Shown here in pieces: positions 1 through 58,464 of a stretch of 58,464 nt of DNA (the first letter of the stretch is position 1; each line of letters opens with the position of its first letter). Origin of the DNA: a virus; the IMG/VR virus record IMGVR_UViG_3300021400_000097. One strand, given 5' to 3'. Below the pieces are notes generated by a model. It was not told the origin of the DNA. It saw only the letters and a list, made by a program, of their open reading frames with translations, and did no database searches. Both the position numbers and the translations under genes were made by a program.

Positions 1-107
1 CCTCCCAGCCGATATTGGAACGCTTGCACCTGTAGATGGTATCGTCTGTGTATATATCCAGGTGGTGAACGGTCTTATTGCCAGCCTCAGTGAGATAGTA
101 GCCCCAG
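1..107. repeat. Exact 107-bp terminal duplication of the window (1-107 = 58358-58464). Assembly overlap of a circular or circularly permuted genome of 58,357 bp.
   Basis: Read directly: the first 107 nt are identical to the last 107 nt. The portal reading frame is continuous across the junction. Confidence 0.9.
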
Positions 108-673
108 GCAAAGGCTTTCATTTTGCGGTACTGATCCTTGATGAAATAAATATCATCACCGTTTTTCTTGCTCAGCACATTCAGCAGCAGCTTAGGCTTT
201 CCTGTCTTACTATCCTGGTACACATGATAGAGGATAGCGGACGTACCCTCAGCACCAGCAGCACGCTTAGCCTCCCTGACTATAGCGTTAAAGCGTACAT
301 CCTCATTCAGCTGTTTGTACGCCTGGAAAGCATCATCAGTGCCCTCTGACAGCTGGAGCCATTTCACAGGTCTGCCATACAGGAACACCAGGGCAATCTC
401 ATTGATGAAAGTCTGGTAGGGAATAGGAATTTTCCACCTCTTACTCCATCTGAGGAAATTGCCTTTTTTGTCAAACACAGCCCGATCCTTGCGCTCCATG
501 ATCTTGTGGGTAGAGATCTCAAAATCCCTCAGATTATTTGCAGCCTGGATTGAGCAATCTTTCATCATGCTAATAGCCCTGGAAACATCCTTTGCCTCCA
601 GTAGCTCCGTGAATGTCTGCTGATAGCCTATAGCAGCTTTCACCTCGTTTGCTAAACTGTTAAAAATACCCAT
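1..673 (-). CDS. Portal protein, N-terminal part (about 224 codons). Continues across the circular junction into 58357..57591, for about 479 aa in total.
   Basis: Not in the ORF track because it has no stop in the window. Manual translation from the ATG at 673-671 gives MGIFNSLANEVKAAIGYQQTF...DIYTDDTIYRCKRSNIGWE with no stop down to position 1. It is in the same frame as ORF 57591..58358. It lies directly downstream of terL. Confidence 0.8.
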   Translation of the reverse strand, partial: MGIFNSLANEVKAAIGYQQTFTELLEAKDVSRAISMMKDCSIQAANNLRDFEISTHKIMERKDRAVFDKKGNFLRWSKRWKIPIPYQTFINEIALVFLYGRPVKWLQLSEGTDDAFQAYKQLNEDVRFNAIVREAKRAAGAEGTSAILYHVYQDSKTGKPKLLLNVLSKKNGDDIYFIKDQYRKMKAFAWGYYLTEAGNKTVHHLDIYTDDTIYRCKRSNIGWE

Positions 674-683
674 GTCTTTTAAT

Positions 684-2117
684 TTAAGCTGTTGTTAGTC
701 CTAATCTACGTTCTATATCATCTGGTATGTCATACTCATTGTAATCAAACCATGATCTCATAAGAAACATATCTCTCCAGTCTGGAGATCTGCCTATATC
801 CAGTTTGATCTCAGGCTTTGGTTTAAGCATCAGCCTACCATCATTGTCTGGTTTCCACGTCTGGAGCTGTTCAAGCTCATTGGTGATCTCCTCCTGTTCT
901 GCCTGGCTCACCAGGTCTGCCAGCACTCCTACCTCGTTAGCATTGATGTGATCTGCCAGCTTATATCCACACTGTGCCTGTAGATTCTGGTAGTTTTCAC
1001 CGTTCAGAGGTGCAGAGTTATTCACAAAGCCCTCAATGTCACAGTTATCCACTACACCACCGCCAACACCATCCTCATCAACTATGCACCTGTATTTGGG
1101 GATCCTGTATTTCTTCTGGCATCGTATGATATACGTCTGTATGTCTGTTGTCTTAGAGACAGGGAAACACTGGTAATCAATCAGCATCCACCCATCCCAG
1201 ACACCGATCCTGGCATAGTCAGCACCGAAACGTGCTATATCACCAGTCAGGTAGTGTATTCCAGTTCTGAGTGCCAGGATATTGCCAAAGATCGCACAGA
1301 TAGCATCATGGCTACACAGAGCCAGAGGGTTATCATCGTATTCCCAGTTACCCTTAAAGAGGCGTTCAAACTTGACCTTATCAGAGGTTGTTTTCAAGCC
1401 CTCTATGTAGTCTGGATCTATAAATGGATTCTCCTGTACCAAACATGGTAGGTAGGCCTGATAGTCTTTCAGAGTGCCTTTCCTCCAGGGCTTGTAGAAC
1501 TCATCATACATCCAGTTCTTTTTAGGGTTACAGGTGATAAAGAGCTTACGTTTCAGCCCATACTCCTTATTCAGGCATCGTCCCACACGTGTTTTCAGTG
1601 TGTCATAGGCACCGAAATTGACCTCACCGCCCTCCTCGATCCATCCACCTGTGAACTCTATAGATCCATATCGCTCATACAGCGGATCGGATGGAATGTA
1701 TTTCAGATCCAGAAAGTCTATACGTGAGCCGTTGTAGAACTCAATATAGTTGTACTGTCCGTTATAGCTCCAGATCTCATCTGGCACTCCGTACCTGGTA
1801 CATACTTTCTTGAATGTGATATAGGTACTCTGGGTGATACGTTTCAGCTCAGCACGTCCGATAAACCATTTGGTTTCTGGAAAACAGAGGCTCATAAACA
1901 GGAGCCAGGCAGCTCCAGTCCACGATTTAGCACCACCAGCAGCACCACCATAAAGCACCTCAGCGTGCTCATCATCCGTTAGCAGATTCAGAGCCTCTTT
2001 CTGCTTTTCGTGTTGCAGCCCTCCATCCTTTGTGATAAAGTCAAAGCATCCTCTCTTGAACAGCTCGATCTTTACCTGGAGTGAGGTTGGTAATGTGATC
2101 CCCCTGAAACGTGCCAT
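684..2117 (-). CDS. terL: Terminase large subunit
   Basis: 477-aa ORF with an ATG start. Walker A-like YGGAAGGAKSW near the N-terminus, nuclease-type C-terminal half, and a position between the small terminase and the portal. Confidence 0.85.
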   Translation of the reverse strand: MARFRGITLPTSLQVKIELFKRGCFDFITKDGGLQHEKQKEALNLLTDDEHAEVLYGGAAGGAKSWTGAAWLLFMSLCFPETKWFIGRAELKRITQSTYITFKKVCTRYGVPDEIWSYNGQYNYIEFYNGSRIDFLDLKYIPSDPLYERYGSIEFTGGWIEEGGEVNFGAYDTLKTRVGRCLNKEYGLKRKLFITCNPKKNWMYDEFYKPWRKGTLKDYQAYLPCLVQENPFIDPDYIEGLKTTSDKVKFERLFKGNWEYDDNPLALCSHDAICAIFGNILALRTGIHYLTGDIARFGADYARIGVWDGWMLIDYQCFPVSKTTDIQTYIIRCQKKYRIPKYRCIVDEDGVGGGVVDNCDIEGFVNNSAPLNGENYQNLQAQCGYKLADHINANEVGVLADLVSQAEQEEITNELEQLQTWKPDNDGRLMLKPKPEIKLDIGRSPDWRDMFLMRSWFDYNEYDIPDDIERRLGLTTA

Positions 2118-2120
2118 ACG

Positions 2121-2615
2121 CTACCCCCCTTTCTCTATCTTTTCCAGGATCTGATTGTACTGTAGCAGCTCCTCAGTGGAAAGCATAGATAGATCTTTGG
2201 GTGCTGTAGTGATCTGGCTGTCAATCATGCCCTCAATAGTCTGCTTAGGCTGACCAAAGGAACGCTCCAGAACGTACTCCAGAGCATCCAGTTTGCCATA
2301 CCTGATACAGGCATTGATATTGCTCACCAGCATCTGGATCCAGGCTGGTGTGTTCTCGTTAGGCAGTGGCTTACCAGTCTTAGGATCCAGCTTAGTGCTC
2401 CTTACCAGAGCCTGGAGCTTTGCTGGTGGCAGCTCGATCAGGGCTTGCATGATGTCCTTGAAATCTTGCTCCTCCAGCTCATGGCCTACACTCTCACCAA
2501 CAACTTTCTTTAGGTACTTATACAGCTTGGGCTTTCTGCCTCTGTTCTGAGGCTGATTCTCTGAGGTAAAGCGGTTTCCCACCTTGTTTCCCTTTTCAAA
2601 CGGTTTCCTGCCCAT
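2121..2615 (-). CDS. Terminase small subunit candidate
   Basis: The track ORF 2121..2651 begins with GTG. The first ATG (MGRKPFEKGNK) is at 2615. Basic N-terminus (NRFTSENQPQNRGRKPK), directly upstream of terL with a 3-nt gap. Confidence 0.6.
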   Translation of the reverse strand: MGRKPFEKGNKVGNRFTSENQPQNRGRKPKLYKYLKKVVGESVGHELEEQDFKDIMQALIELPPAKLQALVRSTKLDPKTGKPLPNENTPAWIQMLVSNINACIRYGKLDALEYVLERSFGQPKQTIEGMIDSQITTAPKDLSMLSTEELLQYNQILEKIEKGG

Positions 2616-2635
2616 ATCGTTGTTTTTTCGTTGAT

Positions 2636-2652
2636 TGTGTTTACCGAACACA
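2636..2652. promoter_or_regulatory. Perfect palindrome TGTGTT-N5-AACACA, 20 nt upstream of the terS ATG
   Basis: Read directly (tgtgtt taccg aacaca). One of 4 perfect and 3 one-mismatch copies, all in intergenic or promoter DNA. Confidence 0.55.
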
Positions 2653-2720
2653 TCACCAGGATAAAAAGAAATCAGAGGCTGTTTTCTTGCACTCTGATCC
2701 CCTGTTTACCTGGTAAAGCG

Positions 2721-2966
2721 TTACTCTCCAGCAGCCTCCTGAGCCTCATACTGGTTAAGGAACCACACCATAAGGCTGTTACCTATCTCATCATAGGCAT
2801 CCATATCCTCACAGTGCTTGTCTGCCTTGTCGATCACACTTTTCAGAGCCTTACGCTCCTCCTCTGTAGCCTCAGGAGGGAAAAACTCTCCTGCTATGTC
2901 CTTTTTCAACACTGCCAGCTCCAGATCAGTGAGCTCAATCTTTACGTTTTTGTTCTGTGAATCCAT
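2721..2966 (-). CDS. Hypothetical protein (81 aa, acidic)
   Basis: ATG-started ORF co-oriented with and packed against its neighbours. Confidence 0.55.
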   Translation of the reverse strand: MDSQNKNVKIELTDLELAVLKKDIAGEFFPPEATEEERKALKSVIDKADKHCEDMDAYDEIGNSLMVWFLNQYEAQEAAGE

Positions 2967-3021
2967 ACTGTTACTAATTTTTTATGTTAAACTTATGTGA
3001 TTTATATCTGTTTTGCCGTTG

Positions 3022-3672
3022 TTACAGCTTGTATTTCCTGGCAATACCTATAGCCTTTTTGGTGTATTTGTCAGAGCGTCCGTGAATACCCTTAGTGATC
3101 ACCTCAGCCCAGAACTCATCCACGTTGGTCTTACCATAGGTGCCATATCCCTTTTTCTTCTTATCCTTGCTCCAGTCATGGTAGAGCTTTTGGATCTCCT
3201 TACCAGCAGCCTTATGTTTGGTGGAGGTGTAGGAACTCGTCCAGGTAGCGTGAGCCAGCTCATGTGTCACCGTGTGCTGTGCAGCCCTGTTTGTCACGTT
3301 CTTAAATCCACTATCATAGTTGTGCTTTTTGTAGTCAGCCTCAAACTTTCTCTTTGACTGGTCAAAGTGCTTACGTGAAAGGAAAATACCCTGGGATCCG
3401 TTGGCACCAATGTATGTTACACCGTATGCTCCTGGGATGTCAGCCAGCTTGATACTCCTCTCCCTTACTCCCATCACTGCCTCATACCTGGATATGGCAC
3501 GATTGATCTGCTTTTCCATATCCCTGTGTTTCATACCGCCAGTAGAGACAGCGGTTTTCTGCATCGTCTGTACCTGTTTCTTGGTAAGACGCTTACCTGT
3601 AGATGTAACGGCTACACCGTTGCCAGATCCACCCTTTGCGTAATTGTTTACACCACCTGCGTTTCTTCCCAT
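3022..3672 (-). CDS. Putative zincin-like metallopeptidase (HExxH)
   Basis: 216-aa ORF with the motif HTVTHELAHATW followed by EFWAE. Glycine-rich, basic N-terminus. Confidence 0.5.
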   Translation of the reverse strand: MGRNAGGVNNYAKGGSGNGVAVTSTGKRLTKKQVQTMQKTAVSTGGMKHRDMEKQINRAISRYEAVMGVRERSIKLADIPGAYGVTYIGANGSQGIFLSRKHFDQSKRKFEADYKKHNYDSGFKNVTNRAAQHTVTHELAHATWTSSYTSTKHKAAGKEIQKLYHDWSKDKKKKGYGTYGKTNVDEFWAEVITKGIHGRSDKYTKKAIGIARKYKL

Positions 3673-3712
3673 ATTATTAACGATTTAGTTATTACTGTAT
3701 TGTGGCAAAAGC

Positions 3713-4822
3713 CTATTCTTTCTTCTTAGCGTTTATAAAGTCTGTCACGTACAACAGATTGTGCTCCTGGCAGAAAGCCTGGATCTCATCACCTCCACCA
3801 TAGACGATCAGGTTAGGCTGTTCCAGTCCACTGATCTCCTGGGCTACCTTTAGATCCAGTTTCAGGCTCTCCATCCAGCCATCAAGCCCTCTGGTAAAGA
3901 AAGCATTGTAGCCTTTCGGAATACCCATCTTATTGTACTCAATGAACTTGTGGGACACGTTCAGATCGGCATACACCTTAACACCACACTCCTGGAGATA
4001 CCTTGCAAGCCAGCGTTTCTTATAGATCAGGGAAATGCCATAGGCAATAGGTGTCTGGTCATGGCAGCTACAGTTAGGCTCCACGATAGCCTTGCATCCA
4101 CTCATAATGAGCTTTACAGGATCCTTGAAAAGAGCCTCAAACCTGTAATCATCCACATAGAAATGGTACGTTGCCACATCCTTTCTCAGTCTGCTGTTAG
4201 CACCCCAGGGTGAAAGAGGCGTTTCCAGGAAACCAGCTTGCTCCTCCAGGAGTAGTGTGGGGATGTCGAAAGGATTGTTTGCTGGGTAGAGCACATCCTT
4301 TAGCATGGATCGGTAGAAATCCTCCTTTTCGGCATCCTCCTCACTCTGTTCCTCGTTATCCTCTGAATCATTCTCCTTACCCTTTTTGCCTTTCTTCTTC
4401 TTTGGCTCCTCCTCTGGATCGTCTGGATCACCCATCGGCTGTGCCTGAGGAATACCCAGGTAGTCATAATCAGCACTTTTCCAGAAAGGATCAACGTGTA
4501 AGGTGTTGTACTCCCAATCACCGTTTTCCACGTTATCCCTGGCTATCAGCTCCTGCCTATCCTCATCAGTCAGATCAGTGTAGAGGATGGTGGGCACCTG
4601 AGGCAGTTTCAACTTGATTGCAGCCTTGTTTCTCTGGCTGCCACACAGGATCAACAGTTTTCCATCAACCTCCTCCAGAGCCTCAGGCCTGTGCTCCCAG
4701 AATCCATTGGTACGGATGCTATCAACCAACCTCGCAAAATCCTCCTTAGAGATCTTACGTGGGTTGTGGGGATGCTGGTGTAGGGTTTTCGGATCCCTGT
4801 ATATGATCTTTCCTGCTTTCAT
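3713..4822 (-). CDS. ParB-like N-terminal nuclease domain fused to a DUF4417-like C-terminal domain
   Basis: 369 aa. The N-terminus (LHQHPHNPRKISKEDFARLVDSIRTNGF...LCGSQRNKAA) resembles the ParB/Srx fold. An acidic linker follows. The C-terminal part has YHFYVDDYRFEALFKDP, typical of DUF4417 (from memory of the family). Confidence 0.6.
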   Translation of the reverse strand: MKAGKIIYRDPKTLHQHPHNPRKISKEDFARLVDSIRTNGFWEHRPEALEEVDGKLLILCGSQRNKAAIKLKLPQVPTILYTDLTDEDRQELIARDNVENGDWEYNTLHVDPFWKSADYDYLGIPQAQPMGDPDDPEEEPKKKKGKKGKENDSEDNEEQSEEDAEKEDFYRSMLKDVLYPANNPFDIPTLLLEEQAGFLETPLSPWGANSRLRKDVATYHFYVDDYRFEALFKDPVKLIMSGCKAIVEPNCSCHDQTPIAYGISLIYKKRWLARYLQECGVKVYADLNVSHKFIEYNKMGIPKGYNAFFTRGLDGWMESLKLDLKVAQEISGLEQPNLIVYGGGDEIQAFCQEHNLLYVTDFINAKKKE

Positions 4823-4833
4823 GCTTTCGCCTC

Positions 4834-5298
4834 CTATTCTACAGGTATTTCAGGTGCATTCGCTGGATCTTTCACTCCAGGGAATATCTCACAGTTAGCC
4901 TTTCCCTCATCAGACGGTGGGAAAGTTCCGTACTCATCAGGTACGTTGCATATCTTACGGATCAGCTCAGCACGCTTTACCAGGTGCCAGAGCGTCTTAT
5001 CCACATACACCAGGATATTGTCATTGGCATCTGTACCAATGGCATAGAAACGGCCTCTGTAGTCGATAGGGCAACTGACAGCACCATACACCACCAGGAA
5101 AGTCTGGCAACAGGCAGTGACGGTAGCACGCCTATTCCAGCCACCATTGATATAGATGTCTATCTGATCTCCCTTTGCTGGGTAGGTGGTAGGCATCATA
5201 TTATCCAGAATGTATCTGCCTATAGTGATATTGAGCCCCAGAAACCATGAAATGGTAAAGATGGCCAGCAGAATGATAATAAAGATCGTTATAGCCAT
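4834..5298 (-). CDS. Membrane-anchored hypothetical protein
   Basis: 154 aa. N-terminal hydrophobic helix MAITIFIIILLAIFTISWFLGL. First gene after the promoter at 5327-5361. Confidence 0.55.
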   Translation of the reverse strand: MAITIFIIILLAIFTISWFLGLNITIGRYILDNMMPTTYPAKGDQIDIYINGGWNRRATVTACCQTFLVVYGAVSCPIDYRGRFYAIGTDANDNILVYVDKTLWHLVKRAELIRKICNVPDEYGTFPPSDEGKANCEIFPGVKDPANAPEIPVE

Positions 5299-5326
5299 AA
5301 CTGTTTACTTAGTGAATATTCGATTG

Positions 5327-5361
5327 CAAAGATAATAAAAAATCTGTGTTCACAGAACACA
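5327..5361 (-). promoter_or_regulatory. Bacteroidota-type promoter (-7 box TAtcTTTG inside TTTTATTATCTTTGCA) with an upstream perfect palindrome TGTGTT-N5-AACACA (5345-5361)
   Basis: Read on the minus strand: TGTGTTctgtgAACACAgattttttatTATCTTTGcaa. The same 16-nt promoter core occurs at 27567 and 47330. Confidence 0.55.
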
Positions 5362-5380
5362 TTTTATAGTTTTTTTTCAT

Positions 5381-5818
5381 TCAAAAGCCAAAAACAAGCA
5401 TTGTAGCGTCTCTGGAGTGCTCATTTGTGCGTTTTTTCCACCCTGTGACAGCCTGAAAACGCTCTGAGGTGTACTTTGTCATTCCTCCCTTAGGTGGTAC
5501 CATCTGGTACTCCACTCCCAGGTCTTTGAGATAATCATCCCAGATCTTAGCGTCTCGCTTGATGGAGCCAGCTCCCTGTAGCACGTTTTCCTCCTCTCCT
5601 TTCCTGGAGTATTTCTTTTCAAACCACTTACGCTGCCTGGCATCCTCAACTCTCACAATGAGCCTGGTACCAATGTCAGCACACTTGTTTTTCCACTCTT
5701 TCACCAGAGCCATAGCCTGGTGGATCATCATACATTCAACCAGGAGGAGGGTGCGCTGCCTGTTATCCCAGACAGCAACACCTGTATTCACGCCTGTATC
5801 TATTCCGATATAGATCAT
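5381..5818 (-). CDS. RuvC-like Holliday junction resolvase
   Basis: 145 aa. The N-terminus MIYIGIDTGVNTGVAVWD is the RNase H-fold / RuvC motif I. Confidence 0.6.
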   Translation of the reverse strand: MIYIGIDTGVNTGVAVWDNRQRTLLLVECMMIHQAMALVKEWKNKCADIGTRLIVRVEDARQRKWFEKKYSRKGEEENVLQGAGSIKRDAKIWDDYLKDLGVEYQMVPPKGGMTKYTSERFQAVTGWKKRTNEHSRDATMLVFGF

Positions 5819-6294
5819 TCCTCTGCCTCCTGCTTTTCCTCTGGTACATCCTCCTGGATAGAGCCAGGCATTTCACAGAGCTGGATCCCTTTGAGGGTGT
5901 TACGCTCCTCCCTGGATGGATAGAACTGTACCATCATACAGTAGTTAGGAATGTACTTATCCCTCACCTCCTGGATGATCGGTAGGGTGATCGGATTGTC
6001 ACCGCTGTAGATATGTACCATCCAGAGCTCGTTTTCCCTGGTGACGGTAACAATACAGTACCGATGGAGGAAAGTACCCTGTTTGTACTCACCAAACACA
6101 TCCACCACCTCAGGCTCTCTGTCTGCTGTCTCCTGGAGTAACTTGATCAGCCCAGCGTTCAACAGGTGCTTACGCTTAGCGAAATACGGTGGATATACCA
6201 CTTTGTTTGTCTGAGTAACACCAGCCTCAGCCAGAGCTTTGTCTTGCTCCATTAAGGCAATTTCTTTCATTTGTGCTTTTTTTGCTTTTCCCAT
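5815..6294 (-). CDS. Hypothetical protein (159 aa)
   Basis: ATG start and a 4-nt overlap with the downstream gene. Confidence 0.55.
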   Translation of the reverse strand: MGKAKKAQMKEIALMEQDKALAEAGVTQTNKVVYPPYFAKRKHLLNAGLIKLLQETADREPEVVDVFGEYKQGTFLHRYCIVTVTRENELWMVHIYSGDNPITLPIIQEVRDKYIPNYCMMVQFYPSREERNTLKGIQLCEMPGSIQEDVPEEKQEAEE

Positions 6295-6315
6295 AACTAT
6301 TTGATATTTAAGTAT

Positions 6316-6543
6316 TTATAATGTTTCTATTTCTTTTTCGATCTCTGCTACACGTTCACTTACTACCATAGCCAGAGCTGCTTTCACCTCAGGATCCCAT
6401 GTTGATTCGTGATCGGAGTTGGTACTGGTCGTTTCATAAGCAATGATCATTGAATGTGCGCCAGCCAATAACCCACTAATCTTTTGCAATTTATCTCTCG
6501 TTCTTATCAGATCCTGGGCTCTCTCTATATTCTCGATCTTCAT
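6316..6543 (-). CDS. Hypothetical protein (75 aa, helical)
   Basis: ATG-started ORF. It overlaps the 3' end of 6491..6706 by 53 nt, so the start is uncertain. Confidence 0.4.
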   Translation of the reverse strand: MKIENIERAQDLIRTRDKLQKISGLLAGAHSMIIAYETTSTNSDHESTWDPEVKAALAMVVSERVAEIEKEIETL

Positions 6544-6706
6544 ACTTACATCTCATGTGTTGCGTTATACATTCACCATCATAGTACTCACAGGCACGGC
6601 ATTTAGGACTGAGAATAGTAACACCAGGCTTGTAAGGGCACGGTGTCACATATTCCCTACCTATGCTGTTAGGATCATGCCTGGAGTAGTAACTGAGGAT
6701 CTTCAT
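6491..6706 (-). CDS. Small Cys-rich protein (71 aa)
   Basis: Contains CPYKPG...CRACEYYDGEC...C. Its ATG overlaps the stop of the upstream ParB-like gene (TAATG), suggesting translational coupling. Confidence 0.5.
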   Translation of the reverse strand: MKILSYYSRHDPNSIGREYVTPCPYKPGVTILSPKCRACEYYDGECITQHMRCKYEDREYRESPGSDKNER

Positions 6707-7524
6707 TATTTACCAGGTTTATTCAGCGATTTATACTCACGCACAGCCTTATTCAGGCTCTCATGCTTATCCAGGAGCTTAGCCATCTGGTCTATGTCGA
6801 TCACGTTATCACCATCCAGGTAAGCCCAGAGGGTACGCAAAGCATCCGCTACAGATTTAGCCTCCTTAGATGTTTTCAGGGCATTCAGCACCTCCTTATT
6901 GGTTGCAATGGATCTACCCTCGCTCTGTGCTGACTTAACGGCTGATCTGGCTGCTTTCACCTGTTCCTGTTCTGTCTCATAGCTGCCAGCGATCTCCCTT
7001 GCAGCCTTGACACTCAGCTGACCACTCACGATCTTTTCCTGTAGCTCTGATGGCAGATCCAGCAGAGAAAGACACTTACTGATGAAAGCTGGGCTTTTCT
7101 TGAACTTGTCAGCTATCTGTACCTGGCTGTAGCCAAACTCATCCTTGAAACGCTGGAACATAATGGCACATTCGTACTCAGTGAATTTCTTTCCCTCGTT
7201 TCTCATCATCTGCTCAATGTACAGATCCTCAGGCTTAGCATCCTTTGGAGCTTTGAGAGCCTTGATGTAGGGAATCTCAGCACCCTCACTGATAGCCAGC
7301 ATAGTTGCACGGTAACGCCTCTCACCATCCACCAGCTTGTAACGCTCCTTACCATCCACCTTATAGGGGATCACTGTTATTGGGTTCAGTACACCCTGAG
7401 CCTTGATCTGTTCTTTGAGCTCATCCAGATCAAACTCACGTCTCACATTGAAACCATCCTGGATGTCAATGTTTCTCGGATCAATCCAGAAAAGATCCGT
7501 TCTCTTTGTTGCATTAGTCTCCAT
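6706..7524 (-). CDS. ParB-like DNA-binding protein (second ParB-fold protein of this genome)
   Basis: The track ORF extends to 7707 but overlaps the upstream gene. The ATG at 7524 (METNATKRTDLFWIDP) lies 10 nt after that gene's stop. ParB N-terminal motif: LVDGERRYRA. HTH-like middle region. Confidence 0.65.
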   Translation of the reverse strand: METNATKRTDLFWIDPRNIDIQDGFNVRREFDLDELKEQIKAQGVLNPITVIPYKVDGKERYKLVDGERRYRATMLAISEGAEIPYIKALKAPKDAKPEDLYIEQMMRNEGKKFTEYECAIMFQRFKDEFGYSQVQIADKFKKSPAFISKCLSLLDLPSELQEKIVSGQLSVKAAREIAGSYETEQEQVKAARSAVKSAQSEGRSIATNKEVLNALKTSKEAKSVADALRTLWAYLDGDNVIDIDQMAKLLDKHESLNKAVREYKSLNKPGK

Positions 7525-7534
7525 AGAATTACTG

Positions 7535-7849
7535 TTAATCGTTAATATGCTTTTTGATATACTCTCCACATCTGATAGCTTTGCCACGTATGGTAGCAGC
7601 CATGTGTGACACGTTACCTGGTGTGATCCTCTCACAGAGGCTTGCAATATCCTTAAACCAGCCTTTGGCTTTCTCCAGGAGCTCATCATCTTTCTCTCCG
7701 AACTCATCCAGGTATTCCACGCTGTTCTTTGCCAGCCCTCTGATCATAGCGGAATCGTGGGAAACATTCCCACTGGTTAGCTTTCTCGTTTTGTCTGCCA
7801 CATCATCAAACCATAAAGCAGCAAACTCTCTGTTAGTCAATTCTGCCAT
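7535..7849 (-). CDS. Hypothetical protein with an internal tandem duplication
   Basis: 104 aa. Two related segments: TSGNVSHDSAMIRGLAKNSVEYL and TPGNVSHMAATIRGKAIRCGEYI. Confidence 0.55.
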   Translation of the reverse strand: MAELTNREFAALWFDDVADKTRKLTSGNVSHDSAMIRGLAKNSVEYLDEFGEKDDELLEKAKGWFKDIASLCERITPGNVSHMAATIRGKAIRCGEYIKKHIND

Positions 7850-7852
7850 TTC

Positions 7853-8326
7853 TTAGTATCTGAAATCTGTTAATTGTATCACCTTACCCTCAAAGGTATT
7901 GCCTTTATAGAGAGGAGTGCCGAAAAACCAGGAAACGAAATCCTCTACACTCAGCCCATCATGCTTTGCCAGCTCCTCTACTGGTACTTTCTTACCATCC
8001 ACCCATGCCTGAGGCAGCTCATCCTCACTGGAGTATGTCATGGTGATTGATTGCAGCCCTATCTTTTCCCTCTCTCCCAGGATCGTCTGTGAGGAGTTGT
8101 AAGGCCTACCATCCCACTCTCTCATACTGAGGTACTTTCTGCCTGAGTTTATTGCCTCAGCACACTTATCCCACCAGCCTTTGGCATCGGATCTGATAGT
8201 GTGGATCTTTGTGCCAGCCTCCAGCTTATCACTAAACCCTGTAGGCTCACCTACCTTAGGATGGCCTGGAGGGAATTTCTTTGAAAAGGTGATTATCACC
8301 TTACGTTTCTGTTCTTTCTGTGCCAT
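7853..8326 (-). CDS. Hypothetical protein (possibly ASCH/PUA-like)
   Basis: The track start at 8332 is TTG. The ATG (MAQKEQK) is at 8326, 2 nt after the upstream stop. The fold assignment is only an impression. Confidence 0.5.
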   Translation of the reverse strand: MAQKEQKRKVIITFSKKFPPGHPKVGEPTGFSDKLEAGTKIHTIRSDAKGWWDKCAEAINSGRKYLSMREWDGRPYNSSQTILGEREKIGLQSITMTYSSEDELPQAWVDGKKVPVEELAKHDGLSVEDFVSWFFGTPLYKGNTFEGKVIQLTDFRY

Positions 8327-8328
8327 AA

Positions 8329-8913
8329 TCAATACTTTTTTCCATGTTTGACGATTCTGGTTTTGTTGTACATCATCTTTAGATTGACGTGTGTTATAAT
8401 GTCGATACCCAGGAGCTCAGCAAAGGTGCATATCTCCTGTTTAGCGTAATTCAGTTTCTCATCCAGACTAAACCCATCATGGCACAGATACTTTTCAATG
8501 GTACGGATATTCTCAGTAAACCTCTTTTCCTTTGAGATCTTACTTTCCGTTAGCATAATGCCACCCAGGTTTATATTGTGCTTTCCAGCCAGATCCAGGA
8601 TCCTGATGATAGCATCTGCCAGCTCATCACCAACACTATCCTTAACCCTCTCCTTAAAGTAGCTCTTAAACCAGGTGTTCAACCACTCATCTGTGATACC
8701 ATACTCAGACGCTGCCTGTTGATCCACTATAGCCACCATTGCCTGGAGGTTTCCGTTATTCGATTTTCTGTCTGCATTCACAGCCTCCATAAGCTCAGAG
8801 GATATGAGGCAGAGAAAATGATCATCACTGGGCTCATCGTCCCAGAAACCGTGACGTACTGCTGTATTGTGGGCATTGTCACGTAATGTATTCCAATCTG
8901 AAATCAGTTGCAT
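8329..8913 (-). CDS. MazG-like nucleotide pyrophosphohydrolase candidate
   Basis: 194 aa. Acidic helix motifs SELMEAVNA and GDELADAIIRILDLA resemble the MazG ExxE...ExxD pattern. Confidence 0.5.
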   Translation of the reverse strand: MQLISDWNTLRDNAHNTAVRHGFWDDEPSDDHFLCLISSELMEAVNADRKSNNGNLQAMVAIVDQQAASEYGITDEWLNTWFKSYFKERVKDSVGDELADAIIRILDLAGKHNINLGGIMLTESKISKEKRFTENIRTIEKYLCHDGFSLDEKLNYAKQEICTFAELLGIDIITHVNLKMMYNKTRIVKHGKKY

Positions 8914-8924
8914 ATTTACTTAGT

Positions 8925-9728
8925 TTATTTTCTACGGCTTTCACCGTGTAATTCTATTACGTTGAAACTCTTGAAACGATCCACCAGGCGATCCTCAAAA
9001 CGGCTTTTCAGATCTTTCACTGTTAGATTGCTTGTTATGTGGTAACGCTTATTGTACTGCTGGTAGATCTCATACCTGGCAAACAGGAACTCATCCGTAA
9101 CCTGTGTGAGTGTGGTACCAAAGCTCTTTTGTTTCTCAGTCATAAGCCCCAGGTCATTCAGGCATACGTTGAAAGGTGATCCCTCAAAGGCTTTCAGATC
9201 TGCCAGCTCATTGAACGTATAGCGGTCTATATGTCCGTTGATCTTGTAATAGTTCATTAGCTGTGTCATGCTGATGTTACGAAAGTAATTCTCGTTCTCT
9301 GTGATCCTCAGATAGTCTGAAAAGATCTGCATGATCATTGTCTTACCTGTTCCTGGCTCTCCGATCAGGAGGATGTTTTTGTGGATCTTGTAATCCTCAT
9401 CTGGGAAAACACTCTCTGCCAGCTTGCATCCGTTGAAATAGTACGTCAGGAACTTTAGCACCTTTTGGTTATGCTCATCAATCTGGTAGCCAGAAAACTC
9501 CCTCAGCATATAGTTGTCACCTATCCCTTTGATCAGCCCAGCGTGTATTCTGTATTCCTCAGGATCCTCCAGGTTGTACTTAAAACCTCTCAGTGTAATC
9601 TTTCTGTGTTTCAGTCGCTCCTGCTGTGCCCTTTCCTGTGTCAGCTTGAACTGCTGCTGTTGGTGATCCCTGATTATTTTCAGGGCATCCATTGTTGTCA
9701 TTTGCGCTTGCTTTCCGTTGATCTCCAT
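8925..9728 (-). CDS. DnaC/IstB-like AAA+ ATPase (helicase-loader candidate)
   Basis: 267 aa. Walker A LIGEPGTGKTM, Walker B-like CLNDLG. Downstream of the replisome-organizer gene. Confidence 0.65.
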   Translation of the reverse strand: MEINGKQAQMTTMDALKIIRDHQQQQFKLTQERAQQERLKHRKITLRGFKYNLEDPEEYRIHAGLIKGIGDNYMLREFSGYQIDEHNQKVLKFLTYYFNGCKLAESVFPDEDYKIHKNILLIGEPGTGKTMIMQIFSDYLRITENENYFRNISMTQLMNYYKINGHIDRYTFNELADLKAFEGSPFNVCLNDLGLMTEKQKSFGTTLTQVTDEFLFARYEIYQQYNKRYHITSNLTVKDLKSRFEDRLVDRFKSFNVIELHGESRRK

Positions 9729-10422
9729 ACTTTACTATTTCTTCATTGTAACGATCCACCACCCATGTAAGGATGGCTCTGTAATCACTCTTATAGCGTT
9801 TGCCCTTAGCTCCCTTATAGTTATCAAGGATCTCAATCATACGCTTTGTAGGATCCTCTCCATACTCCCCACAGAGCTTAGCGTACTCATCCCTGGTAAG
9901 GGTGACAAACTCAGCATATTTGTATTTCTTAGCCTTTGCAGCCTTTTCTGCTTGCTCCTTTGTCAGAGGTGGTGGAGTGTCAGCTGGAACATCCAGAGGG
10001 ATCACAGGCTCTGTCACCTTTGGCTTTCGTTCTACAGGCTTTCTGTCAAACACCTTAGTCTTTGTAGAGCTACCACCTTTCAAGCCAGCCTCACGTCTTT
10101 TCTGGCTTATCTCAGCGTCCCTTACCATCCTCCTACTGTAGATGGCTCCATCATCACGCACAGCACACACGCCTCCAATGATCAGGCGATCCAGCCAGGT
10201 ATCAGATCCAGAGGCATCATTACCCAGCATACGCAAAATCTCATCCTGGGTGTATATGTCACCGTTAGGCTTTACCATCACGCCACGCTCCACGCTCTCC
10301 CACATATAGCATAGCATATCCATCCATAATCCCCTTATGTCTGGAGGCAGCACTTTCAGCTCTGGGCATCTTAGCCAGTCTGCTGTGTCGAAAGGCATCA
10401 TCTGTTGTTTGTTCTTAGCCAT
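9580..10422 (-). CDS. Replication initiator / replisome organizer (DUF1376-like N-terminus, DnaD-like C-terminus)
   Basis: The track ORF (to 10635) has an implausible hydrophobic leader. The ATG at 10422 gives MAKNKQQMMPFDTADWLRCPELKVL, then YAEFVTLTRDEYAKLCGEYG...YKSDYRAILTWVVDRY. Its 3' end overlaps the next gene by 149 nt. Confidence 0.6.
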   Translation of the reverse strand: MAKNKQQMMPFDTADWLRCPELKVLPPDIRGLWMDMLCYMWESVERGVMVKPNGDIYTQDEILRMLGNDASGSDTWLDRLIIGGVCAVRDDGAIYSRRMVRDAEISQKRREAGLKGGSSTKTKVFDRKPVERKPKVTEPVIPLDVPADTPPPLTKEQAEKAAKAKKYKYAEFVTLTRDEYAKLCGEYGEDPTKRMIEILDNYKGAKGKRYKSDYRAILTWVVDRYNEEIVKYGDQRKASANDNNGCPENNQGSPTAAVQADTGKGTAGATETQKDYTERF

Positions 10423-10483
10423 ACTACTTGTTTTTAAGCCTGGAGGATAGGAGAGCCCCACCCTCCAGGGATTGACAGTGTTA

Positions 10484-11254
10484 TTATTTCTCCATGATAG
10501 CGATCTCTGGAGCGATCTCACGGATCTTACCCAGCACCTCATCAATGCAACTATCACGGTAAGCCTCCACAGCCTCATTAGCTCCAGGAGAAACCAGCTG
10601 GAGGAAACATTCACCATCAGCCAGGTAGTGATCAAACTCTACCACGATAGGTACCTTAGGAGTGCCCTTGAAGATAGCCAGGCTCAGTGTAAAGCTCTTA
10701 GGCAGGTTGCTCTCCACGGTCTGCTTGAATACATCAGCACGTGATCCACTCGGATCTTTCTGCTTTTGCACCTCACTGTTAGCCTTAGCAGTGAAATTCT
10801 TTAAGGCAGATACCAGTTTCATGCACTCCTCACGATCCTCAAAGAGGCTCCTGTTAAGACGCAGGAACTGTCCCAGGCGATCAGGGATCCAGGCATCCTT
10901 AGGATCGTTGATCTTTGTTTTCAGGAACACCTCAGTAAACTCAACGGTGCCTTTCACAACACCCTTTGAGTACTCATCATCCTCATTGGTTATCAGGGTG
11001 ATACTCATATCCTCACGGTTTACCAGGATGTGGGCTTTCTTCTGATCAATGGTGTTGATACGCTTTTCCAGCCAGTCGAAAGGAGTAGAGATCACACCAA
11101 CAATGTTAGTCTTAATCGGCTCCTTAGTAGGCAGTGGATTGGGTGCCTTTGCAGCCTCTCCCTTACGGATGATCACCTCAACAGGTTTTTCACCTGTATA
11201 GTTCTGGATGTTTACACATACGGATTTCTCCATGTTTGTCATTTCTTCTTGCAT
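10484..11254 (-). CDS. Hypothetical protein (256 aa)
   Basis: ATG-started ORF co-oriented within the early operon. Confidence 0.6.
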   Translation of the reverse strand: MQEEMTNMEKSVCVNIQNYTGEKPVEVIIRKGEAAKAPNPLPTKEPIKTNIVGVISTPFDWLEKRINTIDQKKAHILVNREDMSITLITNEDDEYSKGVVKGTVEFTEVFLKTKINDPKDAWIPDRLGQFLRLNRSLFEDREECMKLVSALKNFTAKANSEVQKQKDPSGSRADVFKQTVESNLPKSFTLSLAIFKGTPKVPIVVEFDHYLADGECFLQLVSPGANEAVEAYRDSCIDEVLGKIREIAPEIAIMEK

Positions 11255-11291
11255 AGTTGTACAATTTTGAAAGTTGATTATTGAATGTTAT

Positions 11292-11744
11292 TTATCCCTC
11301 AGTGCCAGTATTACGGATAGCCTGGAACACTGTGCGCTGTCTCTCCTCACGTGTCATATCACGGCTTTCTACCAGGTGTCCGTTGGTGTCATAGAAACCA
11401 ACCTTTCCAGCCTCCTCAAAGACGAACTTGAACGTGTCACCCTTGATCTGCTCACCACCAGCCTTGACCTCATCCAGGATCTCAGCCTGGCGTTCCTGGA
11501 GTGGCTTTAGCTTACCCTTGATGTCAGCTGTAAAGTTTTTCAGCTCCTCATTCAGCTCACCGATCTGGATTGCCACATTGCAAGCCTCAGCACGTTTCTC
11601 ATTCTTCTCATCCTCACCAAACTTTCTGGTGTAGAACTTTTCCACGATCTGATCACATGAATCCCTCAGGATCTGTTCTCTCTCCTCCATCGGAGTGTCT
11701 GCCAGCATCACGTCTGGCACACTTTGTACTTTTTCTTTTGCCAT
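11292..11744 (-). CDS. Hypothetical acidic coiled-coil protein (150 aa)
   Basis: ATG-started ORF, immediately downstream of the second DGR target gene. Confidence 0.55.
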   Translation of the reverse strand: MAKEKVQSVPDVMLADTPMEEREQILRDSCDQIVEKFYTRKFGEDEKNEKRAEACNVAIQIGELNEELKNFTADIKGKLKPLQERQAEILDEVKAGGEQIKGDTFKFVFEEAGKVGFYDTNGHLVESRDMTREERQRTVFQAIRNTGTEG

Positions 11745-11756
11745 AATTCACTTAGT

Positions 11757-12395
11757 TTATTTGTTGAAATAAAAATCTCCCACAGTAAAATTGAATGCCA
11801 GGTACTCAGCCCAGAGCTTGATAAACTGCTGACCAAAGTAGATAGCTTTTTCTTCTGTTTCCTGGCACAAGCGGAACCCAAAAGGCGCACACGCATTCGA
11901 GGAACGATAATGCGCACTCAGAGAACCGAAACCAGCACCCGCACCATTATCCGCAACCGCAGACAGGAGGGCACCATTGAACTGATCTTTACGATCCTCT
12001 ATCTCCTGTTTAGTCCACAGAGCAAACCAGGGGTACCACATAGTGGTGCTGCCCTCAGCATCAGGCTTAGGCTCCCAGTTCTTTCCCCAGAGGGCACGGC
12101 TGATAGTTTCCAGCTTAATAAGAGCCTTGATGTGGTCTGGCATTGTCATGGGGATGCTACCTACATTCGGATCAGCAGATAACTCCACCATTGCCAGGGT
12201 GTCAAAGTTCATGGGCTTGCAACCCAGGGCTACACAGGCATCCTCATAGGTCTTGATAGACTTGTAATCATCCAGGTTAGGCTTTTTCTCAGGCTTGCAG
12301 AAAAGAGCTGCCAGCACGTCTTTCACCTCCTGAGACTTAGCAACCTCCAGAGCTGCCTTAACCTCTACCTCAGTAACGATAATTTGCTTACTCAT
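11757..12395 (-). CDS. Second (remote) DGR target protein, 212 aa, with an internal variable region
   Basis: Residues GALLSAVADNGAGAGFGSLSAHYRSSNACAPFGFRLC are encoded by VR2, which matches the TR at 25673-25778 except at template adenines. A 35-aa tail follows the VR. Confidence 0.8.
   Translation of the reverse strand: MSKQIIVTEVEVKAALEVAKSQEVKDVLAALFCKPEKKPNLDDYKSIKTYEDACVALGCKPMNFDTLAMVELSADPNVGSIPMTMPDHIKALIKLETISRALWGKNWEPKPDAEGSTTMWYPWFALWTKQEIEDRKDQFNGALLSAVADNGAGAGFGSLSAHYRSSNACAPFGFRLCQETEEKAIYFGQQFIKLWAEYLAFNFTVGDFYFNK
11864..11975 (-). repeat. DGR variable region 2 (VR2)
   Basis: The core 11870-11975 aligns base for base with TR 25673-25778 (106 bp). There are 14 mismatches, all where the TR has T on the + strand (A on the coding strand). 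The 3' end shares the TTGTGCC variant with VR1. Confidence 0.85.
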
Positions 12396-12533
12396 TTTTC
12401 TAATTCTTTTAGTGTATTCAATTTCTTTATGATCTTTCTCACGATACGGATTGCATTCTGTACTCTCAGGCTCTGGCCTGGTGGTACGCTGTCTATGATT
12501 ACTGGTACCAACCGTATCAACTCTGATACCAGG

Positions 12534-12980
12534 TTATTTGCTATTAGTTTCATCGGCTCTCAGCATCCAGTATTTATCAGGATCAGGTATTTTCACATTC
12601 AAGTACTCATCAGCGTACTGCCTCAGCTTTTCGCAATAGGTGGAGAAAGTAACGGTGTCCATCTTTGCAGTTGATGATGGAAACTTGATGATCTCACCTG
12701 TCTCTCTGTTCACAACCTCATCAGCTGTCATCTGTGCCTTGAAAAACTCATGGATCTGTTCCACGCTTGTAAACTCCCAGCCAGCATCTATCATTGCATC
12801 CAGCAGCATAGGGTAGATACATCCCCACAGCCATCCGTTCTGATCGTTGGATCTGGGCTTACGCACTTTCTTTACCTCTACCAGGTAAATTCCATCCAGA
12901 GCCTGTACAAACCACACATAGAGCTTATTCAGGTTAAAGAGGCCGTTAGCCTTTTCTATGATCACCTTAGCGTTACTCAT
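12534..12980 (-). CDS. NinB/Orf-like recombination mediator candidate
   Basis: The ATG at 12980 (MSNAKVII) overlaps the upstream stop by 8 nt. The motif RSNDQNGWLWGCIY resembles the NinB family signature. Confidence 0.5.
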   Translation of the reverse strand: MSNAKVIIEKANGLFNLNKLYVWFVQALDGIYLVEVKKVRKPRSNDQNGWLWGCIYPMLLDAMIDAGWEFTSVEQIHEFFKAQMTADEVVNRETGEIIKFPSSTAKMDTVTFSTYCEKLRQYADEYLNVKIPDPDKYWMLRADETNSK

Positions 12981-13338
12981 CGTACAGCTCCATCTGTTTT
13001 CTGAGTGCAACACTTACCTGGTGGATAGCACCCTCACGGCTCTCCAGGGATGCTATATACTCAGCCATTTCCCTTTTCGTTGTGGCTATGTAGTAGCCCT
13101 CGGAGGTAGCGATCACTCCAGGCAGCAGGGCATTCACCCTGATATGGTTTATCACTTTGCGCAACCTGGCATTGTCAATCTTATAGCCAGCTAAACGCAT
13201 CTTAGCACAGATCTCACTGTTTTTGATAGCACGGTCTTTGCCGATCTTCATAGACAGTCCACGTACAATCTGGGGGGTGAGCGTGTTAAGCTCATACTCA
13301 GATAGAGGCTTAGTTTCATTTGTAAATCCGTTAATCAT
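12973..13338 (-). CDS. Hypothetical protein, possibly winged-helix DNA-binding (121 aa)
   Basis: ATG-started ORF. The functional guess comes only from the helix pattern. Confidence 0.5.
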   Translation of the reverse strand: MINGFTNETKPLSEYELNTLTPQIVRGLSMKIGKDRAIKNSEICAKMRLAGYKIDNARLRKVINHIRVNALLPGVIATSEGYYIATTKREMAEYIASLESREGAIHQVSVALRKQMELYDE

Positions 13339-13343
13339 AATTC

Positions 13344-14069
13344 CTATAGCTTATTTAACTCAACTGTCAAACCTGGGAAAGCAGCATAGGTGGGCTTACC
13401 TGTGAGAGCTTGTATTTCGCTCACAAAACGCTCCTCATCGGCATTGTTTCCTGACAGGTGGATCAGCACCACCTCAGCCACTTTCGACAGGTCATTACGG
13501 CTAAGAAAAGATTTCGTTGATGCAAACTCCAGGTGTGACTTTGCCAGACGTGCCACCTGGCTCTCATCGGTACGGTGCTCCTCGATAGCACGTCTGAGGG
13601 CATCCACAGAGTAGTTACATTCGATCAGTACATGATTGAGCCCTGGAATGGTGTAGTCAAGCTCACAGGTATCTGTAGCAAACATCAGCAGCCCCATATC
13701 TGGATGCTGGATCAGATAGCCAACACATGGTACATCGTGTGACACATTGAAAGGCATTACCAGGAAATTGCCCATCTGGTACGTCTTACCACTTTCCGCT
13801 GTCACAGCATGGGTACCAGAGTAACCCTTTGCCATCCATACCTCAGGCAGTGCCAGGGTGTGGAAAAGATCAGCGTACTTTGTTATGTGCCCAGCATGAT
13901 CATTGTGCTGGTGGGTAACGATACATCCTGAGACTTTACGGATGTTGAACTTTAGGGCTTTCTTAGCCTCTTTGACGTTCACGCCACACTCCAGGATCAG
14001 AGCCTCATTTCCATTATCCAGGATGTAACCGTTACCCTTGCTTGAACTACCTAATACTGTCAGCGTCAT
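13344..14069 (-). CDS. Metallo-beta-lactamase-fold hydrolase (likely the nuclease partner of RecT)
   Basis: 241 aa with the HxHxDH motif (VTHQHNDHAGH). Adjacent to the recT-like gene. Confidence 0.7.
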   Translation of the reverse strand: MTLTVLGSSSKGNGYILDNGNEALILECGVNVKEAKKALKFNIRKVSGCIVTHQHNDHAGHITKYADLFHTLALPEVWMAKGYSGTHAVTAESGKTYQMGNFLVMPFNVSHDVPCVGYLIQHPDMGLLMFATDTCELDYTIPGLNHVLIECNYSVDALRRAIEEHRTDESQVARLAKSHLEFASTKSFLSRNDLSKVAEVVLIHLSGNNADEERFVSEIQALTGKPTYAAFPGLTVELNKL

Positions 14070-14080
14070 AGCAGCACGTT

Positions 14081-15067
14081 TTAATATCCAGGATTAGGAG
14101 CACTGGCTGGAGCTGGTTGGCTTGTTGCAGCCTCACCGATCTGCACAGCACCCTCGCTACTCATTGTAAGCTGTTTCTGATCATCCTTAACCTCTGTAGC
14201 ATCAGCCCACTCCTCGCTACGCATATCATCAGCGATAGCAGTTTGCATTTCTACAGACAGGTAGCCGAACTTGCTCAGCAGATTCCTTACCACGGTCTTA
14301 ACACCCATAGAGTGGAAATTACCCAGCCAGCCTACTGTCTTATTATCGTCTGTAGATACTGGCAGATCTGCCAGGGCTTTCAGCTGATCCACTGTAACCT
14401 CCTTTTTCAGCCCCTTAGAGTACCGCTTAGCATGGTTAGCCATCTGATCCACTGTCATGTACAGCGTCTTAGCAAATCCGTTAAGCAGCTCAAAGTAGCA
14501 GAAATAACCGATCACCTTATCGGATTTCTTTTCACCATCAAAGGCGATCTCTCCAGTGAGCTTGCTTACCTTACGCACCTCACCATCATAGACTACATCA
14601 GCATTGAGGGTACGATACTGGCCTGTACGCATAGCCAACTGGATATATCCTTTGTAGCCCAGCTGGAAAGTAGGCTCCAGCTTTTTCTCCCAGATCTTCT
14701 TACCATCCTGTCCGATCATGTCACGTCCATACTCATCCTTTTTCGGATAGCTGTTAGAGTAAGGGATGATATAGGCGAATCCCAGGGACTTATTGATAGG
14801 CAGGTGGAGCACAGCAGCTTTCAGAGCCTCCATAACCACCTGGTTAGGATTACACTCTCTCAGCTTACTGTCTGAGTTGAAAAGATCTATCACTGAGGCA
14901 ATGAATGTGTCAGCATTCTTACCCAGGGCATTCTTGAACTGTTCCTTAACGCTGTCTGTACTAAGTACATTTTTCAGTGCCAGCGTCTTAGGATTCACTT
15001 TAGGCTCAACAGCACCGCCATTTGCTGGTGCTGGAGCTTGTACATTGGTTTGCTTATTGTCTGCCAT
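14081..15067 (-). CDS. recT: RecT-family single-strand annealing protein
   Basis: 328 aa. The region NPNQVVMEALKAAVLHLPINKSLGFAYIIPY is typical of RecT (from memory of the family). Lies in the recombination module. Confidence 0.7.
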   Translation of the reverse strand: MADNKQTNVQAPAPANGGAVEPKVNPKTLALKNVLSTDSVKEQFKNALGKNADTFIASVIDLFNSDSKLRECNPNQVVMEALKAAVLHLPINKSLGFAYIIPYSNSYPKKDEYGRDMIGQDGKKIWEKKLEPTFQLGYKGYIQLAMRTGQYRTLNADVVYDGEVRKVSKLTGEIAFDGEKKSDKVIGYFCYFELLNGFAKTLYMTVDQMANHAKRYSKGLKKEVTVDQLKALADLPVSTDDNKTVGWLGNFHSMGVKTVVRNLLSKFGYLSVEMQTAIADDMRSEEWADATEVKDDQKQLTMSSEGAVQIGEAATSQPAPASAPNPGY

Positions 15068-15072
15068 AGTTG

Positions 15073-17379
15073 TTATTGAATTGAAAGTTGTTTATCAGTT
15101 GTAACACACAGGAGGATCTTCTGGCTGGATGTTTCCATCACATTGTTCACGCTCTCAGCGTTATCCACGAAAATAGGAGCATTCACGCCCTGGGACTTGC
15201 ATATTGCATTGATAATATCCAAGCCAGCGTTGATCTTACCAGCGTTATTCACATCAGGATATGGTGTACCGTTCACTGTGCATACACAGGTTAGCTTTTC
15301 ACCACCATTGAGCTGTGACGATACGAAAGAGAAAGAAACGAGCTTGAAAAGGTCATTGATACGTCTCAGCAGCTCAGCATCCTTAGCTTTCTGGAACTGG
15401 AGGCATTCAAACTCCCATTTCTCCAGATCTGCCACTTTCTCATTGAGTTTATCCCTTTGCTCCTCCAGCTCCTTGATTTCCTTATTGGCACGATCCAGGA
15501 TAGCCTTTTGTCCTAAACGCTGGTTGATGGTAGCGATCTCACCATTGATACGCTCCTTATCGGCTTTGGCAGCAGAGTTATCTGCCTCAGGCTGATCACC
15601 AGCAGGATCCTTGATCACGCTCAGCTGGTTTTGCAGTTCTGTGATCTCATTTGCCAGTCCGATCAGTACCTCATCCTTTTTCTCTATCTCCAGATAGTCA
15701 GGAGTTGGTATAACAGCAGCTGTGATACTGTCACGCTCTGCCTGGGTGGTCTGGATCTCCTTACTGATACGCTGGTACTCAGCATCCTCAGAGAGGGCTT
15801 TGTTATAGTCAGGAACAGCAGGAACACTTGCACGTGCTGATACCAGATCCCTGTTGAGCTCTGTTAGCTCATTCTCAGAGTTGGTAATATCGCTGTCAGC
15901 CTGTTTCAGCTTATCATCCTTATCCTGGAGTGTCTTACGCTGTCTCTCCAGGGTGGTGTTGAGGTTATCCAGCTTTTCCCTGGTAGCCTTACCCTTTTCC
16001 TGGTTAGCCTTGATTCTCTCAGCCTTTTGGCTGTTGAAATTAGCCTCCAGTTCCTGACGCTTTGCCTCCAGATCATCCATATCCAGCGGACGCTTACAGG
16101 TAGGACAAACCATCTGGGCAGGATCCATGATAAACTCCTCAGCATAGATCTTTTGGAACTCAGAGCGCAGATCAGTGATCTCACCCTCCTTTTCCTTGAT
16201 GGTAGCCTCTGTGTCACTCACATTTTTCTGGGCATCGAGCACATCAGCCTCCAGGCTACTCTTATTGCCTTTGAGACGGTTGATCTCCTCTTGCTTAGCC
16301 TTGATCTTTGCCTCCAGGTCTGCCACTTTCTTTTTGGCATCCTCATAGGAACTGCCAATAGCCAGCTTAACCTCACCCTCACGCTTGATCAGTTCAGCTT
16401 TCTTATCGTTGATCTTACGTGTGTACTCATTACGCTGTGATGCAGCAGCATTCTCAGCCTCCTGGATGTCAGCATTACGCTTTTTGTCTGCCTCCAGGCG
16501 CAAAGCGTTCTTACGGTTGCTCTCCTCCAGTTTCTTGCTGTTGATCTGTGTCTGGAGAGAGTTACGCTTTTCGTACACCTCAGCATTCTGGGCTGATCTG
16601 TCATTAGCCAGGATAGCATCCACCTTTTCCAGCTCCTGTTTCTTAGCCTCCAGGTCTTTCTCCAGGGCATCCCAATCATCATCGGCTGGTTTCAGTTTGG
16701 CAGCAGTCTCTATCTTTGTAGGAATCAGAGAAAGCTCCTCGTTACAGGCACTTTTCTTAGCCTTAATCTCCTTAGCCATTTCCATGATAGTAGTACCCTC
16801 CAAAGCAGCCAGGAACTCAGCATACTCAGGTTTCAGACGTGCCACATCCTCATCAGTGACGTTGCCAGCCATATTCTGGAGCATTTCTTTCTGATCCTCT
16901 GGTTTCAGTGATGGAAAATAGAAAGGGTTGGTGATCATACGAAACACATTCTCTGGAATGATGGAGCTGATCTTTGCATCATACTCACGCTTTGTAGGGA
17001 TCTTTACATCATTCACGTAGAAAAGCGTCTCATGGTTTTTCAGTACCTCAGTGGTGGTGCCTGTAGGCTTTTCCCACTTTTCACGATACATACGCTTTAG
17101 TTTAAGCTCTTTCCCATCAACATCCAGGATAGCTGTCACAGAGTGCTCCTGTTTCAGGATAGGATCACCATGTGCATCCAGTGTCTTGATGTTGAAATTG
17201 GAATCGGATCTGTTAGTGCTATCCTTACCGAACAGCAGCCACGTAAAGGCATCAAAGACAGTGGTCTTACCAGTGCCATTGTCACCTCTTACCATTGTGG
17301 TACCTGGATTGAAAGAAAGCTCAACGTCACGTGCTCCCTTGAAATTCACCAGGTGTAGATTCTTTAGAATAATTCCCAT
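15073..17379 (-). CDS. SbcC/Rad50-like AAA ATPase with a long coiled coil and a zinc hook
   Basis: 768 aa. N-terminal Walker A GDNGTGKTTVFDAF, a very long Glu/Lys-rich coiled coil, a central CPTCKRP hook, and a C-terminal signature region. Confidence 0.75.
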   Translation of the reverse strand: MGIILKNLHLVNFKGARDVELSFNPGTTMVRGDNGTGKTTVFDAFTWLLFGKDSTNRSDSNFNIKTLDAHGDPILKQEHSVTAILDVDGKELKLKRMYREKWEKPTGTTTEVLKNHETLFYVNDVKIPTKREYDAKISSIIPENVFRMITNPFYFPSLKPEDQKEMLQNMAGNVTDEDVARLKPEYAEFLAALEGTTIMEMAKEIKAKKSACNEELSLIPTKIETAAKLKPADDDWDALEKDLEAKKQELEKVDAILANDRSAQNAEVYEKRNSLQTQINSKKLEESNRKNALRLEADKKRNADIQEAENAAASQRNEYTRKINDKKAELIKREGEVKLAIGSSYEDAKKKVADLEAKIKAKQEEINRLKGNKSSLEADVLDAQKNVSDTEATIKEKEGEITDLRSEFQKIYAEEFIMDPAQMVCPTCKRPLDMDDLEAKRQELEANFNSQKAERIKANQEKGKATREKLDNLNTTLERQRKTLQDKDDKLKQADSDITNSENELTELNRDLVSARASVPAVPDYNKALSEDAEYQRISKEIQTTQAERDSITAAVIPTPDYLEIEKKDEVLIGLANEITELQNQLSVIKDPAGDQPEADNSAAKADKERINGEIATINQRLGQKAILDRANKEIKELEEQRDKLNEKVADLEKWEFECLQFQKAKDAELLRRINDLFKLVSFSFVSSQLNGGEKLTCVCTVNGTPYPDVNNAGKINAGLDIINAICKSQGVNAPIFVDNAESVNNVMETSSQKILLCVTTDKQLSIQ

Positions 17380-17390
17380 AGAAATACTAT

Positions 17391-17675
17391 TTATTTATTG
17401 ATAAACTGATTAAGTCTCTCTGACTTGTCGAGTGCAAGCAGCTCACTCCTGGAATACAGGAGCTTTGATCTCGTTGCAGCCCCCATCCTCTCAGGTGTGA
17501 TCATACCTCTGGCTCTCCACTCCTTTACCCTGTGTTCCTGAAACAGCCTGTAGGCCTCCCTCTGGGATATAAGGTCTTTGGCTGGTGCCTGTGTCCTGAT
17601 ATAATTTGCCACGCCCAGCTCTGCCATATCCATGCAGAGGGTTTTCAGTTCAAAGAGTTCCAGAGTGATAGCCAT
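17391..17675 (-). CDS. Hypothetical protein (94 aa; HTH or excisionase-like possible)
   Basis: ATG-started ORF in the early leftward operon. Confidence 0.5.
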   Translation of the reverse strand: MAITLELFELKTLCMDMAELGVANYIRTQAPAKDLISQREAYRLFQEHRVKEWRARGMITPERMGAATRSKLLYSRSELLALDKSERLNQFINK

Positions 17676-17881
17676 TACTTACCTCTCTTTCTCAGGATGT
17701 ACTGTTTTACACTCTCTCCGTATTGATCATCGGTGAAAAGCACCCAGGCAAAGACAGCTGCCATCAAGCCAAAGAAAACATTGTGGCCTGTCCTGGTAGC
17801 AATACCTGTGACGATAGCAGCTATAGCGAAAAATGTTGCTATAGCACACTGGATAGCGTTTGATAAAGTTACTTGTTTCAT
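17675..17881 (-). CDS. Small membrane protein (two predicted TM helices)
   Basis: The track ORF starts at a GTG (17932) inside the upstream gene. The ATG at 17881 (MKQVTLSNAIQCAIATFFAIAAIV) lies 22 nt after that gene's stop. Confidence 0.45.
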   Translation of the reverse strand: MKQVTLSNAIQCAIATFFAIAAIVTGIATRTGHNVFFGLMAAVFAWVLFTDDQYGESVKQYILRKRGK

Positions 17882-17903
17882 AATCGGTGTTGCATTTAAG
17901 TGA

Positions 17904-18128
17904 TTAAGAAAATAATTCATCGGCTGGAACACCCAGCTCCTTAGAAATAATCGAGAGTTTCAGGGCATCTGGCTTTTGGGTGCCATATACCCAGCAGCGT
18001 ACCGTCTGCTCTGATACCATACAGATCTTAGCCAGACGCTCAATCCACACCGTTTTTGGTGCTCTACCAGCCCTGGCTGGCAGTGAATCGTAGATTTCTC
18101 TAAATTTGCTCTTTGCCATTTTTAACAT
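17904..18128 (-). CDS. Cro-like HTH regulator
   Basis: The track start (18176) is TTG and lies upstream of the -7 box. ATG candidates are at 18128 and 18119 (MLKMAKSKFREIY). HTH-like segment ERLAKICMVSEQTVRCWVYG. Divergent from the CI-like gene. Confidence 0.6.
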   Translation of the reverse strand: MLKMAKSKFREIYDSLPARAGRAPKTVWIERLAKICMVSEQTVRCWVYGTQKPDALKLSIISKELGVPADELFS

Positions 18129-18290
18129 ATTATTTCTGTGTTTTACAAACATATTTTTGTATATTTGTGCCCACAATGTTACTTATTCGAGTGCAAATAT
18201 ACAACAAATTGTATTACCACCAAAACATTTAAGACAGAAAGTGTATTATTTTAACGATTTTTAAGACAGTATTGTATTGTAACGTGTTTT
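18129..18290. promoter_or_regulatory. Divergent lysis/lysogeny switch region
   Basis: Lies between the Cro-like (-) and CI-like (+) genes. The leftward -7 box TAtgTTTG (18146-18153) overlaps the one-mismatch palindrome TGTGTT-N5-AACAtA (18137-18153). Direct repeats of TAAGACAG(AAAG) at 18230-18241, 18262-18269 and 18296-18307. Confidence 0.6.
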
Positions 18291-18701
18291 ATGGATAAGA
18301 CAGAAAGATTCAGTAAGGCGTATATGTATTTACAGAATATGGGTACATTCCGCAACCAGACAGATGCAGGGAAAAAGAGTGGGCAATCTCGCTCCAATAT
18401 CTCAGCAGCACTTAATGGAAAGGAAAGCATCTTAACAGATAGCTTTCTGAGAAAATTCAATAAGGCTTTTGGTAGTATTTTCTCTGATGAGTGGCTTATT
18501 GATGGAATAGGTGAAATGCTTAAATATCCAGAAATTAGCACCCCTATAGTAAACAACCAGGTAGGAAATGGTAATCACTTTAATAGTGATATGACAGTAA
18601 ACCAGTTTATGGTTGAGCTTGCAGCCCAAAGAAAGCTCACAGAGAAAGCACAGGAGCAAATGGATAGACTTATTACAATAATCGAAAAACTAAAGAGCTG
18701 A
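18291..18701 (+). CDS. CI-like repressor candidate (HTH)
   Basis: 136 aa. The N-terminus FRNQTDAGKKSGQSRSNISAALNG is HTH-like. First gene of the rightward operon that ends before the integrase. Confidence 0.6.
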   Translation: MDKTERFSKAYMYLQNMGTFRNQTDAGKKSGQSRSNISAALNGKESILTDSFLRKFNKAFGSIFSDEWLIDGIGEMLKYPEISTPIVNNQVGNGNHFNSDMTVNQFMVELAAQRKLTEKAQEQMDRLITIIEKLKS

Positions 18702-18702
18702 T

Positions 18703-18885
18703 ATGGAAAGGTACTACAGAATGGTGATCGAGCTATACAAGCAGATCGTGAAAGATGGAATTGTGGATCATAGCAGGATCCTGGAGGTAAAGAAAGCTAT
18801 TGCAAGCGCACAGACTGAGGCAAAGATCTTAGGAAAGCCCCAGGAGGCGTTTACTCAGTTAATGGATGATATTAGAGAGCTATGA
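18703..18885 (+). CDS. Hypothetical protein (60 aa)
   Basis: ATG start 1 nt after the upstream stop, and a 4-nt overlap with the next gene. Confidence 0.5.
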   Translation: MERYYRMVIELYKQIVKDGIVDHSRILEVKKAIASAQTEAKILGKPQEAFTQLMDDIREL

Positions 18886-19280
18886 GAAAGGTTTTATATC
18901 TACTGGCTATCCTTGCTCTTACTGGTTGCAAGGAAAAATACGAAAGGGTGATAGACAGATACCTGGAGGATCACCTGAAAGATCCATCCAGCTACCAGAA
19001 CGTGGAGATAGGTAAGCCTGGTATCATTACTCCAATGAGTAAGGCTTTCGTTGAGACTGTCAGCCGTGCAAAGGCTGGAGAGTTTCCGATGGATAGTGTC
19101 AATGCAAAGCTGGCTCAGATCAAAGCATACTACATCAGCCAGGGAATAAATCCGTATGACACCCTGGGATGGAGCGTATCACACAGGTACAGGGCAAAAA
19201 ACTCCTTTGGTGCTACTGAGCTGGTGGAGGTCGAATATACTTTTGATAAGAATTTGGAACGAATAACAGAGACGAAATGA
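18882..19280 (+). CDS. Lipoprotein (prophage-expressed; superinfection-exclusion candidate)
   Basis: 132 aa. Signal peptide with lipobox: MRKVLYLLAILALTGC. Confidence 0.65.
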   Translation: MRKVLYLLAILALTGCKEKYERVIDRYLEDHLKDPSSYQNVEIGKPGIITPMSKAFVETVSRAKAGEFPMDSVNAKLAQIKAYYISQGINPYDTLGWSVSHRYRAKNSFGATELVEVEYTFDKNLERITETK

Positions 19281-19543
19281 ATACAATGGCTACAAAGAAC
19301 GTGATGGAGCGTTTCTACAGTGCACTGGATGCCATCATAGCCAAAGGTGACATCAGAGGTGTAAACACGTACTGTAGGCTCTATGAGATTGACAGGAGGA
19401 ATTTCCTGGCTCAGAGAAAGGATCTGGATAGAGGCTGGTTTCAGGTTTCCTGGCTGTGCCCTATGGTGAAAGAATACGGTGTTAGTGCAGAATGGCTACT
19501 GACAGGATCAGGCAGGATGTTCAAGAAACAGGAAAAAGAATGA
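19277..19543 (+). CDS. HTH DNA-binding protein (88 aa)
   Basis: ATGA overlap with the lipoprotein gene. The C-terminal motif AEWLLTGSGRMF is common in Bacteroidota XRE-like regulators (recalled, not searched). Confidence 0.55.
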   Translation: MNTMATKNVMERFYSALDAIIAKGDIRGVNTYCRLYEIDRRNFLAQRKDLDRGWFQVSWLCPMVKEYGVSAEWLLTGSGRMFKKQEKE

Positions 19544-19639
19544 TATGTTACTAAAGTATGGATCTCTGATAGACAAAGAAATAATTTCTTGCTAATCCTT
19601 GCTAATCCTTGCAATTTTTTGCAAAACTTTCAAGAATTT

Positions 19640-19670
19640 GCCCATCTTAACCAGGTGGGCATTTCTTTTG
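19640..19670 (+). terminator. Rho-independent terminator candidate for the lysogeny operon
   Basis: Stem gcccatc / ggtgggc (7 bp including one G-U) with loop ttaacca, followed by atttctttt. Confidence 0.45.
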
Positions 19671-19777
19671 TTCTTTCCCCACACCCCTATTTCATATACA
19701 CATTCTTTCTCTTTTATATATTTTCTCTTATTCTTATTATATATAATATATATACCCCCAGATAACTTACATTTAAT

Positions 19778-20070
19778 TTTGCTTAGGCAAACGGCTTTTT
19801 TTGCTTAGGCAAAATGAAAAAAATTAGTCTTGATTATCAGATAGTTATGATTTTTGCTTAGGCAAACGGCTTTTTTTGCTTAGGCAAAATAAATTTTGCT
19901 TAGGCAAAAGTGCAAGCAAAACGTAAGCAAAATGGTAAGCAAAATTAAAGCAAAATACGTTTGCTTAGGCAAATTAGAAATTTTGCTTAGGCAAAATGAA
20001 AAATTTGCTATCTGATTATTAGATACTTACAAAATTTGCTTAGGCAAAACATTATTTTTGCTTAGGCAAA
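19778..20070. repeat. Array of 9 exact, same-orientation copies of TTTGCTTAGGCAAA, plus 4 phased AAGCAAAA half-sites
   Basis: 12-mer cores start at 19779, 19801, 19854, 19876, 19896, 19961, 19983, 20036 and 20058 (spacings 22-53-22-20-65-22-53-22). Half-sites at 19914, 19925, 19937 and 19948. The last copy lies inside the 3' end of int. Confidence 0.85.
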
Positions 20071-21323
20071 ATTGGATCCTTGAAACACCTCTTTATCTTC
20101 ACCAGGTTAAGAACTTTCCTGTTGGCTTTATCTATAGGATCCCAGCTCTTTCTGATATAGGTATCTGTGATCTTCGTCTCATCATCCACATGGTTGAGGG
20201 CTGTGTGTACAGTCCACTTATCCACTCCAGCATCATTCTGTGCTATGGTTGCCCAGGTGTGTCTGGCAGAATAGAAATCCAGCTTATCCATCCCCAGATC
20301 CTCAGCAATCTTTTTCATGCCATAACCGATAGCCTTATGTATGGTGCTCATAGAGGAATACATCCTGTAGAACTTGAACACTCTCTTACCAGACGGATCT
20401 CTGTACTTATCAACCAGCTCCTGGATCTCAGGCTGGATCTTGATGGAGATCCTGGCACGATCAGCCCTCCTGTTTTTGGTTTTGGTACGCTCATAGGTGA
20501 TCCTACCTCCTTTGCAGTCCTCGCAGTAGTACATATCCACCAGATTCATTCCCACCAGTCCAAAGCTCAGTATAAACAGATCCAGGGCAAAGTTGTACCT
20601 GTTAGTGTTAGGGTACTGGCTGGTGATGTAAGGCAGATCCAGCAGCTTTCTCATCTGTTCCAGGGTAAGAGCCCTTTTCTCTGGCACTGGCTCCTTTGGC
20701 AGATCTATATGTGAGAAAGGAGAGTTTGGGATCCTGATCACTCCAGCATCCTCATCATTGAACTCCTTTTTTGCCATGTTATGAATTGCCCTCAGCTTTG
20801 AAAGATAGTTGTGAGGCGCAAACCCTTTCGTGCATCTACCCTTATCCAGGATCCAGTCAGCCCATGATCGGAGCATCTTAACAGTCACCTCCTTAATGCT
20901 AACCTTATCCCTACCCAGGAACTTGATAAGGCTGTTTATAGCCACCAGGTAGGTCTGGGCGTTACCATCATGCCCTGTTTCCTGGAGCCTCCTGATATGC
21001 TGCCTGGTGTACTCGACAATATCCAGATCCCAGTGCTCCTCCAGAGGCTTTTCAATGAAAGCCACCACCTCATCAACGGTCATACCCTTAATCCTGGTAC
21101 CCAGCTGATCACACCTGTAGCGGTACTGCCTGATAAGATCCTCTGTCATATCAATGTACCTCTGGTTTTTCAGTTTCAGTGATCTGGTAAGATCATCCTT
21201 TGTCACGTACCAGGGAGTAGCCAGGTATCTCTTACGCTGGTTTTGCGTTACTCTGATCTTGATGTTATAAGTGCCATCAGCCTTTTTCTGATGGGCATAC
21301 ACCTCTGCCTTGAATGTTGCCAT
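20052..21323 (-). CDS. int: Tyrosine recombinase / phage integrase
   Basis: 423 aa. The C-terminal catalytic region has SARHTWATIA and LNHVDDETKITDTYI. SAM-like N-terminal domain. Confidence 0.85.
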   Translation of the reverse strand: MATFKAEVYAHQKKADGTYNIKIRVTQNQRKRYLATPWYVTKDDLTRSLKLKNQRYIDMTEDLIRQYRYRCDQLGTRIKGMTVDEVVAFIEKPLEEHWDLDIVEYTRQHIRRLQETGHDGNAQTYLVAINSLIKFLGRDKVSIKEVTVKMLRSWADWILDKGRCTKGFAPHNYLSKLRAIHNMAKKEFNDEDAGVIRIPNSPFSHIDLPKEPVPEKRALTLEQMRKLLDLPYITSQYPNTNRYNFALDLFILSFGLVGMNLVDMYYCEDCKGGRITYERTKTKNRRADRARISIKIQPEIQELVDKYRDPSGKRVFKFYRMYSSMSTIHKAIGYGMKKIAEDLGMDKLDFYSARHTWATIAQNDAGVDKWTVHTALNHVDDETKITDTYIRKSWDPIDKANRKVLNLVKIKRCFKDPILPKQK

Positions 21324-21410
21324 TTTGCTGCCTGTAGAATTATTGTAGAACTTTCCGCAGCAAAATTACATAAAATTTGCGGATTTTGATTGTTTATTTT
21401 TGGAAAATTG

Positions 21411-21482
21411 TACCCCCGATGAGAATCGAACTCATATCTCAGCTTTAGGAGAGCCGTGTTCTATCCATTGAACTACAAGGGC
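21411..21482 (-). tRNA. tRNA-Arg(CCT): tRNA-Arg (anticodon CCT)
   Basis: Hand-folded cloverleaf: GCCCTTG TA GTTC AATGGATA GAAC A CGGCT CTCCTAA AGCTG AGAT ATGAG TTCGATT CTCAT CGGGGGT A. The acceptor stem has 3 G-U pairs. No encoded CCA. Confidence 0.7.
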
Positions 21483-21821
21483 TTAGAGCTATATCTAACT
21501 ATCTAAAAAATCTTTCTGTACCATACCACTGCCTCTGAATGTGGATAGAGCTTAGGAGAGACTGGTTACATACCATGATTCTCAGTTACTTACGAGGTTT
21601 TTCTACTTTTTTGTAGAATATTTGTAGCATTTCTGCTGATTTTGTGAAAAAAGCACCCCTCTCCAGGATCTGGATTAGGGTGCCAATGCAACACCGATGT
21701 TTCAGATCGGTGGTGCAAAGATACATACTTTTTCTGAATCATCCAAATTTACTGAGTAAAAAATAATCCGCACTGGCCTCACGGCTGGCACGGATCCACA
21801 GTATAGTAATTCTACAGAAAG

Positions 21822-22421
21822 CTATTTTTTCAGTTCAATGTACTCAGAGTAAACGATCCTGTTGTATGGATTCTTACTTACGATCTCCTGTCTGATAGCC
21901 TTGCAACCAAACCTGAAAAACAGGAAACGCTTAGGCACTCTGTGTACTATCTGTATGATTGTGTCGGTTGTATTTACTGATAGATTCACTTTCCCACTGT
22001 CTATTACTCCAGAGATCTTTGCCCACGGTGGATCATTCCAGGAGAATGTCTTTAGCGTATCTACCAGGTGAATCTCTGGCACATACCTGATACTGTCTTT
22101 GATGTCTGTCTGGATCTCTATATTACCAGTTGTGGCGGTCTGTGACACCGATTGCAGCCTTTTCAGCTTTATCCCCAGCGTCTTTGCCTCCTGGCACACA
22201 TCCTGGTAGTGCTTATCCAGCTCATTGTACGTCAGCTGTAGCCTGAGCACAGAGGCAGCACTTTCCCCAGCCTCTGTTTGGTACAGCCTCACCTTATCAA
22301 CCAGAGCCTCCTGGTTATCCTGGAGCCTCGTTTTCTCTTTGTTAGCCTCTACCAGGCTCTGTGCAAGAAAGGCACTGATAAGAAACAGTACCACGCACGT
22401 AATGATCAGATACTTTTTCAT
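21822..22421 (-). CDS. Membrane-anchored coiled-coil protein (spanin-like lysis accessory candidate)
   Basis: 199 aa. N-terminal TM segment MKKYLIITCVVLFLISAFLA. ATGA overlap with the endolysin gene. Confidence 0.55.
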   Translation of the reverse strand: MKKYLIITCVVLFLISAFLAQSLVEANKEKTRLQDNQEALVDKVRLYQTEAGESAASVLRLQLTYNELDKHYQDVCQEAKTLGIKLKRLQSVSQTATTGNIEIQTDIKDSIRYVPEIHLVDTLKTFSWNDPPWAKISGVIDSGKVNLSVNTTDTIIQIVHRVPKRFLFFRFGCKAIRQEIVSKNPYNRIVYSEYIELKK

Positions 22422-22981
22422 GCGAATTTAATTGTTTTAGGTGGAATGGTGTTAGTTGTGAGCGATCCGTACTGGATGCTATTCAGTCTCCTCAGCCATC
22501 CTTTCAGGAATTTGCTGTTAGCAGGCCTACTCACGCAAATATCTCTCAGGTATTGCTCTCTCCTTTTCTGGAGCTTAGCAAAGAACGTCTTAGGATCCTG
22601 TGCGTTCAAGGCAGCAAGTGTCTTTTCACCCACGATGCCATCAGCCTTTACACCCAGCATGGACTGAGGAATGGTAATACCGTACTTTCCGCTACCCCAT
22701 ACCCAATCTACCAGGGTGTTAGCAATAGACTGATCCAGGATCCTGTCACCTTTCCAGCGATTCCAGAAATTCTTTCTACAGATCTCCATAGCATCAGCTG
22801 GAGTGATCAGTTTCAGATCATCCACATCAATGTCACCATCACCATCCTTATCATAGCCCTGGGCTTTCCAGGTTGATATGGTGACACCGTATTTCGTGGC
22901 TCCTCCACGATCACCAGGAACATTAGCAAAGCCACCCTCCCAGCTCAGGATAAATGGCCACAGTGTTTCAATCTTACTCAT
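22418..22981 (-). CDS. Endolysin: GH108-type N-acetylmuramidase with a C-terminal peptidoglycan-binding domain
   Basis: 187 aa. The N-terminal motif LSWEGGFANVPGDRGGATKYGVT is characteristic of GH108. Confidence 0.8.
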   Translation of the reverse strand: MSKIETLWPFILSWEGGFANVPGDRGGATKYGVTISTWKAQGYDKDGDGDIDVDDLKLITPADAMEICRKNFWNRWKGDRILDQSIANTLVDWVWGSGKYGITIPQSMLGVKADGIVGEKTLAALNAQDPKTFFAKLQKRREQYLRDICVSRPANSKFLKGWLRRLNSIQYGSLTTNTIPPKTIKFA

Positions 22982-22982
22982 G

Positions 22983-23579
22983 TCAGCTATTCATTTTGTG
23001 ATAAAAGTCAAGTTTGATCCTATCATACACAGCCTGGACGTTGGTATAGCTCCTCCCATTGTTCTGCTTATCGGAATAAACCTCAGCCTCCACAACATCA
23101 GCCACCCAGTCCAGCCATTCAGGAGAGGTATATGATGAAAGCCTCTTACCCCTGTAGGTGTAATAGTCGAAACGGCTATTACGATCCTCATGCAAGTTGA
23201 TCAGCAGGGTACGGATCTTTTTCCTGGTACCCTCCCTATCCACAATGTGGTTTTCCTCACGTACCTTTTTTATTATACGGCATACCTTTTCAACAGCATA
23301 GTCAAAGTAGATACTGGACGTGTTTTTGATACGCAGCTGTGTTTCAGGTCGCAACCCCTCTGAAATGTCTGCCAGCATCTGGTTTTGGCTTTTCGTTTCC
23401 TCCAGCAGCTCATTCATTGTGGTTTTGTTGCTAACCAGCATATCATTGATGATGTTCTTAAACCATCTGAAACAGGCGATCATAAGTGCAGCAGCCAGTA
23501 CCAGGAAAAATGCAGCCGTAACTGCCATCATTCCTACATCGCCTATTGTCCTGGCTGTTTCCAAGCTATGCTCAACCAT
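22983..23579 (-). CDS. Single-pass membrane protein (holin-position candidate)
   Basis: The ATG at 23579 (MVEHSLETARTIGDVGMMAVTAAFFLVLAAALMIACF) overlaps the upstream stop by 8 nt. The longer track ORF is unlikely. Confidence 0.5.
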   Translation of the reverse strand: MVEHSLETARTIGDVGMMAVTAAFFLVLAAALMIACFRWFKNIINDMLVSNKTTMNELLEETKSQNQMLADISEGLRPETQLRIKNTSSIYFDYAVEKVCRIIKKVREENHIVDREGTRKKIRTLLINLHEDRNSRFDYYTYRGKRLSSYTSPEWLDWVADVVEAEVYSDKQNNGRSYTNVQAVYDRIKLDFYHKMNS

Positions 23580-23970
23580 TTCTTTGTCTTTTCCATTTAT
23601 TGCGCTTGTATGATTCAAAGTTTTCCCTATCCTCCTGGGTGATCTCCACTGATGGAGGGAATACCCTGAAACCATACATAGTGCCATATTTAACTACTTT
23701 GATTACAGCTCTCATGGGATAGTGTCTGCCAGGATTGGCAAATACATCTTTCACTTTCTTGCTGTCAGTGAAGAAAGCAGACTTACCATAACCCTCACCA
23801 TAAGCGATCAGGCATCTGGATCCGTTCTCTGTCTGCCTCTCTGGATCACACCCTGTAAACACCGTTACCTGGTTGATAACAGCATCAATGGATGTAAACT
23901 CACAGTCGAAAATGTCAGCTTTGCCCTGGCTTACACTATCATCCACAAAATCAACGATCTCCTGTGCCAT
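23572..23970 (-). CDS. Hypothetical protein (132 aa)
   Basis: ATG start overlapping the upstream stop (TAATG). Confidence 0.55.
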   Translation of the reverse strand: MAQEIVDFVDDSVSQGKADIFDCEFTSIDAVINQVTVFTGCDPERQTENGSRCLIAYGEGYGKSAFFTDSKKVKDVFANPGRHYPMRAVIKVVKYGTMYGFRVFPPSVEITQEDRENFESYKRNKWKRQRNG

Positions 23971-24395
23971 TACTCTACCTCTTTAAGATCCTTGCAATCC
24001 TCATCCACCATAGCACGCAGATCCAGCCTCTCATGGAGGAAAGCAATATAAGGAGCCTTAGCATCCTCAGGCAGCAGTCCAAGTACAGCACTGTTGTACT
24101 CGTTCTGTAGCTTGCTCTCAGTGTTGGCTGGGTACTTAGCGGTAAGCAGCGTAGAATAGATGTTATCGGCAGTCTTTGGATATTCAACCCTCAGGCTGTC
24201 ATACTGCCACATGGTACCTGTAGCTTTCTCTGGATCGTCAGTAACAGTGATGTTGCCATCCTTATCCACGATCACCAGCACCTCCTTGATATTGTGATTG
24301 TAATGGATGGTGCCCTGGCCGTTATTCAGATCTTTGAATACTTCTGGCTTTTCGTTTGCCAGCAGGCCAATAAATAATACTTTACTTTTTTCCAT
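23970..24395 (-). CDS. Hypothetical acidic protein (141 aa)
   Basis: Its ATG start overlaps the 3' end of the RT gene by 14 nt. Confidence 0.55.
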   Translation of the reverse strand: MEKSKVLFIGLLANEKPEVFKDLNNGQGTIHYNHNIKEVLVIVDKDGNITVTDDPEKATGTMWQYDSLRVEYPKTADNIYSTLLTAKYPANTESKLQNEYNSAVLGLLPEDAKAPYIAFLHERLDLRAMVDEDCKDLKEVE

Positions 24396-25515
24396 TGCTT
24401 AAACATTTATTAAATATGAAATCACTGTGCTCCTTATCACATCTGATTATCCAGCCATACTCAGACGGAAACAGGTGCTTAATATCATCCTCATTACTGA
24501 TCTGGTATTTCTCCTTTGTCTTTTCCAGCTTTTTGTAGAATCTCAGCAGAATCCCCTTTCTCAGGAGTATTCCGTAATGATCCTGTTTGAATCCAACATA
24601 GTCTATACCACGATCATCAACTGGGAATATCTGCCAGTTCGGTTTGATCTCCACCTTTAGCACTGATCCCAGATAGAGCCCTAAGGCATCCAGGACGTAG
24701 TGCAGCCATTCCTTGCTCTCTCCCAGCACCACTATATCATCCATGTATCTGTAGTAGTACTTAACGCCCAGCTCCTCCTTTACCCAGTGGTCGAAATATG
24801 CCAGGTACAGATTAGCCAGGTACTGGCTGGTGAAATTGCCTATTGGCAGTCCTTTTTCCTTACCGTTGCTATCAATTATCTTATCCAACAGCCTCAGCAA
24901 ACTCTCATCGGCTATGCTATAGCGGATGATCTGTTTCAGCACTGAGTGATCCACATTGTCATAGAACTTTCGGATGTCGATTTTCAGGCAGTACCTGGTA
25001 CCGATCCGATCTTCTATCAGAGCCCTGTGTACATCCTCCATACATTTGTGGGTACCACGCCCTTTGATGCAAGCGTATGTGTTCGCTATGAATATGTGGT
25101 ACCAGTGAGGAGCCAGCACATTGATGATACAGTGGTGTATCACCCTGTCTGGAAAGAAAGGAGCTATCATTATATCCCTCTCCTTAGGATCAAAGATCTT
25201 TTTAGTCCTATATATTCCAGGCTCAAAGGTTTCCTCACTCAGGATCTCATACAGGGTAGCCAAGCAATCATTCAAATTGTCATTGAACGCCTTTACCTCA
25301 CCTCTGTTCTTTTTGCCCTTTTGGGCTGTGTACTGAGACTTGATCAGGTTTTCGGTACTATATACCAGCGGATATACATTCTTGATCTTCTTTACAGGAG
25401 AAATATAGATCTTTCCTGTGTTTCCGATATAGTAGCCTACATCCTCAAAATCATGGTACATTACAGAGACGTTATACTGGTTGGCATCAACTTTGGCTTT
25501 CTTCTTTTTCTCCAT
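24382..25515 (-). CDS. DGR reverse transcriptase
   Basis: The track ORF starts at a TTG (25533). The first ATG is at 25515 (MEKKKKAKV). RT motifs include YRYMDDIVVLG (YxDD) and the DGR-typical LPIGNFTSQYLANLYL. The TR lies immediately upstream. Confidence 0.9.
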   Translation of the reverse strand: MEKKKKAKVDANQYNVSVMYHDFEDVGYYIGNTGKIYISPVKKIKNVYPLVYSTENLIKSQYTAQKGKKNRGEVKAFNDNLNDCLATLYEILSEETFEPGIYRTKKIFDPKERDIMIAPFFPDRVIHHCIINVLAPHWYHIFIANTYACIKGRGTHKCMEDVHRALIEDRIGTRYCLKIDIRKFYDNVDHSVLKQIIRYSIADESLLRLLDKIIDSNGKEKGLPIGNFTSQYLANLYLAYFDHWVKEELGVKYYYRYMDDIVVLGESKEWLHYVLDALGLYLGSVLKVEIKPNWQIFPVDDRGIDYVGFKQDHYGILLRKGILLRFYKKLEKTKEKYQISNEDDIKHLFPSEYGWIIRCDKEHSDFIFNKCLSNGKK

Positions 25516-25662
25516 TTGTGTGCCGTTGCTCAATCAGGAGCTTTCAATTACTTACTCACACCTTACTGAATCACTATTGTTTTACCAACTGCCAGCAGTG
25601 CCAGCAGTCCCTGTGAGGTAGGGTTGCAGAGGTCTAACAGTTATTCTTGTTTTCAAGGAAAA

Positions 25663-25778
25663 CCACGGTAAAAGCGGAACCCAATATTCGCATTCGCATT
25701 CGAGGAACGATTATTCGCATTCAGATAACCGAAACCAGCATTCGCACCATTATTCGCATTCGCAGACAGGAGGGCACC
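25663..25778 (-). repeat. DGR template repeat (TR)
   Basis: Noncoding. The core 25673-25778 is co-linear with VR1 and VR2. The coding strand carries 22 adenines arranged as 10 AAT plus TAT plus ATT in the target reading frame. Confidence 0.9.
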
Positions 25779-25886
25779 TGACCTTGCAACCTTTTATTTT
25801 ATATTTTCAAAGAACTCTCTTTTTGAAAGGTGGGGAGGCAGCTTTTAGAAAAGCCACCGCCCACCGTGTTTTGCAGTCGTGGCGTT

Positions 25887-27239
25887 TCACCCACGGCACA
25901 AGCGGAACCCAATAGTCGCATACGCATTCGAGGAACGAGCATTCGCATACAGAGAACCGAAACCAGCAGACGCACCATCAAGCGCAACCGCAGACAGGAG
26001 GGCACCATACCACCCAGAGGGTGATGGGTACCAGTAGTAGTCACATACGCCCTCATTGGCAGCTCCACCAACCTTATCAATGAATGAGTAGCCCTTATGG
26101 TTGTGAGACATTGTAAGTCCATAGCCAGATGCCAGAGGCAGCTCAGATGCCAGCTCATAGCCAGCTGGAACGGTTGTAGCACTGTCAGAGTGAGAGGTGA
26201 ACTTAGTAGGATCCTCACATACGTAAGCCTCAGAAACACCCTCCTTATGCCAGATCAGTACATCGTCTGCCAGCATCGTGAGATATTCAAAAGGCACCTC
26301 CAAACCACGGTAAGATGTAACCTGGATGGTCTTATCATTACCAGAGTTTGCCCAGTTCTTGATCACGTAGGAAACCTTACCAGTGTTGTTACCCAGTGTG
26401 GCAGTAACACCACATGGAACGAAAGGATTGTAGCCGTTGTGGGTGTTCCACTCACCACCATTCACAGAACATCCGCTACCCAGGCCTCCCTGGTGGAAAC
26501 CGTCAGCTGTCAGTGTTGTGGTGTATGTGTCCTGGCAGTCCATAGAGGCATATTCAACCCTCTGGAGCCATGCAATTTCATTGTACACCCTGTAAGCTCC
26601 ATGATGGATGCCGTTGCCAGCAGCGTTGCACCATCCACGCACGGTATTCTTATTGACAGATGTACGTGCCATACCTACAAAGCTCCTGTAGGTACCATCG
26701 TAAGATGCAGATCCGTTACCACCCCTGAATCTGGCAGCATTCTCTGTAAAGACAGGCAAACCGTTTGCATCCCTGGCAATTTCGTTGCCATTCCAGGTAA
26801 GCCAGCAGCCACAGACAGGCTTTTTCAGCTGATCATCGTAGGTACCAAAGGTGAAAGAGATTGCCTTACGCTCCATCTTGATAAAGCCAGGCAGCGGATA
26901 TTCAGAGTAAGCCCTGAGCCACTTAGTACCCTCAAATTCCATACGGAAATAGTACTCAGGCTTTTCAAGCATTACGTTACCATCGGTACTGTCAATGATG
27001 GCAGCAGCACCAGAATCCCTTTTACGGCTGTCATTCTGTCCGAGGTAGTACTTAACGGATCCATCCTCATTCTCGACAAAGCGTCTGAGCTTTTGCTGGA
27101 TGGGTAAGGTACGGTGCAGATCCAGATTGCCAACCCTGGTAAGGTGACGATCCCTGCTTGTAAAATCACCCTGTACGCCATACCACATATCGTAAGGGTA
27201 TTGTGGCTTAGATGAGCCACTTCCTAAAAGCATTCCCAT
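25887..27239 (-). CDS. DGR target protein 1 (tail-module, receptor-binding candidate) with a C-terminal variable region
   Basis: The ATG at 27239 (MGMLLGSG) lies 4 nt after the upstream stop. The track start at 27290 overlaps that gene. The C-terminus GALLSAVALDGASAGFGSLYANARSSNAYATIGFRLCRG is encoded by VR1. Confidence 0.85.
   Translation of the reverse strand: MGMLLGSGSSKPQYPYDMWYGVQGDFTSRDRHLTRVGNLDLHRTLPIQQKLRRFVENEDGSVKYYLGQNDSRKRDSGAAAIIDSTDGNVMLEKPEYYFRMEFEGTKWLRAYSEYPLPGFIKMERKAISFTFGTYDDQLKKPVCGCWLTWNGNEIARDANGLPVFTENAARFRGGNGSASYDGTYRSFVGMARTSVNKNTVRGWCNAAGNGIHHGAYRVYNEIAWLQRVEYASMDCQDTYTTTLTADGFHQGGLGSGCSVNGGEWNTHNGYNPFVPCGVTATLGNNTGKVSYVIKNWANSGNDKTIQVTSYRGLEVPFEYLTMLADDVLIWHKEGVSEAYVCEDPTKFTSHSDSATTVPAGYELASELPLASGYGLTMSHNHKGYSFIDKVGGAANEGVCDYYWYPSPSGWYGALLSAVALDGASAGFGSLYANARSSNAYATIGFRLCRG
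25890..26006 (-). repeat. DGR variable region 1 (VR1)
   Basis: The core 25901-26006 compared with TR 25673-25778 (106 bp) has 13 mismatches, all at TR adenines on the coding strand. It ends at the stop codon of the target gene. Confidence 0.9.
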
Positions 27240-27243
27240 AGCT

Positions 27244-27537
27244 TTACTGTTTAATTGATTCACCAGCTCCCCAGTAAACATCGTAGTCACTCAGCGATAT
27301 AGCGTCTGGGGAAATTTCCACTATAGCAGCTGGTGTCCAGTCACCTACAGGCACTGGAAAATCACTGGCCTCTTTGTCACAGAGACACTTACACTGAATG
27401 ATAGTGTTCTGTTCCATTGAGGGCTTTTTAGGCCTCACGAAAACAGAGAAAGGAACTCCTCCGTTCAGTTTGAAACCATTTGTGAGTTCTGTTATTTGTC
27501 CTTTGGATAGGATCCTCAGGCTGTACATTTCGTTCAT
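27244..27537 (-). CDS. Hypothetical protein (97 aa)
   Basis: ATG-started ORF. First gene after the promoter at 27567. Confidence 0.5.
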   Translation of the reverse strand: MNEMYSLRILSKGQITELTNGFKLNGGVPFSVFVRPKKPSMEQNTIIQCKCLCDKEASDFPVPVGDWTPAAIVEISPDAISLSDYDVYWGAGESIKQ

Positions 27538-27566
27538 ATAGCTTGATTGAATTAAGAAAACTACTG

Positions 27567-27597
27567 CAAAAATAATAAAATGTGTTCAATAAACACA
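27567..27597 (-). promoter_or_regulatory. Promoter (TTTTATTATTTTTGCA with -7 box TAttTTTG) plus perfect palindrome TGTGTT-N5-AACACA (27581-27597)
   Basis: Minus strand reads TGTGTTtattgAACACAttttatTATTTTTGcag. It lies upstream of the DGR target operon. Confidence 0.55.
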
Positions 27598-27735
27598 CCT
27601 TTAAGGCGTTATTTTTAATGAAATTATGATATTTTGCCCTATTTCACCTCCACATATCTTACTTTTTCATCCTTAACACCTCCTTTCTGGAGGTAAACAG
27701 ATGGATCCAGCCAACCCACCTGTTTACCTGGTTAA

Positions 27736-28218
27736 TTATTCTGATTTCTCTGTAAGCCTCTTTAGAGCAACCTCCAGGCTGTTGATTTTATCCCTGATGG
27801 ACTGCCTGGATGTATGGAGATCCTGGGCATTGTAAGGCATAGCCTCACCGATCAGGAAAGCCTCATAGCATTTGATCACTTTGTAATCTGTATTATCAAG
27901 CTCCTCTTTGAGTGCCTTGATCTGGTTTTTGTAATAAGCCAGATTCTGGATCTTCTCATAGGTATAGCCTATGTGATCATCGTACTCCACAGCAACAATC
28001 CTGATAGCATAGCCAGGATCACACTCCAGCTTGCTCTCATCAATCATATCAACTGGTTTCCATCCTGATTTAGTGAGCTCCTGGATCTGTTCATCCACAG
28101 TGATTATCCTCTCCTGGATGGTAGGCTTATCATCCTTAACCACCTGGATCCTTTCCGTGCGCTGGACTATCTCCTGTGTCCTGAGCACACCATCCTCAAT
28201 AATTCCGTACCAAACCAT
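27736..28218 (-). CDS. Hypothetical protein (160 aa), downstream of the tail-fibre gene
   Basis: ATG start 3 nt after the stop of the 1970-aa gene. Confidence 0.55.
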   Translation of the reverse strand: MVWYGIIEDGVLRTQEIVQRTERIQVVKDDKPTIQERIITVDEQIQELTKSGWKPVDMIDESKLECDPGYAIRIVAVEYDDHIGYTYEKIQNLAYYKNQIKALKEELDNTDYKVIKCYEAFLIGEAMPYNAQDLHTSRQSIRDKINSLEVALKRLTEKSE

Positions 28219-28221
28219 ATC

Positions 28222-31200
28222 TTAAAATTTGAATTTGCTTACGCCCCACACCTCAGTCTTTACGCTGTTCTTATACCAGATACCGAAGTAGCAGAGCAAT
28301 GTTTCACCACAGTTTACATCATAGTAGGAGTTTTCCGAATCATCATCATATATATGCTGGCCTGATTGCGGATATACCCTCATGGTACCCTGTCCCATTT
28401 GGTGGAATAGGAGCACCCTGCCCTCATAGCCATCATTAGGCAGATACACACTTTTCACCTTACCGCTGTTTACCAGACCTATCACCTGGCTCACTGATTT
28501 GGATATGTAACAATCTGATGATGTAGAGCTGTCAGTTATGTAGCGTGTATTAAGGATATTGCCACATGATTTGAGGTTATCAAAGAAACCTCCATAGGCT
28601 GGAGCCGTTCCCCTGTTGCTTGCAACACCATAGAAACCAGCGATCATTTCCTCATCCACGCCAAAGCTCCAGCTACTCTTATTGAGATTTCCGAATCCCA
28701 GAGCCACGATTGCAGCCTTTCTGGTGTAGCCTGTAATTGCCGAAACAGCCTGTGTTCCTGCCAGGTTAGCAAATATGCCTGTTGGTGACATATAGGAAAG
28801 GCCTGTAGAATAGCTTGGAGGATTCTTTGCCTCCACCCTTACTATTCCGCTGTTAGCATTCAGCTCGATCTTGGATCCCAGGTTTTGATCCTCAGAGTAT
28901 TCTCCACCGCTTACAGAGCTCTCCATGTAGATCCTTGGCACGCTTGCATCCAGCTCGATCTTGTTTCCTGTTCCCAGTGTAGAAACGATCTTACCACCAC
29001 TATGCCACCAGCTACCGATACTTGCACCCTCAGCCAGGAGTAGGTTAGTGGCTATGCTTTCAAACTGGGCACCAAACGGATTCCACTTTGATGTATCAGT
29101 AGGCACGGTATTGAATGTTCCAGCATCAACACGTGCAATGTAGTAAACACCGTTATACTTGACAGCATCCACCCTGTGACTGGTACCATAGTAGGTAACG
29201 CTGTTAGAGGCATTGTAGTTACCACGGAACACCAGTACTGGGCTCTTTCCATCAACGCCATCCTTACCATCTTTACCATCCCTGGAGGTTGCAAAGACAC
29301 CATCAGCAACATAGGTGATAACCTCTGCTGGAGGTGTGCTGCTCTCATCGTTCTTTTGCATCATCAGAGCGTAACCAGCTGGCAGTCCCTTAACGCCAAT
29401 GAAAGCAAATGGGAATCTGCCTTTTTCGGTATTCTGCACTCCAGCACATCCGAACTGTGCCAGGGCATCTACCAGGGTGTCATTCCAGCCTACAGCATCA
29501 TAGCTGACAATACAAACGAATACTGTAGCATTCAGTCCGTTCAGATAGGTTGCCATATTGTTTATAGCATCATCTGAGCCATAGGTATCAAAGTTCCTGG
29601 TTTCAACAAGCTCCATCGTGTACCTCTCAATAGTGAATACCGTAAGGCCTCTGCTCCTGCTGTACACAGTACGCTCAGACACACCATTGAACACCTTGAT
29701 AAAAGCATCCATATTGTTATTCAATCCAGATCCCAGCACATGGATATAGGCAGCATCCTTACCTGGATTACCTGTATCACCCTTACTGCCAGTGACACAG
29801 ATAGCTGGAGTGATCTTACTGGTACCATTGGTGTATGATATAACAGATCTCGTCCAGATAAACCAGCCGTTCACCCAGCCAGGGTTATACGTGAGCCAGG
29901 ATCCATCAGAAAGCGTCTGGCTGCTGGATGATCTGTAGTACTGTTCAACTATAGAGCTTACACCCACGCCATTGTTTCCCTGTGTACCTGTGATACAGGC
30001 TGGCTTTGTTGTGGTTTCCTCACCATTGGAATATGTTACCTTAGTACGGCTCCAGATATACTTTCCATTCTCCCAGGTCGGTGCATCAGTGCTCCATCCA
30101 CTGGTAGGAGCCTCAGAGTTAGATGAGCTCTTAGCATACTCCACATCCACATCAGACACACTGATAGCCACGCCATCCTTACCATCGTATGGATTGATAC
30201 GGAAAGGAGTGCTCCAGGGCTGGAGGATCTGATCAATGGAGCCTGTGAGGACTGCAACAATATCGGACTGAGCCAGGGCACCTTTCAGGATCCTCACACC
30301 ACGGATCAGGGTTGTGGATCCAAACAGGTTATCATCATAGACAGAGAAACCTACCAGCCTTTCACTCACCACGGATATATCCGACTGTTCGCCATTGATA
30401 AACAGCGTACACGTTGTATCATTGAAACGGAAAGCCAGGTGATACCAGGTGTTGGCATTGAGGTTTAGCGTTTTCTCCACATAGTCAGCACCATTGTAGC
30501 CACAGATGATCCACTTTACAGGTGTGGTGGTTACTTTCATAAACAGGCACAGCGTAAAGCTCTCACCAAAAGGCAGATCGTAAGGGATCCTACTGTCATT
30601 CTGACCTGTCATTTGCAAGGCATCGTGATCACCGTCTGTTACTATCGTATTGCTACCGATATAGCCGTCATAGTGATTACCTGAAAAATCGTGCAAACCA
30701 TCCACGTTAGATACAGGAATATCCACCCTGGTACGATCTACCAGAGCTGATTTCCTACACATGGTACACCATAGGTATTCCAGGGCACCCACCTCAGGCA
30801 TGGTCTTAGTCCATCCGTTAGGATCAGGATCATTGGGATTCAGTTCTGGAGGTGCTACAGTGGAGCCATTCTTAGCATATCGGTATTCGTAATAGTCACC
30901 AGCAGCAGAATCAGCTCCAGCAGCTCCAGCAGTACCAGTGAGCCTACTCCACTTATACATGGTAGGATCACTGCTATCCATTTCCTCAAAGTCTGTGTAC
31001 TGACCTATGTAAGCTCCAGGATCCTCACCGTTATTGCCAGTGAAAGACAAACCGCCATTATTGGAGTATTTCAGGTGCAGATAGGTAGTCCTACCATCCT
31101 CACCATCTACTCCTGGTATTCCTTGCTCTCCCTGGGCATCCCTCCAGCTGTAATCCGCTGGATTATCGGAATCGGTAACTGACTGATCCACGTACATACC

Positions 31201-34134
31201 GATCCACCTACCAGGCACCTCTCCCTGACCATCAGTGAAATGCTGTCCTCCATCATTGGAGTATTTCAGGTGGAGATATGAGCTGGTACCAGGATCACCC
31301 TTGATCTTTCCATTGTTGATCCAGGTAAGCCCATCCCATACATACAGATAGCCATTCACGAAATAGCAATCACCAGGTGAATTTCCTGTAGTAGGCAGAT
31401 CTGCCACACTGTTCTTAGAGCCCTTAGGCACAATACTGGTACCATCAGCACCCTTTACCTTGAAAGGAGTGCCCCAGGATCCCTCACTGATCACCTTTGC
31501 GCTCTTGATACTCATCCACACTACAGCGTCTGTGCTGTTGGTGTGCCAGCCTCCAGTGTTACCTGAGCCTGTAGGCACAGCAGGCTTTTCCAGGCTGTCA
31601 TTGAACGTATAGAATATAGAGTTACCAGTTTCACCAGCAGCACCCCTGGCTAATATCTCCCAGTATGTGCTGTTAGTAGGCAGATGTCCCTTGCTTGGAT
31701 TAGGATTCTTATACCTGTAGGTACACGTCTGGCCTCCATCGGTATAGCTCACCTCATCACCCTTATAGTAGATGTAATCAGGATTGTACTCTCCACGGTA
31801 CACTCCGATCTCTGAGGTATCTCCAGAATCAGAGAGCAAGCGCACGTTTCTCAGCGTCAGCTGTCCCCTTGCAGTCACATTCCAGTCTATCGAGCTGTGA
31901 GCGTCACCTATCCTGAATGCGTTGCCATCCAGATCCAGGTAGCAATAACCGTCTGATGTGACGATCTTACCAGTGGTGATAGTGTTTCCGTTGATCCTGG
32001 TAAAGCCATAGGTGGTTACGAAATCACGGAAAGCATCATCCTGGTAGCAGCTACCCAGCACACCCACCTGGAAATAGTAGTTATTAGGATCGCTTGTTTC
32101 CTCTACTTTCAGTTGCTCCTGGGTAAGGTACCACGTACCGTTATTGCCACTCTTTGAGCATTTGGCAAACAGGTAGTAGCCTCCACTCTCTGCCATGGTG
32201 AAATCCTGGGCTGATATATTCCAGTTCCTTACTCCCACCTCCTGGATCGTAAGGTGTGAGAGCACACAGCTGGAGGCAGCAAACACATTCGGATTGCCAT
32301 TCTTGTTTGCCTCCAGGATAGCACCAGTGAGGATAAACTGCTGGCTCTTTGAGCCCACAGTGAGCATATTGGTGTCAATACTGAGAGGTCTGATGTGCTC
32401 AGGATCGAAATACCCATCTGTATCATAGATCATATTCCTCAGCTCCTCAGTGGTACGCCATCCCCTTTTTGCCCTGGTAAGATCCTTAATGCCAGAGGCG
32501 TTGATGATCGTCTCATGTCTGCCTACATCTATCACAGCCTGGGTTGCAACAGCTATAGCCCATGTGTCGGAAAGGGTGATATTGTAATCCTGTCTCACCA
32601 GGAGGTTACGCTGTACGTTGGTGATCCTGATACTCTTTTCAATACCGAAACGTGTATCACGCACAGGAGCGTAGTCACCAACCTTGAATATACAGGCAGT
32701 GGCATCACTCGGAGTATTCTCCATGAAATACATCCTGTCAAACTCCAGGCTGTACTTTGCCTTAGCCTGTCTGATCTCGTTGAAATCCTGGATAGCCTCA
32801 TACCAAAGATCCTCCTCAGCAGCATCCTCATAAGCCTTAGGCAGGTGAATGTCTGTGATCTTATACTGATCTCCCACACCTATACGGAAAGCATCCGTAT
32901 CTACTGTAGGAGTTACCAGGCCTCGCTCATCCTGGAATGGAATGATGGTAAACTTACGCTCTGAGTGATTGTAGCCGTTCTTTAGCTCCAGTTCAAACTC
33001 CTGGCCTGACAGCTTACCAGAGATAAACGTGATCTTAGCAGAAACACCAGCGATCAGGTACTTAGTGTTTCCACTGCCATCTGTCTCTGCCAGGTCAAAA
33101 TCCATTGTGCTATCAATGAAAGAGTTTACATCCAGCACTTGCTGGCCTGTCTGTTTGTCTGTCTTATATGCCAGGGCTGTCACCTCACCTGTACGCTTTG
33201 GGTAGATGTCATCGTAAGAGTTGGCATCCTCATCCGTTCCCAGCTTTGCAGCCAGTTCAGCATCCTCCAGATACCTCTTTGTATCATCGTCAATACCGAT
33301 CATTTCAGTACCAGCCTCTACCACCGTTCCATCCCTCAGGGTGTGGGCATGAGCATTGAGCCTTTTAGGGTAAGGCAACTGGAGAGCTCCAGCATAGTCC
33401 CTATACTCACTCCTGATATTCTTAATGCCACCCTCTACCCATAGCCTGGTCTTGATGGTCTTATCATCCACCTTTTCCTCTTTCAGTGTGTACACGCCAT
33501 TGCCTTTGCCCCACTCAAAGAAATCACCACCACCTGGAGGATTCACTAATGCACCAAACTTACCGATATGGATTGTGCGCACACCATTATCCTGTGTGAT
33601 CTGGAAATCCAGATTGAAATTTTCCTTGCTACAGAGATCCTGGAGCGTTTTCAGGCAGTTCTGCCTGTTGAACGATATAGTCTTTGCCTCAGTGTCTGGG
33701 CAATTAGCAACATCGAATTGCCAGATACCATGATAATCCCTCTCCAGGTTGTATATGAGCACCCTCATAAAGTCTTTCATGGTGTATGTGAGAGTAAAAA
33801 CGCTTTTGTCACTCCTACCGTTTACATCGGTATTCCTGTAGAGCGTTTTCATCAGCTCATAGATCACACCATAGAATACAGGCTTATAGTTATAGTGGTT
33901 ATCAGATACTTTCTCCCTGTTTACAGTTGTACGGATGCTGTACTCATACCCATCAACAATGATCTTATCACCCTTATCAAAGGTGATAAGCTCAGAGCTG
34001 ACAATATCCAGGGTGACAGTATCATCACCCATCAGAGAGACGCTTTGCTGTGCTGACTTGACAGTGCAAAACGGCTCCTGTGAAAACAGAGGGATGGTTT
34101 CACCGTTCCTTTTGATTAGTGTAAGTTCTCCCAT
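28222..34134 (-). CDS. Giant tail fibre / host-specificity protein (1970 aa), multi-domain
   Basis: Position after the Dit gene. Collagen-like GxY runs (GEQGIPGVDGEDG, DGKDGKDGVDGKSP), repeated YLHLKYSN(D/N)GG modules, a LamG-like region (about 30250-30700) and an ILEI/FAM3-like region (about 29385-29760). Confidence 0.8.
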   Translation of the reverse strand: MGELTLIKRNGETIPLFSQEPFCTVKSAQQSVSLMGDDTVTLDIVSSELITFDKGDKIIVDGYEYSIRTTVNREKVSDNHYNYKPVFYGVIYELMKTLYRNTDVNGRSDKSVFTLTYTMKDFMRVLIYNLERDYHGIWQFDVANCPDTEAKTISFNRQNCLKTLQDLCSKENFNLDFQITQDNGVRTIHIGKFGALVNPPGGGDFFEWGKGNGVYTLKEEKVDDKTIKTRLWVEGGIKNIRSEYRDYAGALQLPYPKRLNAHAHTLRDGTVVEAGTEMIGIDDDTKRYLEDAELAAKLGTDEDANSYDDIYPKRTGEVTALAYKTDKQTGQQVLDVNSFIDSTMDFDLAETDGSGNTKYLIAGVSAKITFISGKLSGQEFELELKNGYNHSERKFTIIPFQDERGLVTPTVDTDAFRIGVGDQYKITDIHLPKAYEDAAEEDLWYEAIQDFNEIRQAKAKYSLEFDRMYFMENTPSDATACIFKVGDYAPVRDTRFGIEKSIRITNVQRNLLVRQDYNITLSDTWAIAVATQAVIDVGRHETIINASGIKDLTRAKRGWRTTEELRNMIYDTDGYFDPEHIRPLSIDTNMLTVGSKSQQFILTGAILEANKNGNPNVFAASSCVLSHLTIQEVGVRNWNISAQDFTMAESGGYYLFAKCSKSGNNGTWYLTQEQLKVEETSDPNNYYFQVGVLGSCYQDDAFRDFVTTYGFTRINGNTITTGKIVTSDGYCYLDLDGNAFRIGDAHSSIDWNVTARGQLTLRNVRLLSDSGDTSEIGVYRGEYNPDYIYYKGDEVSYTDGGQTCTYRYKNPNPSKGHLPTNSTYWEILARGAAGETGNSIFYTFNDSLEKPAVPTGSGNTGGWHTNSTDAVVWMSIKSAKVISEGSWGTPFKVKGADGTSIVPKGSKNSVADLPTTGNSPGDCYFVNGYLYVWDGLTWINNGKIKGDPGTSSYLHLKYSNDGGQHFTDGQGEVPGRWIGMYVDQSVTDSDNPADYSWRDAQGEQGIPGVDGEDGRTTYLHLKYSNNGGLSFTGNNGEDPGAYIGQYTDFEEMDSSDPTMYKWSRLTGTAGAAGADSAAGDYYEYRYAKNGSTVAPPELNPNDPDPNGWTKTMPEVGALEYLWCTMCRKSALVDRTRVDIPVSNVDGLHDFSGNHYDGYIGSNTIVTDGDHDALQMTGQNDSRIPYDLPFGESFTLCLFMKVTTTPVKWIICGYNGADYVEKTLNLNANTWYHLAFRFNDTTCTLFINGEQSDISVVSERLVGFSVYDDNLFGSTTLIRGVRILKGALAQSDIVAVLTGSIDQILQPWSTPFRINPYDGKDGVAISVSDVDVEYAKSSSNSEAPTSGWSTDAPTWENGKYIWSRTKVTYSNGEETTTKPACITGTQGNNGVGVSSIVEQYYRSSSSQTLSDGSWLTYNPGWVNGWFIWTRSVISYTNGTSKITPAICVTGSKGDTGNPGKDAAYIHVLGSGLNNNMDAFIKVFNGVSERTVYSRSRGLTVFTIERYTMELVETRNFDTYGSDDAINNMATYLNGLNATVFVCIVSYDAVGWNDTLVDALAQFGCAGVQNTEKGRFPFAFIGVKGLPAGYALMMQKNDESSTPPAEVITYVADGVFATSRDGKDGKDGVDGKSPVLVFRGNYNASNSVTYYGTSHRVDAVKYNGVYYIARVDAGTFNTVPTDTSKWNPFGAQFESIATNLLLAEGASIGSWWHSGGKIVSTLGTGNKIELDASVPRIYMESSVSGGEYSEDQNLGSKIELNANSGIVRVEAKNPPSYSTGLSYMSPTGIFANLAGTQAVSAITGYTRKAAIVALGFGNLNKSSWSFGVDEEMIAGFYGVASNRGTAPAYGGFFDNLKSCGNILNTRYITDSSTSSDCYISKSVSQVIGLVNSGKVKSVYLPNDGYEGRVLLFHQMGQGTMRVYPQSGQHIYDDDSENSYYDVNCGETLLCYFGIWYKNSVKTEVWGVSKFKF

Positions 34135-35300
34135 AGCATTATCTCATTTGTCGAAAACGCCTCAATATCTTCTATTACTCCAGTGATCACGATCTCATAC
34201 TCACCCTCATCCTGGTAGGTGTGCTCAATGGTGCGGTTAGTACCAGACACGTTGAATGTGTGGGTACCATCACCCCAGTAGATGTTAAGCAGCTTGGAGC
34301 TGGTGACAGTGATAGAGCTGCCAGATCCAGCATTACCCACGTGTTTCAGGATGCGTTTCACTGGCTCATCCTCCACCAGTTTCAGCCTGAACGTGCCTAC
34401 CATTGCACCAGGATTGTACCTACCCCATTTCTTCTGAGGATCGGCATCCTGGATGCAGACTACCTCATAGCAGAGAGGCTTGGAGATACCAGCGTACTCC
34501 ACTTTCAGACGGTGTGTGCCATCACCGTCTAAGGCTGCAAAGAACTCGTTTACCCTGGCAACATACTCATACCTACTCCTGGCCTCAATAAAGCAATCCA
34601 GCTGTATGTTACGTTCCTTGAAACGTGGTCTCTGCTTATCCCTGACAATACCGTGGTAATTCTCCCAGTCCACTGTCAAAGCCTCCTTACGTGCAAGCCT
34701 ACCAGCCAGTCCAGTGCTGCCACTGACAAACACGCCATACTCTTTCATGTTCACACCATCCAGGTAGTACTCCACATCATCAGACTGCTTGGAGATCATC
34801 AGGATCTCTGCCAGGCTCTTAGCTACATTGTAGATCCTCGCCTCATCAATCATGGCATAGCTGCCTGTGATATTAGGATCATTGACAGAGAAACCTACAG
34901 GCGTTCCTGGTAGCGTATCATCCCAGATCTCCAGCCCATCACGATAGACAGTGAAATTGCTGCCTTTCTTCACAAAAGCCATTGTGAGGGATTTACCTGG
35001 TGTAACCTGTAGCCATTGCTCCCTGTAGTTATTGACACCAGAGAAATTCAGCAACCATCCCAGGGTAGTCTCAGAGGGCACCAATACCAGGTAGATTGTG
35101 AAATCAGAGCTGAAAGGGATCACCTGAGAGGATAAAGCCTCACCAGCACCATTCAGAGAGAGAGCCTTACCAACAGGCACCTTTTCCAGTGTTGCACCGT
35201 TTGACAGCTGGGCATCTGCACGTCTGATCGAGAAATCGTAGGCTACACTGCCATCTGGATCATTGAAAGGTAGCCAGAGTATCAAATTTTTGTCTATCAT
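34116..35300 (-). CDS. Distal tail protein (Dit) with an N-terminal LamG-like domain and a C-terminal PKD-like domain
   Basis: ATG at 35300 (MIDKNLILWLPFNDPDGS). The middle part resembles siphovirus Dit. The C-terminus IYWGDGTHTFNVSGTNRTIEHTYQDEGEYEIVITG is PKD-like. Confidence 0.65.
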   Translation of the reverse strand: MIDKNLILWLPFNDPDGSVAYDFSIRRADAQLSNGATLEKVPVGKALSLNGAGEALSSQVIPFSSDFTIYLVLVPSETTLGWLLNFSGVNNYREQWLQVTPGKSLTMAFVKKGSNFTVYRDGLEIWDDTLPGTPVGFSVNDPNITGSYAMIDEARIYNVAKSLAEILMISKQSDDVEYYLDGVNMKEYGVFVSGSTGLAGRLARKEALTVDWENYHGIVRDKQRPRFKERNIQLDCFIEARSRYEYVARVNEFFAALDGDGTHRLKVEYAGISKPLCYEVVCIQDADPQKKWGRYNPGAMVGTFRLKLVEDEPVKRILKHVGNAGSGSSITVTSSKLLNIYWGDGTHTFNVSGTNRTIEHTYQDEGEYEIVITGVIEDIEAFSTNEIMLWENLH

Positions 35301-35301
35301 A

Positions 35302-35817
35302 TCAGTAAGTATTTTTATGTTTATATTCAAGTTGGATCCCAGATCCGTTACACTCCACCTGGGCATCACCATACACATTCACAAACACCTTTGCATTAGT
35401 TCCAGCCACGGCTAAATAGAGGTGTGAGTTATCGAAAACGTCTATAGTCACGTTGGCAAAATCCTCCACGTTCACAGCTGCCTGAGAGGTGTGCCTGACA
35501 AACAGCCTGGAAACGCTGTAGCCTGTGTATTTCAACAGAGCCTTGCACTCACCATTGAGCACAGCATTAGGCAGATTCTCTTTGATCACCTCATCATCGA
35601 CAAAGCCACCGTAAGGCTCTGCCTTACCCTTGAAATTCTGGCGCATAAACTCCAGTGTAGGGTAGTCATTCTTGACACAGAAATCTATGCCTTTGATAAA
35701 TAGTTTAACCAGAGCCTCAATATCTCTGCTACCCTTTAGTTTCAGCTGATAAAGCTGGCACAAACCCTTTGTCACGCCATCAGCCCTGAGTTGGTTTACA
35801 AGTTCTTTCTGTTCCAT
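35302..35817 (-). CDS. Hypothetical protein (171 aa) between the tape measure and Dit genes
   Basis: ATG start 1 nt after the tape-measure stop. Confidence 0.55.
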   Translation of the reverse strand: MEQKELVNQLRADGVTKGLCQLYQLKLKGSRDIEALVKLFIKGIDFCVKNDYPTLEFMRQNFKGKAEPYGGFVDDEVIKENLPNAVLNGECKALLKYTGYSVSRLFVRHTSQAAVNVEDFANVTIDVFDNSHLYLAVAGTNAKVFVNVYGDAQVECNGSGIQLEYKHKNTY

Positions 35818-35818
35818 A

Positions 35819-38800
35819 TTATGCTATACCTTGTGAAAGTAATGAGCTACCACTGTTCCTGATAGCCTGTAATTCCGTTTTGATACCTTTGAGCTCCGAG
35901 ACGGTGTTTGCCGTATTCTGGCTGATCTGTGCCTGGTAGATCAGGATAGCCCTCAGCTGGGCTGTCTGGTCTGCCTGGTTGATGATAAAGGCATTGAGCC
36001 TACCAGCAATAATGCCACCTGTATCTTCGCTCATACTCATCACAGCACCAGTGAGAGGATCCGTATTCTCCTCCACATCCTTGATCCAGTCACCAATACC
36101 CTCCAGAGCCTGGTTAAAGAGGTTTCCAGCCTGGTTTACCATAGTGGTGAAATGCTGCCTCTCAGTGTCTGACAGAGAGCCGTCACGCAAAGATTCACCC
36201 AGGTAATCTACAGCATCGTTGATACCCTTTGCCAGGAACTGACGCTTTAATGATTCCACAACAGCCTTTTTCAGCACCTCCTTAGTCTTTTCACCCAGAG
36301 CCACTGCTGCATCCTCACCCTGGCAGTAGGCATCCACCAGAGCATCTGCAAACTCATCAATGGCAGACTTAACATCGGTACCAGCTAACAGCTCTATCTC
36401 CTGGCGGTGTAGATCCTCTATCTGGCTGTCAATATCCTTGATGTTTTCCTCCCATTTCTGGATCTGATCCCAGTCGGTATCTTTCTTATCCTTTTCAGCC
36501 TCAATCTGCCGTTTGATCAGCTCCTGCTGCTGCCTGAGGTTTTCTTTCTGCACCTCAAAAAGATCCAGACTGTCACCAGTATTCTTGACTTTCTCCAGGG
36601 TGTACTGGAGCTCCTTGATCTGCTTGTTATATTCTGCAACCTTTCCAAATTCCCATGCCCAGGAGGCTGCTGCTGCCTGTTGCTGTAATGTAGCAATCTG
36701 ATCCTCCACAGCCTTAACCCTCATCCTGTAGGCTTGCTCCTCCTCATCAGTGAACTCCCAATAGGTGTGTGACATCACATTCTGGAGGCGGTTGAAAGCA
36801 CTACCCAGGCTGTCAATCTGCCTCTGGTAGCCCTCAATCTCCTCCTGGAGCTCATCATCATTATTGAACAGGGTAGCGATCCACTGAATAGCGGAAAGAG
36901 CCATAGATATTGCAGCCAGTATCACAGAGGCTTTTTCAGCTGTCTTGATAGCTGCTGCCATAGCAATACCAGCCTGGGTAACACCCATGATCATATCCAT
37001 TGTAGCCTTACCATTGTCACCGATCAAGTCACCCAGTACGGAACAGCTGCTGATAGCATCATTAACGAAATCAAAGCATCCCTGTGTGGCATTACTCAGG
37101 TCTTTCCAGTCTGTCTTGATCTGCTTTGATGTTTTCTTGGATCCATCCTGCTGTTTCTTGAATACGTTGGTAAGAGCTGTGCCCAGAGCCTTGAATGGGT
37201 TAGTGTCGAGCACTTTCTTCTTTGCCTCATCAAGTTTATCCATCACTGCTTTCAGATCGGCTGGATTCATTTTCAGATCGGCTGTGCTCATCCTCTTACG
37301 AATGTCGGCAATCAGTTTTTCAATCTGATCCACTGTCAGGGAATCCAGATCGCTAAACAGGTCTTTCCAGCTGTCTGTCTGCATCAGCATCTGTGCATTG
37401 AGGGCTGAAAGAGCCTCAGCCTCTGCCTGGTTGATCTGAGCCAGGCGATCAGCATCACCCTGTTTCATAGCCTCGTTTCTCAGTAGCGTGTACTCCTGGG
37501 TGATAGATAGCTTTTTCTCCTCAAAGGTACGGTAGTTATTCAGCACCTCATCAGATACCTGTTGGTTAAGATCTGTTTCCTGGTTTTCCAGGCTGTAGGC
37601 TGCTGCTGCTGCATCATCCTCATTGAGGTGGAAATCACCACGTGCAAGGCGATCTTTCAGATCCTGGACTGCCTGGAGCTTTTCAGCAAGCGTCTGAGCC
37701 TGACCTACAGCCCTCTGTAGGCTTTCCTTGAACTGATCCATAGCTGTCTTATTGCCAGCTATCTCATCTTTCTGGAGCTTTAGGGCATTGAGGGCATTGG
37801 CATCACCATCTGTAAGCGTGCCAGCTGCCTGTTTAGCCTCCAGATCCGCTATCTGCTTATTCACCCAGGATGTAAAGCTGGATCCCTCAGCAATGAGCGT
37901 TTTGAAATGGCTGTCAGCAACCTCCTGACCTACATTCTTTACCCAGTTGAAATATGCCTGGTACTGCCTTTTCTTATACTCTATCTCTCCATCAAAGAGC
38001 TTTGTACTCTCAGTATCGTAAGACTGCTTTTCCAGGTTTCTCCTCTCCTGGAAAGCTGCTCTCTCATTAGCGGACAAACCACCTTTCTTACCAGCCCTCT
38101 TATAGGCATTCTCCAGCTCTTTCTCCTCTTTGTTGATACGATCCAGAGCCTCCTGGTGCTGGAGATCCAGAGCTGCCTTTCGCTTAGCATAGCCCTCCTC
38201 CATAACCTGGATCCGTGCCTCCTCCAGCTTACGCTGTGCCTCCAGCTGTTTCTGTGCAAGCTGTTCCGCACTGTTCGCAGCACTGCCAGAGCCACCAGAG
38301 CCACCCCTACCTGTTTTCTTGGTAAGGTTATTCCTATCCATTTTCTCCTGGAGCTGTAGGATCTGCTTAGCATTCTCAGCACGTTTCTTGTTACCATACT
38401 CCAGTGTTGCATTCTCCTCCCTGAGAGCCTTGATCCTGGCTTGTATTCCCTCATCAGTATTGAGGTTATTGGTCTTAGTGGTGACAGCACCATTGAGCTG
38501 TGCCTGGAGCCCTAACAGCTCCTGGAGTTTCGCTTTGAGAGCGTCTAACTGGCTTGGATTGGTCTTAGGATCAATGATCTTAGCATTGAGCTTATCAATC
38601 TCATCCTGGTTTTCCTTGATCTTCTTATCCAGATCCTCAAAGCTCATTTCAACATAGTTGGTGCTCTCCACTACAGGAGTAGCATCCTTAGGTGCAAAGA
38701 ATTTACTGAGTGAAGTATCAACACGGTTGATGGTATCATCCATTTCCTTTGCCTTAGCGATCTGATCATTGAGGTAGGTTTCCACATGGTATTTCAAACC

Positions 38801-41209
38801 CTTTATCTCTGCATCAGTTGCTCCAGTTGCCTCCTTTGTTGCAGCCAGGATCTGCTGTACCGTCTTATTGAAAAGCTCAGTGGTATCTCCGTTGGTACCA
38901 GCAATGATCTTAGCATTCTCCTCAACGATAGAACGGATGGCATCCTGTACCTCCTTTTGCATATTCTGGATGCTCTCAGCATCAGCCATAACATGGATAG
39001 TGTAGGTTTCACCGTTATCTTTTACCTCATGTGTTCTACCAGTATCGTACTGTGCGTGCTCCAGACGATTAGTAAACTTTGTAAAAGCCTCATCGGATGC
39101 TTTGATGTAATCCTGTACGGCTTGCTCCACATACTTACCCTTGATCTTCTCAGCTGTTGTTTCCTGGATGGCTTTTGTAAGCTCATGGTATTTCAGCTTT
39201 TGCTCATCAATGGTGGCATTCTCATCCAGCAAGGTCTTATTGTACTCCTTACATATAGCATTAACCTTTTCAATGGCATCCTTATGTGTCTTTGTCTCTT
39301 TGTCGGTACTCTGGAGGATGGCAAAAAGCAGATGGAGCTGGTCGATCTCCTCTTTGGTAGTTTTCTGGAAATCACCCATCACATCAGCTGCCTCCTCCTC
39401 CTCGTTTCCAAAGAGCGTAATGGCAGAAATAACAGTGCCAATGATCGTTACCAGCCAGCCGATAGGATTAGCCAGCATGGTAGCCCAGAGAGCCCTGAGA
39501 GCCATTGTAGCCTTAGTGGTAGCCACGCTAAGGAAATTGGTGGCTGTAGTCTGTACTGTCTTAGCTGCTGTGTCTGTCTGGGATGCTACAGTGGACTGCC
39601 TGGTGGCTGTAGTCTCCAGGATCTTTTTCTTTGTGTGGAAATCAGTCTGAGCTGCCAGGGCTGCTTTCCTGGTTATTGCCTGGTTATCCTGTGCTGCCTC
39701 CAGCTTTTTCTCTGCTGTTGCAATGGCAGTGGCATCACCAGTCTGCTTTGCCCAATACACCTCATAGCGTGCTGCCTCAGTACGCTGCATGGCTGCTACT
39801 GCTGCTGCCTTTGTGGATTCAACCCTCCTGGCTGCTGCTGACACATCAGCACGCATGGCATCCAGGGTAGCGGTGGTGTTGGCTCTCTTAGCCAGTACCT
39901 CCTGTTCCAGGGCTGATCGGTATATGGCACTGTTGGCACTCAGATCCAGCTTGCTTACGCTCATCCTTTGCTCAACGGAAAGAACGCTCATAGCTGCTGC
40001 CTCATAGCCCTCTGAGCTGGTTGTGAGCCCCAGGTTAGATATGTACTCCTGCTGCTGGGCTGTGAGTAGGCTCTGGATGGTGGCTATCCTCAGGTTTTTC
40101 TGGATGGTAGCAAGCTCCTCTGCTGTGAGCTCCTTTTCCAGAGTGGCAATGTGAGCCTCCTGAGCTGCTTGCATGGCTTTGGTCTGGGCTGCAACCTGGC
40201 CTGTGGCAACTGCCTCAGCTTTCATCAGTCCGATCTTAGCCTGTCTTACCGTGTTGTCGATCAGGGCAACACCAGTATAACCCTTAGTAGCAAGGGTATT
40301 GAGCACAATGGCTGCTTTGTATGATCCGTAGGATATAACAATAGCCTCCAGAATATCCAGGATCTTCTGGTAATTCTCCACCAGGTAGGTAGCACTGCTG
40401 ATAGCACCAGCAAATACATCCTGATTGGATGTGCCTATATCATTCAGCATACCATCCCAGGCATCCTCCAGATTGGAGATCATACCAGTAAGGGATGCTG
40501 ACTGCTTTTCCATAAGGTTGTAGAACTGACCACCAGCATCCGTGAGGCTGTTGATCACCTTTTCTACATCAGGGAATCCGATCTTACCAGCTGATACCAT
40601 ATTGTTGATCTCCTCAGCTGTAACACCGTACATCTTAGCCAGCTCCTTAACCAGAGGAATACCACGCCCTGTGAACTGCCTAACATCCTGTGCATAGAGC
40701 CTACCCTGTACCATCGTGGTACCATACAGGTAAACTATATCATTGAGAGGAATAGAGAGGCCTGAGGCTATGTTTCCCAGACGTACCAGGGTGTCATTCA
40801 CCTTATCTGCTGCCTCACCATAAGCGAGTAACTGTTTTGCACCTGAGGCAACACCCATCAGGTCAAAAGGCGTGTGGGCTGCTGTGTCTATCATCTGATC
40901 CATCAGAGCCTTTGCCTTTTGCTCGTTACCCAGCATGGTACCAAAAGCAATCTCCAGCTGCTGGAATTGTCCCCTAACCTGTACTATGCTGTTTAGTAAG
41001 CCAGTCATTCCCTGGCCTACCAAATAGGCTTGAATATACATGGCACCTTTCTGGGCAAAGTCTAACATACTTTGCTCCATAGCCTCGGCCTCTATCTGTG
41101 TTGTGGTAGATACCTGTCTAATGTGTCTCTCCATAGCATCGGCAGACACATTGAAATCATTTATATCTAAAGTGGCTACAAAGCCTAAACCTCCATTGAT
41201 ATTCTCCAT
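35819..41209 (-). CDS. Tape measure protein (1796 aa)
   Basis: Size, an Ala/Gln/Glu-rich helical composition, central hydrophobic segments, and a position directly after the chaperone G/GT pair. Confidence 0.85.
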   Translation of the reverse strand: MENINGGLGFVATLDINDFNVSADAMERHIRQVSTTTQIEAEAMEQSMLDFAQKGAMYIQAYLVGQGMTGLLNSIVQVRGQFQQLEIAFGTMLGNEQKAKALMDQMIDTAAHTPFDLMGVASGAKQLLAYGEAADKVNDTLVRLGNIASGLSIPLNDIVYLYGTTMVQGRLYAQDVRQFTGRGIPLVKELAKMYGVTAEEINNMVSAGKIGFPDVEKVINSLTDAGGQFYNLMEKQSASLTGMISNLEDAWDGMLNDIGTSNQDVFAGAISSATYLVENYQKILDILEAIVISYGSYKAAIVLNTLATKGYTGVALIDNTVRQAKIGLMKAEAVATGQVAAQTKAMQAAQEAHIATLEKELTAEELATIQKNLRIATIQSLLTAQQQEYISNLGLTTSSEGYEAAAMSVLSVEQRMSVSKLDLSANSAIYRSALEQEVLAKRANTTATLDAMRADVSAAARRVESTKAAAVAAMQRTEAARYEVYWAKQTGDATAIATAEKKLEAAQDNQAITRKAALAAQTDFHTKKKILETTATRQSTVASQTDTAAKTVQTTATNFLSVATTKATMALRALWATMLANPIGWLVTIIGTVISAITLFGNEEEEAADVMGDFQKTTKEEIDQLHLLFAILQSTDKETKTHKDAIEKVNAICKEYNKTLLDENATIDEQKLKYHELTKAIQETTAEKIKGKYVEQAVQDYIKASDEAFTKFTNRLEHAQYDTGRTHEVKDNGETYTIHVMADAESIQNMQKEVQDAIRSIVEENAKIIAGTNGDTTELFNKTVQQILAATKEATGATDAEIKGLKYHVETYLNDQIAKAKEMDDTINRVDTSLSKFFAPKDATPVVESTNYVEMSFEDLDKKIKENQDEIDKLNAKIIDPKTNPSQLDALKAKLQELLGLQAQLNGAVTTKTNNLNTDEGIQARIKALREENATLEYGNKKRAENAKQILQLQEKMDRNNLTKKTGRGGSGGSGSAANSAEQLAQKQLEAQRKLEEARIQVMEEGYAKRKAALDLQHQEALDRINKEEKELENAYKRAGKKGGLSANERAAFQERRNLEKQSYDTESTKLFDGEIEYKKRQYQAYFNWVKNVGQEVADSHFKTLIAEGSSFTSWVNKQIADLEAKQAAGTLTDGDANALNALKLQKDEIAGNKTAMDQFKESLQRAVGQAQTLAEKLQAVQDLKDRLARGDFHLNEDDAAAAAYSLENQETDLNQQVSDEVLNNYRTFEEKKLSITQEYTLLRNEAMKQGDADRLAQINQAEAEALSALNAQMLMQTDSWKDLFSDLDSLTVDQIEKLIADIRKRMSTADLKMNPADLKAVMDKLDEAKKKVLDTNPFKALGTALTNVFKKQQDGSKKTSKQIKTDWKDLSNATQGCFDFVNDAISSCSVLGDLIGDNGKATMDMIMGVTQAGIAMAAAIKTAEKASVILAAISMALSAIQWIATLFNNDDELQEEIEGYQRQIDSLGSAFNRLQNVMSHTYWEFTDEEEQAYRMRVKAVEDQIATLQQQAAAASWAWEFGKVAEYNKQIKELQYTLEKVKNTGDSLDLFEVQKENLRQQQELIKRQIEAEKDKKDTDWDQIQKWEENIKDIDSQIEDLHRQEIELLAGTDVKSAIDEFADALVDAYCQGEDAAVALGEKTKEVLKKAVVESLKRQFLAKGINDAVDYLGESLRDGSLSDTERQHFTTMVNQAGNLFNQALEGIGDWIKDVEENTDPLTGAVMSMSEDTGGIIAGRLNAFIINQADQTAQLRAILIYQAQISQNTANTVSELKGIKTELQAIRNSGSSLLSQGIA

Positions 41210-42095
41210 TACAAATTATTTTGAATAAAGTTCTTTATATCTTCTTTAGATGTCAGTTTCTGAGGTACTATACCGCCATTATCATCCTCCTCAGAGGATT
41301 CTGTATCAAGGATCCTGGCACTGTCAGCAAGAATCATCTGCACGTTCATCCAGGATATTTTCCAGAGCAAGTAGTCATAAGTCCATCCGTATGCTTTACA
41401 GATCTCTCCACGGCTACCCCACGGACTGTTAAGCCCTATTACTCTACCAGATTTGCCCTGTCTTTCGGTTTCGTTGTCCCGATCTCCCTTATTGATCTGA
41501 TAGAGGACGTAAAACCCCCAGCGTTCATCATCTGGCTAATCACGTCTGCCAGCCTTTTGAGCCTGGAAACATTAAGATTCTCCACAAAGAACTTGGAGAG
41601 AGCCTTAACCTCCTTGCTGTCTGTGTCAGCCACGGTGGGATTGTTGAGGACTGCAACAGCAGCGATCTTTGCCACCAGAGGGATATACTTGAACAGCTTT
41701 TTGGTTTCCTGGATCGGCTGATCCTGGATCAGCTCCTCATCAAACTCAATCTGTAGGTAGAGCTTTCTGAGGCAGTCAATGGTACCCAGGTACAGAGGCT
41801 TGATAACAAAGTTCCTGACGTACACATCTTTCATCTTACCCAGTTCTGGATCTGGCAAACTCTCAACGCTCACATTCCAGTCCTTAGGGATTCGCTTATC
41901 CCTCCACACCTTGACGTGGTTAGGAAAGTGTTTATTCCACCACAGGATCCTCTTAGGAGGATTCACTGGGTTAATCTTCAAAGGCACAGAGAATTTCACG
42001 CCCATTTCGATCAGAGCGTTTATAGCTTTCTCCTCCAGCTCCAGCTGTTGCTCTCTGGTAAGCTCCTCTGTTACTTTTTCCTTGTTTTCTTCCAT
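41209..42095 (-). CDS. Tail assembly chaperone pair: G (41439..42095) and the G-T fusion made by a -1 programmed frameshift
   Basis: The -1 frame opens 5 codons before the slippery site. It then stays open for about 100 codons and stops at TAA 41211-41209, which overlaps the tape-measure ATG (TAATG). Confidence 0.75.
41511..41517 (-). other. Slippery heptamer G GGT TTT (X XXY YYZ) for the -1 ribosomal frameshift
   Basis: Zero-frame codons are ggg ggt ttt acg (..AGGFT..). After the slip the reading continues YVLYQINKGDRDNETERQGKSG... Confidence 0.7.
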
Positions 42096-42174
42096 AATGC
42101 TTTCTGTTTAATGAAAGAAAGCCCCCTACCAGGGGATAGGAGGCTTTCCAAAGTAATGTTTGGATGAGAGAGGC

Positions 42175-42696
42175 TTAACCCTCTTGACCGTTACTACCAG
42201 CGTTTACGGTGTAATTCTCAGCATACTTTACAGCAAGCGTAGGATTAGCCGTTACATCCAGGAGGGTGATACCCTTCTTAGAGTAGGTGGTGTTCTTTTT
42301 GGCAGACACAGACGCACATGGAATGAGGAGTGTATCACCAGCATCAGGCACGATCACGAAAGCCATTTCGATCTGCTCAGCAGTCTCAGGCTCTGTGTAG
42401 GTCTTAGCCTGTGCATCGTAGGTACCACCCTCAAAGTCTGCACGCTCCTGCTTGCTCGGATCCATGATAGAGAAAACCAGGTCGCTACCCTCCTTAGTTT
42501 TCATCACGATCTTCTTTGAGCTGGTTTCTGACTTGTGCTCAGTGATGGTAGCATCCTTATCCACGAAAGAGCACGTGTCCTGGTAAACATCTACAGGTGT
42601 CATACCAGTGGTGGGAACCTGTGAACGATCAGTATCGTTTGCGCCCCACACCTTGTAATAGAGGGCTTTAATGCCCATAGTTGCTAAAACTGGCAT
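42175..42696 (-). CDS. Major tail protein candidate (173 aa)
   Basis: Assigned from its position upstream of the chaperone genes, and from size and composition. No motif-level proof. Confidence 0.55.
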   Translation of the reverse strand: MPVLATMGIKALYYKVWGANDTDRSQVPTTGMTPVDVYQDTCSFVDKDATITEHKSETSSKKIVMKTKEGSDLVFSIMDPSKQERADFEGGTYDAQAKTYTEPETAEQIEMAFVIVPDAGDTLLIPCASVSAKKNTTYSKKGITLLDVTANPTLAVKYAENYTVNAGSNGQEG

Positions 42697-42715
42697 AATC
42701 TTTAAGTTTTAATTG

Positions 42716-43153
42716 TTATACGTTGTTCTTTTGTCTTACGGTTATCTCCAGGGCTATAGAAACAAAGTGCTCATCATGGCCTTGCTCTTTCATAGGTGGA
42801 TTGATCAGTCCTATTGACCAGTTCCAACCCTCCTCCACCTGAAAGTGGTTTTTCAGAGCGTCTATAACAGCTTTCTTTAGCTCTATCAGCCTGGGAAAGT
42901 TCTTTCTGTAAACAGTATTCGGCTGGATCGTGTTGCTTTTCAGATCAGGCACATGGATATTGATATTGATCTGGCCGTTTCTCACCGATCCCTCACCCTG
43001 GATGGTGCGAGGAATGATGATAATACCATCAGTGGTATAGTCTGATCTCTCATAGTCTATCTGATTGTCTGGATCAGACAGCAGAGAGTTTATCTGAGCA
43101 TCACCCAGGAGGGTGTCCCTGACTACTACAGCTATTTCCTCAGTTGTTATCAT
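42716..43153 (-). CDS. Tail terminator / tail completion protein candidate (145 aa)
   Basis: Gene order in the neck module. ATGA overlap with the upstream gene. Confidence 0.45.
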   Translation of the reverse strand: MITTEEIAVVVRDTLLGDAQINSLLSDPDNQIDYERSDYTTDGIIIIPRTIQGEGSVRNGQININIHVPDLKSNTIQPNTVYRKNFPRLIELKKAVIDALKNHFQVEEGWNWSIGLINPPMKEQGHDEHFVSIALEITVRQKNNV

Positions 43154-43614
43154 TTGCCAAATAATTCAGTTGCCTTTTTGTTTGCCAGATCTTTCAGCCT
43201 CTGGATGGTTTGTGGAAAATCGCTCATTGCTTTAAGCTGGGCTGGCAGAATAACATCGTACCCTTTAGCCTCTACATAGGCAGCGTAATTCATTCCTGCT
43301 ACAATGATGAGTGAGAAAGAGTTTGTGAGCTTTGCAGCCATCTGTTGAGCCACTTTCAAGCCCTCAGCAGCTCCCTCTCCAGGCTGGATTTCCCCACCAT
43401 AGGTAACAATCTTTCCTTGCTTTACCACGGCATAGCCTATAGAGTTTGTGAGGTTGCCTGTCTGATCAGTGTATGTGTGGTGATCCTTAGCGTACTTTGC
43501 AAGCTCCTCACCTAAGTACTGGAGCTGAAACACAGTAGCTTTCTCCAGGCGTTCCTGAAAGGCTTTCACCTGACCTGCCACAAAACCGTCACCAAACGTA
43601 GGCTTTATCCCCAT
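43150..43614 (-). CDS. HK97 gp10-like neck protein candidate (154 aa)
   Basis: Gene order. The N-terminal pattern GFVAGQVKAFQERLEKA is similar to gp10-family proteins (recalled). Confidence 0.45.
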   Translation of the reverse strand: MGIKPTFGDGFVAGQVKAFQERLEKATVFQLQYLGEELAKYAKDHHTYTDQTGNLTNSIGYAVVKQGKIVTYGGEIQPGEGAAEGLKVAQQMAAKLTNSFSLIIVAGMNYAAYVEAKGYDVILPAQLKAMSDFPQTIQRLKDLANKKATELFGK

Positions 43615-43937
43615 AGCTCAATGTATCTCCTGTTCTGGTTATCCACGCCCTGGATAGTAAAGACATCCACGCTGCCATCCTCCATCGTTATCTCCACAAC
43701 AGTGCCAATGCGAAAGTCACCATCATGGAAAGGTCTCTGGATAAACAGATCCCAGGTATAGGAGTGGATTTGCCCATCCGTTCCCTGGATCTGCTTTGCT
43801 GGTATGTGTTTGTCGATCTGGCACCTACCGCCATCAGCCCATTCACCATCACCCCCACCAGTCAGAAAACCAGTCTTGGGATCCTTTGTCGGCTCCTGAG
43901 CGTTTTTGTATCTGAAAGTGCCATTGTACCTACCCAT
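43605..43937 (-). CDS. Head closure / head-tail adaptor candidate (110 aa)
   Basis: Gene order only. Confidence 0.45.
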   Translation of the reverse strand: MGRYNGTFRYKNAQEPTKDPKTGFLTGGGDGEWADGGRCQIDKHIPAKQIQGTDGQIHSYTWDLFIQRPFHDGDFRIGTVVEITMEDGSVDVFTIQGVDNQNRRYIELWG

Positions 43938-43940
43938 AGC

Positions 43941-44270
43941 TTACCATCTGTTAGATCCATCCTCAACTGTAGGAACTCCCACAAAATCATCCTCCAGGCC
44001 GTTCTCATCAGCCAGTGCCTTAATGCGTTTCTCCAGCTTATCAACCTGGTAGCCTTGTGAGCTTTTACCCTGGCTGTCAGAGGAGAGCACAATGAGCTTT
44101 CTGAGCACAATGATTGCAGCCTTAGCGATCTGCTTTTTATCAGCAGCTGTGTACTCCTCATCGGAGTTATCCACACCAGCGTCTTTCAGGCTCTTTGTCA
44201 GAGCTGCTGGGCTGGCGGTGTACGGCTCCAGCTCACCGATCAGAGCATCATATTTTGTGAAAGTTCCCAT
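43941..44270 (-). CDS. Head-tail connector candidate (109 aa)
   Basis: Gene order only. Confidence 0.45.
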   Translation of the reverse strand: MGTFTKYDALIGELEPYTASPAALTKSLKDAGVDNSDEEYTAADKKQIAKAAIIVLRKLIVLSSDSQGKSSQGYQVDKLEKRIKALADENGLEDDFVGVPTVEDGSNRW

Positions 44271-44275
44271 AGTCT

Positions 44276-44701
44276 TTAGTCTGTTACGTTAAGTTTCTCT
44301 TTGAGGGCAGCAGCCTGTTCCTCTGAGAGCTCCCCGATCTTCTTAGTGAGGCCGTTTACACCAGCGTTAGGTGCTACAGCTACACCAGCAGCGATCAGGG
44401 CATTCTTGATCTCCTGAGGATCATACTCCTTACCATCAAATACTACCTTACCTGGTGTTACCTCGTTACCTTTGCCATCGGCTCCAGCACCATCAGCACC
44501 AGCACCGTTAGCATTCTCCTCAGGAACACCCACTGTTTCAATCTTAGCCAAACCACGCTTGACCAGATCGTTTACCCTGGAGAGATCATCCGTTTCCAGA
44601 TGATCCCCAGGATTATAGACGGTCTTGTGATCTGACTTATCCTTGAATTGCTCCACTACCAGGAGCACAAACAGGATAGAGGTTGTGATCAGCTTTTTCA
44701 T
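44276..44701 (-). CDS. Hypothetical protein with an N-terminal hydrophobic leader and a GAGADG repeat (141 aa)
   Basis: MKKLITTSILFVLLVVEQF leader, then GAGADGAGADGKG, then a helical C-terminus. Located between the capsid and connector genes. Confidence 0.5.
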   Translation of the reverse strand: MKKLITTSILFVLLVVEQFKDKSDHKTVYNPGDHLETDDLSRVNDLVKRGLAKIETVGVPEENANGAGADGAGADGKGNEVTPGKVVFDGKEYDPQEIKNALIAAGVAVAPNAGVNGLTKKIGELSEEQAAALKEKLNVTD

Positions 44702-44730
44702 TTCTATTCGCTTATTAGTTGGTTAGACGA

Positions 44731-45981
44731 TTAGCCCTCAGGCACTGTGTCCTCAGTAGGAGCTACGCTGTTTTCGTACTCGTACTTAGTCCAGTACATA
44801 CGCTCGTTACCGTTGGCATCAGCTGGCACCTCTTTCTCCACGAAACCACGCACCTGAATACACAGGATAGCGTCAATCTCAGTAAAGCAAGGAATCATAC
44901 GTGCTGATCCCTGGGTGTACTCAGCAGCTACCTGGTTGGTAGATTCACCTGTACGCCACTTAGCGATACGAATACCGTTACCAGCGTTCATGTAATCCAC
45001 GTTCTCCTCCTCCATCAGCTCACTATCCTCAATGGCTGGCTGGATCTCACCGATCTTACCAGCAGGCTTAATGGCGATAAAGTTGTGATCCCACGGATCC
45101 AGGGTGTTACGCTTGCCATCCTTATCAATGGCAAACTTACGTGTGACAACAGTCACCTCAGGGATCTTGTTCTCAGTCAGGAGAGCCTTGAACTCTGATT
45201 CAGTTACCACCTGAGCCTGTTTGTCTGAGCCATGAGCAAGCAGACGTGTGGTAGGATCCATCCTCAGCCAGAAATACAGATCCTGGCTCATCAGAATCTC
45301 ACCAGGCTCAATGCCACGGTTACGCAGATCTGCACAGATCATTGCAAGTACCAGGATAGGCACTACCTTACCAGCCTTAGTGTTGGCTGTAGTCCAGTTG
45401 AAAGCTGTCATCAGCTTGTTCTGCTCGGACATCAGGTAGTCGATCTCATACTGACGGCCTCCAGGGTTGTTGATTGATGGAGTGAACTGTACCACACCCC
45501 AGTGAGACATCACAGAGAGGATGATAAAGTCCATCACATCCTTACAGCCCAGGTAAGCATCCTGAACATCGTGCTTGAGCGTCTTTTCGATCTGCCTTAC
45601 CTTTGCGCTCTCAACGAGACGTGGGTTTTCGTAGATCTCCATGAGCTTACGGTAATCCCTTGCAGTCATTGGGAACTTGTGACCTACACGTGGAATATCG
45701 TTGCTCCAGATGTCGAAACCATCAGAACGCCTCAGAGGTGTAGGAGATTCGTCACCCAGCAGGGTAGCCATAAACCTCATACGGTACTTACCTACAACAG
45801 CCTCAGCTGTCAGGCTCATCTGTGGAGTGTTGAAATCAAACCACTCATCACAGTACATCTTCTGGAAAAGAGCTACCTCACGCTCAGAGGCCTTATCAAA
45901 GGTCTTTTTCCAGGTAGCCAGAAAATCAATGGGAGCACCCTCTTTGTGCAATCCCTTGAATGTTGAAAATATTGATCTCAT
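44731..45981 (-). CDS. Major capsid protein candidate (416 aa)
   Basis: Size and its position after the scaffold and decoration-position genes. Family not verified. Confidence 0.65.
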   Translation of the reverse strand: MRSIFSTFKGLHKEGAPIDFLATWKKTFDKASEREVALFQKMYCDEWFDFNTPQMSLTAEAVVGKYRMRFMATLLGDESPTPLRRSDGFDIWSNDIPRVGHKFPMTARDYRKLMEIYENPRLVESAKVRQIEKTLKHDVQDAYLGCKDVMDFIILSVMSHWGVVQFTPSINNPGGRQYEIDYLMSEQNKLMTAFNWTTANTKAGKVVPILVLAMICADLRNRGIEPGEILMSQDLYFWLRMDPTTRLLAHGSDKQAQVVTESEFKALLTENKIPEVTVVTRKFAIDKDGKRNTLDPWDHNFIAIKPAGKIGEIQPAIEDSELMEEENVDYMNAGNGIRIAKWRTGESTNQVAAEYTQGSARMIPCFTEIDAILCIQVRGFVEKEVPADANGNERMYWTKYEYENSVAPTEDTVPEG

Positions 45982-46000
45982 TTCCTAAATCTTTTAAGGG

Positions 46001-46642
46001 TTAGTAAGACTGGGAAAGTTTCACATGAGGATTACCAGCCAGAGCCATGCCAGAGGCATCTTTCTGAGAGGCTGGGATCTTCTGCACACGCCTCTCCAGG
46101 AGAGCGTATTGCATAGTGTCAGCGCACACGTCAATGGCGGTCTCGAACTCCTCAACCTCCACATCCTTGATGGTGACTGCCTTACCAGTAAACCTTTCAG
46201 CAGCGTTATGAGAGGCATCCTCGATAACCTCCTCCAGAGTGTTACCCACAGCAAGGCCAGAAATAGCCTTATCCAGGGTGATTACATACGTGCTCTTTGT
46301 CTTTGTGATGTTAGCGATCTGGGCAGCGTTAGCAAAGGTGCCAGAAATGGCATCTGCTTTGGCAACCTTATCGCCAATACAGAACACAGGAGCAAAGAAC
46401 TCGGCAACTTTCAGAGATACTTTCTTAGCATCGTCTGAATCAATGTCCACTACCTCAGCGGTTTTCAGGATCTGCACCTTTCTGGTCTGCTCATCAAAAG
46501 TGGCAACAGTACCAATAGGGATGATGTCACCCTTATTGAAATGCTGGTTTTCCACATCCAGATTGAAACCACCAGGAACAATGCTGGGAGATCCTGTAAA
46601 GACTGGGCGTGAGCCAGTGAAAGAATCTTTTGTACGTTTCAT
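46001..46642 (-). CDS. Head decoration / auxiliary capsid protein candidate (213 aa)
   Basis: Position between scaffold and capsid, analogous to lambda gpD. No motif proof. Confidence 0.45.
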   Translation of the reverse strand: MKRTKDSFTGSRPVFTGSPSIVPGGFNLDVENQHFNKGDIIPIGTVATFDEQTRKVQILKTAEVVDIDSDDAKKVSLKVAEFFAPVFCIGDKVAKADAISGTFANAAQIANITKTKSTYVITLDKAISGLAVGNTLEEVIEDASHNAAERFTGKAVTIKDVEVEEFETAIDVCADTMQYALLERRVQKIPASQKDASGMALAGNPHVKLSQSY

Positions 46643-46650
46643 TTTGCTTG

Positions 46651-47295
46651 TTATTTAGCGGTTATTGACTCCAGCAAGCTATCAGCAGCCTCATCAACTT
46701 GCTTTTCACTTGCCACCTTTTTACCCTCAATTTCCTCAGTTTCCAGTCCGTTAGTGATCAGTCCCTGTTTGAAATCCTTGATGGCTTGCTCTGCATCGTC
46801 ACCCTCAGCAATAGACTTTGCCAGAGTATCACGGAGATACTTGGGGATTTTGTGAGTTTCCATCAGGCTCTGGATAGTCTTTGTACGCTCTCCAGCAGCC
46901 TTTTCACCTTTCAGGGTTTTAAGCTCCTCAGCCTGATCCTCCATCTGTTTCTGCATCTTTTTCAAGAGCTTCATCATCGGATCCTTTTTCTTTTTAGGAT
47001 CTGAATCATCATCTGGATCATCGTCTGGATCATCATCCTCATCATCATCTGAATCGTTGTGATCCTTACGCTTTGGATTCTTTTTCTTGAAAGCATCTAC
47101 CCACCTGGAGGATTCGCCCTGGCTTTCCTTAGCCACATCAGCGATCAGGTTTGCAGCCGTTTCAATCGCTGCCTCATCAGTAGAATCATCCTCAACGCTG
47201 CCACCGAGTTTTTCGGTTATCGCTTTAAGGTACTTCTCTGAAAGTCCAGTGTCTTTGCACAGACTTTTCACCTTGTCAAAGAGTGTCTTGTTCAT
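46651..47295 (-). CDS. Scaffolding protein candidate (214 aa)
   Basis: Highly acidic and helical, with a poly-Asp tract (DSDDDEDDDPDDDPDDDSDPKKKK). First gene after the promoter at 47330. Confidence 0.6.
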   Translation of the reverse strand: MNKTLFDKVKSLCKDTGLSEKYLKAITEKLGGSVEDDSTDEAAIETAANLIADVAKESQGESSRWVDAFKKKNPKRKDHNDSDDDEDDDPDDDPDDDSDPKKKKDPMMKLLKKMQKQMEDQAEELKTLKGEKAAGERTKTIQSLMETHKIPKYLRDTLAKSIAEGDDAEQAIKDFKQGLITNGLETEEIEGKKVASEKQVDEAADSLLESITAK

Positions 47296-47329
47296 ACGTT
47301 ATAAAGTTGCATTATTTATTAAATCGGTG

Positions 47330-47370
47330 CAAATATAATAAAATTTTTCTGTATGTGTTTGTTGAACACA
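47330..47370 (-). promoter_or_regulatory. Promoter of the head-tail operon (TTTTATTATATTTGCA with -7 box TAtaTTTG) plus perfect palindrome TGTGTT-N5-AACACA (47354-47370)
   Basis: Minus strand reads TGTGTTcaacaAACACAtacagaaaaattttatTATATTTGcac. Confidence 0.55.
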
Positions 47371-47444
47371 GCACAAATTTACCACGTAAATTAGTTAAAA
47401 AAAGTTATAAATATATTCACCAGGTAAATTTTTAATGATTTTCC

Positions 47445-47495
47445 TTTGTTATTTCGGAAATAGTATGTACTTTTGCAATGTGTTTGACAGACACA
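47445..47495 (+). promoter_or_regulatory. Rightward promoter A of the accessory island
   Basis: TTTG (47445-48), inverted repeat TATTTC-G-GAAATA (47450-62), -7 box TActTTTG (47468-75), then palindrome TGTGTT-N5-gACACA (47479-95). Confidence 0.55.
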
Positions 47496-47503
47496 CCAAA
47501 ATA

Positions 47504-47914
47504 ATGCAACACCAATTAAATTTTCAGATTATGACACAGAAAGAGTTTTTTGATCGCACAGGTATTGAACTTACAGAGGATCAATACAAGCAGGTAGAGG
47601 CAATGTACCTGGAGGCTGGTAACATGGATAAGGATGAGTTCTGCAAGGATTACAAAAAGCACCATGAGAGCACGCTGCTTGCTACCTATTTCAGACAGGC
47701 TGAAAACCTGAAAAACAAGCTGGATGATATGAGAAACGAAAGATCCATCCTGGTTGATTTCCTCCTGGAGAGAGCACAGTGCTTTGGTGATATTGAGCTG
47801 CTTAACAAAGCTATTGAGCTGGTAGGGCATGATAAGGTGATTAAACGTAAGATCAGACTGGGTATGCCACTGTGGGATGAGGATAAGGAATATATTGTAG
47901 AAAACATTAAATAA
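47504..47914 (+). CDS. Hypothetical protein
   Basis: The track ORF starts at 47435, inside the promoter. Plausible ATG starts are 47504 (MQHQLNF) and 47531 (MTQKEFF). Confidence 0.55.
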   Translation: MQHQLNFQIMTQKEFFDRTGIELTEDQYKQVEAMYLEAGNMDKDEFCKDYKKHHESTLLATYFRQAENLKNKLDDMRNERSILVDFLLERAQCFGDIELLNKAIELVGHDKVIKRKIRLGMPLWDEDKEYIVENIK

Positions 47915-47927
47915 GGAGGATCAAGTT

Positions 47928-48320
47928 ATGGCAAAGGCAGTATTAGAGTATTCTAAGGAGCAAAAGGAATACATCAGCGCAATGCGTAAGGCTATCGAGC
48001 AATCTAAGGAGCTGAAAAAGTCCACTGGCTGGGTGGTAGCTGGTTTCGGAGGTGAGACTTACTACTGTTACGTTGGTGAGGGCAATGGCTACCAGGGTAG
48101 CTGTTTCTATCCAATGACAAACAGGGCTGTGGTATTCGACACAGAGAAAGAGGCTCAGGATCACTGTTACACAGGTTTCCGCAATGGCAACGGCAAAGGT
48201 GATCTCCTGAAACTTTACCCAGTAAAGGCATCCGATTACTTTGCAAAGGTAGAGGATGATCTGGAGAGACAGCTGGGATGGGCAATGGATATGTGGAACA
48301 AACAAGTAGGGAGGATGTGA
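47928..48320 (+). CDS. Hypothetical protein (130 aa)
   Basis: ATG preceded by aaggagga (Shine-Dalgarno-like). Confidence 0.55.
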   Translation: MAKAVLEYSKEQKEYISAMRKAIEQSKELKKSTGWVVAGFGGETYYCYVGEGNGYQGSCFYPMTNRAVVFDTEKEAQDHCYTGFRNGNGKGDLLKLYPVKASDYFAKVEDDLERQLGWAMDMWNKQVGRM

Positions 48321-48321
48321 T

Positions 48322-48483
48322 ATGGCAAAGATCGAGATCCACAAAGTTAAGAGGTATGGAGAAACCTGGCTGGTTGGCATAGATCCTGTAACGAGAAACA
48401 GCGTTTTCAGGGCTAAGACAGAAAAGCTGGTTAAAATCAGAGCCAGGATCCACGGCTACACAGAGATAGAGAATAAATACTAA
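48322..48483 (+). CDS. Small hypothetical protein (53 aa), absent from the ORF track
   Basis: ATG at 48322, 1 nt after the upstream stop. Manual translation MAKIEIHKVKRYGETWLVGIDPVTRNSVFRAKTEKLVKIRARIHGYTEIENKY. It fills an otherwise empty 184-nt gap. Confidence 0.45.
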   Translation: MAKIEIHKVKRYGETWLVGIDPVTRNSVFRAKTEKLVKIRARIHGYTEIENKY

Positions 48484-48504
48484 CCCATTAAATGCAACAC
48501 TGAT

Positions 48505-48759
48505 ATGGCAAACGGAATTATTACATTGAGAGTGCTCCAGCAGGACACTGAGGATCAGATTAGGATCGGAGCTGGTTTCCCAGCATTGGAGGGAAACATT
48601 GATAAGGTGGTAGAGAATACCATCAAACAGTATGGTAAGGAAATGGAATGGTGTGGAGGTTTTCAGGAGGGATGCAAGCGTTACTACAAACGTATTGCCC
48701 TGGTGAATGCTGACACCCTCCAGAGTGTAAGAGAGATCTATCCAGGAAAGGAGGCATAA
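48505..48759 (+). CDS. Hypothetical protein (84 aa)
   Basis: ATG-started ORF, tightly packed. Confidence 0.5.
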   Translation: MANGIITLRVLQQDTEDQIRIGAGFPALEGNIDKVVENTIKQYGKEMEWCGGFQEGCKRYYKRIALVNADTLQSVREIYPGKEA

Positions 48760-48760
48760 C

Positions 48761-48976
48761 ATGGCACAGAAAGCACTACTGTTAGACGTGATGCTGAGTG
48801 ATGGCACTTTCTTATGCCAGCTCAGATACACAGGCACACCGTTTCCGATGATCATTGATGGTAAGATGGTACCCACATACGATCACGGAGATCTGAGAAA
48901 GTTTGCCCTGGAGAAACGCCCCTCTCTGGCAAACAAGAAATTCGATGTTATACCAACTAACCAAAGAGTATATTAA
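48761..48976 (+). CDS. Hypothetical protein (71 aa)
   Basis: ATG-started ORF, 1 nt after the upstream stop. Confidence 0.5.
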   Translation: MAQKALLLDVMLSDGTFLCQLRYTGTPFPMIIDGKMVPTYDHGDLRKFALEKRPSLANKKFDVIPTNQRVY

Positions 48977-48979
48977 GCT

Positions 48980-50512
48980 ATGAGCAATATTTTCGATACA
49001 GAGTATTTTCCAACACCCAGGGAGGTGATCTCACAGATGATCGCCCCCTACAGGAAAGAAATAAGTAAGAGGCAGATCCTGGAGCCCAGTGCTGGTACTG
49101 GCTCCATCCTGGATTACCTGGCAGAGAGTTACGGCTATAAGGCTCCTAAGGCAAATATGTACGCCTGTGAGATCAATCCAGAGCTGGTGATGGTACTACA
49201 GGGCAAAGGCTATAAGATCCTGGCTGATGATTTCCTCTCCTACAAGCCCTCACACACCTTTGATCTTATTGTTATGAATCCACCGTTTAGCAATGGTGAT
49301 GAGCACCTGTTACACGCCTGGGATATACTGTGGACTGGTGATGTGGTCTGCCTCCTGAATGCTGAGACGATCCGCAACCCATACACCCAGAGGAGAAAGC
49401 TCCTGGCACAGATCATCCAGGAGCACGGATCTGTGGATTACCTGGGTAAATGTTTCAGAGGTGCCAGCAGACAGACAAACGTGGAGGTAGCTATGGTGAG
49501 ACTGCACAAAGAGGTGGAGGATCAGCGTTGGCACATAGACTTTGGGGATGGTGCAAAGGTAGAGGGTGTGCCTGATTTCAAAGAGGCTGTTTCCTCTGGA
49601 TCTGAGATCGCTGTGGTGGATAAGCTGGGAGATTACCTACACGCCTGGGATAAGGCAAAGGAGGCTGCTGTGGAGTTCATCAAGGCACGTAAAAAGCTGG
49701 ATTTCTATGTTACTGCTTTCATGGGTACTGAGGATGTGAGCAAGCTGGTAGGAGAGCAAATGAGAGAAATGCAAGGATCTGGTAATGATATGCAATCGGC
49801 TTACAATGCTTTTCTGAATGCTGCTAAGTCCAGAGCCTGGAAAGAGATCATTGCTAACCTGGGTATGGATAAGTACATGACAGCCAACCTGAGAAAGACG
49901 TTTGATCAGTTCTGCGAGGCTCAGGGTGCCTATGAGCTTAACAGGGATAATATATACAAGCTGATCCAGTTTGTATGCCTCAATAGCCAGAATATCCTGA
50001 AAAAGGCTGTGGTGGATGTGTATGATATGTTCACCAGGTTTCATAAGGATAACACTGAGCTCACTGAGGGATGGAAAACAAACAGCCAGTTCAAGGCAAA
50101 CAAAAAGATCATTCTGCCCTACTTTGTTTCCTCTGACTGGAGTAGCACTTTCAGAGCTGACTGGAATAGGTACAATGAGTACAGGGATATTGATAAGGTG
50201 ATGTGTTTCCTCTCTGGGCTATCCTATGACAGCCTAAACAGCCTCTCAGAGCAAGGTAAGGCTAAGATGAGCCAGATGGGTAGCTACAACTTTAGCAGGG
50301 AGGCTACAGCGGAGGATTACACCAACCTGAGCCTGGAAAAGGCTATCTCCTTTGTCAGGGTAGGTGATTCCAGCCTCCATGAGAGTGCTTTCTTCAATTT
50401 CAGGTGCTATAAGAAAGGTACCTTGCATATCATATTCAAGAGCGAGGATCTTTGGGCACGCTTTAACCTGGCTGTGAATGAGGGAAAGAAAGAGCTGGGA
50501 TTTACTAAGTAG
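48980..50512 (+). CDS. N6-adenine DNA methyltransferase with a C-terminal DUF4942-like extension
   Basis: 510 aa. Motif I is ILEPSAGTGSILDYL. Motif IV is VMNPPFSNG (NPPF). Confidence 0.8.
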   Translation: MSNIFDTEYFPTPREVISQMIAPYRKEISKRQILEPSAGTGSILDYLAESYGYKAPKANMYACEINPELVMVLQGKGYKILADDFLSYKPSHTFDLIVMNPPFSNGDEHLLHAWDILWTGDVVCLLNAETIRNPYTQRRKLLAQIIQEHGSVDYLGKCFRGASRQTNVEVAMVRLHKEVEDQRWHIDFGDGAKVEGVPDFKEAVSSGSEIAVVDKLGDYLHAWDKAKEAAVEFIKARKKLDFYVTAFMGTEDVSKLVGEQMREMQGSGNDMQSAYNAFLNAAKSRAWKEIIANLGMDKYMTANLRKTFDQFCEAQGAYELNRDNIYKLIQFVCLNSQNILKKAVVDVYDMFTRFHKDNTELTEGWKTNSQFKANKKIILPYFVSSDWSSTFRADWNRYNEYRDIDKVMCFLSGLSYDSLNSLSEQGKAKMSQMGSYNFSREATAEDYTNLSLEKAISFVRVGDSSLHESAFFNFRCYKKGTLHIIFKSEDLWARFNLAVNEGKKELGFTK

Positions 50513-50517
50513 AGCGT

Positions 50518-50721
50518 ATGGCAAAGAAACCTAAATGTAAAGAATGCCCACACTGGCAGTACACTAAGACGCTTGGATCTCCAGACGTTCCAGAGTGGCA
50601 CTGTCGGTTTGGGTTTTCACCCTCTGAGAGCTGCCAGGAAATGGCAAAGGACAATATCAAGTGCATCAGGGAATACTACAAAAGACACCCTGAGGAGTTA
50701 CAACTAAAAATAAGATTCTGA
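50518..50721 (+). CDS. Small Cys-containing protein (67 aa)
   Basis: Contains CKECPHW...HCRF...C. ATG-started. Confidence 0.45.
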   Translation: MAKKPKCKECPHWQYTKTLGSPDVPEWHCRFGFSPSESCQEMAKDNIKCIREYYKRHPEELQLKIRF

Positions 50722-50722
50722 T

Positions 50723-50986
50723 ATGATCATTAAAAAGCCAAAATACAAACTACAATCCAGGTGTGCTAAGTTACGCTGGGATGATGTGCGTGGTTACTGG
50801 TGGTGCTGCCAAACCTCTGTATGCTATAAGCACTCAGATCAGTGCCCTCTGGTTGAGGGTACTGCCAGGGAGGTGCAAAAGGGATCCGTACTACTAAGGA
50901 ACATCCAGCCAGCCAGTATCAGGAATGGAGTAGAGAAATGGATCAACGATCATAAGAGTAACAAGCAATTATCATTAAACTTTTGA
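50723..50986 (+). CDS. Small Cys-rich protein (87 aa)
   Basis: ATG start 1 nt after the upstream stop. Confidence 0.45.
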   Translation: MIIKKPKYKLQSRCAKLRWDDVRGYWWCCQTSVCYKHSDQCPLVEGTAREVQKGSVLLRNIQPASIRNGVEKWINDHKSNKQLSLNF

Positions 50987-50989
50987 GAT

Positions 50990-51289
50990 ATGCCGATAAG
51001 ACCAGAAAACAAAGCCAGGTACCCTAAGAACTGGCAGGAGATCAGGGCTGCAATCCTGGAGAGAGCTGGCAACTGCTGTGAGTTCTGTGGTGTGCGCAAT
51101 CATACCTACAGGCAGAATGCCCAGGGTAAGACGGTTAGGGTGGTGCTTACTATAGCTCACCTGGATCATACTCCAGAGCACTGTGATCCATCCAATCTGA
51201 GAGCACTGTGCCAGAAATGCCACAATGCCTATGACGCTCCACACAGAGCTGAGACACGAAAGAAAACAAAGTTAAATCAAAATCAGTAA
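50990..51289 (+). CDS. HNH endonuclease
   Basis: 99 aa. CEFCGVRNH...IAHLDHTPEHCDPSNLRALCQKCHNAYD (the HNH beta-beta-alpha-metal pattern). Confidence 0.75.
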   Translation: MPIRPENKARYPKNWQEIRAAILERAGNCCEFCGVRNHTYRQNAQGKTVRVVLTIAHLDHTPEHCDPSNLRALCQKCHNAYDAPHRAETRKKTKLNQNQ

Positions 51290-51293
51290 TAAT

Positions 51294-51743
51294 ATGACAA
51301 CATTCTGTAGGGGTGAAAAATGCCCAGTTAGAAAACAATGCTCCAGGTACACTATAGGCCTGGATGAGAAACGTAACGGATCTGATGATCGGTACATACT
51401 CCAGTGTAGGAACCAGAGGATGTTTACCAATGAGGATCTTACACCAGCTGGAGGTATAACTGGTATATCCCAGAAAACTGCTGATGATCTGGCAAAGGCT
51501 TTTGCCGATTTAGGCAAATCAATGGCTCCACTGGCAGAGAATCTGAATAAGTTTGTGACTAATGTACTGGTTAATCGGTATGGGGAATTGACACGTCAAT
51601 TTCTGGAGGCAAAATACAAGTCTCTTACAAAATCCATATTCACAAGGTGGTGGTGGAAAAGGAAAGCTGACAAACTTTCTGAGCAAGTTGATAAGCTGGG
51701 TGAATTGATTGATCAACACATAGAAAAAGGAGGTGACAAATGA
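51294..51743 (+). CDS. Hypothetical protein (149 aa)
   Basis: ATG-started. Cys cluster at the N-terminus. Confidence 0.5.
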   Translation: MTTFCRGEKCPVRKQCSRYTIGLDEKRNGSDDRYILQCRNQRMFTNEDLTPAGGITGISQKTADDLAKAFADLGKSMAPLAENLNKFVTNVLVNRYGELTRQFLEAKYKSLTKSIFTRWWWKRKADKLSEQVDKLGELIDQHIEKGGDK

Positions 51744-52087
51744 AAGCCGTATTACGTCTGTGTGTTGTTCTGGAGGATAAGCAACCTACCCAGGTTGTTA
51801 TGATAGATGATCCAGGGCTGAAAGAGGATGATATGCTGCTGGTGCGAAAGGCAATAAACTCCTTTTCTGCTAAGCTGGATAAGATCCAGGGTGTGGATGA
51901 TCCCAGGTGTAAAGACTGCAAGCACTGGGGAAAGGGCAAAGCCTCAATCAATGCCTGGAGAGAATCAACAGTATGCTTTCTGAAACGTAAGAAGATCCTA
52001 CATCCCAGGTTTAAGGATCAGGTGATCTATTACGCTAAATCCAGGATGAGTAAGCCTTGCAATAGCTTTGACAGAAAGGATGATTAG
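51740..52087 (+). CDS. Hypothetical protein (115 aa)
   Basis: ATGA overlap with the upstream gene. Confidence 0.5.
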   Translation: MKAVLRLCVVLEDKQPTQVVMIDDPGLKEDDMLLVRKAINSFSAKLDKIQGVDDPRCKDCKHWGKGKASINAWRESTVCFLKRKKILHPRFKDQVIYYAKSRMSKPCNSFDRKDD

Positions 52088-52089
52088 CT

Positions 52090-52479
52090 ATGGAGTACAT
52101 CTATCACAATATGAATCCATTTGGCAAACACGTTAGGGATTGTGTTTACAGGGCTGTTGCTCATTTCTTCAATGAGCCCTGGAGGGTTGCTGTGATTCGT
52201 GTAGTACGGAATGCTATGGCCTCTGGTAATGTGAATTTCAACTATACTACAAACATAGTTGATTTTATGAAAAACCAGGGATATAAACGCCTGAAAGCAC
52301 CACACAAAGGTATTACTGTTAGGGAGTTTGGCAGACAGGCGAAACAAAATGAGGTATATATGATCCATGTAACCAAACCTCAGCACCTGACGATCATAGA
52401 TGATGGTAATCTTATTGATATTTGGGATTGTAGAGACTGTGTTATGGATTATTATTTCAAGAAAGAAAAGGAGGTGTAA
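52090..52479 (+). CDS. Hypothetical protein (129 aa), possibly papain-fold
   Basis: The Cys (RDCVYRAV) ... His (QHLTIID) ... Asp spacing is reminiscent of cysteine peptidase folds. Weak impression only. Confidence 0.45.
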   Translation: MEYIYHNMNPFGKHVRDCVYRAVAHFFNEPWRVAVIRVVRNAMASGNVNFNYTTNIVDFMKNQGYKRLKAPHKGITVREFGRQAKQNEVYMIHVTKPQHLTIIDDGNLIDIWDCRDCVMDYYFKKEKEV

Positions 52480-52481
52480 CT

Positions 52482-52865
52482 ATGCTTGCAAGGCAATACA
52501 AGAAAGTACACAGGGATAAGATCCAGCTCTTTGCTGAGATCATAGCCACTGAGAGCAAAGTGCCTGTAGAAAAGATCACTAAGGCTCTGGAGGATTTCTT
52601 TGCTGAATCAAGTGAGGATGAGGTAACAGTGGGCTACATTGTTGAGCTGGAGGAGCCTTTCAGTCTGGAGGAGCTGGAGGCTCAATTAGAGAGGTTGAGA
52701 TACTATGATGTCCGTGTTAGTGATAACCCACACCTGGATCTGAGACAATACAGCCGTGAATCCTGGCACACTCACCACAAAGAGGGTAAGCCCTGTAAGG
52801 CAAAGATCAAGCAACCTTTCTGGCACAGGATCAGGAGCTTTTGCGTAAGAAAACGCTACCACTGA
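52482..52865 (+). CDS. Hypothetical protein (127 aa)
   Basis: ATG-started ORF, 2 nt after the upstream stop. Confidence 0.5.
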   Translation: MLARQYKKVHRDKIQLFAEIIATESKVPVEKITKALEDFFAESSEDEVTVGYIVELEEPFSLEELEAQLERLRYYDVRVSDNPHLDLRQYSRESWHTHHKEGKPCKAKIKQPFWHRIRSFCVRKRYH

Positions 52866-52905
52866 GGCATAAACCTGGTAAATTTTGCATTTTCTTTGCA
52901 AAAAC

Positions 52906-52952
52906 TTTGGTATTTCGGAAATAATTTAGTAATTTTGCGTTCAAGAAACACA
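52906..52952 (+). promoter_or_regulatory. Rightward promoter B, a near-duplicate of promoter A
   Basis: TTTG (52906-09), TATTTC-G-GAAATA (52911-23), -7 box TAatTTTG (52930-37), then palindrome TGcGTT-N5-AACACA (52936-52). Confidence 0.55.
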
Positions 52953-52955
52953 GAT

Positions 52956-53180
52956 ATGAGACAGAATAATGTAATTCACGTGCTGCTGGATGAGCCCTAC
53001 CAGGGCAAAAAGAACTGGTACTTTGGATCAGTGGCAGCTATATATGATAAGATCCCCAAAGAGGTGATCGGAGCTGGTAAGGAATGGCTCTGGCAGTGCC
53101 TGGCTAAGAAAGATGAGCACCGTACCAGGAAAGCCACTATAAGACGTGCTAATGTAATAACTAAAAAGCAGAAAAGATGA
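52956..53180 (+). CDS. Hypothetical protein (74 aa)
   Basis: The track start at 52896 is TTG, inside the promoter. The ATG at 52956 gives MRQNNVIHVLL. Confidence 0.5.
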   Translation: MRQNNVIHVLLDEPYQGKKNWYFGSVAAIYDKIPKEVIGAGKEWLWQCLAKKDEHRTRKATIRRANVITKKQKR

Positions 53181-53935
53181 TTGGAGCAATTATTGGTGAC
53201 GTGATTGGATCACGCTTTGAGTTTAACAACACCAGGGATTACAACTTTGAGCTGTTCACAGCACAGAATAGCTACACAGATGATACGATCTGCACGCTGG
53301 CTATAGCTGATGCTATACTGTCTCTGGAGAGCTTTCAGGATAAGCTCCTGGAGTGGTGTAGGCTCTATCCTCATCCGATGGGTGGATATGGTGTCAGCTT
53401 TGCACGCTGGATAGCCTCCAATGATCCGCTACCATACAACAGCTTTGGCAATGGATCAGCAATGAGAGTGAGCCCTGTAGCCTGGGCTTTTGATGATCTG
53501 AAAGATGTGATCGACTGGGCAATAAAGACTGCATCCGTGACACACAACCATCCAGAGGGCATCAAGGGAGCTGTGGCAGTGGCTCATGCTATCTGGTATT
53601 TCCGTTTCTGTGACACACATCTGTCATACTTTATAAAGACGATGGAGGAGTATTACCCTGGCTTTATGGATCAGGCGTTTACTCCAGGTAAGTTTGATGA
53701 GACGTGCCAGGGCACCGTTCCCCTATGCCTCCAGATCGTATGCAACTCACACAGCTTTGAGGATGCTATCAGAAAGGCTATCTCCTTTGGTGGTGACAGT
53801 GATACCATTGGTGCCATTGTAGGATCTATAGCAGAGGCTCGTTTCGGAATCCCTCAGGAGTTTATTGATAAGGTTTTAACGTACCTGGATCCTCGGATGA
53901 TTGATCAGCTCAGGATCTGGCAAAAATTTCATTAA
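53177..53935 (+). CDS. ADP-ribosylglycohydrolase (ARH/DraG family)
   Basis: 252 aa. MIGAIIGDVIGSRFEF, YTDDT, FGNGSAMRVSP, THNHPEG and GGDSDTIGAIVGSIAEARFG match the ARH family signatures. Confidence 0.85.
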   Translation: MIGAIIGDVIGSRFEFNNTRDYNFELFTAQNSYTDDTICTLAIADAILSLESFQDKLLEWCRLYPHPMGGYGVSFARWIASNDPLPYNSFGNGSAMRVSPVAWAFDDLKDVIDWAIKTASVTHNHPEGIKGAVAVAHAIWYFRFCDTHLSYFIKTMEEYYPGFMDQAFTPGKFDETCQGTVPLCLQIVCNSHSFEDAIRKAISFGGDSDTIGAIVGSIAEARFGIPQEFIDKVLTYLDPRMIDQLRIWQKFH

Positions 53936-53940
53936 GCGAT

Positions 53941-54261
53941 ATGGCAAAGGATTGGAATAAGCAAGGGTTTTTCTCTGGTATCACAGAGGATTATTCTAAC
54001 TACAGGTGGTTTAAGGGTGAAAGCAAAAACCCTTACCAGGAAGATCAGGAGCGACCTCTGGCAGCTCAATTCTGGGAGTATGAGAGAGATTTCCACATGG
54101 ATTATCTGGATCGTGCTGATACCAGCGTGAGCCTGGCAGACGCTTACAAGCAGTGGAAAGCTGAGCTGATCCAGGAGCATCTACCAGGTAAATCACCTAA
54201 TCCGTATGGTGATCAGACAGACTGGGCAAAGAGCTTTGAATCTGGTAAGAGGGAGAGTTAG
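53941..54261 (+). CDS. Hypothetical protein (106 aa)
   Basis: ATG-started. Last gene of the plus-strand island, convergent with 54258..54578. Confidence 0.5.
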   Translation: MAKDWNKQGFFSGITEDYSNYRWFKGESKNPYQEDQERPLAAQFWEYERDFHMDYLDRADTSVSLADAYKQWKAELIQEHLPGKSPNPYGDQTDWAKSFESGKRES

Positions 54262-54578
54262 GATCTCAGATACTTTAGGAATGCAAAAGGGTTTCGGTTA
54301 CTCAGGTAGTCGGAATCCTTTTCGTTTGTGTACGCCTCTCTTTCAAAGGATATGTTCCTGTAGGCATTACCTTTCATAAAGAGCCTTATGATCCATTCCA
54401 GCACGTACCAGAGGTAGAACGGTATATATAATAGTTCCCTCATCTGTGCTGTATGGATCTTTTCATGGTTGATCACCTGTGGGGATATGTAGCTATCTCC
54501 ACGCACAAACAGGATCCCAAACAGATTGATAGCCAGGAATCCCTTGAACGGAATAATGTTGTTTCTTACGATCTTCAT
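54258..54578 (-). CDS. Small membrane protein with an HExxH motif (106 aa)
   Basis: NHEKIHTAQMRE plus hydrophobic segments. ATGA overlap with the stop of the MuF-ART gene. Confidence 0.55.
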   Translation of the reverse strand: MKIVRNNIIPFKGFLAINLFGILFVRGDSYISPQVINHEKIHTAQMRELLYIPFYLWYVLEWIIRLFMKGNAYRNISFEREAYTNEKDSDYLSNRNPFAFLKYLRS

Positions 54579-57046
54579 ATTTCCTCCATTTCTACTACCC
54601 AGCCTCTACCAAAACCATATTTCTGTGTGGTTTCCTGGTACACAGCCGTTACCTTGAACTTAGCACCAGCACGAAAGACAATCTCATTCTCGGATCTGTA
54701 GTGTGATATGGGCTTTATGTCGGCTCCATGCTTTGACTTGATCACGTACATAAAGTTATCACCAAAGATCTTTGTGGTGTCTATGCTGGTAGTGGAGCTC
54801 ATCAGAGCCTTATTGACGTATGGCTGACCTGTTGCCAGGCAATCCTGGAGCGTCTTGATGTGCTTTGCCATTGTAGCGGTGTCAAAGGTTATGCCAGAGA
54901 ACACTGTGCCCTGGTATCTGGGCATCTTTTCCAAAGCAGCGTTACAAGCCTGGATAAACTTAGGGCACAATCCTCCGTAATCCTCCACAACACCGTGGTA
55001 CTCATCAATCACTCCATAACTATAGCGGTTGATCCACTTGGATCCGTAAGAATACCTGTTGATCAGTCCCAGCTCCTCCACTGGTATTCCATATTCCTTG
55101 CTGAATTGCTCCATTGCTGACAGCTCAGAGCTTTTCAGGTGCCATTTACCACCTACAGGTGTCATAGCACTGGTATTCTCTGGAGCCTCCAGGTACTCTT
55201 TGAGAGCCTTAGCAGCACTCTCCTCAGTCTCACCATTCAGTTTCAGGATCTTTCCCTGGTGGGAGTGGTATTTCTTAGCCAGCTCTTTCTTATAGTCTGC
55301 CAGCGTCTGGTAGGCAGAATCTACAGCATAGTGCCATTGTGATCCGTGCTTTGCCATTGCATCATCATAAGCAGCCTGGAGCCTTGCAACCTCCATCTTT
55401 TCAGCATCAGTAGCGAAAAGATCTATGGTGGATCCATCACCACCCTGTGCAACCAGCTTTTTGAGCCTTGCTTTCTCAATCTCCTGGATCTTCGTTGCAG
55501 CCTTTCCTGTCAGGTCTCTTATCAGAGCTGGATCCTCACCCTTTGCTATGGCATCCTGGAGCTGTGCCTGGAGATCTTTCAGCGGTTTGCTCTTGCTCTT
55601 ATACACCAGGACACTCTGGGCATCGTTGGTAGCTGTCTGGATCTCCAGTTTCTTCTCTACCTTTGCCAGCTCCTCCTGGAGCATCTTAGCCATTTCCTGG
55701 GATGTCGGAAACTTATTCTTATCAGCTACCCATTGAGCCTCAAATTTGAGTTTCTTCACCTGGTAAGCCAGATCACCACCAGCGATCTTAGCCTTGAAAG
55801 CATCAAAGGCATCATAGAGTTTCTGTACTGCCTCCTCACCATATTGCTTTACCAGAGCCTGGTGGTGTAGCTCCTCTGGTGTCGGTGGATTGAGCACCTT
55901 GTTTACCAGATCCTGGTTATCCTTGACGAAATAAGGCAGCGTTCCCTTTTCCTGGGCTTTAGCCATCCTCTCCTGTGTCTTAGGATCCTCCAGCCAGTTC
56001 TTAAAGCCCTCAGGAGCCTCAGAAACGGTGTTTCCTGATGTGACAGACAGACTGCCAGGCTCCTCACCAGAGAGGATCTTATCCACCATATCATCCATTT
56101 CCTCCTGGGTTGCCAGCACTGGTACCATGTAGCACCTACAGTTAGGGTGCCAGCCAGTCCACTTGAACGTCTTAGGGTAGATACCTTTCAGGGCATCACA
56201 TATATCTGGCTCTGGGTGATTGTTGCTCAGTTTGATCTCCACGCCCACAACAAAGTCCAGCTGTTGCCAGCGTTCAAAATCGGAATCCCTGTAGGCTATA
56301 TTGGTTTCAGATCGTGCAAGCCTCTGAGCGTTCCTGTAGCTGGATCTGTACACGCCCTGACCTGGATGGTAGTGTTTAGGATCGTCATTGATCCATTTGT
56401 AGATACCCTCCTCCTTATCAAAGATCCTACGTTTCCACACACGCCCATAGATAGGGTTTCCATCCTCATCCTCTCCTACCTTGATACGGAAACGCCTGTA
56501 CCACCTATCAGGATCCTGTAGGTATTGCTGGATCTTGGATGCAAGCTGGTTGGATGGTGTGCCCTCTCCTATAGCCAGATCCAGGGTACCCTCCAGCTCT
56601 CCTTTGTATTGGCTGGTGTATTTCCATACCTTTTGTGAGAGATCCAGCCCCTGGGTTTTCCTGGCAAAGAAAGCATCCATAGCCTCCCTGTTCCTGAGAA
56701 AGTATTTTGCAAAGTGGTTATCCTCAATGGAGCTTGCACCAAAGATCTGCTTTACCAGCTCATCATTATTCTCTGAGGCAAACATCCATTCCTTTTCCAC
56801 ACCCTCCCTGATCGTCTGGTACACACGGCTGTACATATTCCTGAGGATCGGCTGTACCTCCTCAGTATATCCGTACTCAGAGAAAGAGAAAGGAGTGCCC
56901 TCCTCCAGCTGTGTGCCTTTCACCAGGTCTATGATTTTACCCAGTGAATCACGATAGATGGAGCGCACAGCAGCAGCATAGCCCTCTGTACGTTGAAAGA
57001 GAGCTTGCTGGAGAGCCTTACCACTCATGTACTTTCCATTTGCCAT
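54575..57046 (-). CDS. MuF / SPP1 gp7-like head morphogenesis protein fused to a C-terminal ADP-ribosyltransferase-like toxin domain (823 aa)
   Basis: The N-terminal third has the MuF motif WHPNCRCYMVPV. A long helical linker follows. The C-terminal roughly 150 aa carry an R-S-E triad pattern: PRYQGTVF, LMSSTTS and SENEIVF. Confidence 0.8.
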   Translation of the reverse strand: MANGKYMSGKALQQALFQRTEGYAAAVRSIYRDSLGKIIDLVKGTQLEEGTPFSFSEYGYTEEVQPILRNMYSRVYQTIREGVEKEWMFASENNDELVKQIFGASSIEDNHFAKYFLRNREAMDAFFARKTQGLDLSQKVWKYTSQYKGELEGTLDLAIGEGTPSNQLASKIQQYLQDPDRWYRRFRIKVGEDEDGNPIYGRVWKRRIFDKEEGIYKWINDDPKHYHPGQGVYRSSYRNAQRLARSETNIAYRDSDFERWQQLDFVVGVEIKLSNNHPEPDICDALKGIYPKTFKWTGWHPNCRCYMVPVLATQEEMDDMVDKILSGEEPGSLSVTSGNTVSEAPEGFKNWLEDPKTQERMAKAQEKGTLPYFVKDNQDLVNKVLNPPTPEELHHQALVKQYGEEAVQKLYDAFDAFKAKIAGGDLAYQVKKLKFEAQWVADKNKFPTSQEMAKMLQEELAKVEKKLEIQTATNDAQSVLVYKSKSKPLKDLQAQLQDAIAKGEDPALIRDLTGKAATKIQEIEKARLKKLVAQGGDGSTIDLFATDAEKMEVARLQAAYDDAMAKHGSQWHYAVDSAYQTLADYKKELAKKYHSHQGKILKLNGETEESAAKALKEYLEAPENTSAMTPVGGKWHLKSSELSAMEQFSKEYGIPVEELGLINRYSYGSKWINRYSYGVIDEYHGVVEDYGGLCPKFIQACNAALEKMPRYQGTVFSGITFDTATMAKHIKTLQDCLATGQPYVNKALMSSTTSIDTTKIFGDNFMYVIKSKHGADIKPISHYRSENEIVFRAGAKFKVTAVYQETTQKYGFGRGWVVEMEEI

Positions 57047-57051
57047 ACTCC

Positions 57052-57288
57052 TCAGATCAGACTACCAATAACAATACCAATGGCATCACAGATAAGATCA
57101 TGGAGCTCAGGAGTGCCCTCATGTTTCCTATCATAGAGCTCCTTACCAATGCCAATGATCACCACAACCAGAATTGCAGCCCACAGAGGCATCCAGTTCT
57201 TTAGCACATCCAGGATCAGCGCACTACAGGCTATGTGTAACAGCCCATCTGTGCGCACCCATTCCCAGATCTTCTTAATTACTTTCAT
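57052..57288 (-). CDS. Small membrane protein (78 aa)
   Basis: Two hydrophobic helices. 4-nt overlap with the upstream gene. Confidence 0.5.
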   Translation of the reverse strand: MKVIKKIWEWVRTDGLLHIACSALILDVLKNWMPLWAAILVVVIIGIGKELYDRKHEGTPELHDLICDAIGIVIGSLI

Positions 57289-57587
57289 AGTTCAAACTTT
57301 TTTGTTACGTCTGGCAGATCCACTGTCTGACCTTTCAGCTCATGGGTGCAATCATCCAGGAACTTTATTTTACCATCAGTCACGTAAGAGTGGCAGTAGG
57401 TACGCTCTCCCCTACAGCTACTCTCTACAGCTATAGACGGTCTGATAGTGGGTTTCTCCAGATCTTTGTTAAACTCCCATACAGGAAACTGATCACGTGG
57501 ATCAGTACCTATCTCATGCGGTGTCTTACAGGCTGGGCAAATGAAATAATAAAGCCCAGTGTTTTGCAATCGTCTTATCTTTGGCAT
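57285..57587 (-). CDS. Zinc-ribbon-like hypothetical protein (100 aa)
   Basis: CPACKTPH ... C..H ... C.H pattern. 3 nt after the portal stop. Confidence 0.5.
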   Translation of the reverse strand: MPKIRRLQNTGLYYFICPACKTPHEIGTDPRDQFPVWEFNKDLEKPTIRPSIAVESSCRGERTYCHSYVTDGKIKFLDDCTHELKGQTVDLPDVTKKFEL

Positions 57588-57590
57588 AGC

Positions 57591-58464
57591 TTACTCTCCC
57601 TGTCCGAACACATCTATCTTATTCAGCTCCTGCTGACGCTTGATCTCTTGCTCCATCCTCTCAGCTTGCTCCTGCTTGATCAGATCATACTCTTTCTTAG
57701 CATCCTTGATCAGGTAAGAGAGCTCCAGCATGGTCTGGGTACTCATACCACCAGCACCAAACTGTTTCAGGATGTCATTCAGAGTGTCTGAAACATCATC
57801 ACCAAACGGCTCCTGGAACTCATGCCCTACCATCAGAGCCTCATACTGAGCTTTGTGGGCATAGTCCAGAACATTGCCCAGGATAGCCAGCATGATATTG
57901 GCGTGTCGATTCATGTAGCCATCGTGGGTTTCCTTACGTTTCTCAGCCTTGATCACTGCCAGCAGCATCACCTTACGGATAGCCTTAGCAGAGAGGTTAC
58001 TGAGTGATTTCATATTGTCGAAATCAATGTTAGGAGTGAACGATTTACTTAGTATATGCTTATCCAGACGCTCATACTCATTCTGCTTGCTCTGGCTTGC
58101 CTGATCCCATGTAAGATACTCAACCTTACCACCATTTTTCAGGATATACAGCTTAGCCTCATCCTCAGCCTTTGGCAGAGAGTTAAGGATCTCAGAGGTG
58201 GCAACCATAGCTGGGTTAGCAAAGCGATCATTCACATCTGCATCTGTTGATTCCAGTGCCTCTGTGCGCTCGATCATAGGCTGTACACCATCATGCTCTA
58301 CCTCCTGTTCAAACATCAGCACAGGTATCTTTCCAATAGGATTCTGCTTAACCAGCACCTCCCAGCCGATATTGGAACGCTTGCACCTGTAGATGGTATC
58401 GTCTGTGTATATATCCAGGTGGTGAACGGTCTTATTGCCAGCCTCAGTGAGATAGTAGCCCCAG
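57591..58464 (-). CDS. Portal protein, C-terminal part (the last 107 nt duplicate 1-107)
   Basis: The track ORF 57591..58358 begins at an internal GTG. The frame stays open upstream to the window end and joins 673..1. Confidence 0.8.
   Translation of the reverse strand, partial: WGYYLTEAGNKTVHHLDIYTDDTIYRCKRSNIGWEVLVKQNPIGKIPVLMFEQEVEHDGVQPMIERTEALESTDADVNDRFANPAMVATSEILNSLPKAEDEAKLYILKNGGKVEYLTWDQASQSKQNEYERLDKHILSKSFTPNIDFDNMKSLSNLSAKAIRKVMLLAVIKAEKRKETHDGYMNRHANIMLAILGNVLDYAHKAQYEALMVGHEFQEPFGDDVSDTLNDILKQFGAGGMSTQTMLELSYLIKDAKKEYDLIKQEQAERMEQEIKRQQELNKIDVFGQGE

Follow-up and report, generated by a model that had tools for sequence, protein, structure and literature searches.

The RT of a DGR copies the RNA of a template (TR) into cDNA with the adenines misread, and the homologous part of a variable region (VR) is then overwritten by this cDNA. 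The transfer halts at the IMH, a 3' boundary element with unlike sequences in VR and TR, and this asymmetry (IMH in the VR, IMH* in the TR) makes it one-way. Bordetella phage BPP-1 (Mtd) has one target that adjoins the cassette and carries a C-terminal VR, an Avd gene, and a downstream hairpin that promotes homing. VRs sit at the C-terminus of their targets, which has been explained by a need for non-coding cis elements (Roux, 2021; PMC8144416). A second, non-structural DGR target was described in Quimbyvirus (Benler et al., 2021; Microbiome 9:78, PMC8008677), and four Bacteroidota prophage species were found to have a distal second VR, an arrangement interpreted in terms of the arms race between phage and host (Dahlman et al., 2025; Nature 647:698, PMC12629997). 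One of the two targets of the Bacuni phages is also distant from the RT (PMC8143477).

A phage genome stretch of 58,464 nt (IMG/VR record IMGVR_UViG_3300021400_000097; hereafter the window) contained such a second VR (VR2) in a small protein, T2, far from the RT. A preliminary description of this DNA suggested a second diversified function that appeared to be undescribed. This is not supported, because the phenomenon was described by Benler et al. (2021) and again by Dahlman et al. (2025), and the same protein family already serves as second target in LoVEphage/Quimbyvirus. We consider, with a probability of roughly 70%, that the single DGR actively diversifies VR2 as a remote (trans) target and that T2 is a binding protein that acts inside the cell and does not belong to the virion, for which counter-defence or host takeover would be the likeliest role.

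Architecture of the DGR

The window belongs to a gut Bacteroides-type phage and contained one TR, two VRs that align with it in register, and one DGR-type RT. A repeat search of the window recovered a 121-nt repeat in three copies (11860-11980, 25663-25783, and 25891-26011), and the TR pattern with every A changed to N (83 specified bases) matched at three sites only (11871-11975, 25674-25778, and 25902-26006), all on the minus strand with no mismatches, against a chance expectation of 0. The TR identified by both searches (25674..25778, minus strand) has the translation GALLSANANNGANAGFGYLNANNRSSNANANIGFR. The RT gene (24382..25533, minus strand) is a single ORF with matches to PF00078 (E 4e-18) and phrog_1423 (E 1e-122). 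Its translation carries IGNFTSQ and YMDD, corresponding to the [LIV]GxxxSQ motif that marks DGR RTs and to the YxDD motif of the RT domain. An Avd gene was not found, and the ORFs on either side of the RT, at 23970-24395, 23572-23970, 27244-27537, and 27736-28218 were without Pfam, NCBIfam, or PDB match; a divergent accessory protein could conceivably stand in place of a recognisable Avd. The phage is temperate, with an integrase at 20052-21323.

The first target, T1 (25887..27290, minus strand), is a 467-aa tail-type protein that matched phrog_5302 ("tail protein") at E 1e-109, while a PDB profile search with T1 gave chance matches only. The VR1 core (25902..26006, minus strand) lies at its extreme C-terminus, and the stop codon follows two codons past VR1, with a strong stem-loop downstream (z = -3.9). 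A small CCGT/ACGG stem is located directly 3' of the VR1 boundary in about 17 of 19 relatives; it is invariant and therefore uninformative either way.

VR2 and Its 3' Boundary

The preliminary description placed VR2 in a gene for 212 aa on the RT strand, and the T2 gene was indeed identified as a minus-strand ORF at 11757..12395. The VR2 core (11871..11975, minus strand; 105 nt) is identical to the TR at 83 of 83 non-adenine positions and changed at 14 of 22 adenine positions. The alignment to the TR thus bears out the earlier count of 14 mismatches, all at template adenines, as well as their difference from those of VR1, and the gap between TR and VR2 measures 13,683 bp, in agreement with the reported 13.7 kb. 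Over 110 nt, VR2 differs from the TR at 16 positions, of which 15 are TR adenines (23 adenines in 110 nt; hypergeometric P = 6e-12) and the remaining one is a T>G change in codon 176. VR1 has 15 mismatches over the same length, 14 of them at adenines.

The IMH-like 3' boundary of VR2 (11864..11879, minus strand) reads GGGTTCCGCTTGTGCC, where the TR reads GGGTTCCGCTTTTACC. The boundary GGGTTCCGCTTGTGCC is common to VR1 and VR2, both of which depart from the TR by T>G and A>G; at the sequence level the 3' boundary is asymmetric, with CTTGTGCC in both VRs and ...CTTTTACC in the TR. Codons 176 and 177 are invariant among homologues despite a TR adenine there, and the IMH-like element was kept in 25 diverse loci.

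VR2 is internal, with 35 residues (QETEEK...FYFNK) after C177, and such a position, already noted as unusual, is atypical for VRs (Roux, 2021; PMC8144416). Any cis-acting sequence 3' of VR2 therefore has to lie within coding DNA. No significant hairpin was found there, the 96 nt downstream folding like shuffled sequence (z = -0.17), and no conserved helix was detected 3' of VR2 across 25 diverse loci (-4.4 kcal/mol). The canonical target site, i.e., an extreme C-terminal VR followed by a non-coding stem-loop, is thus seen at VR1 but not at VR2. A promoter and terminator scan around T2 gave nothing above chance, although sigma-70 is in any case the wrong consensus for Bacteroidota. An internal VR that lacks a hairpin is informative about the cis elements that retrohoming really requires, and these requirements are relevant to DGR-based protein engineering.

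Diversification of VR2 in Nature

Among the 120 closest homologues of T2, twelve codons of VR2 (11880..11957, minus strand; residues 147, 149, 150, 153, 158, 160, 162, 163, 167, 169, 171, and 172) were hypervariable, and these are exactly the codons with a TR adenine at position 1 or 2. The TR codons behind them comprise ten AAT, one TAT, and one ATT, and about 9e12 (roughly 1e13) protein variants are possible at VR2. The proposed homologue comparison, which asked whether VR codons alone vary, gave a mean entropy of 2.96 bits at the twelve codons and 0.27 bits at the other VR codons, and the entropy in the rest of T2 was 0.74 bits. Relative to the nearest relative (L005), the window differed at 14 of 22 TR-adenine sites, at none of 83 non-adenine VR sites, and at 19 of 534 sites elsewhere. 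The arrangement of TR, VR1, and VR2 was present in 13 further IMG/VR genomes, where the mismatches of VR2 to its own TR were almost all at adenines; at the non-adenine positions, VR2 matched the genome's own TR exactly in 11 of 14 genomes and almost exactly in the remaining three.

VR2 is almost certainly a functional and currently diversified DGR target. It is highly improbable that it represents a decaying or passive copy, either a relic left unused after duplication of a VR or a stretch that recombination has homogenised, without a selected function. The missing hairpin 3' of VR2 and the fraction of mutated adenines, which is lower in VR2 than in VR1 (0.50 vs. 0.62), would agree with such a relic. 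However, the reading frame is intact across thousands of T2 homologues, the T2 scaffold and its C-terminal extension are strongly conserved, and a relic is contradicted by the homologue entropy, by the L005 comparison (differences at 64% of adenine and 0% of non-adenine sites), and by the exact or nearly exact match of non-adenine positions to the own TR in the 14 genomes.

The similarity between VR1 and VR2 was 0.394 within a genome and 0.344 for cross-genome pairs (P = 0.16). Within-genome similarity does not exceed cross-genome similarity, and VR1 and VR2 diversify independently. A common ligand for the two VRs of one genome was considered and rejected, as they were not unusually alike by this comparison.

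The T2 Protein and Its Family

T2 has a pI of 5.2, a hydrophilic N-terminus, and no hydrophobic segment of transmembrane grade, and is predicted to be soluble, without a membrane-spanning segment. The C-terminal extension (11760..11864, minus strand; 35 codons, Q178-K212) is kept family-wide as the motif ELAxYxGKQFIxLWAD and was predicted by AF2 as two helices (181-190 and 192-199). A mosaic segment (12138..12224, minus strand; residues 58-86), modelled as a beta-hairpin with strands 69-71 and 81-83, occurs as three alternative cassettes among otherwise near-identical homologues; by the alignment, this variation is not of the DGR type. AF2 reached a pLDDT of 53 with 28 close homologues and a mean of 71 with 68 more diverse sequences, the latter model staying below 50 over residues 140-172, so that the VR is unmodelled. 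Foldseek returned nothing at E <2 against the PDB and uncharacterised proteins only against BFVD, the two strongest being 44-47% identical to T2. Pfam, NCBIfam, and PADLOC gave no match for T2, Pfam gave none in 62 family members, and PDB profile searches with two family alignments gave chance matches only. Longer relatives, with N-terminal extensions or, in one case, a tandem duplication, showed no informative fusion above the Pfam threshold. C-type lectin domains, which both Quimbyvirus target proteins contain according to Benler et al. (2021; PMC8008677), were not reproduced for the T2 family by Pfam, PDB profiles, or Foldseek.

T2 matched phrog_11581 over residues 4-206 (E 1.5e-67), i.e., with full-length homology to this family. 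A total of 3177 homologues were found. The family comprises 907 clusters at 50% identity, and its hosts, in which it resides in prophages, are Bacteroides, Phocaeicola, Prevotella/Segatella, Parabacteroides, Alistipes, Muribaculaceae, and a few Clostridia. It consists of widespread stand-alone proteins of about 200 aa, mainly from temperate Bacteroidales phages, and carries no domain annotation. In the window, Versailles, LoVEphage, and the 13 IMG/VR genomes, the family member carries a VR whose TR is placed elsewhere in that phage, where a tail-module target is present as well. The members P0170, P0185, and P0198 lack an AAY-type VR pattern.

T2 follows an early-type gene block (12534..17379, minus strand) that encodes an SbcC-like ATPase (15073-17379), RecT (14081-15067), an MBL-fold hydrolase (13344-14069), a 121-aa ORF, and NinB/Orf (12534-13013; phrog_72, E 3e-22), all on the minus strand. 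The replisome organizer (9580-10635; phrog_13246, E 2e-78) lies on the other side, behind two genes of no known function. The earlier placement of T2 between a NinB-like gene and the replisome organizer, within a recombination/replication block rather than among virion genes, was therefore correct, and the block is conserved in relatives. The same upstream order, with T2 after it, was found in Bacteroides phage Versailles (ON453897) and in the distant family members L014, L015, and L016. The synteny with the SbcC-like, RecT, and MBL genes was kept even in members only 30-34% identical to T2, and in several temperate Bacteroidales phage lineages the family gene lies just after them. On the downstream side there was no conserved partner gene, the neighbours being non-homologous between lineages, and the upstream MBL hydrolase was the only conserved neighbour across the lineages compared. 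Since the LoVEphage neighbourhood differs and the downstream neighbours vary by lineage, T2 has no fixed partner gene. A megablast search of positions 9000-15000 against GenBank phages gave no match, the relatives being recognisable at the protein level only.

T2 and the Tail Proteins

T2 and the tail protein T1 both contain the 38-aa VR, and T2 residues 127-178 matched the tail family phrog_5302 (E 1.7e-6). The Versailles homologue is labelled "tail protein" in GenBank, and the phage DGR targets known so far are mostly tail proteins (PMC8144416). These points would be expected if T2 had a role in the virion or in adsorption, for instance as a small accessory protein for receptor binding or decoration, with its gene located outside the structural module and its VR diversified to recognise host surfaces. 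Nevertheless, in a BLASTP comparison of T2 with the tail target only residues 141-178 aligned, i.e., the 38-aa VR, and in an hhalign comparison of the T1 and T2 family profiles only the 38 VR columns aligned, the segments before the VR having a probability below 1%. Homology of T2 to phrog_5302 beyond the VR was not found by either method. By these comparisons, T1 and T2 have only the VR in common, on unrelated scaffolds. Because the similarity is limited to the VR and the scaffolds are unrelated, the label deposited for the Versailles homologue probably arose artefactually from the similar VRs, and the label "tail protein" should be treated as an artefact across the T2 family.

Other observations also make a virion protein unlikely. 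The position in the recombination/replication block is kept across distant lineages, and the LoVEphage homologue is remote from the tail genes, with a methyltransferase and other non-structural genes around it. The second Quimbyvirus target is on the strand opposite the structural module (Benler et al., 2021; PMC8008677). Furthermore, no tail-attachment domain was found in the 212 aa of T2, and VR1 and VR2 of one genome do not resemble each other more closely than those of different genomes. Judged from gene position, T2 is somewhat more likely to be non-structural than structural, and it is from gene order that the terms "early" and "non-virion" are assigned to it. The lack of a transmembrane-grade hydrophobic segment also agrees with the non-structural reading, which matches that of the Quimbyvirus target (Benler et al., 2021; PMC8008677).

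Possible Function of T2

In the proposed mechanism, TR RNA would be copied by the RT into cDNA with misread adenines that replaces VR2 and stops at the GGGTTCCGCTTGTGCC boundary, so that twelve T2 codons would be randomised while the remainder of the protein stays conserved. T2 would be made together with the early genes and would act as an intracellular, non-virion binding protein, the variable surface of which may recognise a variable macromolecule of the host or of a rival phage; counter-defence or host takeover would be its likeliest role. The binding of a host factor or a defence protein, as suggested earlier, is plausible, although a specific role in counter-defence or host-factor binding is a tentative assignment that falls somewhat short of even odds. 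T2 was without PADLOC match, as were its neighbours and the relatives with N-terminal extensions; the sole anti-defence lead was a Tad2-like match in one such extension (relative P0252), which was sub-threshold (19.9 bits; cut-off 25).

T2 might alternatively act in lysogen defence rather than counter-defence, as a prophage sensor or exclusion factor that recognises proteins of competing phages. The phage is temperate, as its integrase (20052-21323) indicates, and cellular DGR targets have been linked to putative defence or signalling systems (PMC8008677, PMC12629997). Such a role is, however, quite improbable, given that T2 lies inside the lytic early operon, with the strand and position of the recombination genes and not beside a repressor or the integrase, that an effector domain is neither fused nor adjacent to T2, and that neither T2 nor its neighbours matched PADLOC.

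A further reading, possible though rather unlikely in its entirety, combines a structurally unclassified, helix-rich DGR scaffold with a programmable intracellular binder and hairpin-free homing. T2 would then be a helix-rich protein of about 200 aa whose internal VR is capped by the conserved C-terminal helical hairpin, and the binder would be tied to the SbcC-like/RecT/MBL recombination module. It might, for example, protect recombination or replication intermediates by neutralising the variable nucleases or defence sensors with which the host attacks them, and for retrohoming into VR2 the IMH-like element of 16 nt would suffice, without a hairpin 3' of it.

The usual explanation of phage DGRs is host-receptor switching, and a second, intracellular target would imply that targeted hypermutation is also aimed at something inside the cell. 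A cultured relative exists in phage Versailles, which grows on B. caecimuris, and the role of non-structural DGR targets is therefore directly testable.

Comparison with Known DGR Systems

Phage Versailles has the same overall genome layout as the window phage. Its T2 homologue (WAK79127.1; 63% identical) is also located between NinB and the replisome organizer, and residues 124-160 match the TR and VR1 of Versailles itself. It has 193 aa rather than the 212 aa of T2, with a short version of the mosaic segment.

In tblastn searches with T2, the LoVEphage, PV4-TP1, and BI-TP1 records gave 35-37% identity over 92% of the length, and LoVEphage QVQ57199.1 accordingly belongs to the T2 family. Its gene contains a VR of the LoVEphage TR, with 17 of 17 mismatches at adenines, and its neighbourhood (methyltransferases and an RtcB tRNA ligase) fits that of the second Quimbyvirus target of Benler et al. 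(2021), to which we infer it to correspond. Like T2, the Quimbyvirus/LoVEphage target is a stand-alone protein of about 200 aa in which a conserved C-terminal extension follows the VR; as in the window, it is encoded far from the RT among non-structural genes, and the TR also serves a tail-module target. On the other hand, the window phage is Versailles-like and 58.4 kb in size, whereas Quimbyvirus/LoVEphage genomes measure 71-75 kb. The VR sequences of the window phage and LoVEphage differ, each co-evolving with its own TR, and T2 is surrounded by the SbcC-like, RecT, MBL, NinB, and replisome organizer genes, whereas methyltransferase, RtcB, and nuclease genes surround the LoVEphage target. 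The RT is a single ORF in the window but is encoded in three overlapping frames in Quimbyvirus (Benler et al., 2021; PMC8008677).

The prophages of Dahlman et al. (2025) resemble the window in that a single RT/TR cassette goes with a tail target and, at a distance from this cassette, with a second VR. This second VR lies near counter-defence genes, e.g., a DNA methyltransferase (PMC12629997), whereas the nearest genes to T2 are those of recombination and replication. Two targets per TR also occur in the Bacuni phages of B. uniformis (PMC8143477) and in the "tentaclin" phage DGRs (PMC10743442), but there the two targets are interpreted as proteins of adhesion or receptor binding (DUF1566/fimbrial-tip-like proteins and tentaclins, respectively) and not as small proteins of an early block.

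BPP-1 and the window phage have in common the adenine-specific transfer from TR to VR, a DGR-type RT, an IMH/IMH*-like asymmetric 3' boundary, and AAY-rich TR codons. Unlike BPP-1, the window phage has a second target 13.7 kb away, an internal VR, no hairpin at VR2, and no recognisable Avd. To these described systems, the present analysis adds the restriction of sharing between the two targets to the VR, an internal VR2 without a recognisable hairpin, and the independent diversification of VR1 and VR2.

Genome and retroelement cassette

The first 107 bp of the window were repeated perfectly at its end (1-107 and 58358-58464); therefore, the assembly is circularly redundant, and the complete genome, 58,357 bp in length, belongs to a temperate, Bacteroides-type phage. 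A 121-nt repeat was present in three copies (11860-11980, 25663-25783, and 25891-26011). When the middle copy was used as a search pattern with every adenine replaced by N (83 specified bases), exactly three matches were found in the window, all on the minus strand and with zero mismatches, against zero expected by chance. This middle, adenine-rich copy is the template repeat (TR; translation GALLSANANNGANAGFGYLNANNRSSNANANIGFR), and it is located just upstream of a reverse transcriptase gene (RT, 24382-25533; PF00078, E 4e-18) that contains the IGNFTSQ and YMDD motifs. VR1 is located at the end of T1, a 467-aa tail-type protein (25887-27290; phrog_5302), and VR2 is internal to T2, a 212-aa ORF (11757-12395). 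The element has a single TR, a single DGR-type RT, and two variable repeats with a shared asymmetric boundary.

ORF searches of the cassette (23570-28220) against Pfam, NCBIfam, and PDB revealed no recognizable Avd-like gene. A 141-aa ORF (23970-24395, minus strand) that overlaps the 3' end of the RT gene matched phrog_11557 (no known function) and nothing in Pfam, NCBIfam, or PDB; it is conserved in Bacteroides phage Versailles and could be a divergent DGR accessory factor. Elsewhere, four copies of a 60-nt unit (19756-20072), each with two TTTGCTTAGGCAAA palindromes, directly adjoined the integrase gene (20052-21323) and are possibly arm-type/attP or operator sites. The otherwise minus-strand genome also contained a plus-strand ORF block (47435-53935). 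Versailles has an opposite-strand block too, with genes for an ADP-ribosylglycohydrolase and a DNA methyltransferase among others; if the two blocks correspond, that of the window is possibly a moron or an island of counter-defence genes.

Diversification of VR2

VR2 differed from the TR at 16 positions over 110 nt, 15 of which were TR adenines (P = 6e-12), and the sole non-adenine difference was also common to VR1. The 14 mismatches that the preliminary description had counted in the VR2 core, distinct from the changes in VR1, were confirmed by this comparison, and its figures for T2 length and strand, the 35 residues after VR2, and the 13.7-kb distance to the TR all agreed with ours. Both variable repeats ended in GGGTTCCGCTTGTGCC, with GGGTTCCGCTTTTACC at the same place in the TR; judged from the sequence, this difference is an IMH/IMH*-type asymmetry. 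Such asymmetry makes DGR homing one-way. Codons 176 and 177 (Leu and Cys) were essentially invariant in homologues despite a TR adenine in codon 177, indicating that the transfer of TR information stops just upstream.

Among the 120 closest homologues, the 12 highest-entropy residues of T2 (147, 149, 150, 153, 158, 160, 162, 163, 167, 169, 171, and 172) were exactly the codons with a TR adenine at position 1 or 2 (10 AAT, one TAT, and one ATT). Mean entropy was 2.96 bits at these residues, 0.27 at the other VR codons, and 0.74 in the rest of T2. At the DNA level, the window and its closest IMG/VR relative (92% amino-acid identity) differed at 14/22 TR-adenine sites, at 0/83 other VR sites, and at 19/534 sites in the rest of the gene. 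Both targets were also present in 13 further IMG/VR genomes, where VR2 matched the TR of the same genome with mismatches almost only at adenines (for example, 7/7, 9/9, 15/15, and 12/12). The same arrangement of a TR and two variable repeats was present in Versailles and LoVEphage, the latter with 17/17 VR2 mismatches at TR adenines. Both variable repeats thus carry adenine-restricted, population-level variation. A relic VR2 would not vary among related genomes, as the preliminary description had pointed out, but VR2 was diversified in every lineage examined, which makes this explanation extremely improbable. VR2 is therefore a genuine and biologically active site, and the statistics behind it are unambiguous.

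Relationship between T2 and the tail-type target

T1 and T2 had only the 38-aa VR in common (74% identity). Profile-profile comparison recovered the same 38 columns at 98% probability, whereas the upstream scaffolds scored below 1%. The phrog_5302 match on T2 covered residues 127-178, and the Versailles homologue is labelled 'tail protein' in GenBank (L001 5986-6567; ON453897.1 10181-10762; WAK79127.1). Since the similarity is limited to the VR, both the label and the match are most simply due to this shared segment. The 38-aa VR was the only similarity of the Versailles homologue to tail proteins, so that the label on WAK79127.1 appears to be an artefact of annotation, which could spread to other records. 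A virion accessory protein, to which the label and the phrog_5302 match would point, is an unlikely identity for T2.

At doubly mutated adenine sites, VR1/VR2 similarity was 0.394 within genomes and 0.344 across genomes (permutation P = 0.16). The two sites therefore diversify independently, and this comparison gave no hint of a common ligand.

The T2 family and its predicted fold

Along its whole length, T2 matched phrog_11581, a family without known function (E 1.5e-67), and it had no match in Pfam, NCBIfam, or PADLOC. A search of 1.84 billion cluster representatives yielded 907 clusters that matched the T2 profile at E <= 1e-3; the best 150 consisted almost entirely of shorter fragments and stand-alone proteins of ~200 aa. 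Among reference genomes, members were found in Bacteroides, Phocaeicola, Prevotella/Segatella, Parabacteroides, Alistipes, Muribaculaceae, Barnesiella, and Rikenellaceae, as well as in a few Clostridia MAGs. T2 is predicted to be soluble (top 19-residue hydropathy 0.94, hydrophilic N-terminus, pI 5.2). Family-wide motifs included IKTxEDAC..LG, a long helix (KL..I..AL), YYPWF, G(F/S)RLC closing the VR, and the C-terminal ELAxYxGKQFIxLWAD. AF2 predicted two helices in the 35 residues after the VR (181-190 and 192-199). Whether this tail belongs to the fold had been raised in the preliminary description; the conserved motif and the model both argue that it does. The model (68 sequences; mean pLDDT 71, pTM 0.62; residues 140-172 below 50) retrieved nothing from PDB with Foldseek, and only uncharacterised phage proteins from BFVD. 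A C-type-lectin fold is thus possible for T2; according to Benler et al. (2021; PMC8008677), C-type lectin domains are present in the two target proteins of Quimbyvirus.

Residues 58-86 (12138-12224) were occupied by three unrelated cassettes among otherwise near-identical homologues (GCKPMNFDTLAMVELSADPNVGSIPMTMPD, DISPIYSDNAVKAVCVNINQHWDYRQEMPK, or a form shorter by 13 residues), and this segment appears to be a second, recombination-type variable region of T2. In some of the family representatives P0170, P0185, P0198, P0187, and P0252, the stretch equivalent to the VR showed no AAY-type hypervariability, so that these proteins may not be diversified. The whole domain was duplicated in tandem in P0187, and an N-terminal extension of P0252 had a sub-threshold Tad2-like (Thoeris anti-defence) match.

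Anatomy of the target sites

Variable repeats are reported to be positioned at the C-terminus, which has been attributed to cis-acting DNA elements that need freedom from coding constraint (Roux et al., 2021; PMC8144416). VR1 fits this picture, with a stop two codons past the VR followed by a strong stem-loop (z = -3.9). VR2 departs from it: the 96 nt that follow it are part of the coding sequence and were no more stably folded than shuffled controls (z = -0.17), and no conserved downstream helix was found across 25 diverse loci. Homing to VR2 would thus either need only the 16-nt boundary element or use another feature that replaces the hairpin. Two stem-loops were observed downstream of VR1 (25829-25865 and 25876-25895, minus strand). 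One was strong, GC-rich, and terminator-like, and the other was a small stem that directly adjoins the boundary element, with the sequence CGTGG/CCACG in the window and CCGT/ACGG in ~17/19 relatives. The small stem was invariant in relatives, so that covariation is neutral on its pairing and supports neither side.

Genomic context and possible role of T2

Upstream of T2, on the same strand, were genes for an SbcC-like ATPase, RecT, an MBL-fold hydrolase, a 121-aa ORF, and NinB/Orf, in this order; downstream were two genes without known function, the replisome organizer, a DnaC-like loader, a pyrophosphatase, and a ParB-like gene. Versailles had the same gene order around its T2 homologue. Three distant homologues (30-34% identical to T2), located in prophages flanked by an integrase, directly followed AAA_23/SbcC-like, RecT, and MBL hydrolase genes; their MBL hydrolases were 41-49% identical to that of the window, and their downstream genes were unrelated. 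LoVEphage was the exception, with methyltransferases, RtcB, and radical-SAM genes as neighbours. The MBL-fold hydrolase (13344-14069, minus strand), which adjoins RecT, had a sub-threshold match to anti-Pycsar Apyc1 (22.6 bits, cut-off 50), and the distant syntenic copies showed the same faint match; it is probably the recombination-module nuclease, but a role as a cyclic-nucleotide phosphodiesterase is possible.

By this context, it is reasonable to regard T2, as the preliminary description did, as a putative non-structural early protein. Following established DGR biology, TR RNA would be copied by the RT, with misincorporation at adenines, into a cDNA that replaces each VR in trans. T2 would be expressed along with the genes for recombination and replication, and it would act within the cell as a variable binder. 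We tentatively prefer a role in counter-defence or host-factor engagement (probability about 0.4), as suggested by the context. A prophage exclusion sensor is a very unlikely alternative to counter-defence or host-factor engagement. T2 deserves follow-up for its large family without annotation, its conserved link to the recombination module, and an internal VR2 without a hairpin, and a cultured relative exists.

Comparison with known double-target elements

The preliminary description took a second, non-structural target to be undescribed, which was wrong. Benler et al. (2021; PMC8008677) reported such a target in Quimbyvirus, which they called without precedent, and Dahlman et al. (2025; PMC12629997) found a second distal VR in four prophage species. 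LoVEphage QVQ57199.1, a T2 homologue, fits the description of the second target by Benler et al. (2021). Bacuni and 'tentaclin' phages likewise have double-target DGRs, but with adhesin-like targets. Given these reports and the homology of T2 to the LoVEphage gene, this is a known phenomenon in a different phage lineage, and the present case adds a Versailles-like lineage to it.

Follow-up and report, generated by a model that had tools for sequence, protein, structure and literature searches.

The prototype of the diversity-generating retroelements (DGRs), that of phage BPP-1, is arranged as mtd-avd-TR-brt and is, to our knowledge, the only DGR to have been dissected biochemically; Avd is essential in it. 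In the same system, a DNA hairpin or cruciform located just 3' of the VR boosts homing. Among curated DGRs, Avd is found in 74% and is absent from 26%, lineage 3 being entirely devoid of it and sub-lineage 3A occurring only in Bacteroides and relatives (PMC5758913). The CH1 accessory proteins of architecture E, whose genes flank Avd-less Bacteroides DGRs, measure 160-169 aa and have a pI of 4.7 +/- 0.2 (PMC5758913). Two-target phage DGRs have been described in Bacuni phages (PMC8143477), in tentaclin phages (PMC10743442) and in four Bacteroidota prophage species (PMC12629997), and DGRs are present in 43% of the inducible Bacteroidota prophage species (PMC12629997). Both Avd-less and two-VR DGRs are already on record for phages of Bacteroidota.

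Phage IMGVR_UViG_3300021400_000097, whose whole stretch of 58,464 nucleotides was analysed here (the window), carries a genuine DGR. The element is of the accessory-poor (Avd-less) type, and its carrier is a complete, circularly closed, temperate siphovirus-like Bacteroidales gut phage of 58 kb, kin of Bacteroides phage Versailles. A first-pass annotation had placed the core parts on the minus strand in the order target, TR and RT, an arrangement that is borne out by the coordinates and by similarity searches; its description of the DGR as complete holds for these three parts and fails for Avd, of which no homologue is detectable. We assign a probability of roughly 0.93 to our explanation as a whole, namely an Avd-less DGR in which a single TR serves two targets through the mechanism proposed below, carried by a Bacteroidales phage.

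Adenine-restricted divergence of the repeats

The template repeat (TR; 25663..25778, minus strand, with a 106-nt core at 25673-25778) is recognised by its composition and reading frame, and VR1 (25891..26006, minus strand, with a variable core of 106 nt at 25901-26006) by its mismatches to the TR. Our script comparison agrees with the earlier claim that the two cores align without gaps over 106 nt and differ at 13 positions, each a T on the plus strand: the 13 mismatches all fall on TR adenines and none on the 84 non-A positions, and realignment of the core revealed no non-adenine mismatch. The chance that 13 random mismatches would all hit the 22 adenines among 106 positions is 3.1e-11. An independent repeat search recovered the same pair as 25663-25783 and 25891-26011, with 86% identity. 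In addition, a second copy, VR2 (11860..11975, minus strand, with a 106-nt core at 11870-11975 followed by the IMH ending GCT-TGTGCC), lies 14 kb away from the cassette and has 14 of its 14 mismatches at TR adenines and none at the 84 non-A positions (chance probability 3.0e-12). Between VR1 and VR2 there are 13 differences, all at A sites and none at non-A sites, and the two VRs therefore derive from separate homing events.

In the frame of the target, the 22 adenines of the TR are organised as ten AAT codons, one TAT and one ATT, as had been proposed, and they occupy codon positions 1 and 2 only. Twelve codons are thereby randomised from the TR, and none of 55 distinct VRs contains an in-frame stop. 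The TR itself is near-invariant across 38 related loci.

Our comparison set comprised 56 related IMG/VR loci. In 33 TR/VR pairs from related contigs, 409 of the 726 A sites are changed, as against 7 of 2772 non-A sites, and the site entropy of the VRs in relatives is 1.79 bits at A sites versus 0.084 bits at non-A sites. The replacement of A is about even (T, 144; C, 140; G, 125). Five non-A positions distinguish Versailles-type TRs from the TR of the window, and the same five changes are found in their VRs; such lineage-specific changes, common to TR and VR, show a flow of information from TR to VR. A contig that is 94-97% identical to the window (L002; 94.4% over 9.1 kb) has a VR2 in which 14 of the 22 A sites, and 0 of the 84 non-A sites, differ from the orthologous window VR2. 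Since so close a relative already differs at the A sites of VR2, diversification is recent by the standards of this lineage. What these alignments record, here as in relatives, is the outcome expected of misincorporation at template adenines.

IMH and IMH* at the 3' flank

All VRs carry ...GCTTGTGCC, the IMH, and all TRs ...GCTTTTACC, the IMH*. At VR1, the IMH runs on as ...GGGTTCCGCT-TGTGCCGTGG (25891-25900), overlapping the stop codon at 25887-25889; at the TR, the IMH* is TTTACCGTGG (25663-25672). GCT-TGTGCC is present in both VRs of the window and in 54 of 54 true VRs of relatives, and GCT-TTTACC in 38 of 38 TRs of related loci, the split being fixed among the 38 TRs and 54 VRs. By analogy with BPP-1, we infer a functional role for this difference. 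Regarding secondary structure, VR1 (z-score -1.9) shows a 5-bp stem (CGTGG/CCACG) after the IMH and a larger hairpin 37 nt downstream, no hairpin follows the IMH of VR2 (folding z-score 0.05), and the relatives show neither a consistent fold 3' of the IMH nor a convincing conserved hairpin.

Structured spacer and absence of Avd

The 147 nt between TR and RT (25516..25662, minus strand) form a conserved structured non-coding RNA, as judged by covariation and by comparison with Rfam. Its predicted fold pairs the TR 3' end (CCGTGGTTT) in a long-range helix with AACAACGG, just before the RT start, and includes two further internal hairpins. For an alignment of only 8 sequences, which represent about 4 lineages, RNAalifold predicted 30 pairs, and compensatory changes are seen in 9 of these; 95.8% of the cells in this alignment are paired, versus 24-51% when the partners are slid, and none of 500 shuffles reached the covariation score. 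The spacer matches Rfam RT-17 (RF03020) over the full model length with 26.2 bits (E 0.005-0.012), and that of another locus (L037) does so with 34.6 bits, both below the gathering score of 40.4; at best, the window spacer may be a diverged relative of RT-17.

Neither Pfam nor NCBIfam gave a match in the four flanking small ORFs, and no Avd homologue was found in 42 of the 49 small ORFs of the window (60-200 aa), which were joined into two concatenated pseudo-proteins and compared with Pfam at E <= 0.05. Likewise, no relative in the set has a detectable Avd adjoining the cassette. The RT stop is overlapped by 14 nt by an acidic 141-aa ORF (o141; pI 4.8; 23970..24395, minus strand), which belongs to PHROG 11557, annotated as of unknown function, and has no Pfam or NCBIfam match. 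In three distant loci with RTs 47-49% identical to that of the window (L079, L080 and L093), only o141 and target 1, out of the cassette and tail proteins, remain beside the RT, L093 keeping an endolysin homologue too; in L085 (RT 43%), o141 and an endolysin homologue are kept, and the locus extends just 170 nt upstream of the RT, on the side on which the target is expected. We regard o141 as a candidate DGR accessory gene.

The lack of a detectable Avd is also the point that speaks for a fossil DGR, that is, an element that worked in the ancestors of this phage and is inactive here, for instance after the loss of Avd, the VR differences being relics. However, the RT ORF is intact and has every catalytic residue, all 22 TR adenines are kept, and IMH and IMH* are both intact. 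Moreover, the relatives also have no detectable Avd beside the cassette, yet 55 different VRs are found, and the L002 VR2 has diverged from that of the window at A sites exclusively. We therefore consider a fossil unlikely and favour the Avd-less DGR.

A second target in the replication module

Target gene 2 (11757..12395, minus strand) encodes a 212-aa protein of PHROG 11581 (1.5e-67), annotated as of unknown function. The gene sits within the early replication/recombination module, flanked by a 150-aa ORF and NinB, and its neighbours include replisome organizer, NinB, metallo-hydrolase, RecT and SbcC-like genes. This distal target was absent from the first-pass description of the element. 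Unlike VR1, VR2 lies inside its ORF and is followed by about 34 conserved residues. Among 3177 homologues, the columns matching the AAT codons are hypervariable, the flanks are strongly conserved and the tail GFRLCQ.TEEKA.YFG is invariant. Besides the window, 15 related loci have VR2-type targets, the isolate Versailles among them, and LoVEphage-type phages have distant homologues of the protein with 35-37% identity. Target 2 shows no evident signal peptide and no function match in Pfam or NCBIfam; its AF2 model is poor (pLDDT 59) and unusable in the VR half, the N-terminal half being helical.

VR2 could instead be a non-functional bystander, a homing site that arose by chance or has decayed, in an ORF that the phage could do without, rather than a selected second target. 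Such a view would fit a protein without known function, a VR that is internal and not C-terminal, and a site with no hairpin behind it. Nevertheless, the frame, the IMH and the hypervariable AAT-derived codons are kept in the 15 loci besides the window, as well as in over 3000 proteins from databases, stops are absent from all 55 VRs, and the flanks, including the invariant tail, are strongly conserved. Furthermore, distal second VRs near counter-defence genes have been found in four Bacteroidota prophage species (PMC12629997). A bystander is, in our opinion, quite improbable, and we take VR2 as a selected second target.

The reverse transcriptase

The DGR reverse transcriptase (RT), identified by homology on the minus strand, starts either at an ATG (24382..25515, 377 aa) or at a TTG (24382-25533, 383 aa); the ATG at 25515 is more likely, because the conserved spacer RNA extends up to it. 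The YMDD and IGNFTSQ motifs that had been reported are indeed present, the ORF at 24382-25533 reading ...YRYMDDIVVLG... and ...LPIGNFTSQ.... The protein matches Pfam RVT_1 (3.7e-18) and PHROG 1423 (1.3e-122). Its closest solved structure is Bordetella phage bRT (8ub7_A; E 8.2e-35 over 288 residues), versus 1.2e-11 for the best group II RT and 5.1e-11 for the best retron-type RT, which puts bRT ahead of the next solved relative by 23 orders of magnitude. The equivalents of bRT residues R74, I181, Q187, D138 and D215/D216 are kept in the window RT; the catalytic and adenine-mutagenesis residues of bRT have been named previously (10.1101/2023.10.23.563531). Similarity searches, in short, side with DGR RTs and not with group II intron or retron RTs. 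None of the refuting outcomes listed in the first-pass annotation came up in the realignment, in these RT searches or in the comparison of related loci that stood in for reads.

Three other classes were considered among NCBIfam models and set aside: the group II intron RT (TIGR04416), top match at 1.8e-31 with 109.5 bits against a cut-off of 300; the retron RT, with 47 bits for the St85 model against 235; and the defence RTs, with 69 bits against 200 for Drt3a and 60 against 390 for Drt2. An Rfam scan of 25300-26100 found no intron RNA family and no retron msr/msd family. That the three 106-nt copies are mere paralogous repeats or gene-conversion tracts, beside an RT that belongs to another retroelement (group II intron, retron or defence RT), has a negligible probability, since the group II RT/maturase, Drt3a, Drt2 and retron matches that would suggest it all lie far under their curated cut-offs, bRT leads the solved relatives by so wide a distance, Rfam shows no intron or msr/msd RNA in 25300-26100, and neutral divergence cannot give adenine-only mismatches in two targets and 33 further pairs.

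The tail target

Target gene 1 (25887..27239, minus strand) encodes a 450-aa protein of PHROG 5302, 'tail protein' (3.5e-109), or one of 467 aa if translation begins at an alternative GTG (27290). VR1 codes for its last 39 residues (...GFRLCRG-stop), as first described, which correspond to the 106-nt core plus four codons. The gene closes the tail module of tape-measure, 420-aa and 1970-aa genes, in agreement with an assignment to the module's end. It had further been said to follow the 1970-aa fibre gene; both are in the same module, but two small ORFs of 160 aa (o160; 27736-28218) and 97 aa (27244-27537) lie in between. Homologues of target 1 measure 450-457 aa, and a single 90% cluster contains 36,228 member sequences.

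The GFRLC ending is typical of CLec VRs. The AF2 model of target 1 has a pLDDT of 72 and a pTM of 0.77, with a pLDDT below 50 in the VR segment. The top Foldseek match, the DGR variable protein TaqVP (5vf4), agrees with a C-type-lectin fold at the tip but is weak (E 0.035, probability 0.66, TM 0.35-0.40); Mtd ranked 7th (E 0.7), and at the sequence level no similarity to BPP-1 Mtd was found. The VR1-coded tip is presumably a receptor-binding tip.

Proposed model and implications

Our findings allow us to propose a model in which a transcript covering the TR and the spacer of about 147 nt would be copied by the RT, cDNA synthesis beginning at the TR 3' end and probably being cis-primed, by analogy with BPP-1, from the structured spacer paired with that end. 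The RT would misincorporate opposite the TR adenines, and the resulting cDNA would replace the VR at sites bearing the IMH ...GGGTTCCGCTTGTGCC, while the variant IMH* ...GCTTTTACC would shield the TR; the functions are those suggested by BPP-1, and the sequence rule comes from the comparison of loci. In this way, one TR serves two targets, the C-terminal 35 codons of the 450-aa tail protein and an internal stretch of 35 codons in the 212-aa protein.

A more tentative possibility, which we rate as doubtful, is that this lineage combines Avd-independent mutagenic retrohoming with another helper and a TR that diversifies an intracellular early-gene protein, that of VR2. If this were true, the helper would be o141, the small protein translationally coupled to the RT, and the 212-aa VR2 protein, instead of binding a receptor, would bind host factors or defence proteins in an evolvable manner.

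For the habitat concerned, there is nothing unusual about the element. Its value lies in its clean and compact make-up (target, TR, 147-nt spacer, RT and a coupled small ORF, without Avd) and in its many natural variants. It makes testable how Avd-less DGRs assemble and prime cDNA synthesis, and what advantage a phage draws from the hypermutation of a small protein whose gene sits with replication and recombination genes. Being compact and free of Avd, such a DGR would also be of interest for the targeted-mutagenesis tools that are being built from DGRs.

Comparison with known systems

The DGR of BPP-1 and the one described here share the order target, TR and RT on one strand, a VR at the 3' end of a tail protein gene, adenine-specific mutagenesis with an AAY-rich TR, and an IMH in the VR that differs from the IMH* in the TR. 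The 147-nt spacer has a counterpart of similar length and location in the 140-nt Sp of BPP-1; however, the window spacer resembles Rfam RT-17, whereas BPP-1 has been assigned the RT-10 motif (PMC5737381). BPP-1 has avd between VR and TR, where the window has 108 nt of non-coding DNA from the target stop to the TR (122 nt from the VR1 core), and it has one target instead of two. Relative to BPP-1 bRT, the window RT carries a 45-residue N-terminal extension.

The target-TR-RT core without avd, HRDC or MSL is that of the Avd-less architectures A/E of Wu et al. 2018 (PMC5758913), and Bacteroidales hosts are shared with the lineage 3/3A DGRs (PMC5758913). Both o141 (pI 4.8) and o160 (pI 4.9) resemble CH1 by description only, o141 being below the CH1 size range.

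Phage Versailles (ON453897; 58.1 kb), an actively induced prophage of B. caecimuris I48, is similar in genome size to the window phage and has the same layout of tail fibre, small ORFs, target, TR, RT, small ORFs and endolysin. Its TR equals that of the window save for five non-A substitutions, and a second VR is found, as here, in an orthologous gene (582 nt, 193 codons) adjoining NinB. At the DNA level, the megablast match between both phages is restricted to TR and spacer (81%), their proteins are about 63-72% identical, and the TR-VR1 spacing is 202 nt in Versailles versus 228 nt in the window. The Versailles record annotates a 'reverse transcriptase' and a 'tail protein' and no DGR features.

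As in the two-target phage DGRs described so far, a single TR serves a cassette target and a second target far off in the genome, and the placement of the distal VR is similar to that in the prophages of PMC12629997, where it lies amid non-structural or counter-defence genes. The Bacuni phages have Avd and targets with DUF1566 or Fib_succ_major motifs (PMC8143477), unlike the second target described here, a 212-aa PHROG 11581 protein whose N-terminal half is helical and whose VR is internal. Taken together, the DGR of the window is a typical case of a class previously described in gut phages.

Identification of the element and its reverse transcriptase

Our results show that the template repeat (TR, 25778 down to 25673) and the first variable repeat (VR1, 26006 down to 25901) align on the minus strand over 106 nt without a gap, as claimed in the first-pass annotation; the same pair was also recovered independently by a repeat search of the window. 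All 13 differences between TR and VR1 fall at TR adenines and the realigned core holds no non-A mismatch, the chance of 13 mismatches all falling on 22 of 106 positions being 3.1e-11. The template design described earlier is found as well: in the target frame the 22 adenines make up 10 AAT codons, one TAT and one ATT, and none of them occupies a third codon position. Target 1 is indeed a 450-aa ORF (25887-27239) ending in GFRLCRG, whose last 39 residues are encoded by VR1 plus four codons, but it does not directly follow the gene of the 1970-aa protein, from which two small ORFs separate it. The original observation is confirmed and its interpretation as a diversity-generating retroelement (DGR) is supported; judging from sequence, we assign a probability of roughly 0.93 to a DGR with two targets.

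The proposed reverse transcriptase (RT) motifs, YMDD and LPIGNFTSQ, are present in ORF 24382-25533, in which the ATG at 25515 is the likelier start. Regarding the possibility of a group II intron or retron enzyme, Pfam returned a generic RVT_1 domain only, and the top match in NCBIfam, a collection without a DGR model, was a group II maturase model (109 bits; cut-off 300), followed by Drt3a, Drt2 and retron St85, all far under threshold. When the protein was compared with all PDB sequences, the best match was 8ub7_A, a 328-aa 'Reverse transcriptase' (E 8.2e-35, residues 49-336), ahead of a group II RT (1.2e-11) and retron-type RTs (5e-11). We infer that 8ub7_A is bRT, the RT of the Bordetella phage BPP-1 DGR, because its numbering of R74, D138, I181, Q187, D215 and D216 coincides with that of the residues named for bRT (10.1101/2023.10.23.563531). 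The equivalents of all these residues are kept in the window RT, which also matches PHROG 1423 (reverse transcriptase, 1.3e-122). Judged by best hits and by diagnostic residues, the enzyme groups with DGR RTs and not with those of group II introns or retrons, in agreement with the earlier assignment.

Two targets in different modules

Target 1 matches PHROG 5302 'tail protein' (3.5e-109) and closes a tail module comprising a tape-measure protein (35819-41209), a 420-aa protein and the 1970-aa protein, which carries segments matching tail-fibre and host-specificity families. Neither target 1 nor the four flanking ORFs had a match in Pfam or NCBIfam. The AF2 model of target 1 (pLDDT 72, pTM 0.77) is poor in the VR segment, and the best PDB match found with Foldseek was the DGR variable protein TaqVP, at E 0.035 and TM 0.35-0.40, with Mtd, the BPP-1 target protein, at rank 7. 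This weak match is not counted as proof of a C-type-lectin fold, and it is in line with the prophage-borne variable proteins of Bacteroides classed as 'domain group 2' (10.1101/2024.11.15.621889).

When the TR was moved stepwise over the window on either strand and only non-A mismatches were scored, a third copy (VR2) emerged at 11870-11975 on the minus strand, with 14 A mismatches and 0 non-A mismatches. Between VR1 and VR2 there are differences at 13 A sites and nowhere else. VR2 lies inside a 212-aa ORF (11757-12395, target 2) and is followed by about 34 conserved residues; therefore, it is not C-terminal. The gene is placed outside the structural module, among neighbours encoding a replisome organizer, NinB, a metallo-hydrolase, RecT and an SbcC-like protein. 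Its product matches PHROG 11581, of unknown function, has no match in Pfam and NCBIfam, and has a distant homologue (35-37% identity) in LoVEphage-type phages. In the AF2 model of target 2, confidence is restricted to the helical N-terminal half (pLDDT 59 overall, about 30 in the VR half), and a Foldseek search with it returned nothing below E = 5 and no structural neighbour. Within the family, which has more than 3000 members, the hypervariable columns fall exactly at AAT-derived codons.

Variation and homing signals across related loci

The exact full-length A-masked TR pattern occurs in only one IMG/VR contig, and a shorter core of 36 nt with its A positions masked was required to scan the collection, yielding 56 loci. 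Across the 33 loci with one TR and at least one VR each, TR and VR differ at 409 of 726 A sites versus 7 of 2772 non-A sites, with T, C and G replacing A about equally (144/140/125). Over 55 distinct VRs entropy averages 1.79 bits per A site, compared with 0.084 bits at the other positions, and no stop codon is found in any of them. Relative to the window TR, TRs of the type found in the Bacteroides phage Versailles show five non-A changes, all of which recur in their VRs; such lineage-specific changes, common to TR and VR, indicate a transfer of information from TR to VR in each lineage. A related contig (L002) shares 94.4-97.5% identity with the window across 14 kb, and its VR2 differs from ours at 14 of 22 A sites and at 0 of 84 non-A sites. 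Concerning target 1, a single 90%-identity cluster of its family (P0126) holds 36,228 distinct sequences and others 1,500-2,600, the pattern that sampling of many DGR-generated variants by assemblies would give. With the cassette as megablast query, the phage collection gave a match only to Versailles, confined to its TR and spacer.

Directly 3' of the core, TGTGCC is found in both window VRs and TTTACC in the TR. The same dichotomy holds in the related loci, with TTTACC in 38 of 38 TRs and TGTGCC in 54 of 54 genuine VRs, of VR1 type and VR2 type alike. By analogy with BPP-1, these flanks (IMH of the VRs, IMH* of the TR) are what would be expected of a homing signal by which recipients are marked and the donor is spared. 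The DNA 3' of VR1, VR2 and TR did not fold significantly better than shuffles, and the folded flanks of relatives had no common hairpin. In seven IMG/VR loci (L011, L023, L024, L034, L036, L040 and L051), some copies in the TR position, flanked by TTTACC, are substituted at A sites or combine TR and VR sequence as chimeras, and in L040 and L051 both copies appear VR-like. These odd copies may be artefacts formed when short reads were assembled through the 106-nt repeat, or may come from occasional mutagenesis of the TR itself.

A structured spacer and a candidate partner of the RT

The TR-RT spacer matches the Rfam family RT-17 over the full length of the model at 26.2 bits, under the gathering score of 40.4 (E 0.005-0.012), and the spacer of a related locus (L037) reaches 34.6 bits. 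RT-1 to RT-19 were described as candidate RNAs adjoining RT genes, RT-10 being located in the TR-RT spacer of BPP-1 (PMC5737381). Aligning eight distinct spacers yielded a fold of five helices and 30 pairs, with compensatory changes at 9 of the pairs, and 95.8% of cells are paired versus 24-51% with the partners slid. The covariation score was reached by 0 of 500 shuffles, in a test that used the same alignment from which the structure was derived, its eight sequences amounting to about four lineages. In the outer helix of the predicted fold, the TR 3' end (CCGTGGTTT) pairs with AACAACGG just upstream of the RT start codon. The active site of the BPP-1 RT holds a duplex of TR 117-129 and Sp 47-56, the priming nucleotide being Sp A56 (10.1101/2023.10.23.563531), and a similar cis-priming geometry is plausible here. 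A scan for sigma-70 promoters and terminators, unsuited to Bacteroides promoters, gave nothing above expectation.

No homologue of Avd, the BPP-1 accessory protein, was detected with Pfam and NCBIfam in the four cassette-flanking ORFs, nor with Pfam in 42 of the window's small ORFs, searched as concatenated pseudo-proteins with GS linkers; the 'Serglycin' matches obtained in that search are linker artefacts. Only 108 nt, non-coding, separate the target 1 stop codon from the TR. Among curated DGRs, avd is present in 74% and an architecture with no accessory gene (A) accounts for 29%, while lineage 3 has no avd, sub-lineage 3A is restricted to Bacteroides and relatives, and some such DGRs encode CH1, a small acidic accessory protein of 160-169 aa and pI 4.7 (Wu et al. 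2018, PMC5758913).

The cassette is flanked by three small ORFs with acidic products: o160 (27736-28218, minus strand; 160 aa, pI 4.9, PHROG 17180) and o97 (27244-27537, minus strand; 97 aa, pI 4.8, PHROG 22750), both between the 1970-aa fibre gene and target 1, and o141 (23970-24395, minus strand; 141 aa, pI 4.8), which overlaps the RT stop codon. The size and charge of o160 match those published for CH1, although its retention beside the RT is less consistent than that of o141. When 80 RT-related loci from GTDB genomes were searched with all window proteins, o141 immediately followed the RT in all loci whose RT is at least 60% identical. In L079, L080 and L093 (RT 47-49% identical), o141 and target 1 are the only cassette or tail proteins that stay beside the RT, an endolysin homologue being also kept in L093. 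In L085 (RT 43% identical), which extends only 170 nt upstream of the RT, where a target would be, o141 persists with 26% identity, and here too an endolysin homologue is present. The fibre, o97, o160 and two further ORFs (o132 and o234) are not retained in these distant loci. Co-retention with the RT thus suggests o141 as a candidate cassette component; a homologue search with it returned close relatives only, all unnamed. An Avd-less mechanism with o141 as candidate partner and a structured spacer, and the role of a hypervariable early-gene protein, are worth following up.

The phage and comparison with known systems

The first 107 nt of the window (1-107) recur unchanged as its last 107 (58358-58464). 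The genome is therefore complete and closed into a circle, 58,357 bp of it being unique, and the portal gene appears to run across the closure point. The genome encodes a terminase, portal, major head protein, integrase and endolysin. An 823-aa protein (54575-57046, minus strand) matches PHROG 16625 'Bxa ADP-ribosyl transferase' (1.5e-289) and carries a fused head-morphogenesis/minor-head-protein domain. A tRNA-Arg(CCT) gene (21410-21482, minus strand), which could be a phage tRNA or an attachment-site remnant, adjoins the integrase gene (20052-21323, minus strand), just upstream of which (19760-20073) offset BLAST matches between L002 and the window point to tandem-like repeats of about 100 nt.

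The phage is related to Versailles, an active B. caecimuris prophage. Hankyphage provided the first known DGR in Bacteroides phages (PMC6199706), DGRs with two targets have been described in Bacuni phages (PMC8143477) and tentaclin phages (PMC10743442), and 43% of inducible Bacteroidota prophage species are reported to carry DGRs, four species having a distal second VR near counter-defence genes (PMC12629997). Unlike that arrangement, the methyltransferase-like genes of the window, encoding a 510-aa DNA-methyltransferase-like protein (48980-50512, plus strand) and a 369-aa ParB-like nuclease/methyltransferase-like protein (3713-4822, minus strand), are not adjacent to VR2. Since both DGRs and two-target DGRs have already been published for such phages, the element described here belongs to a known kind.
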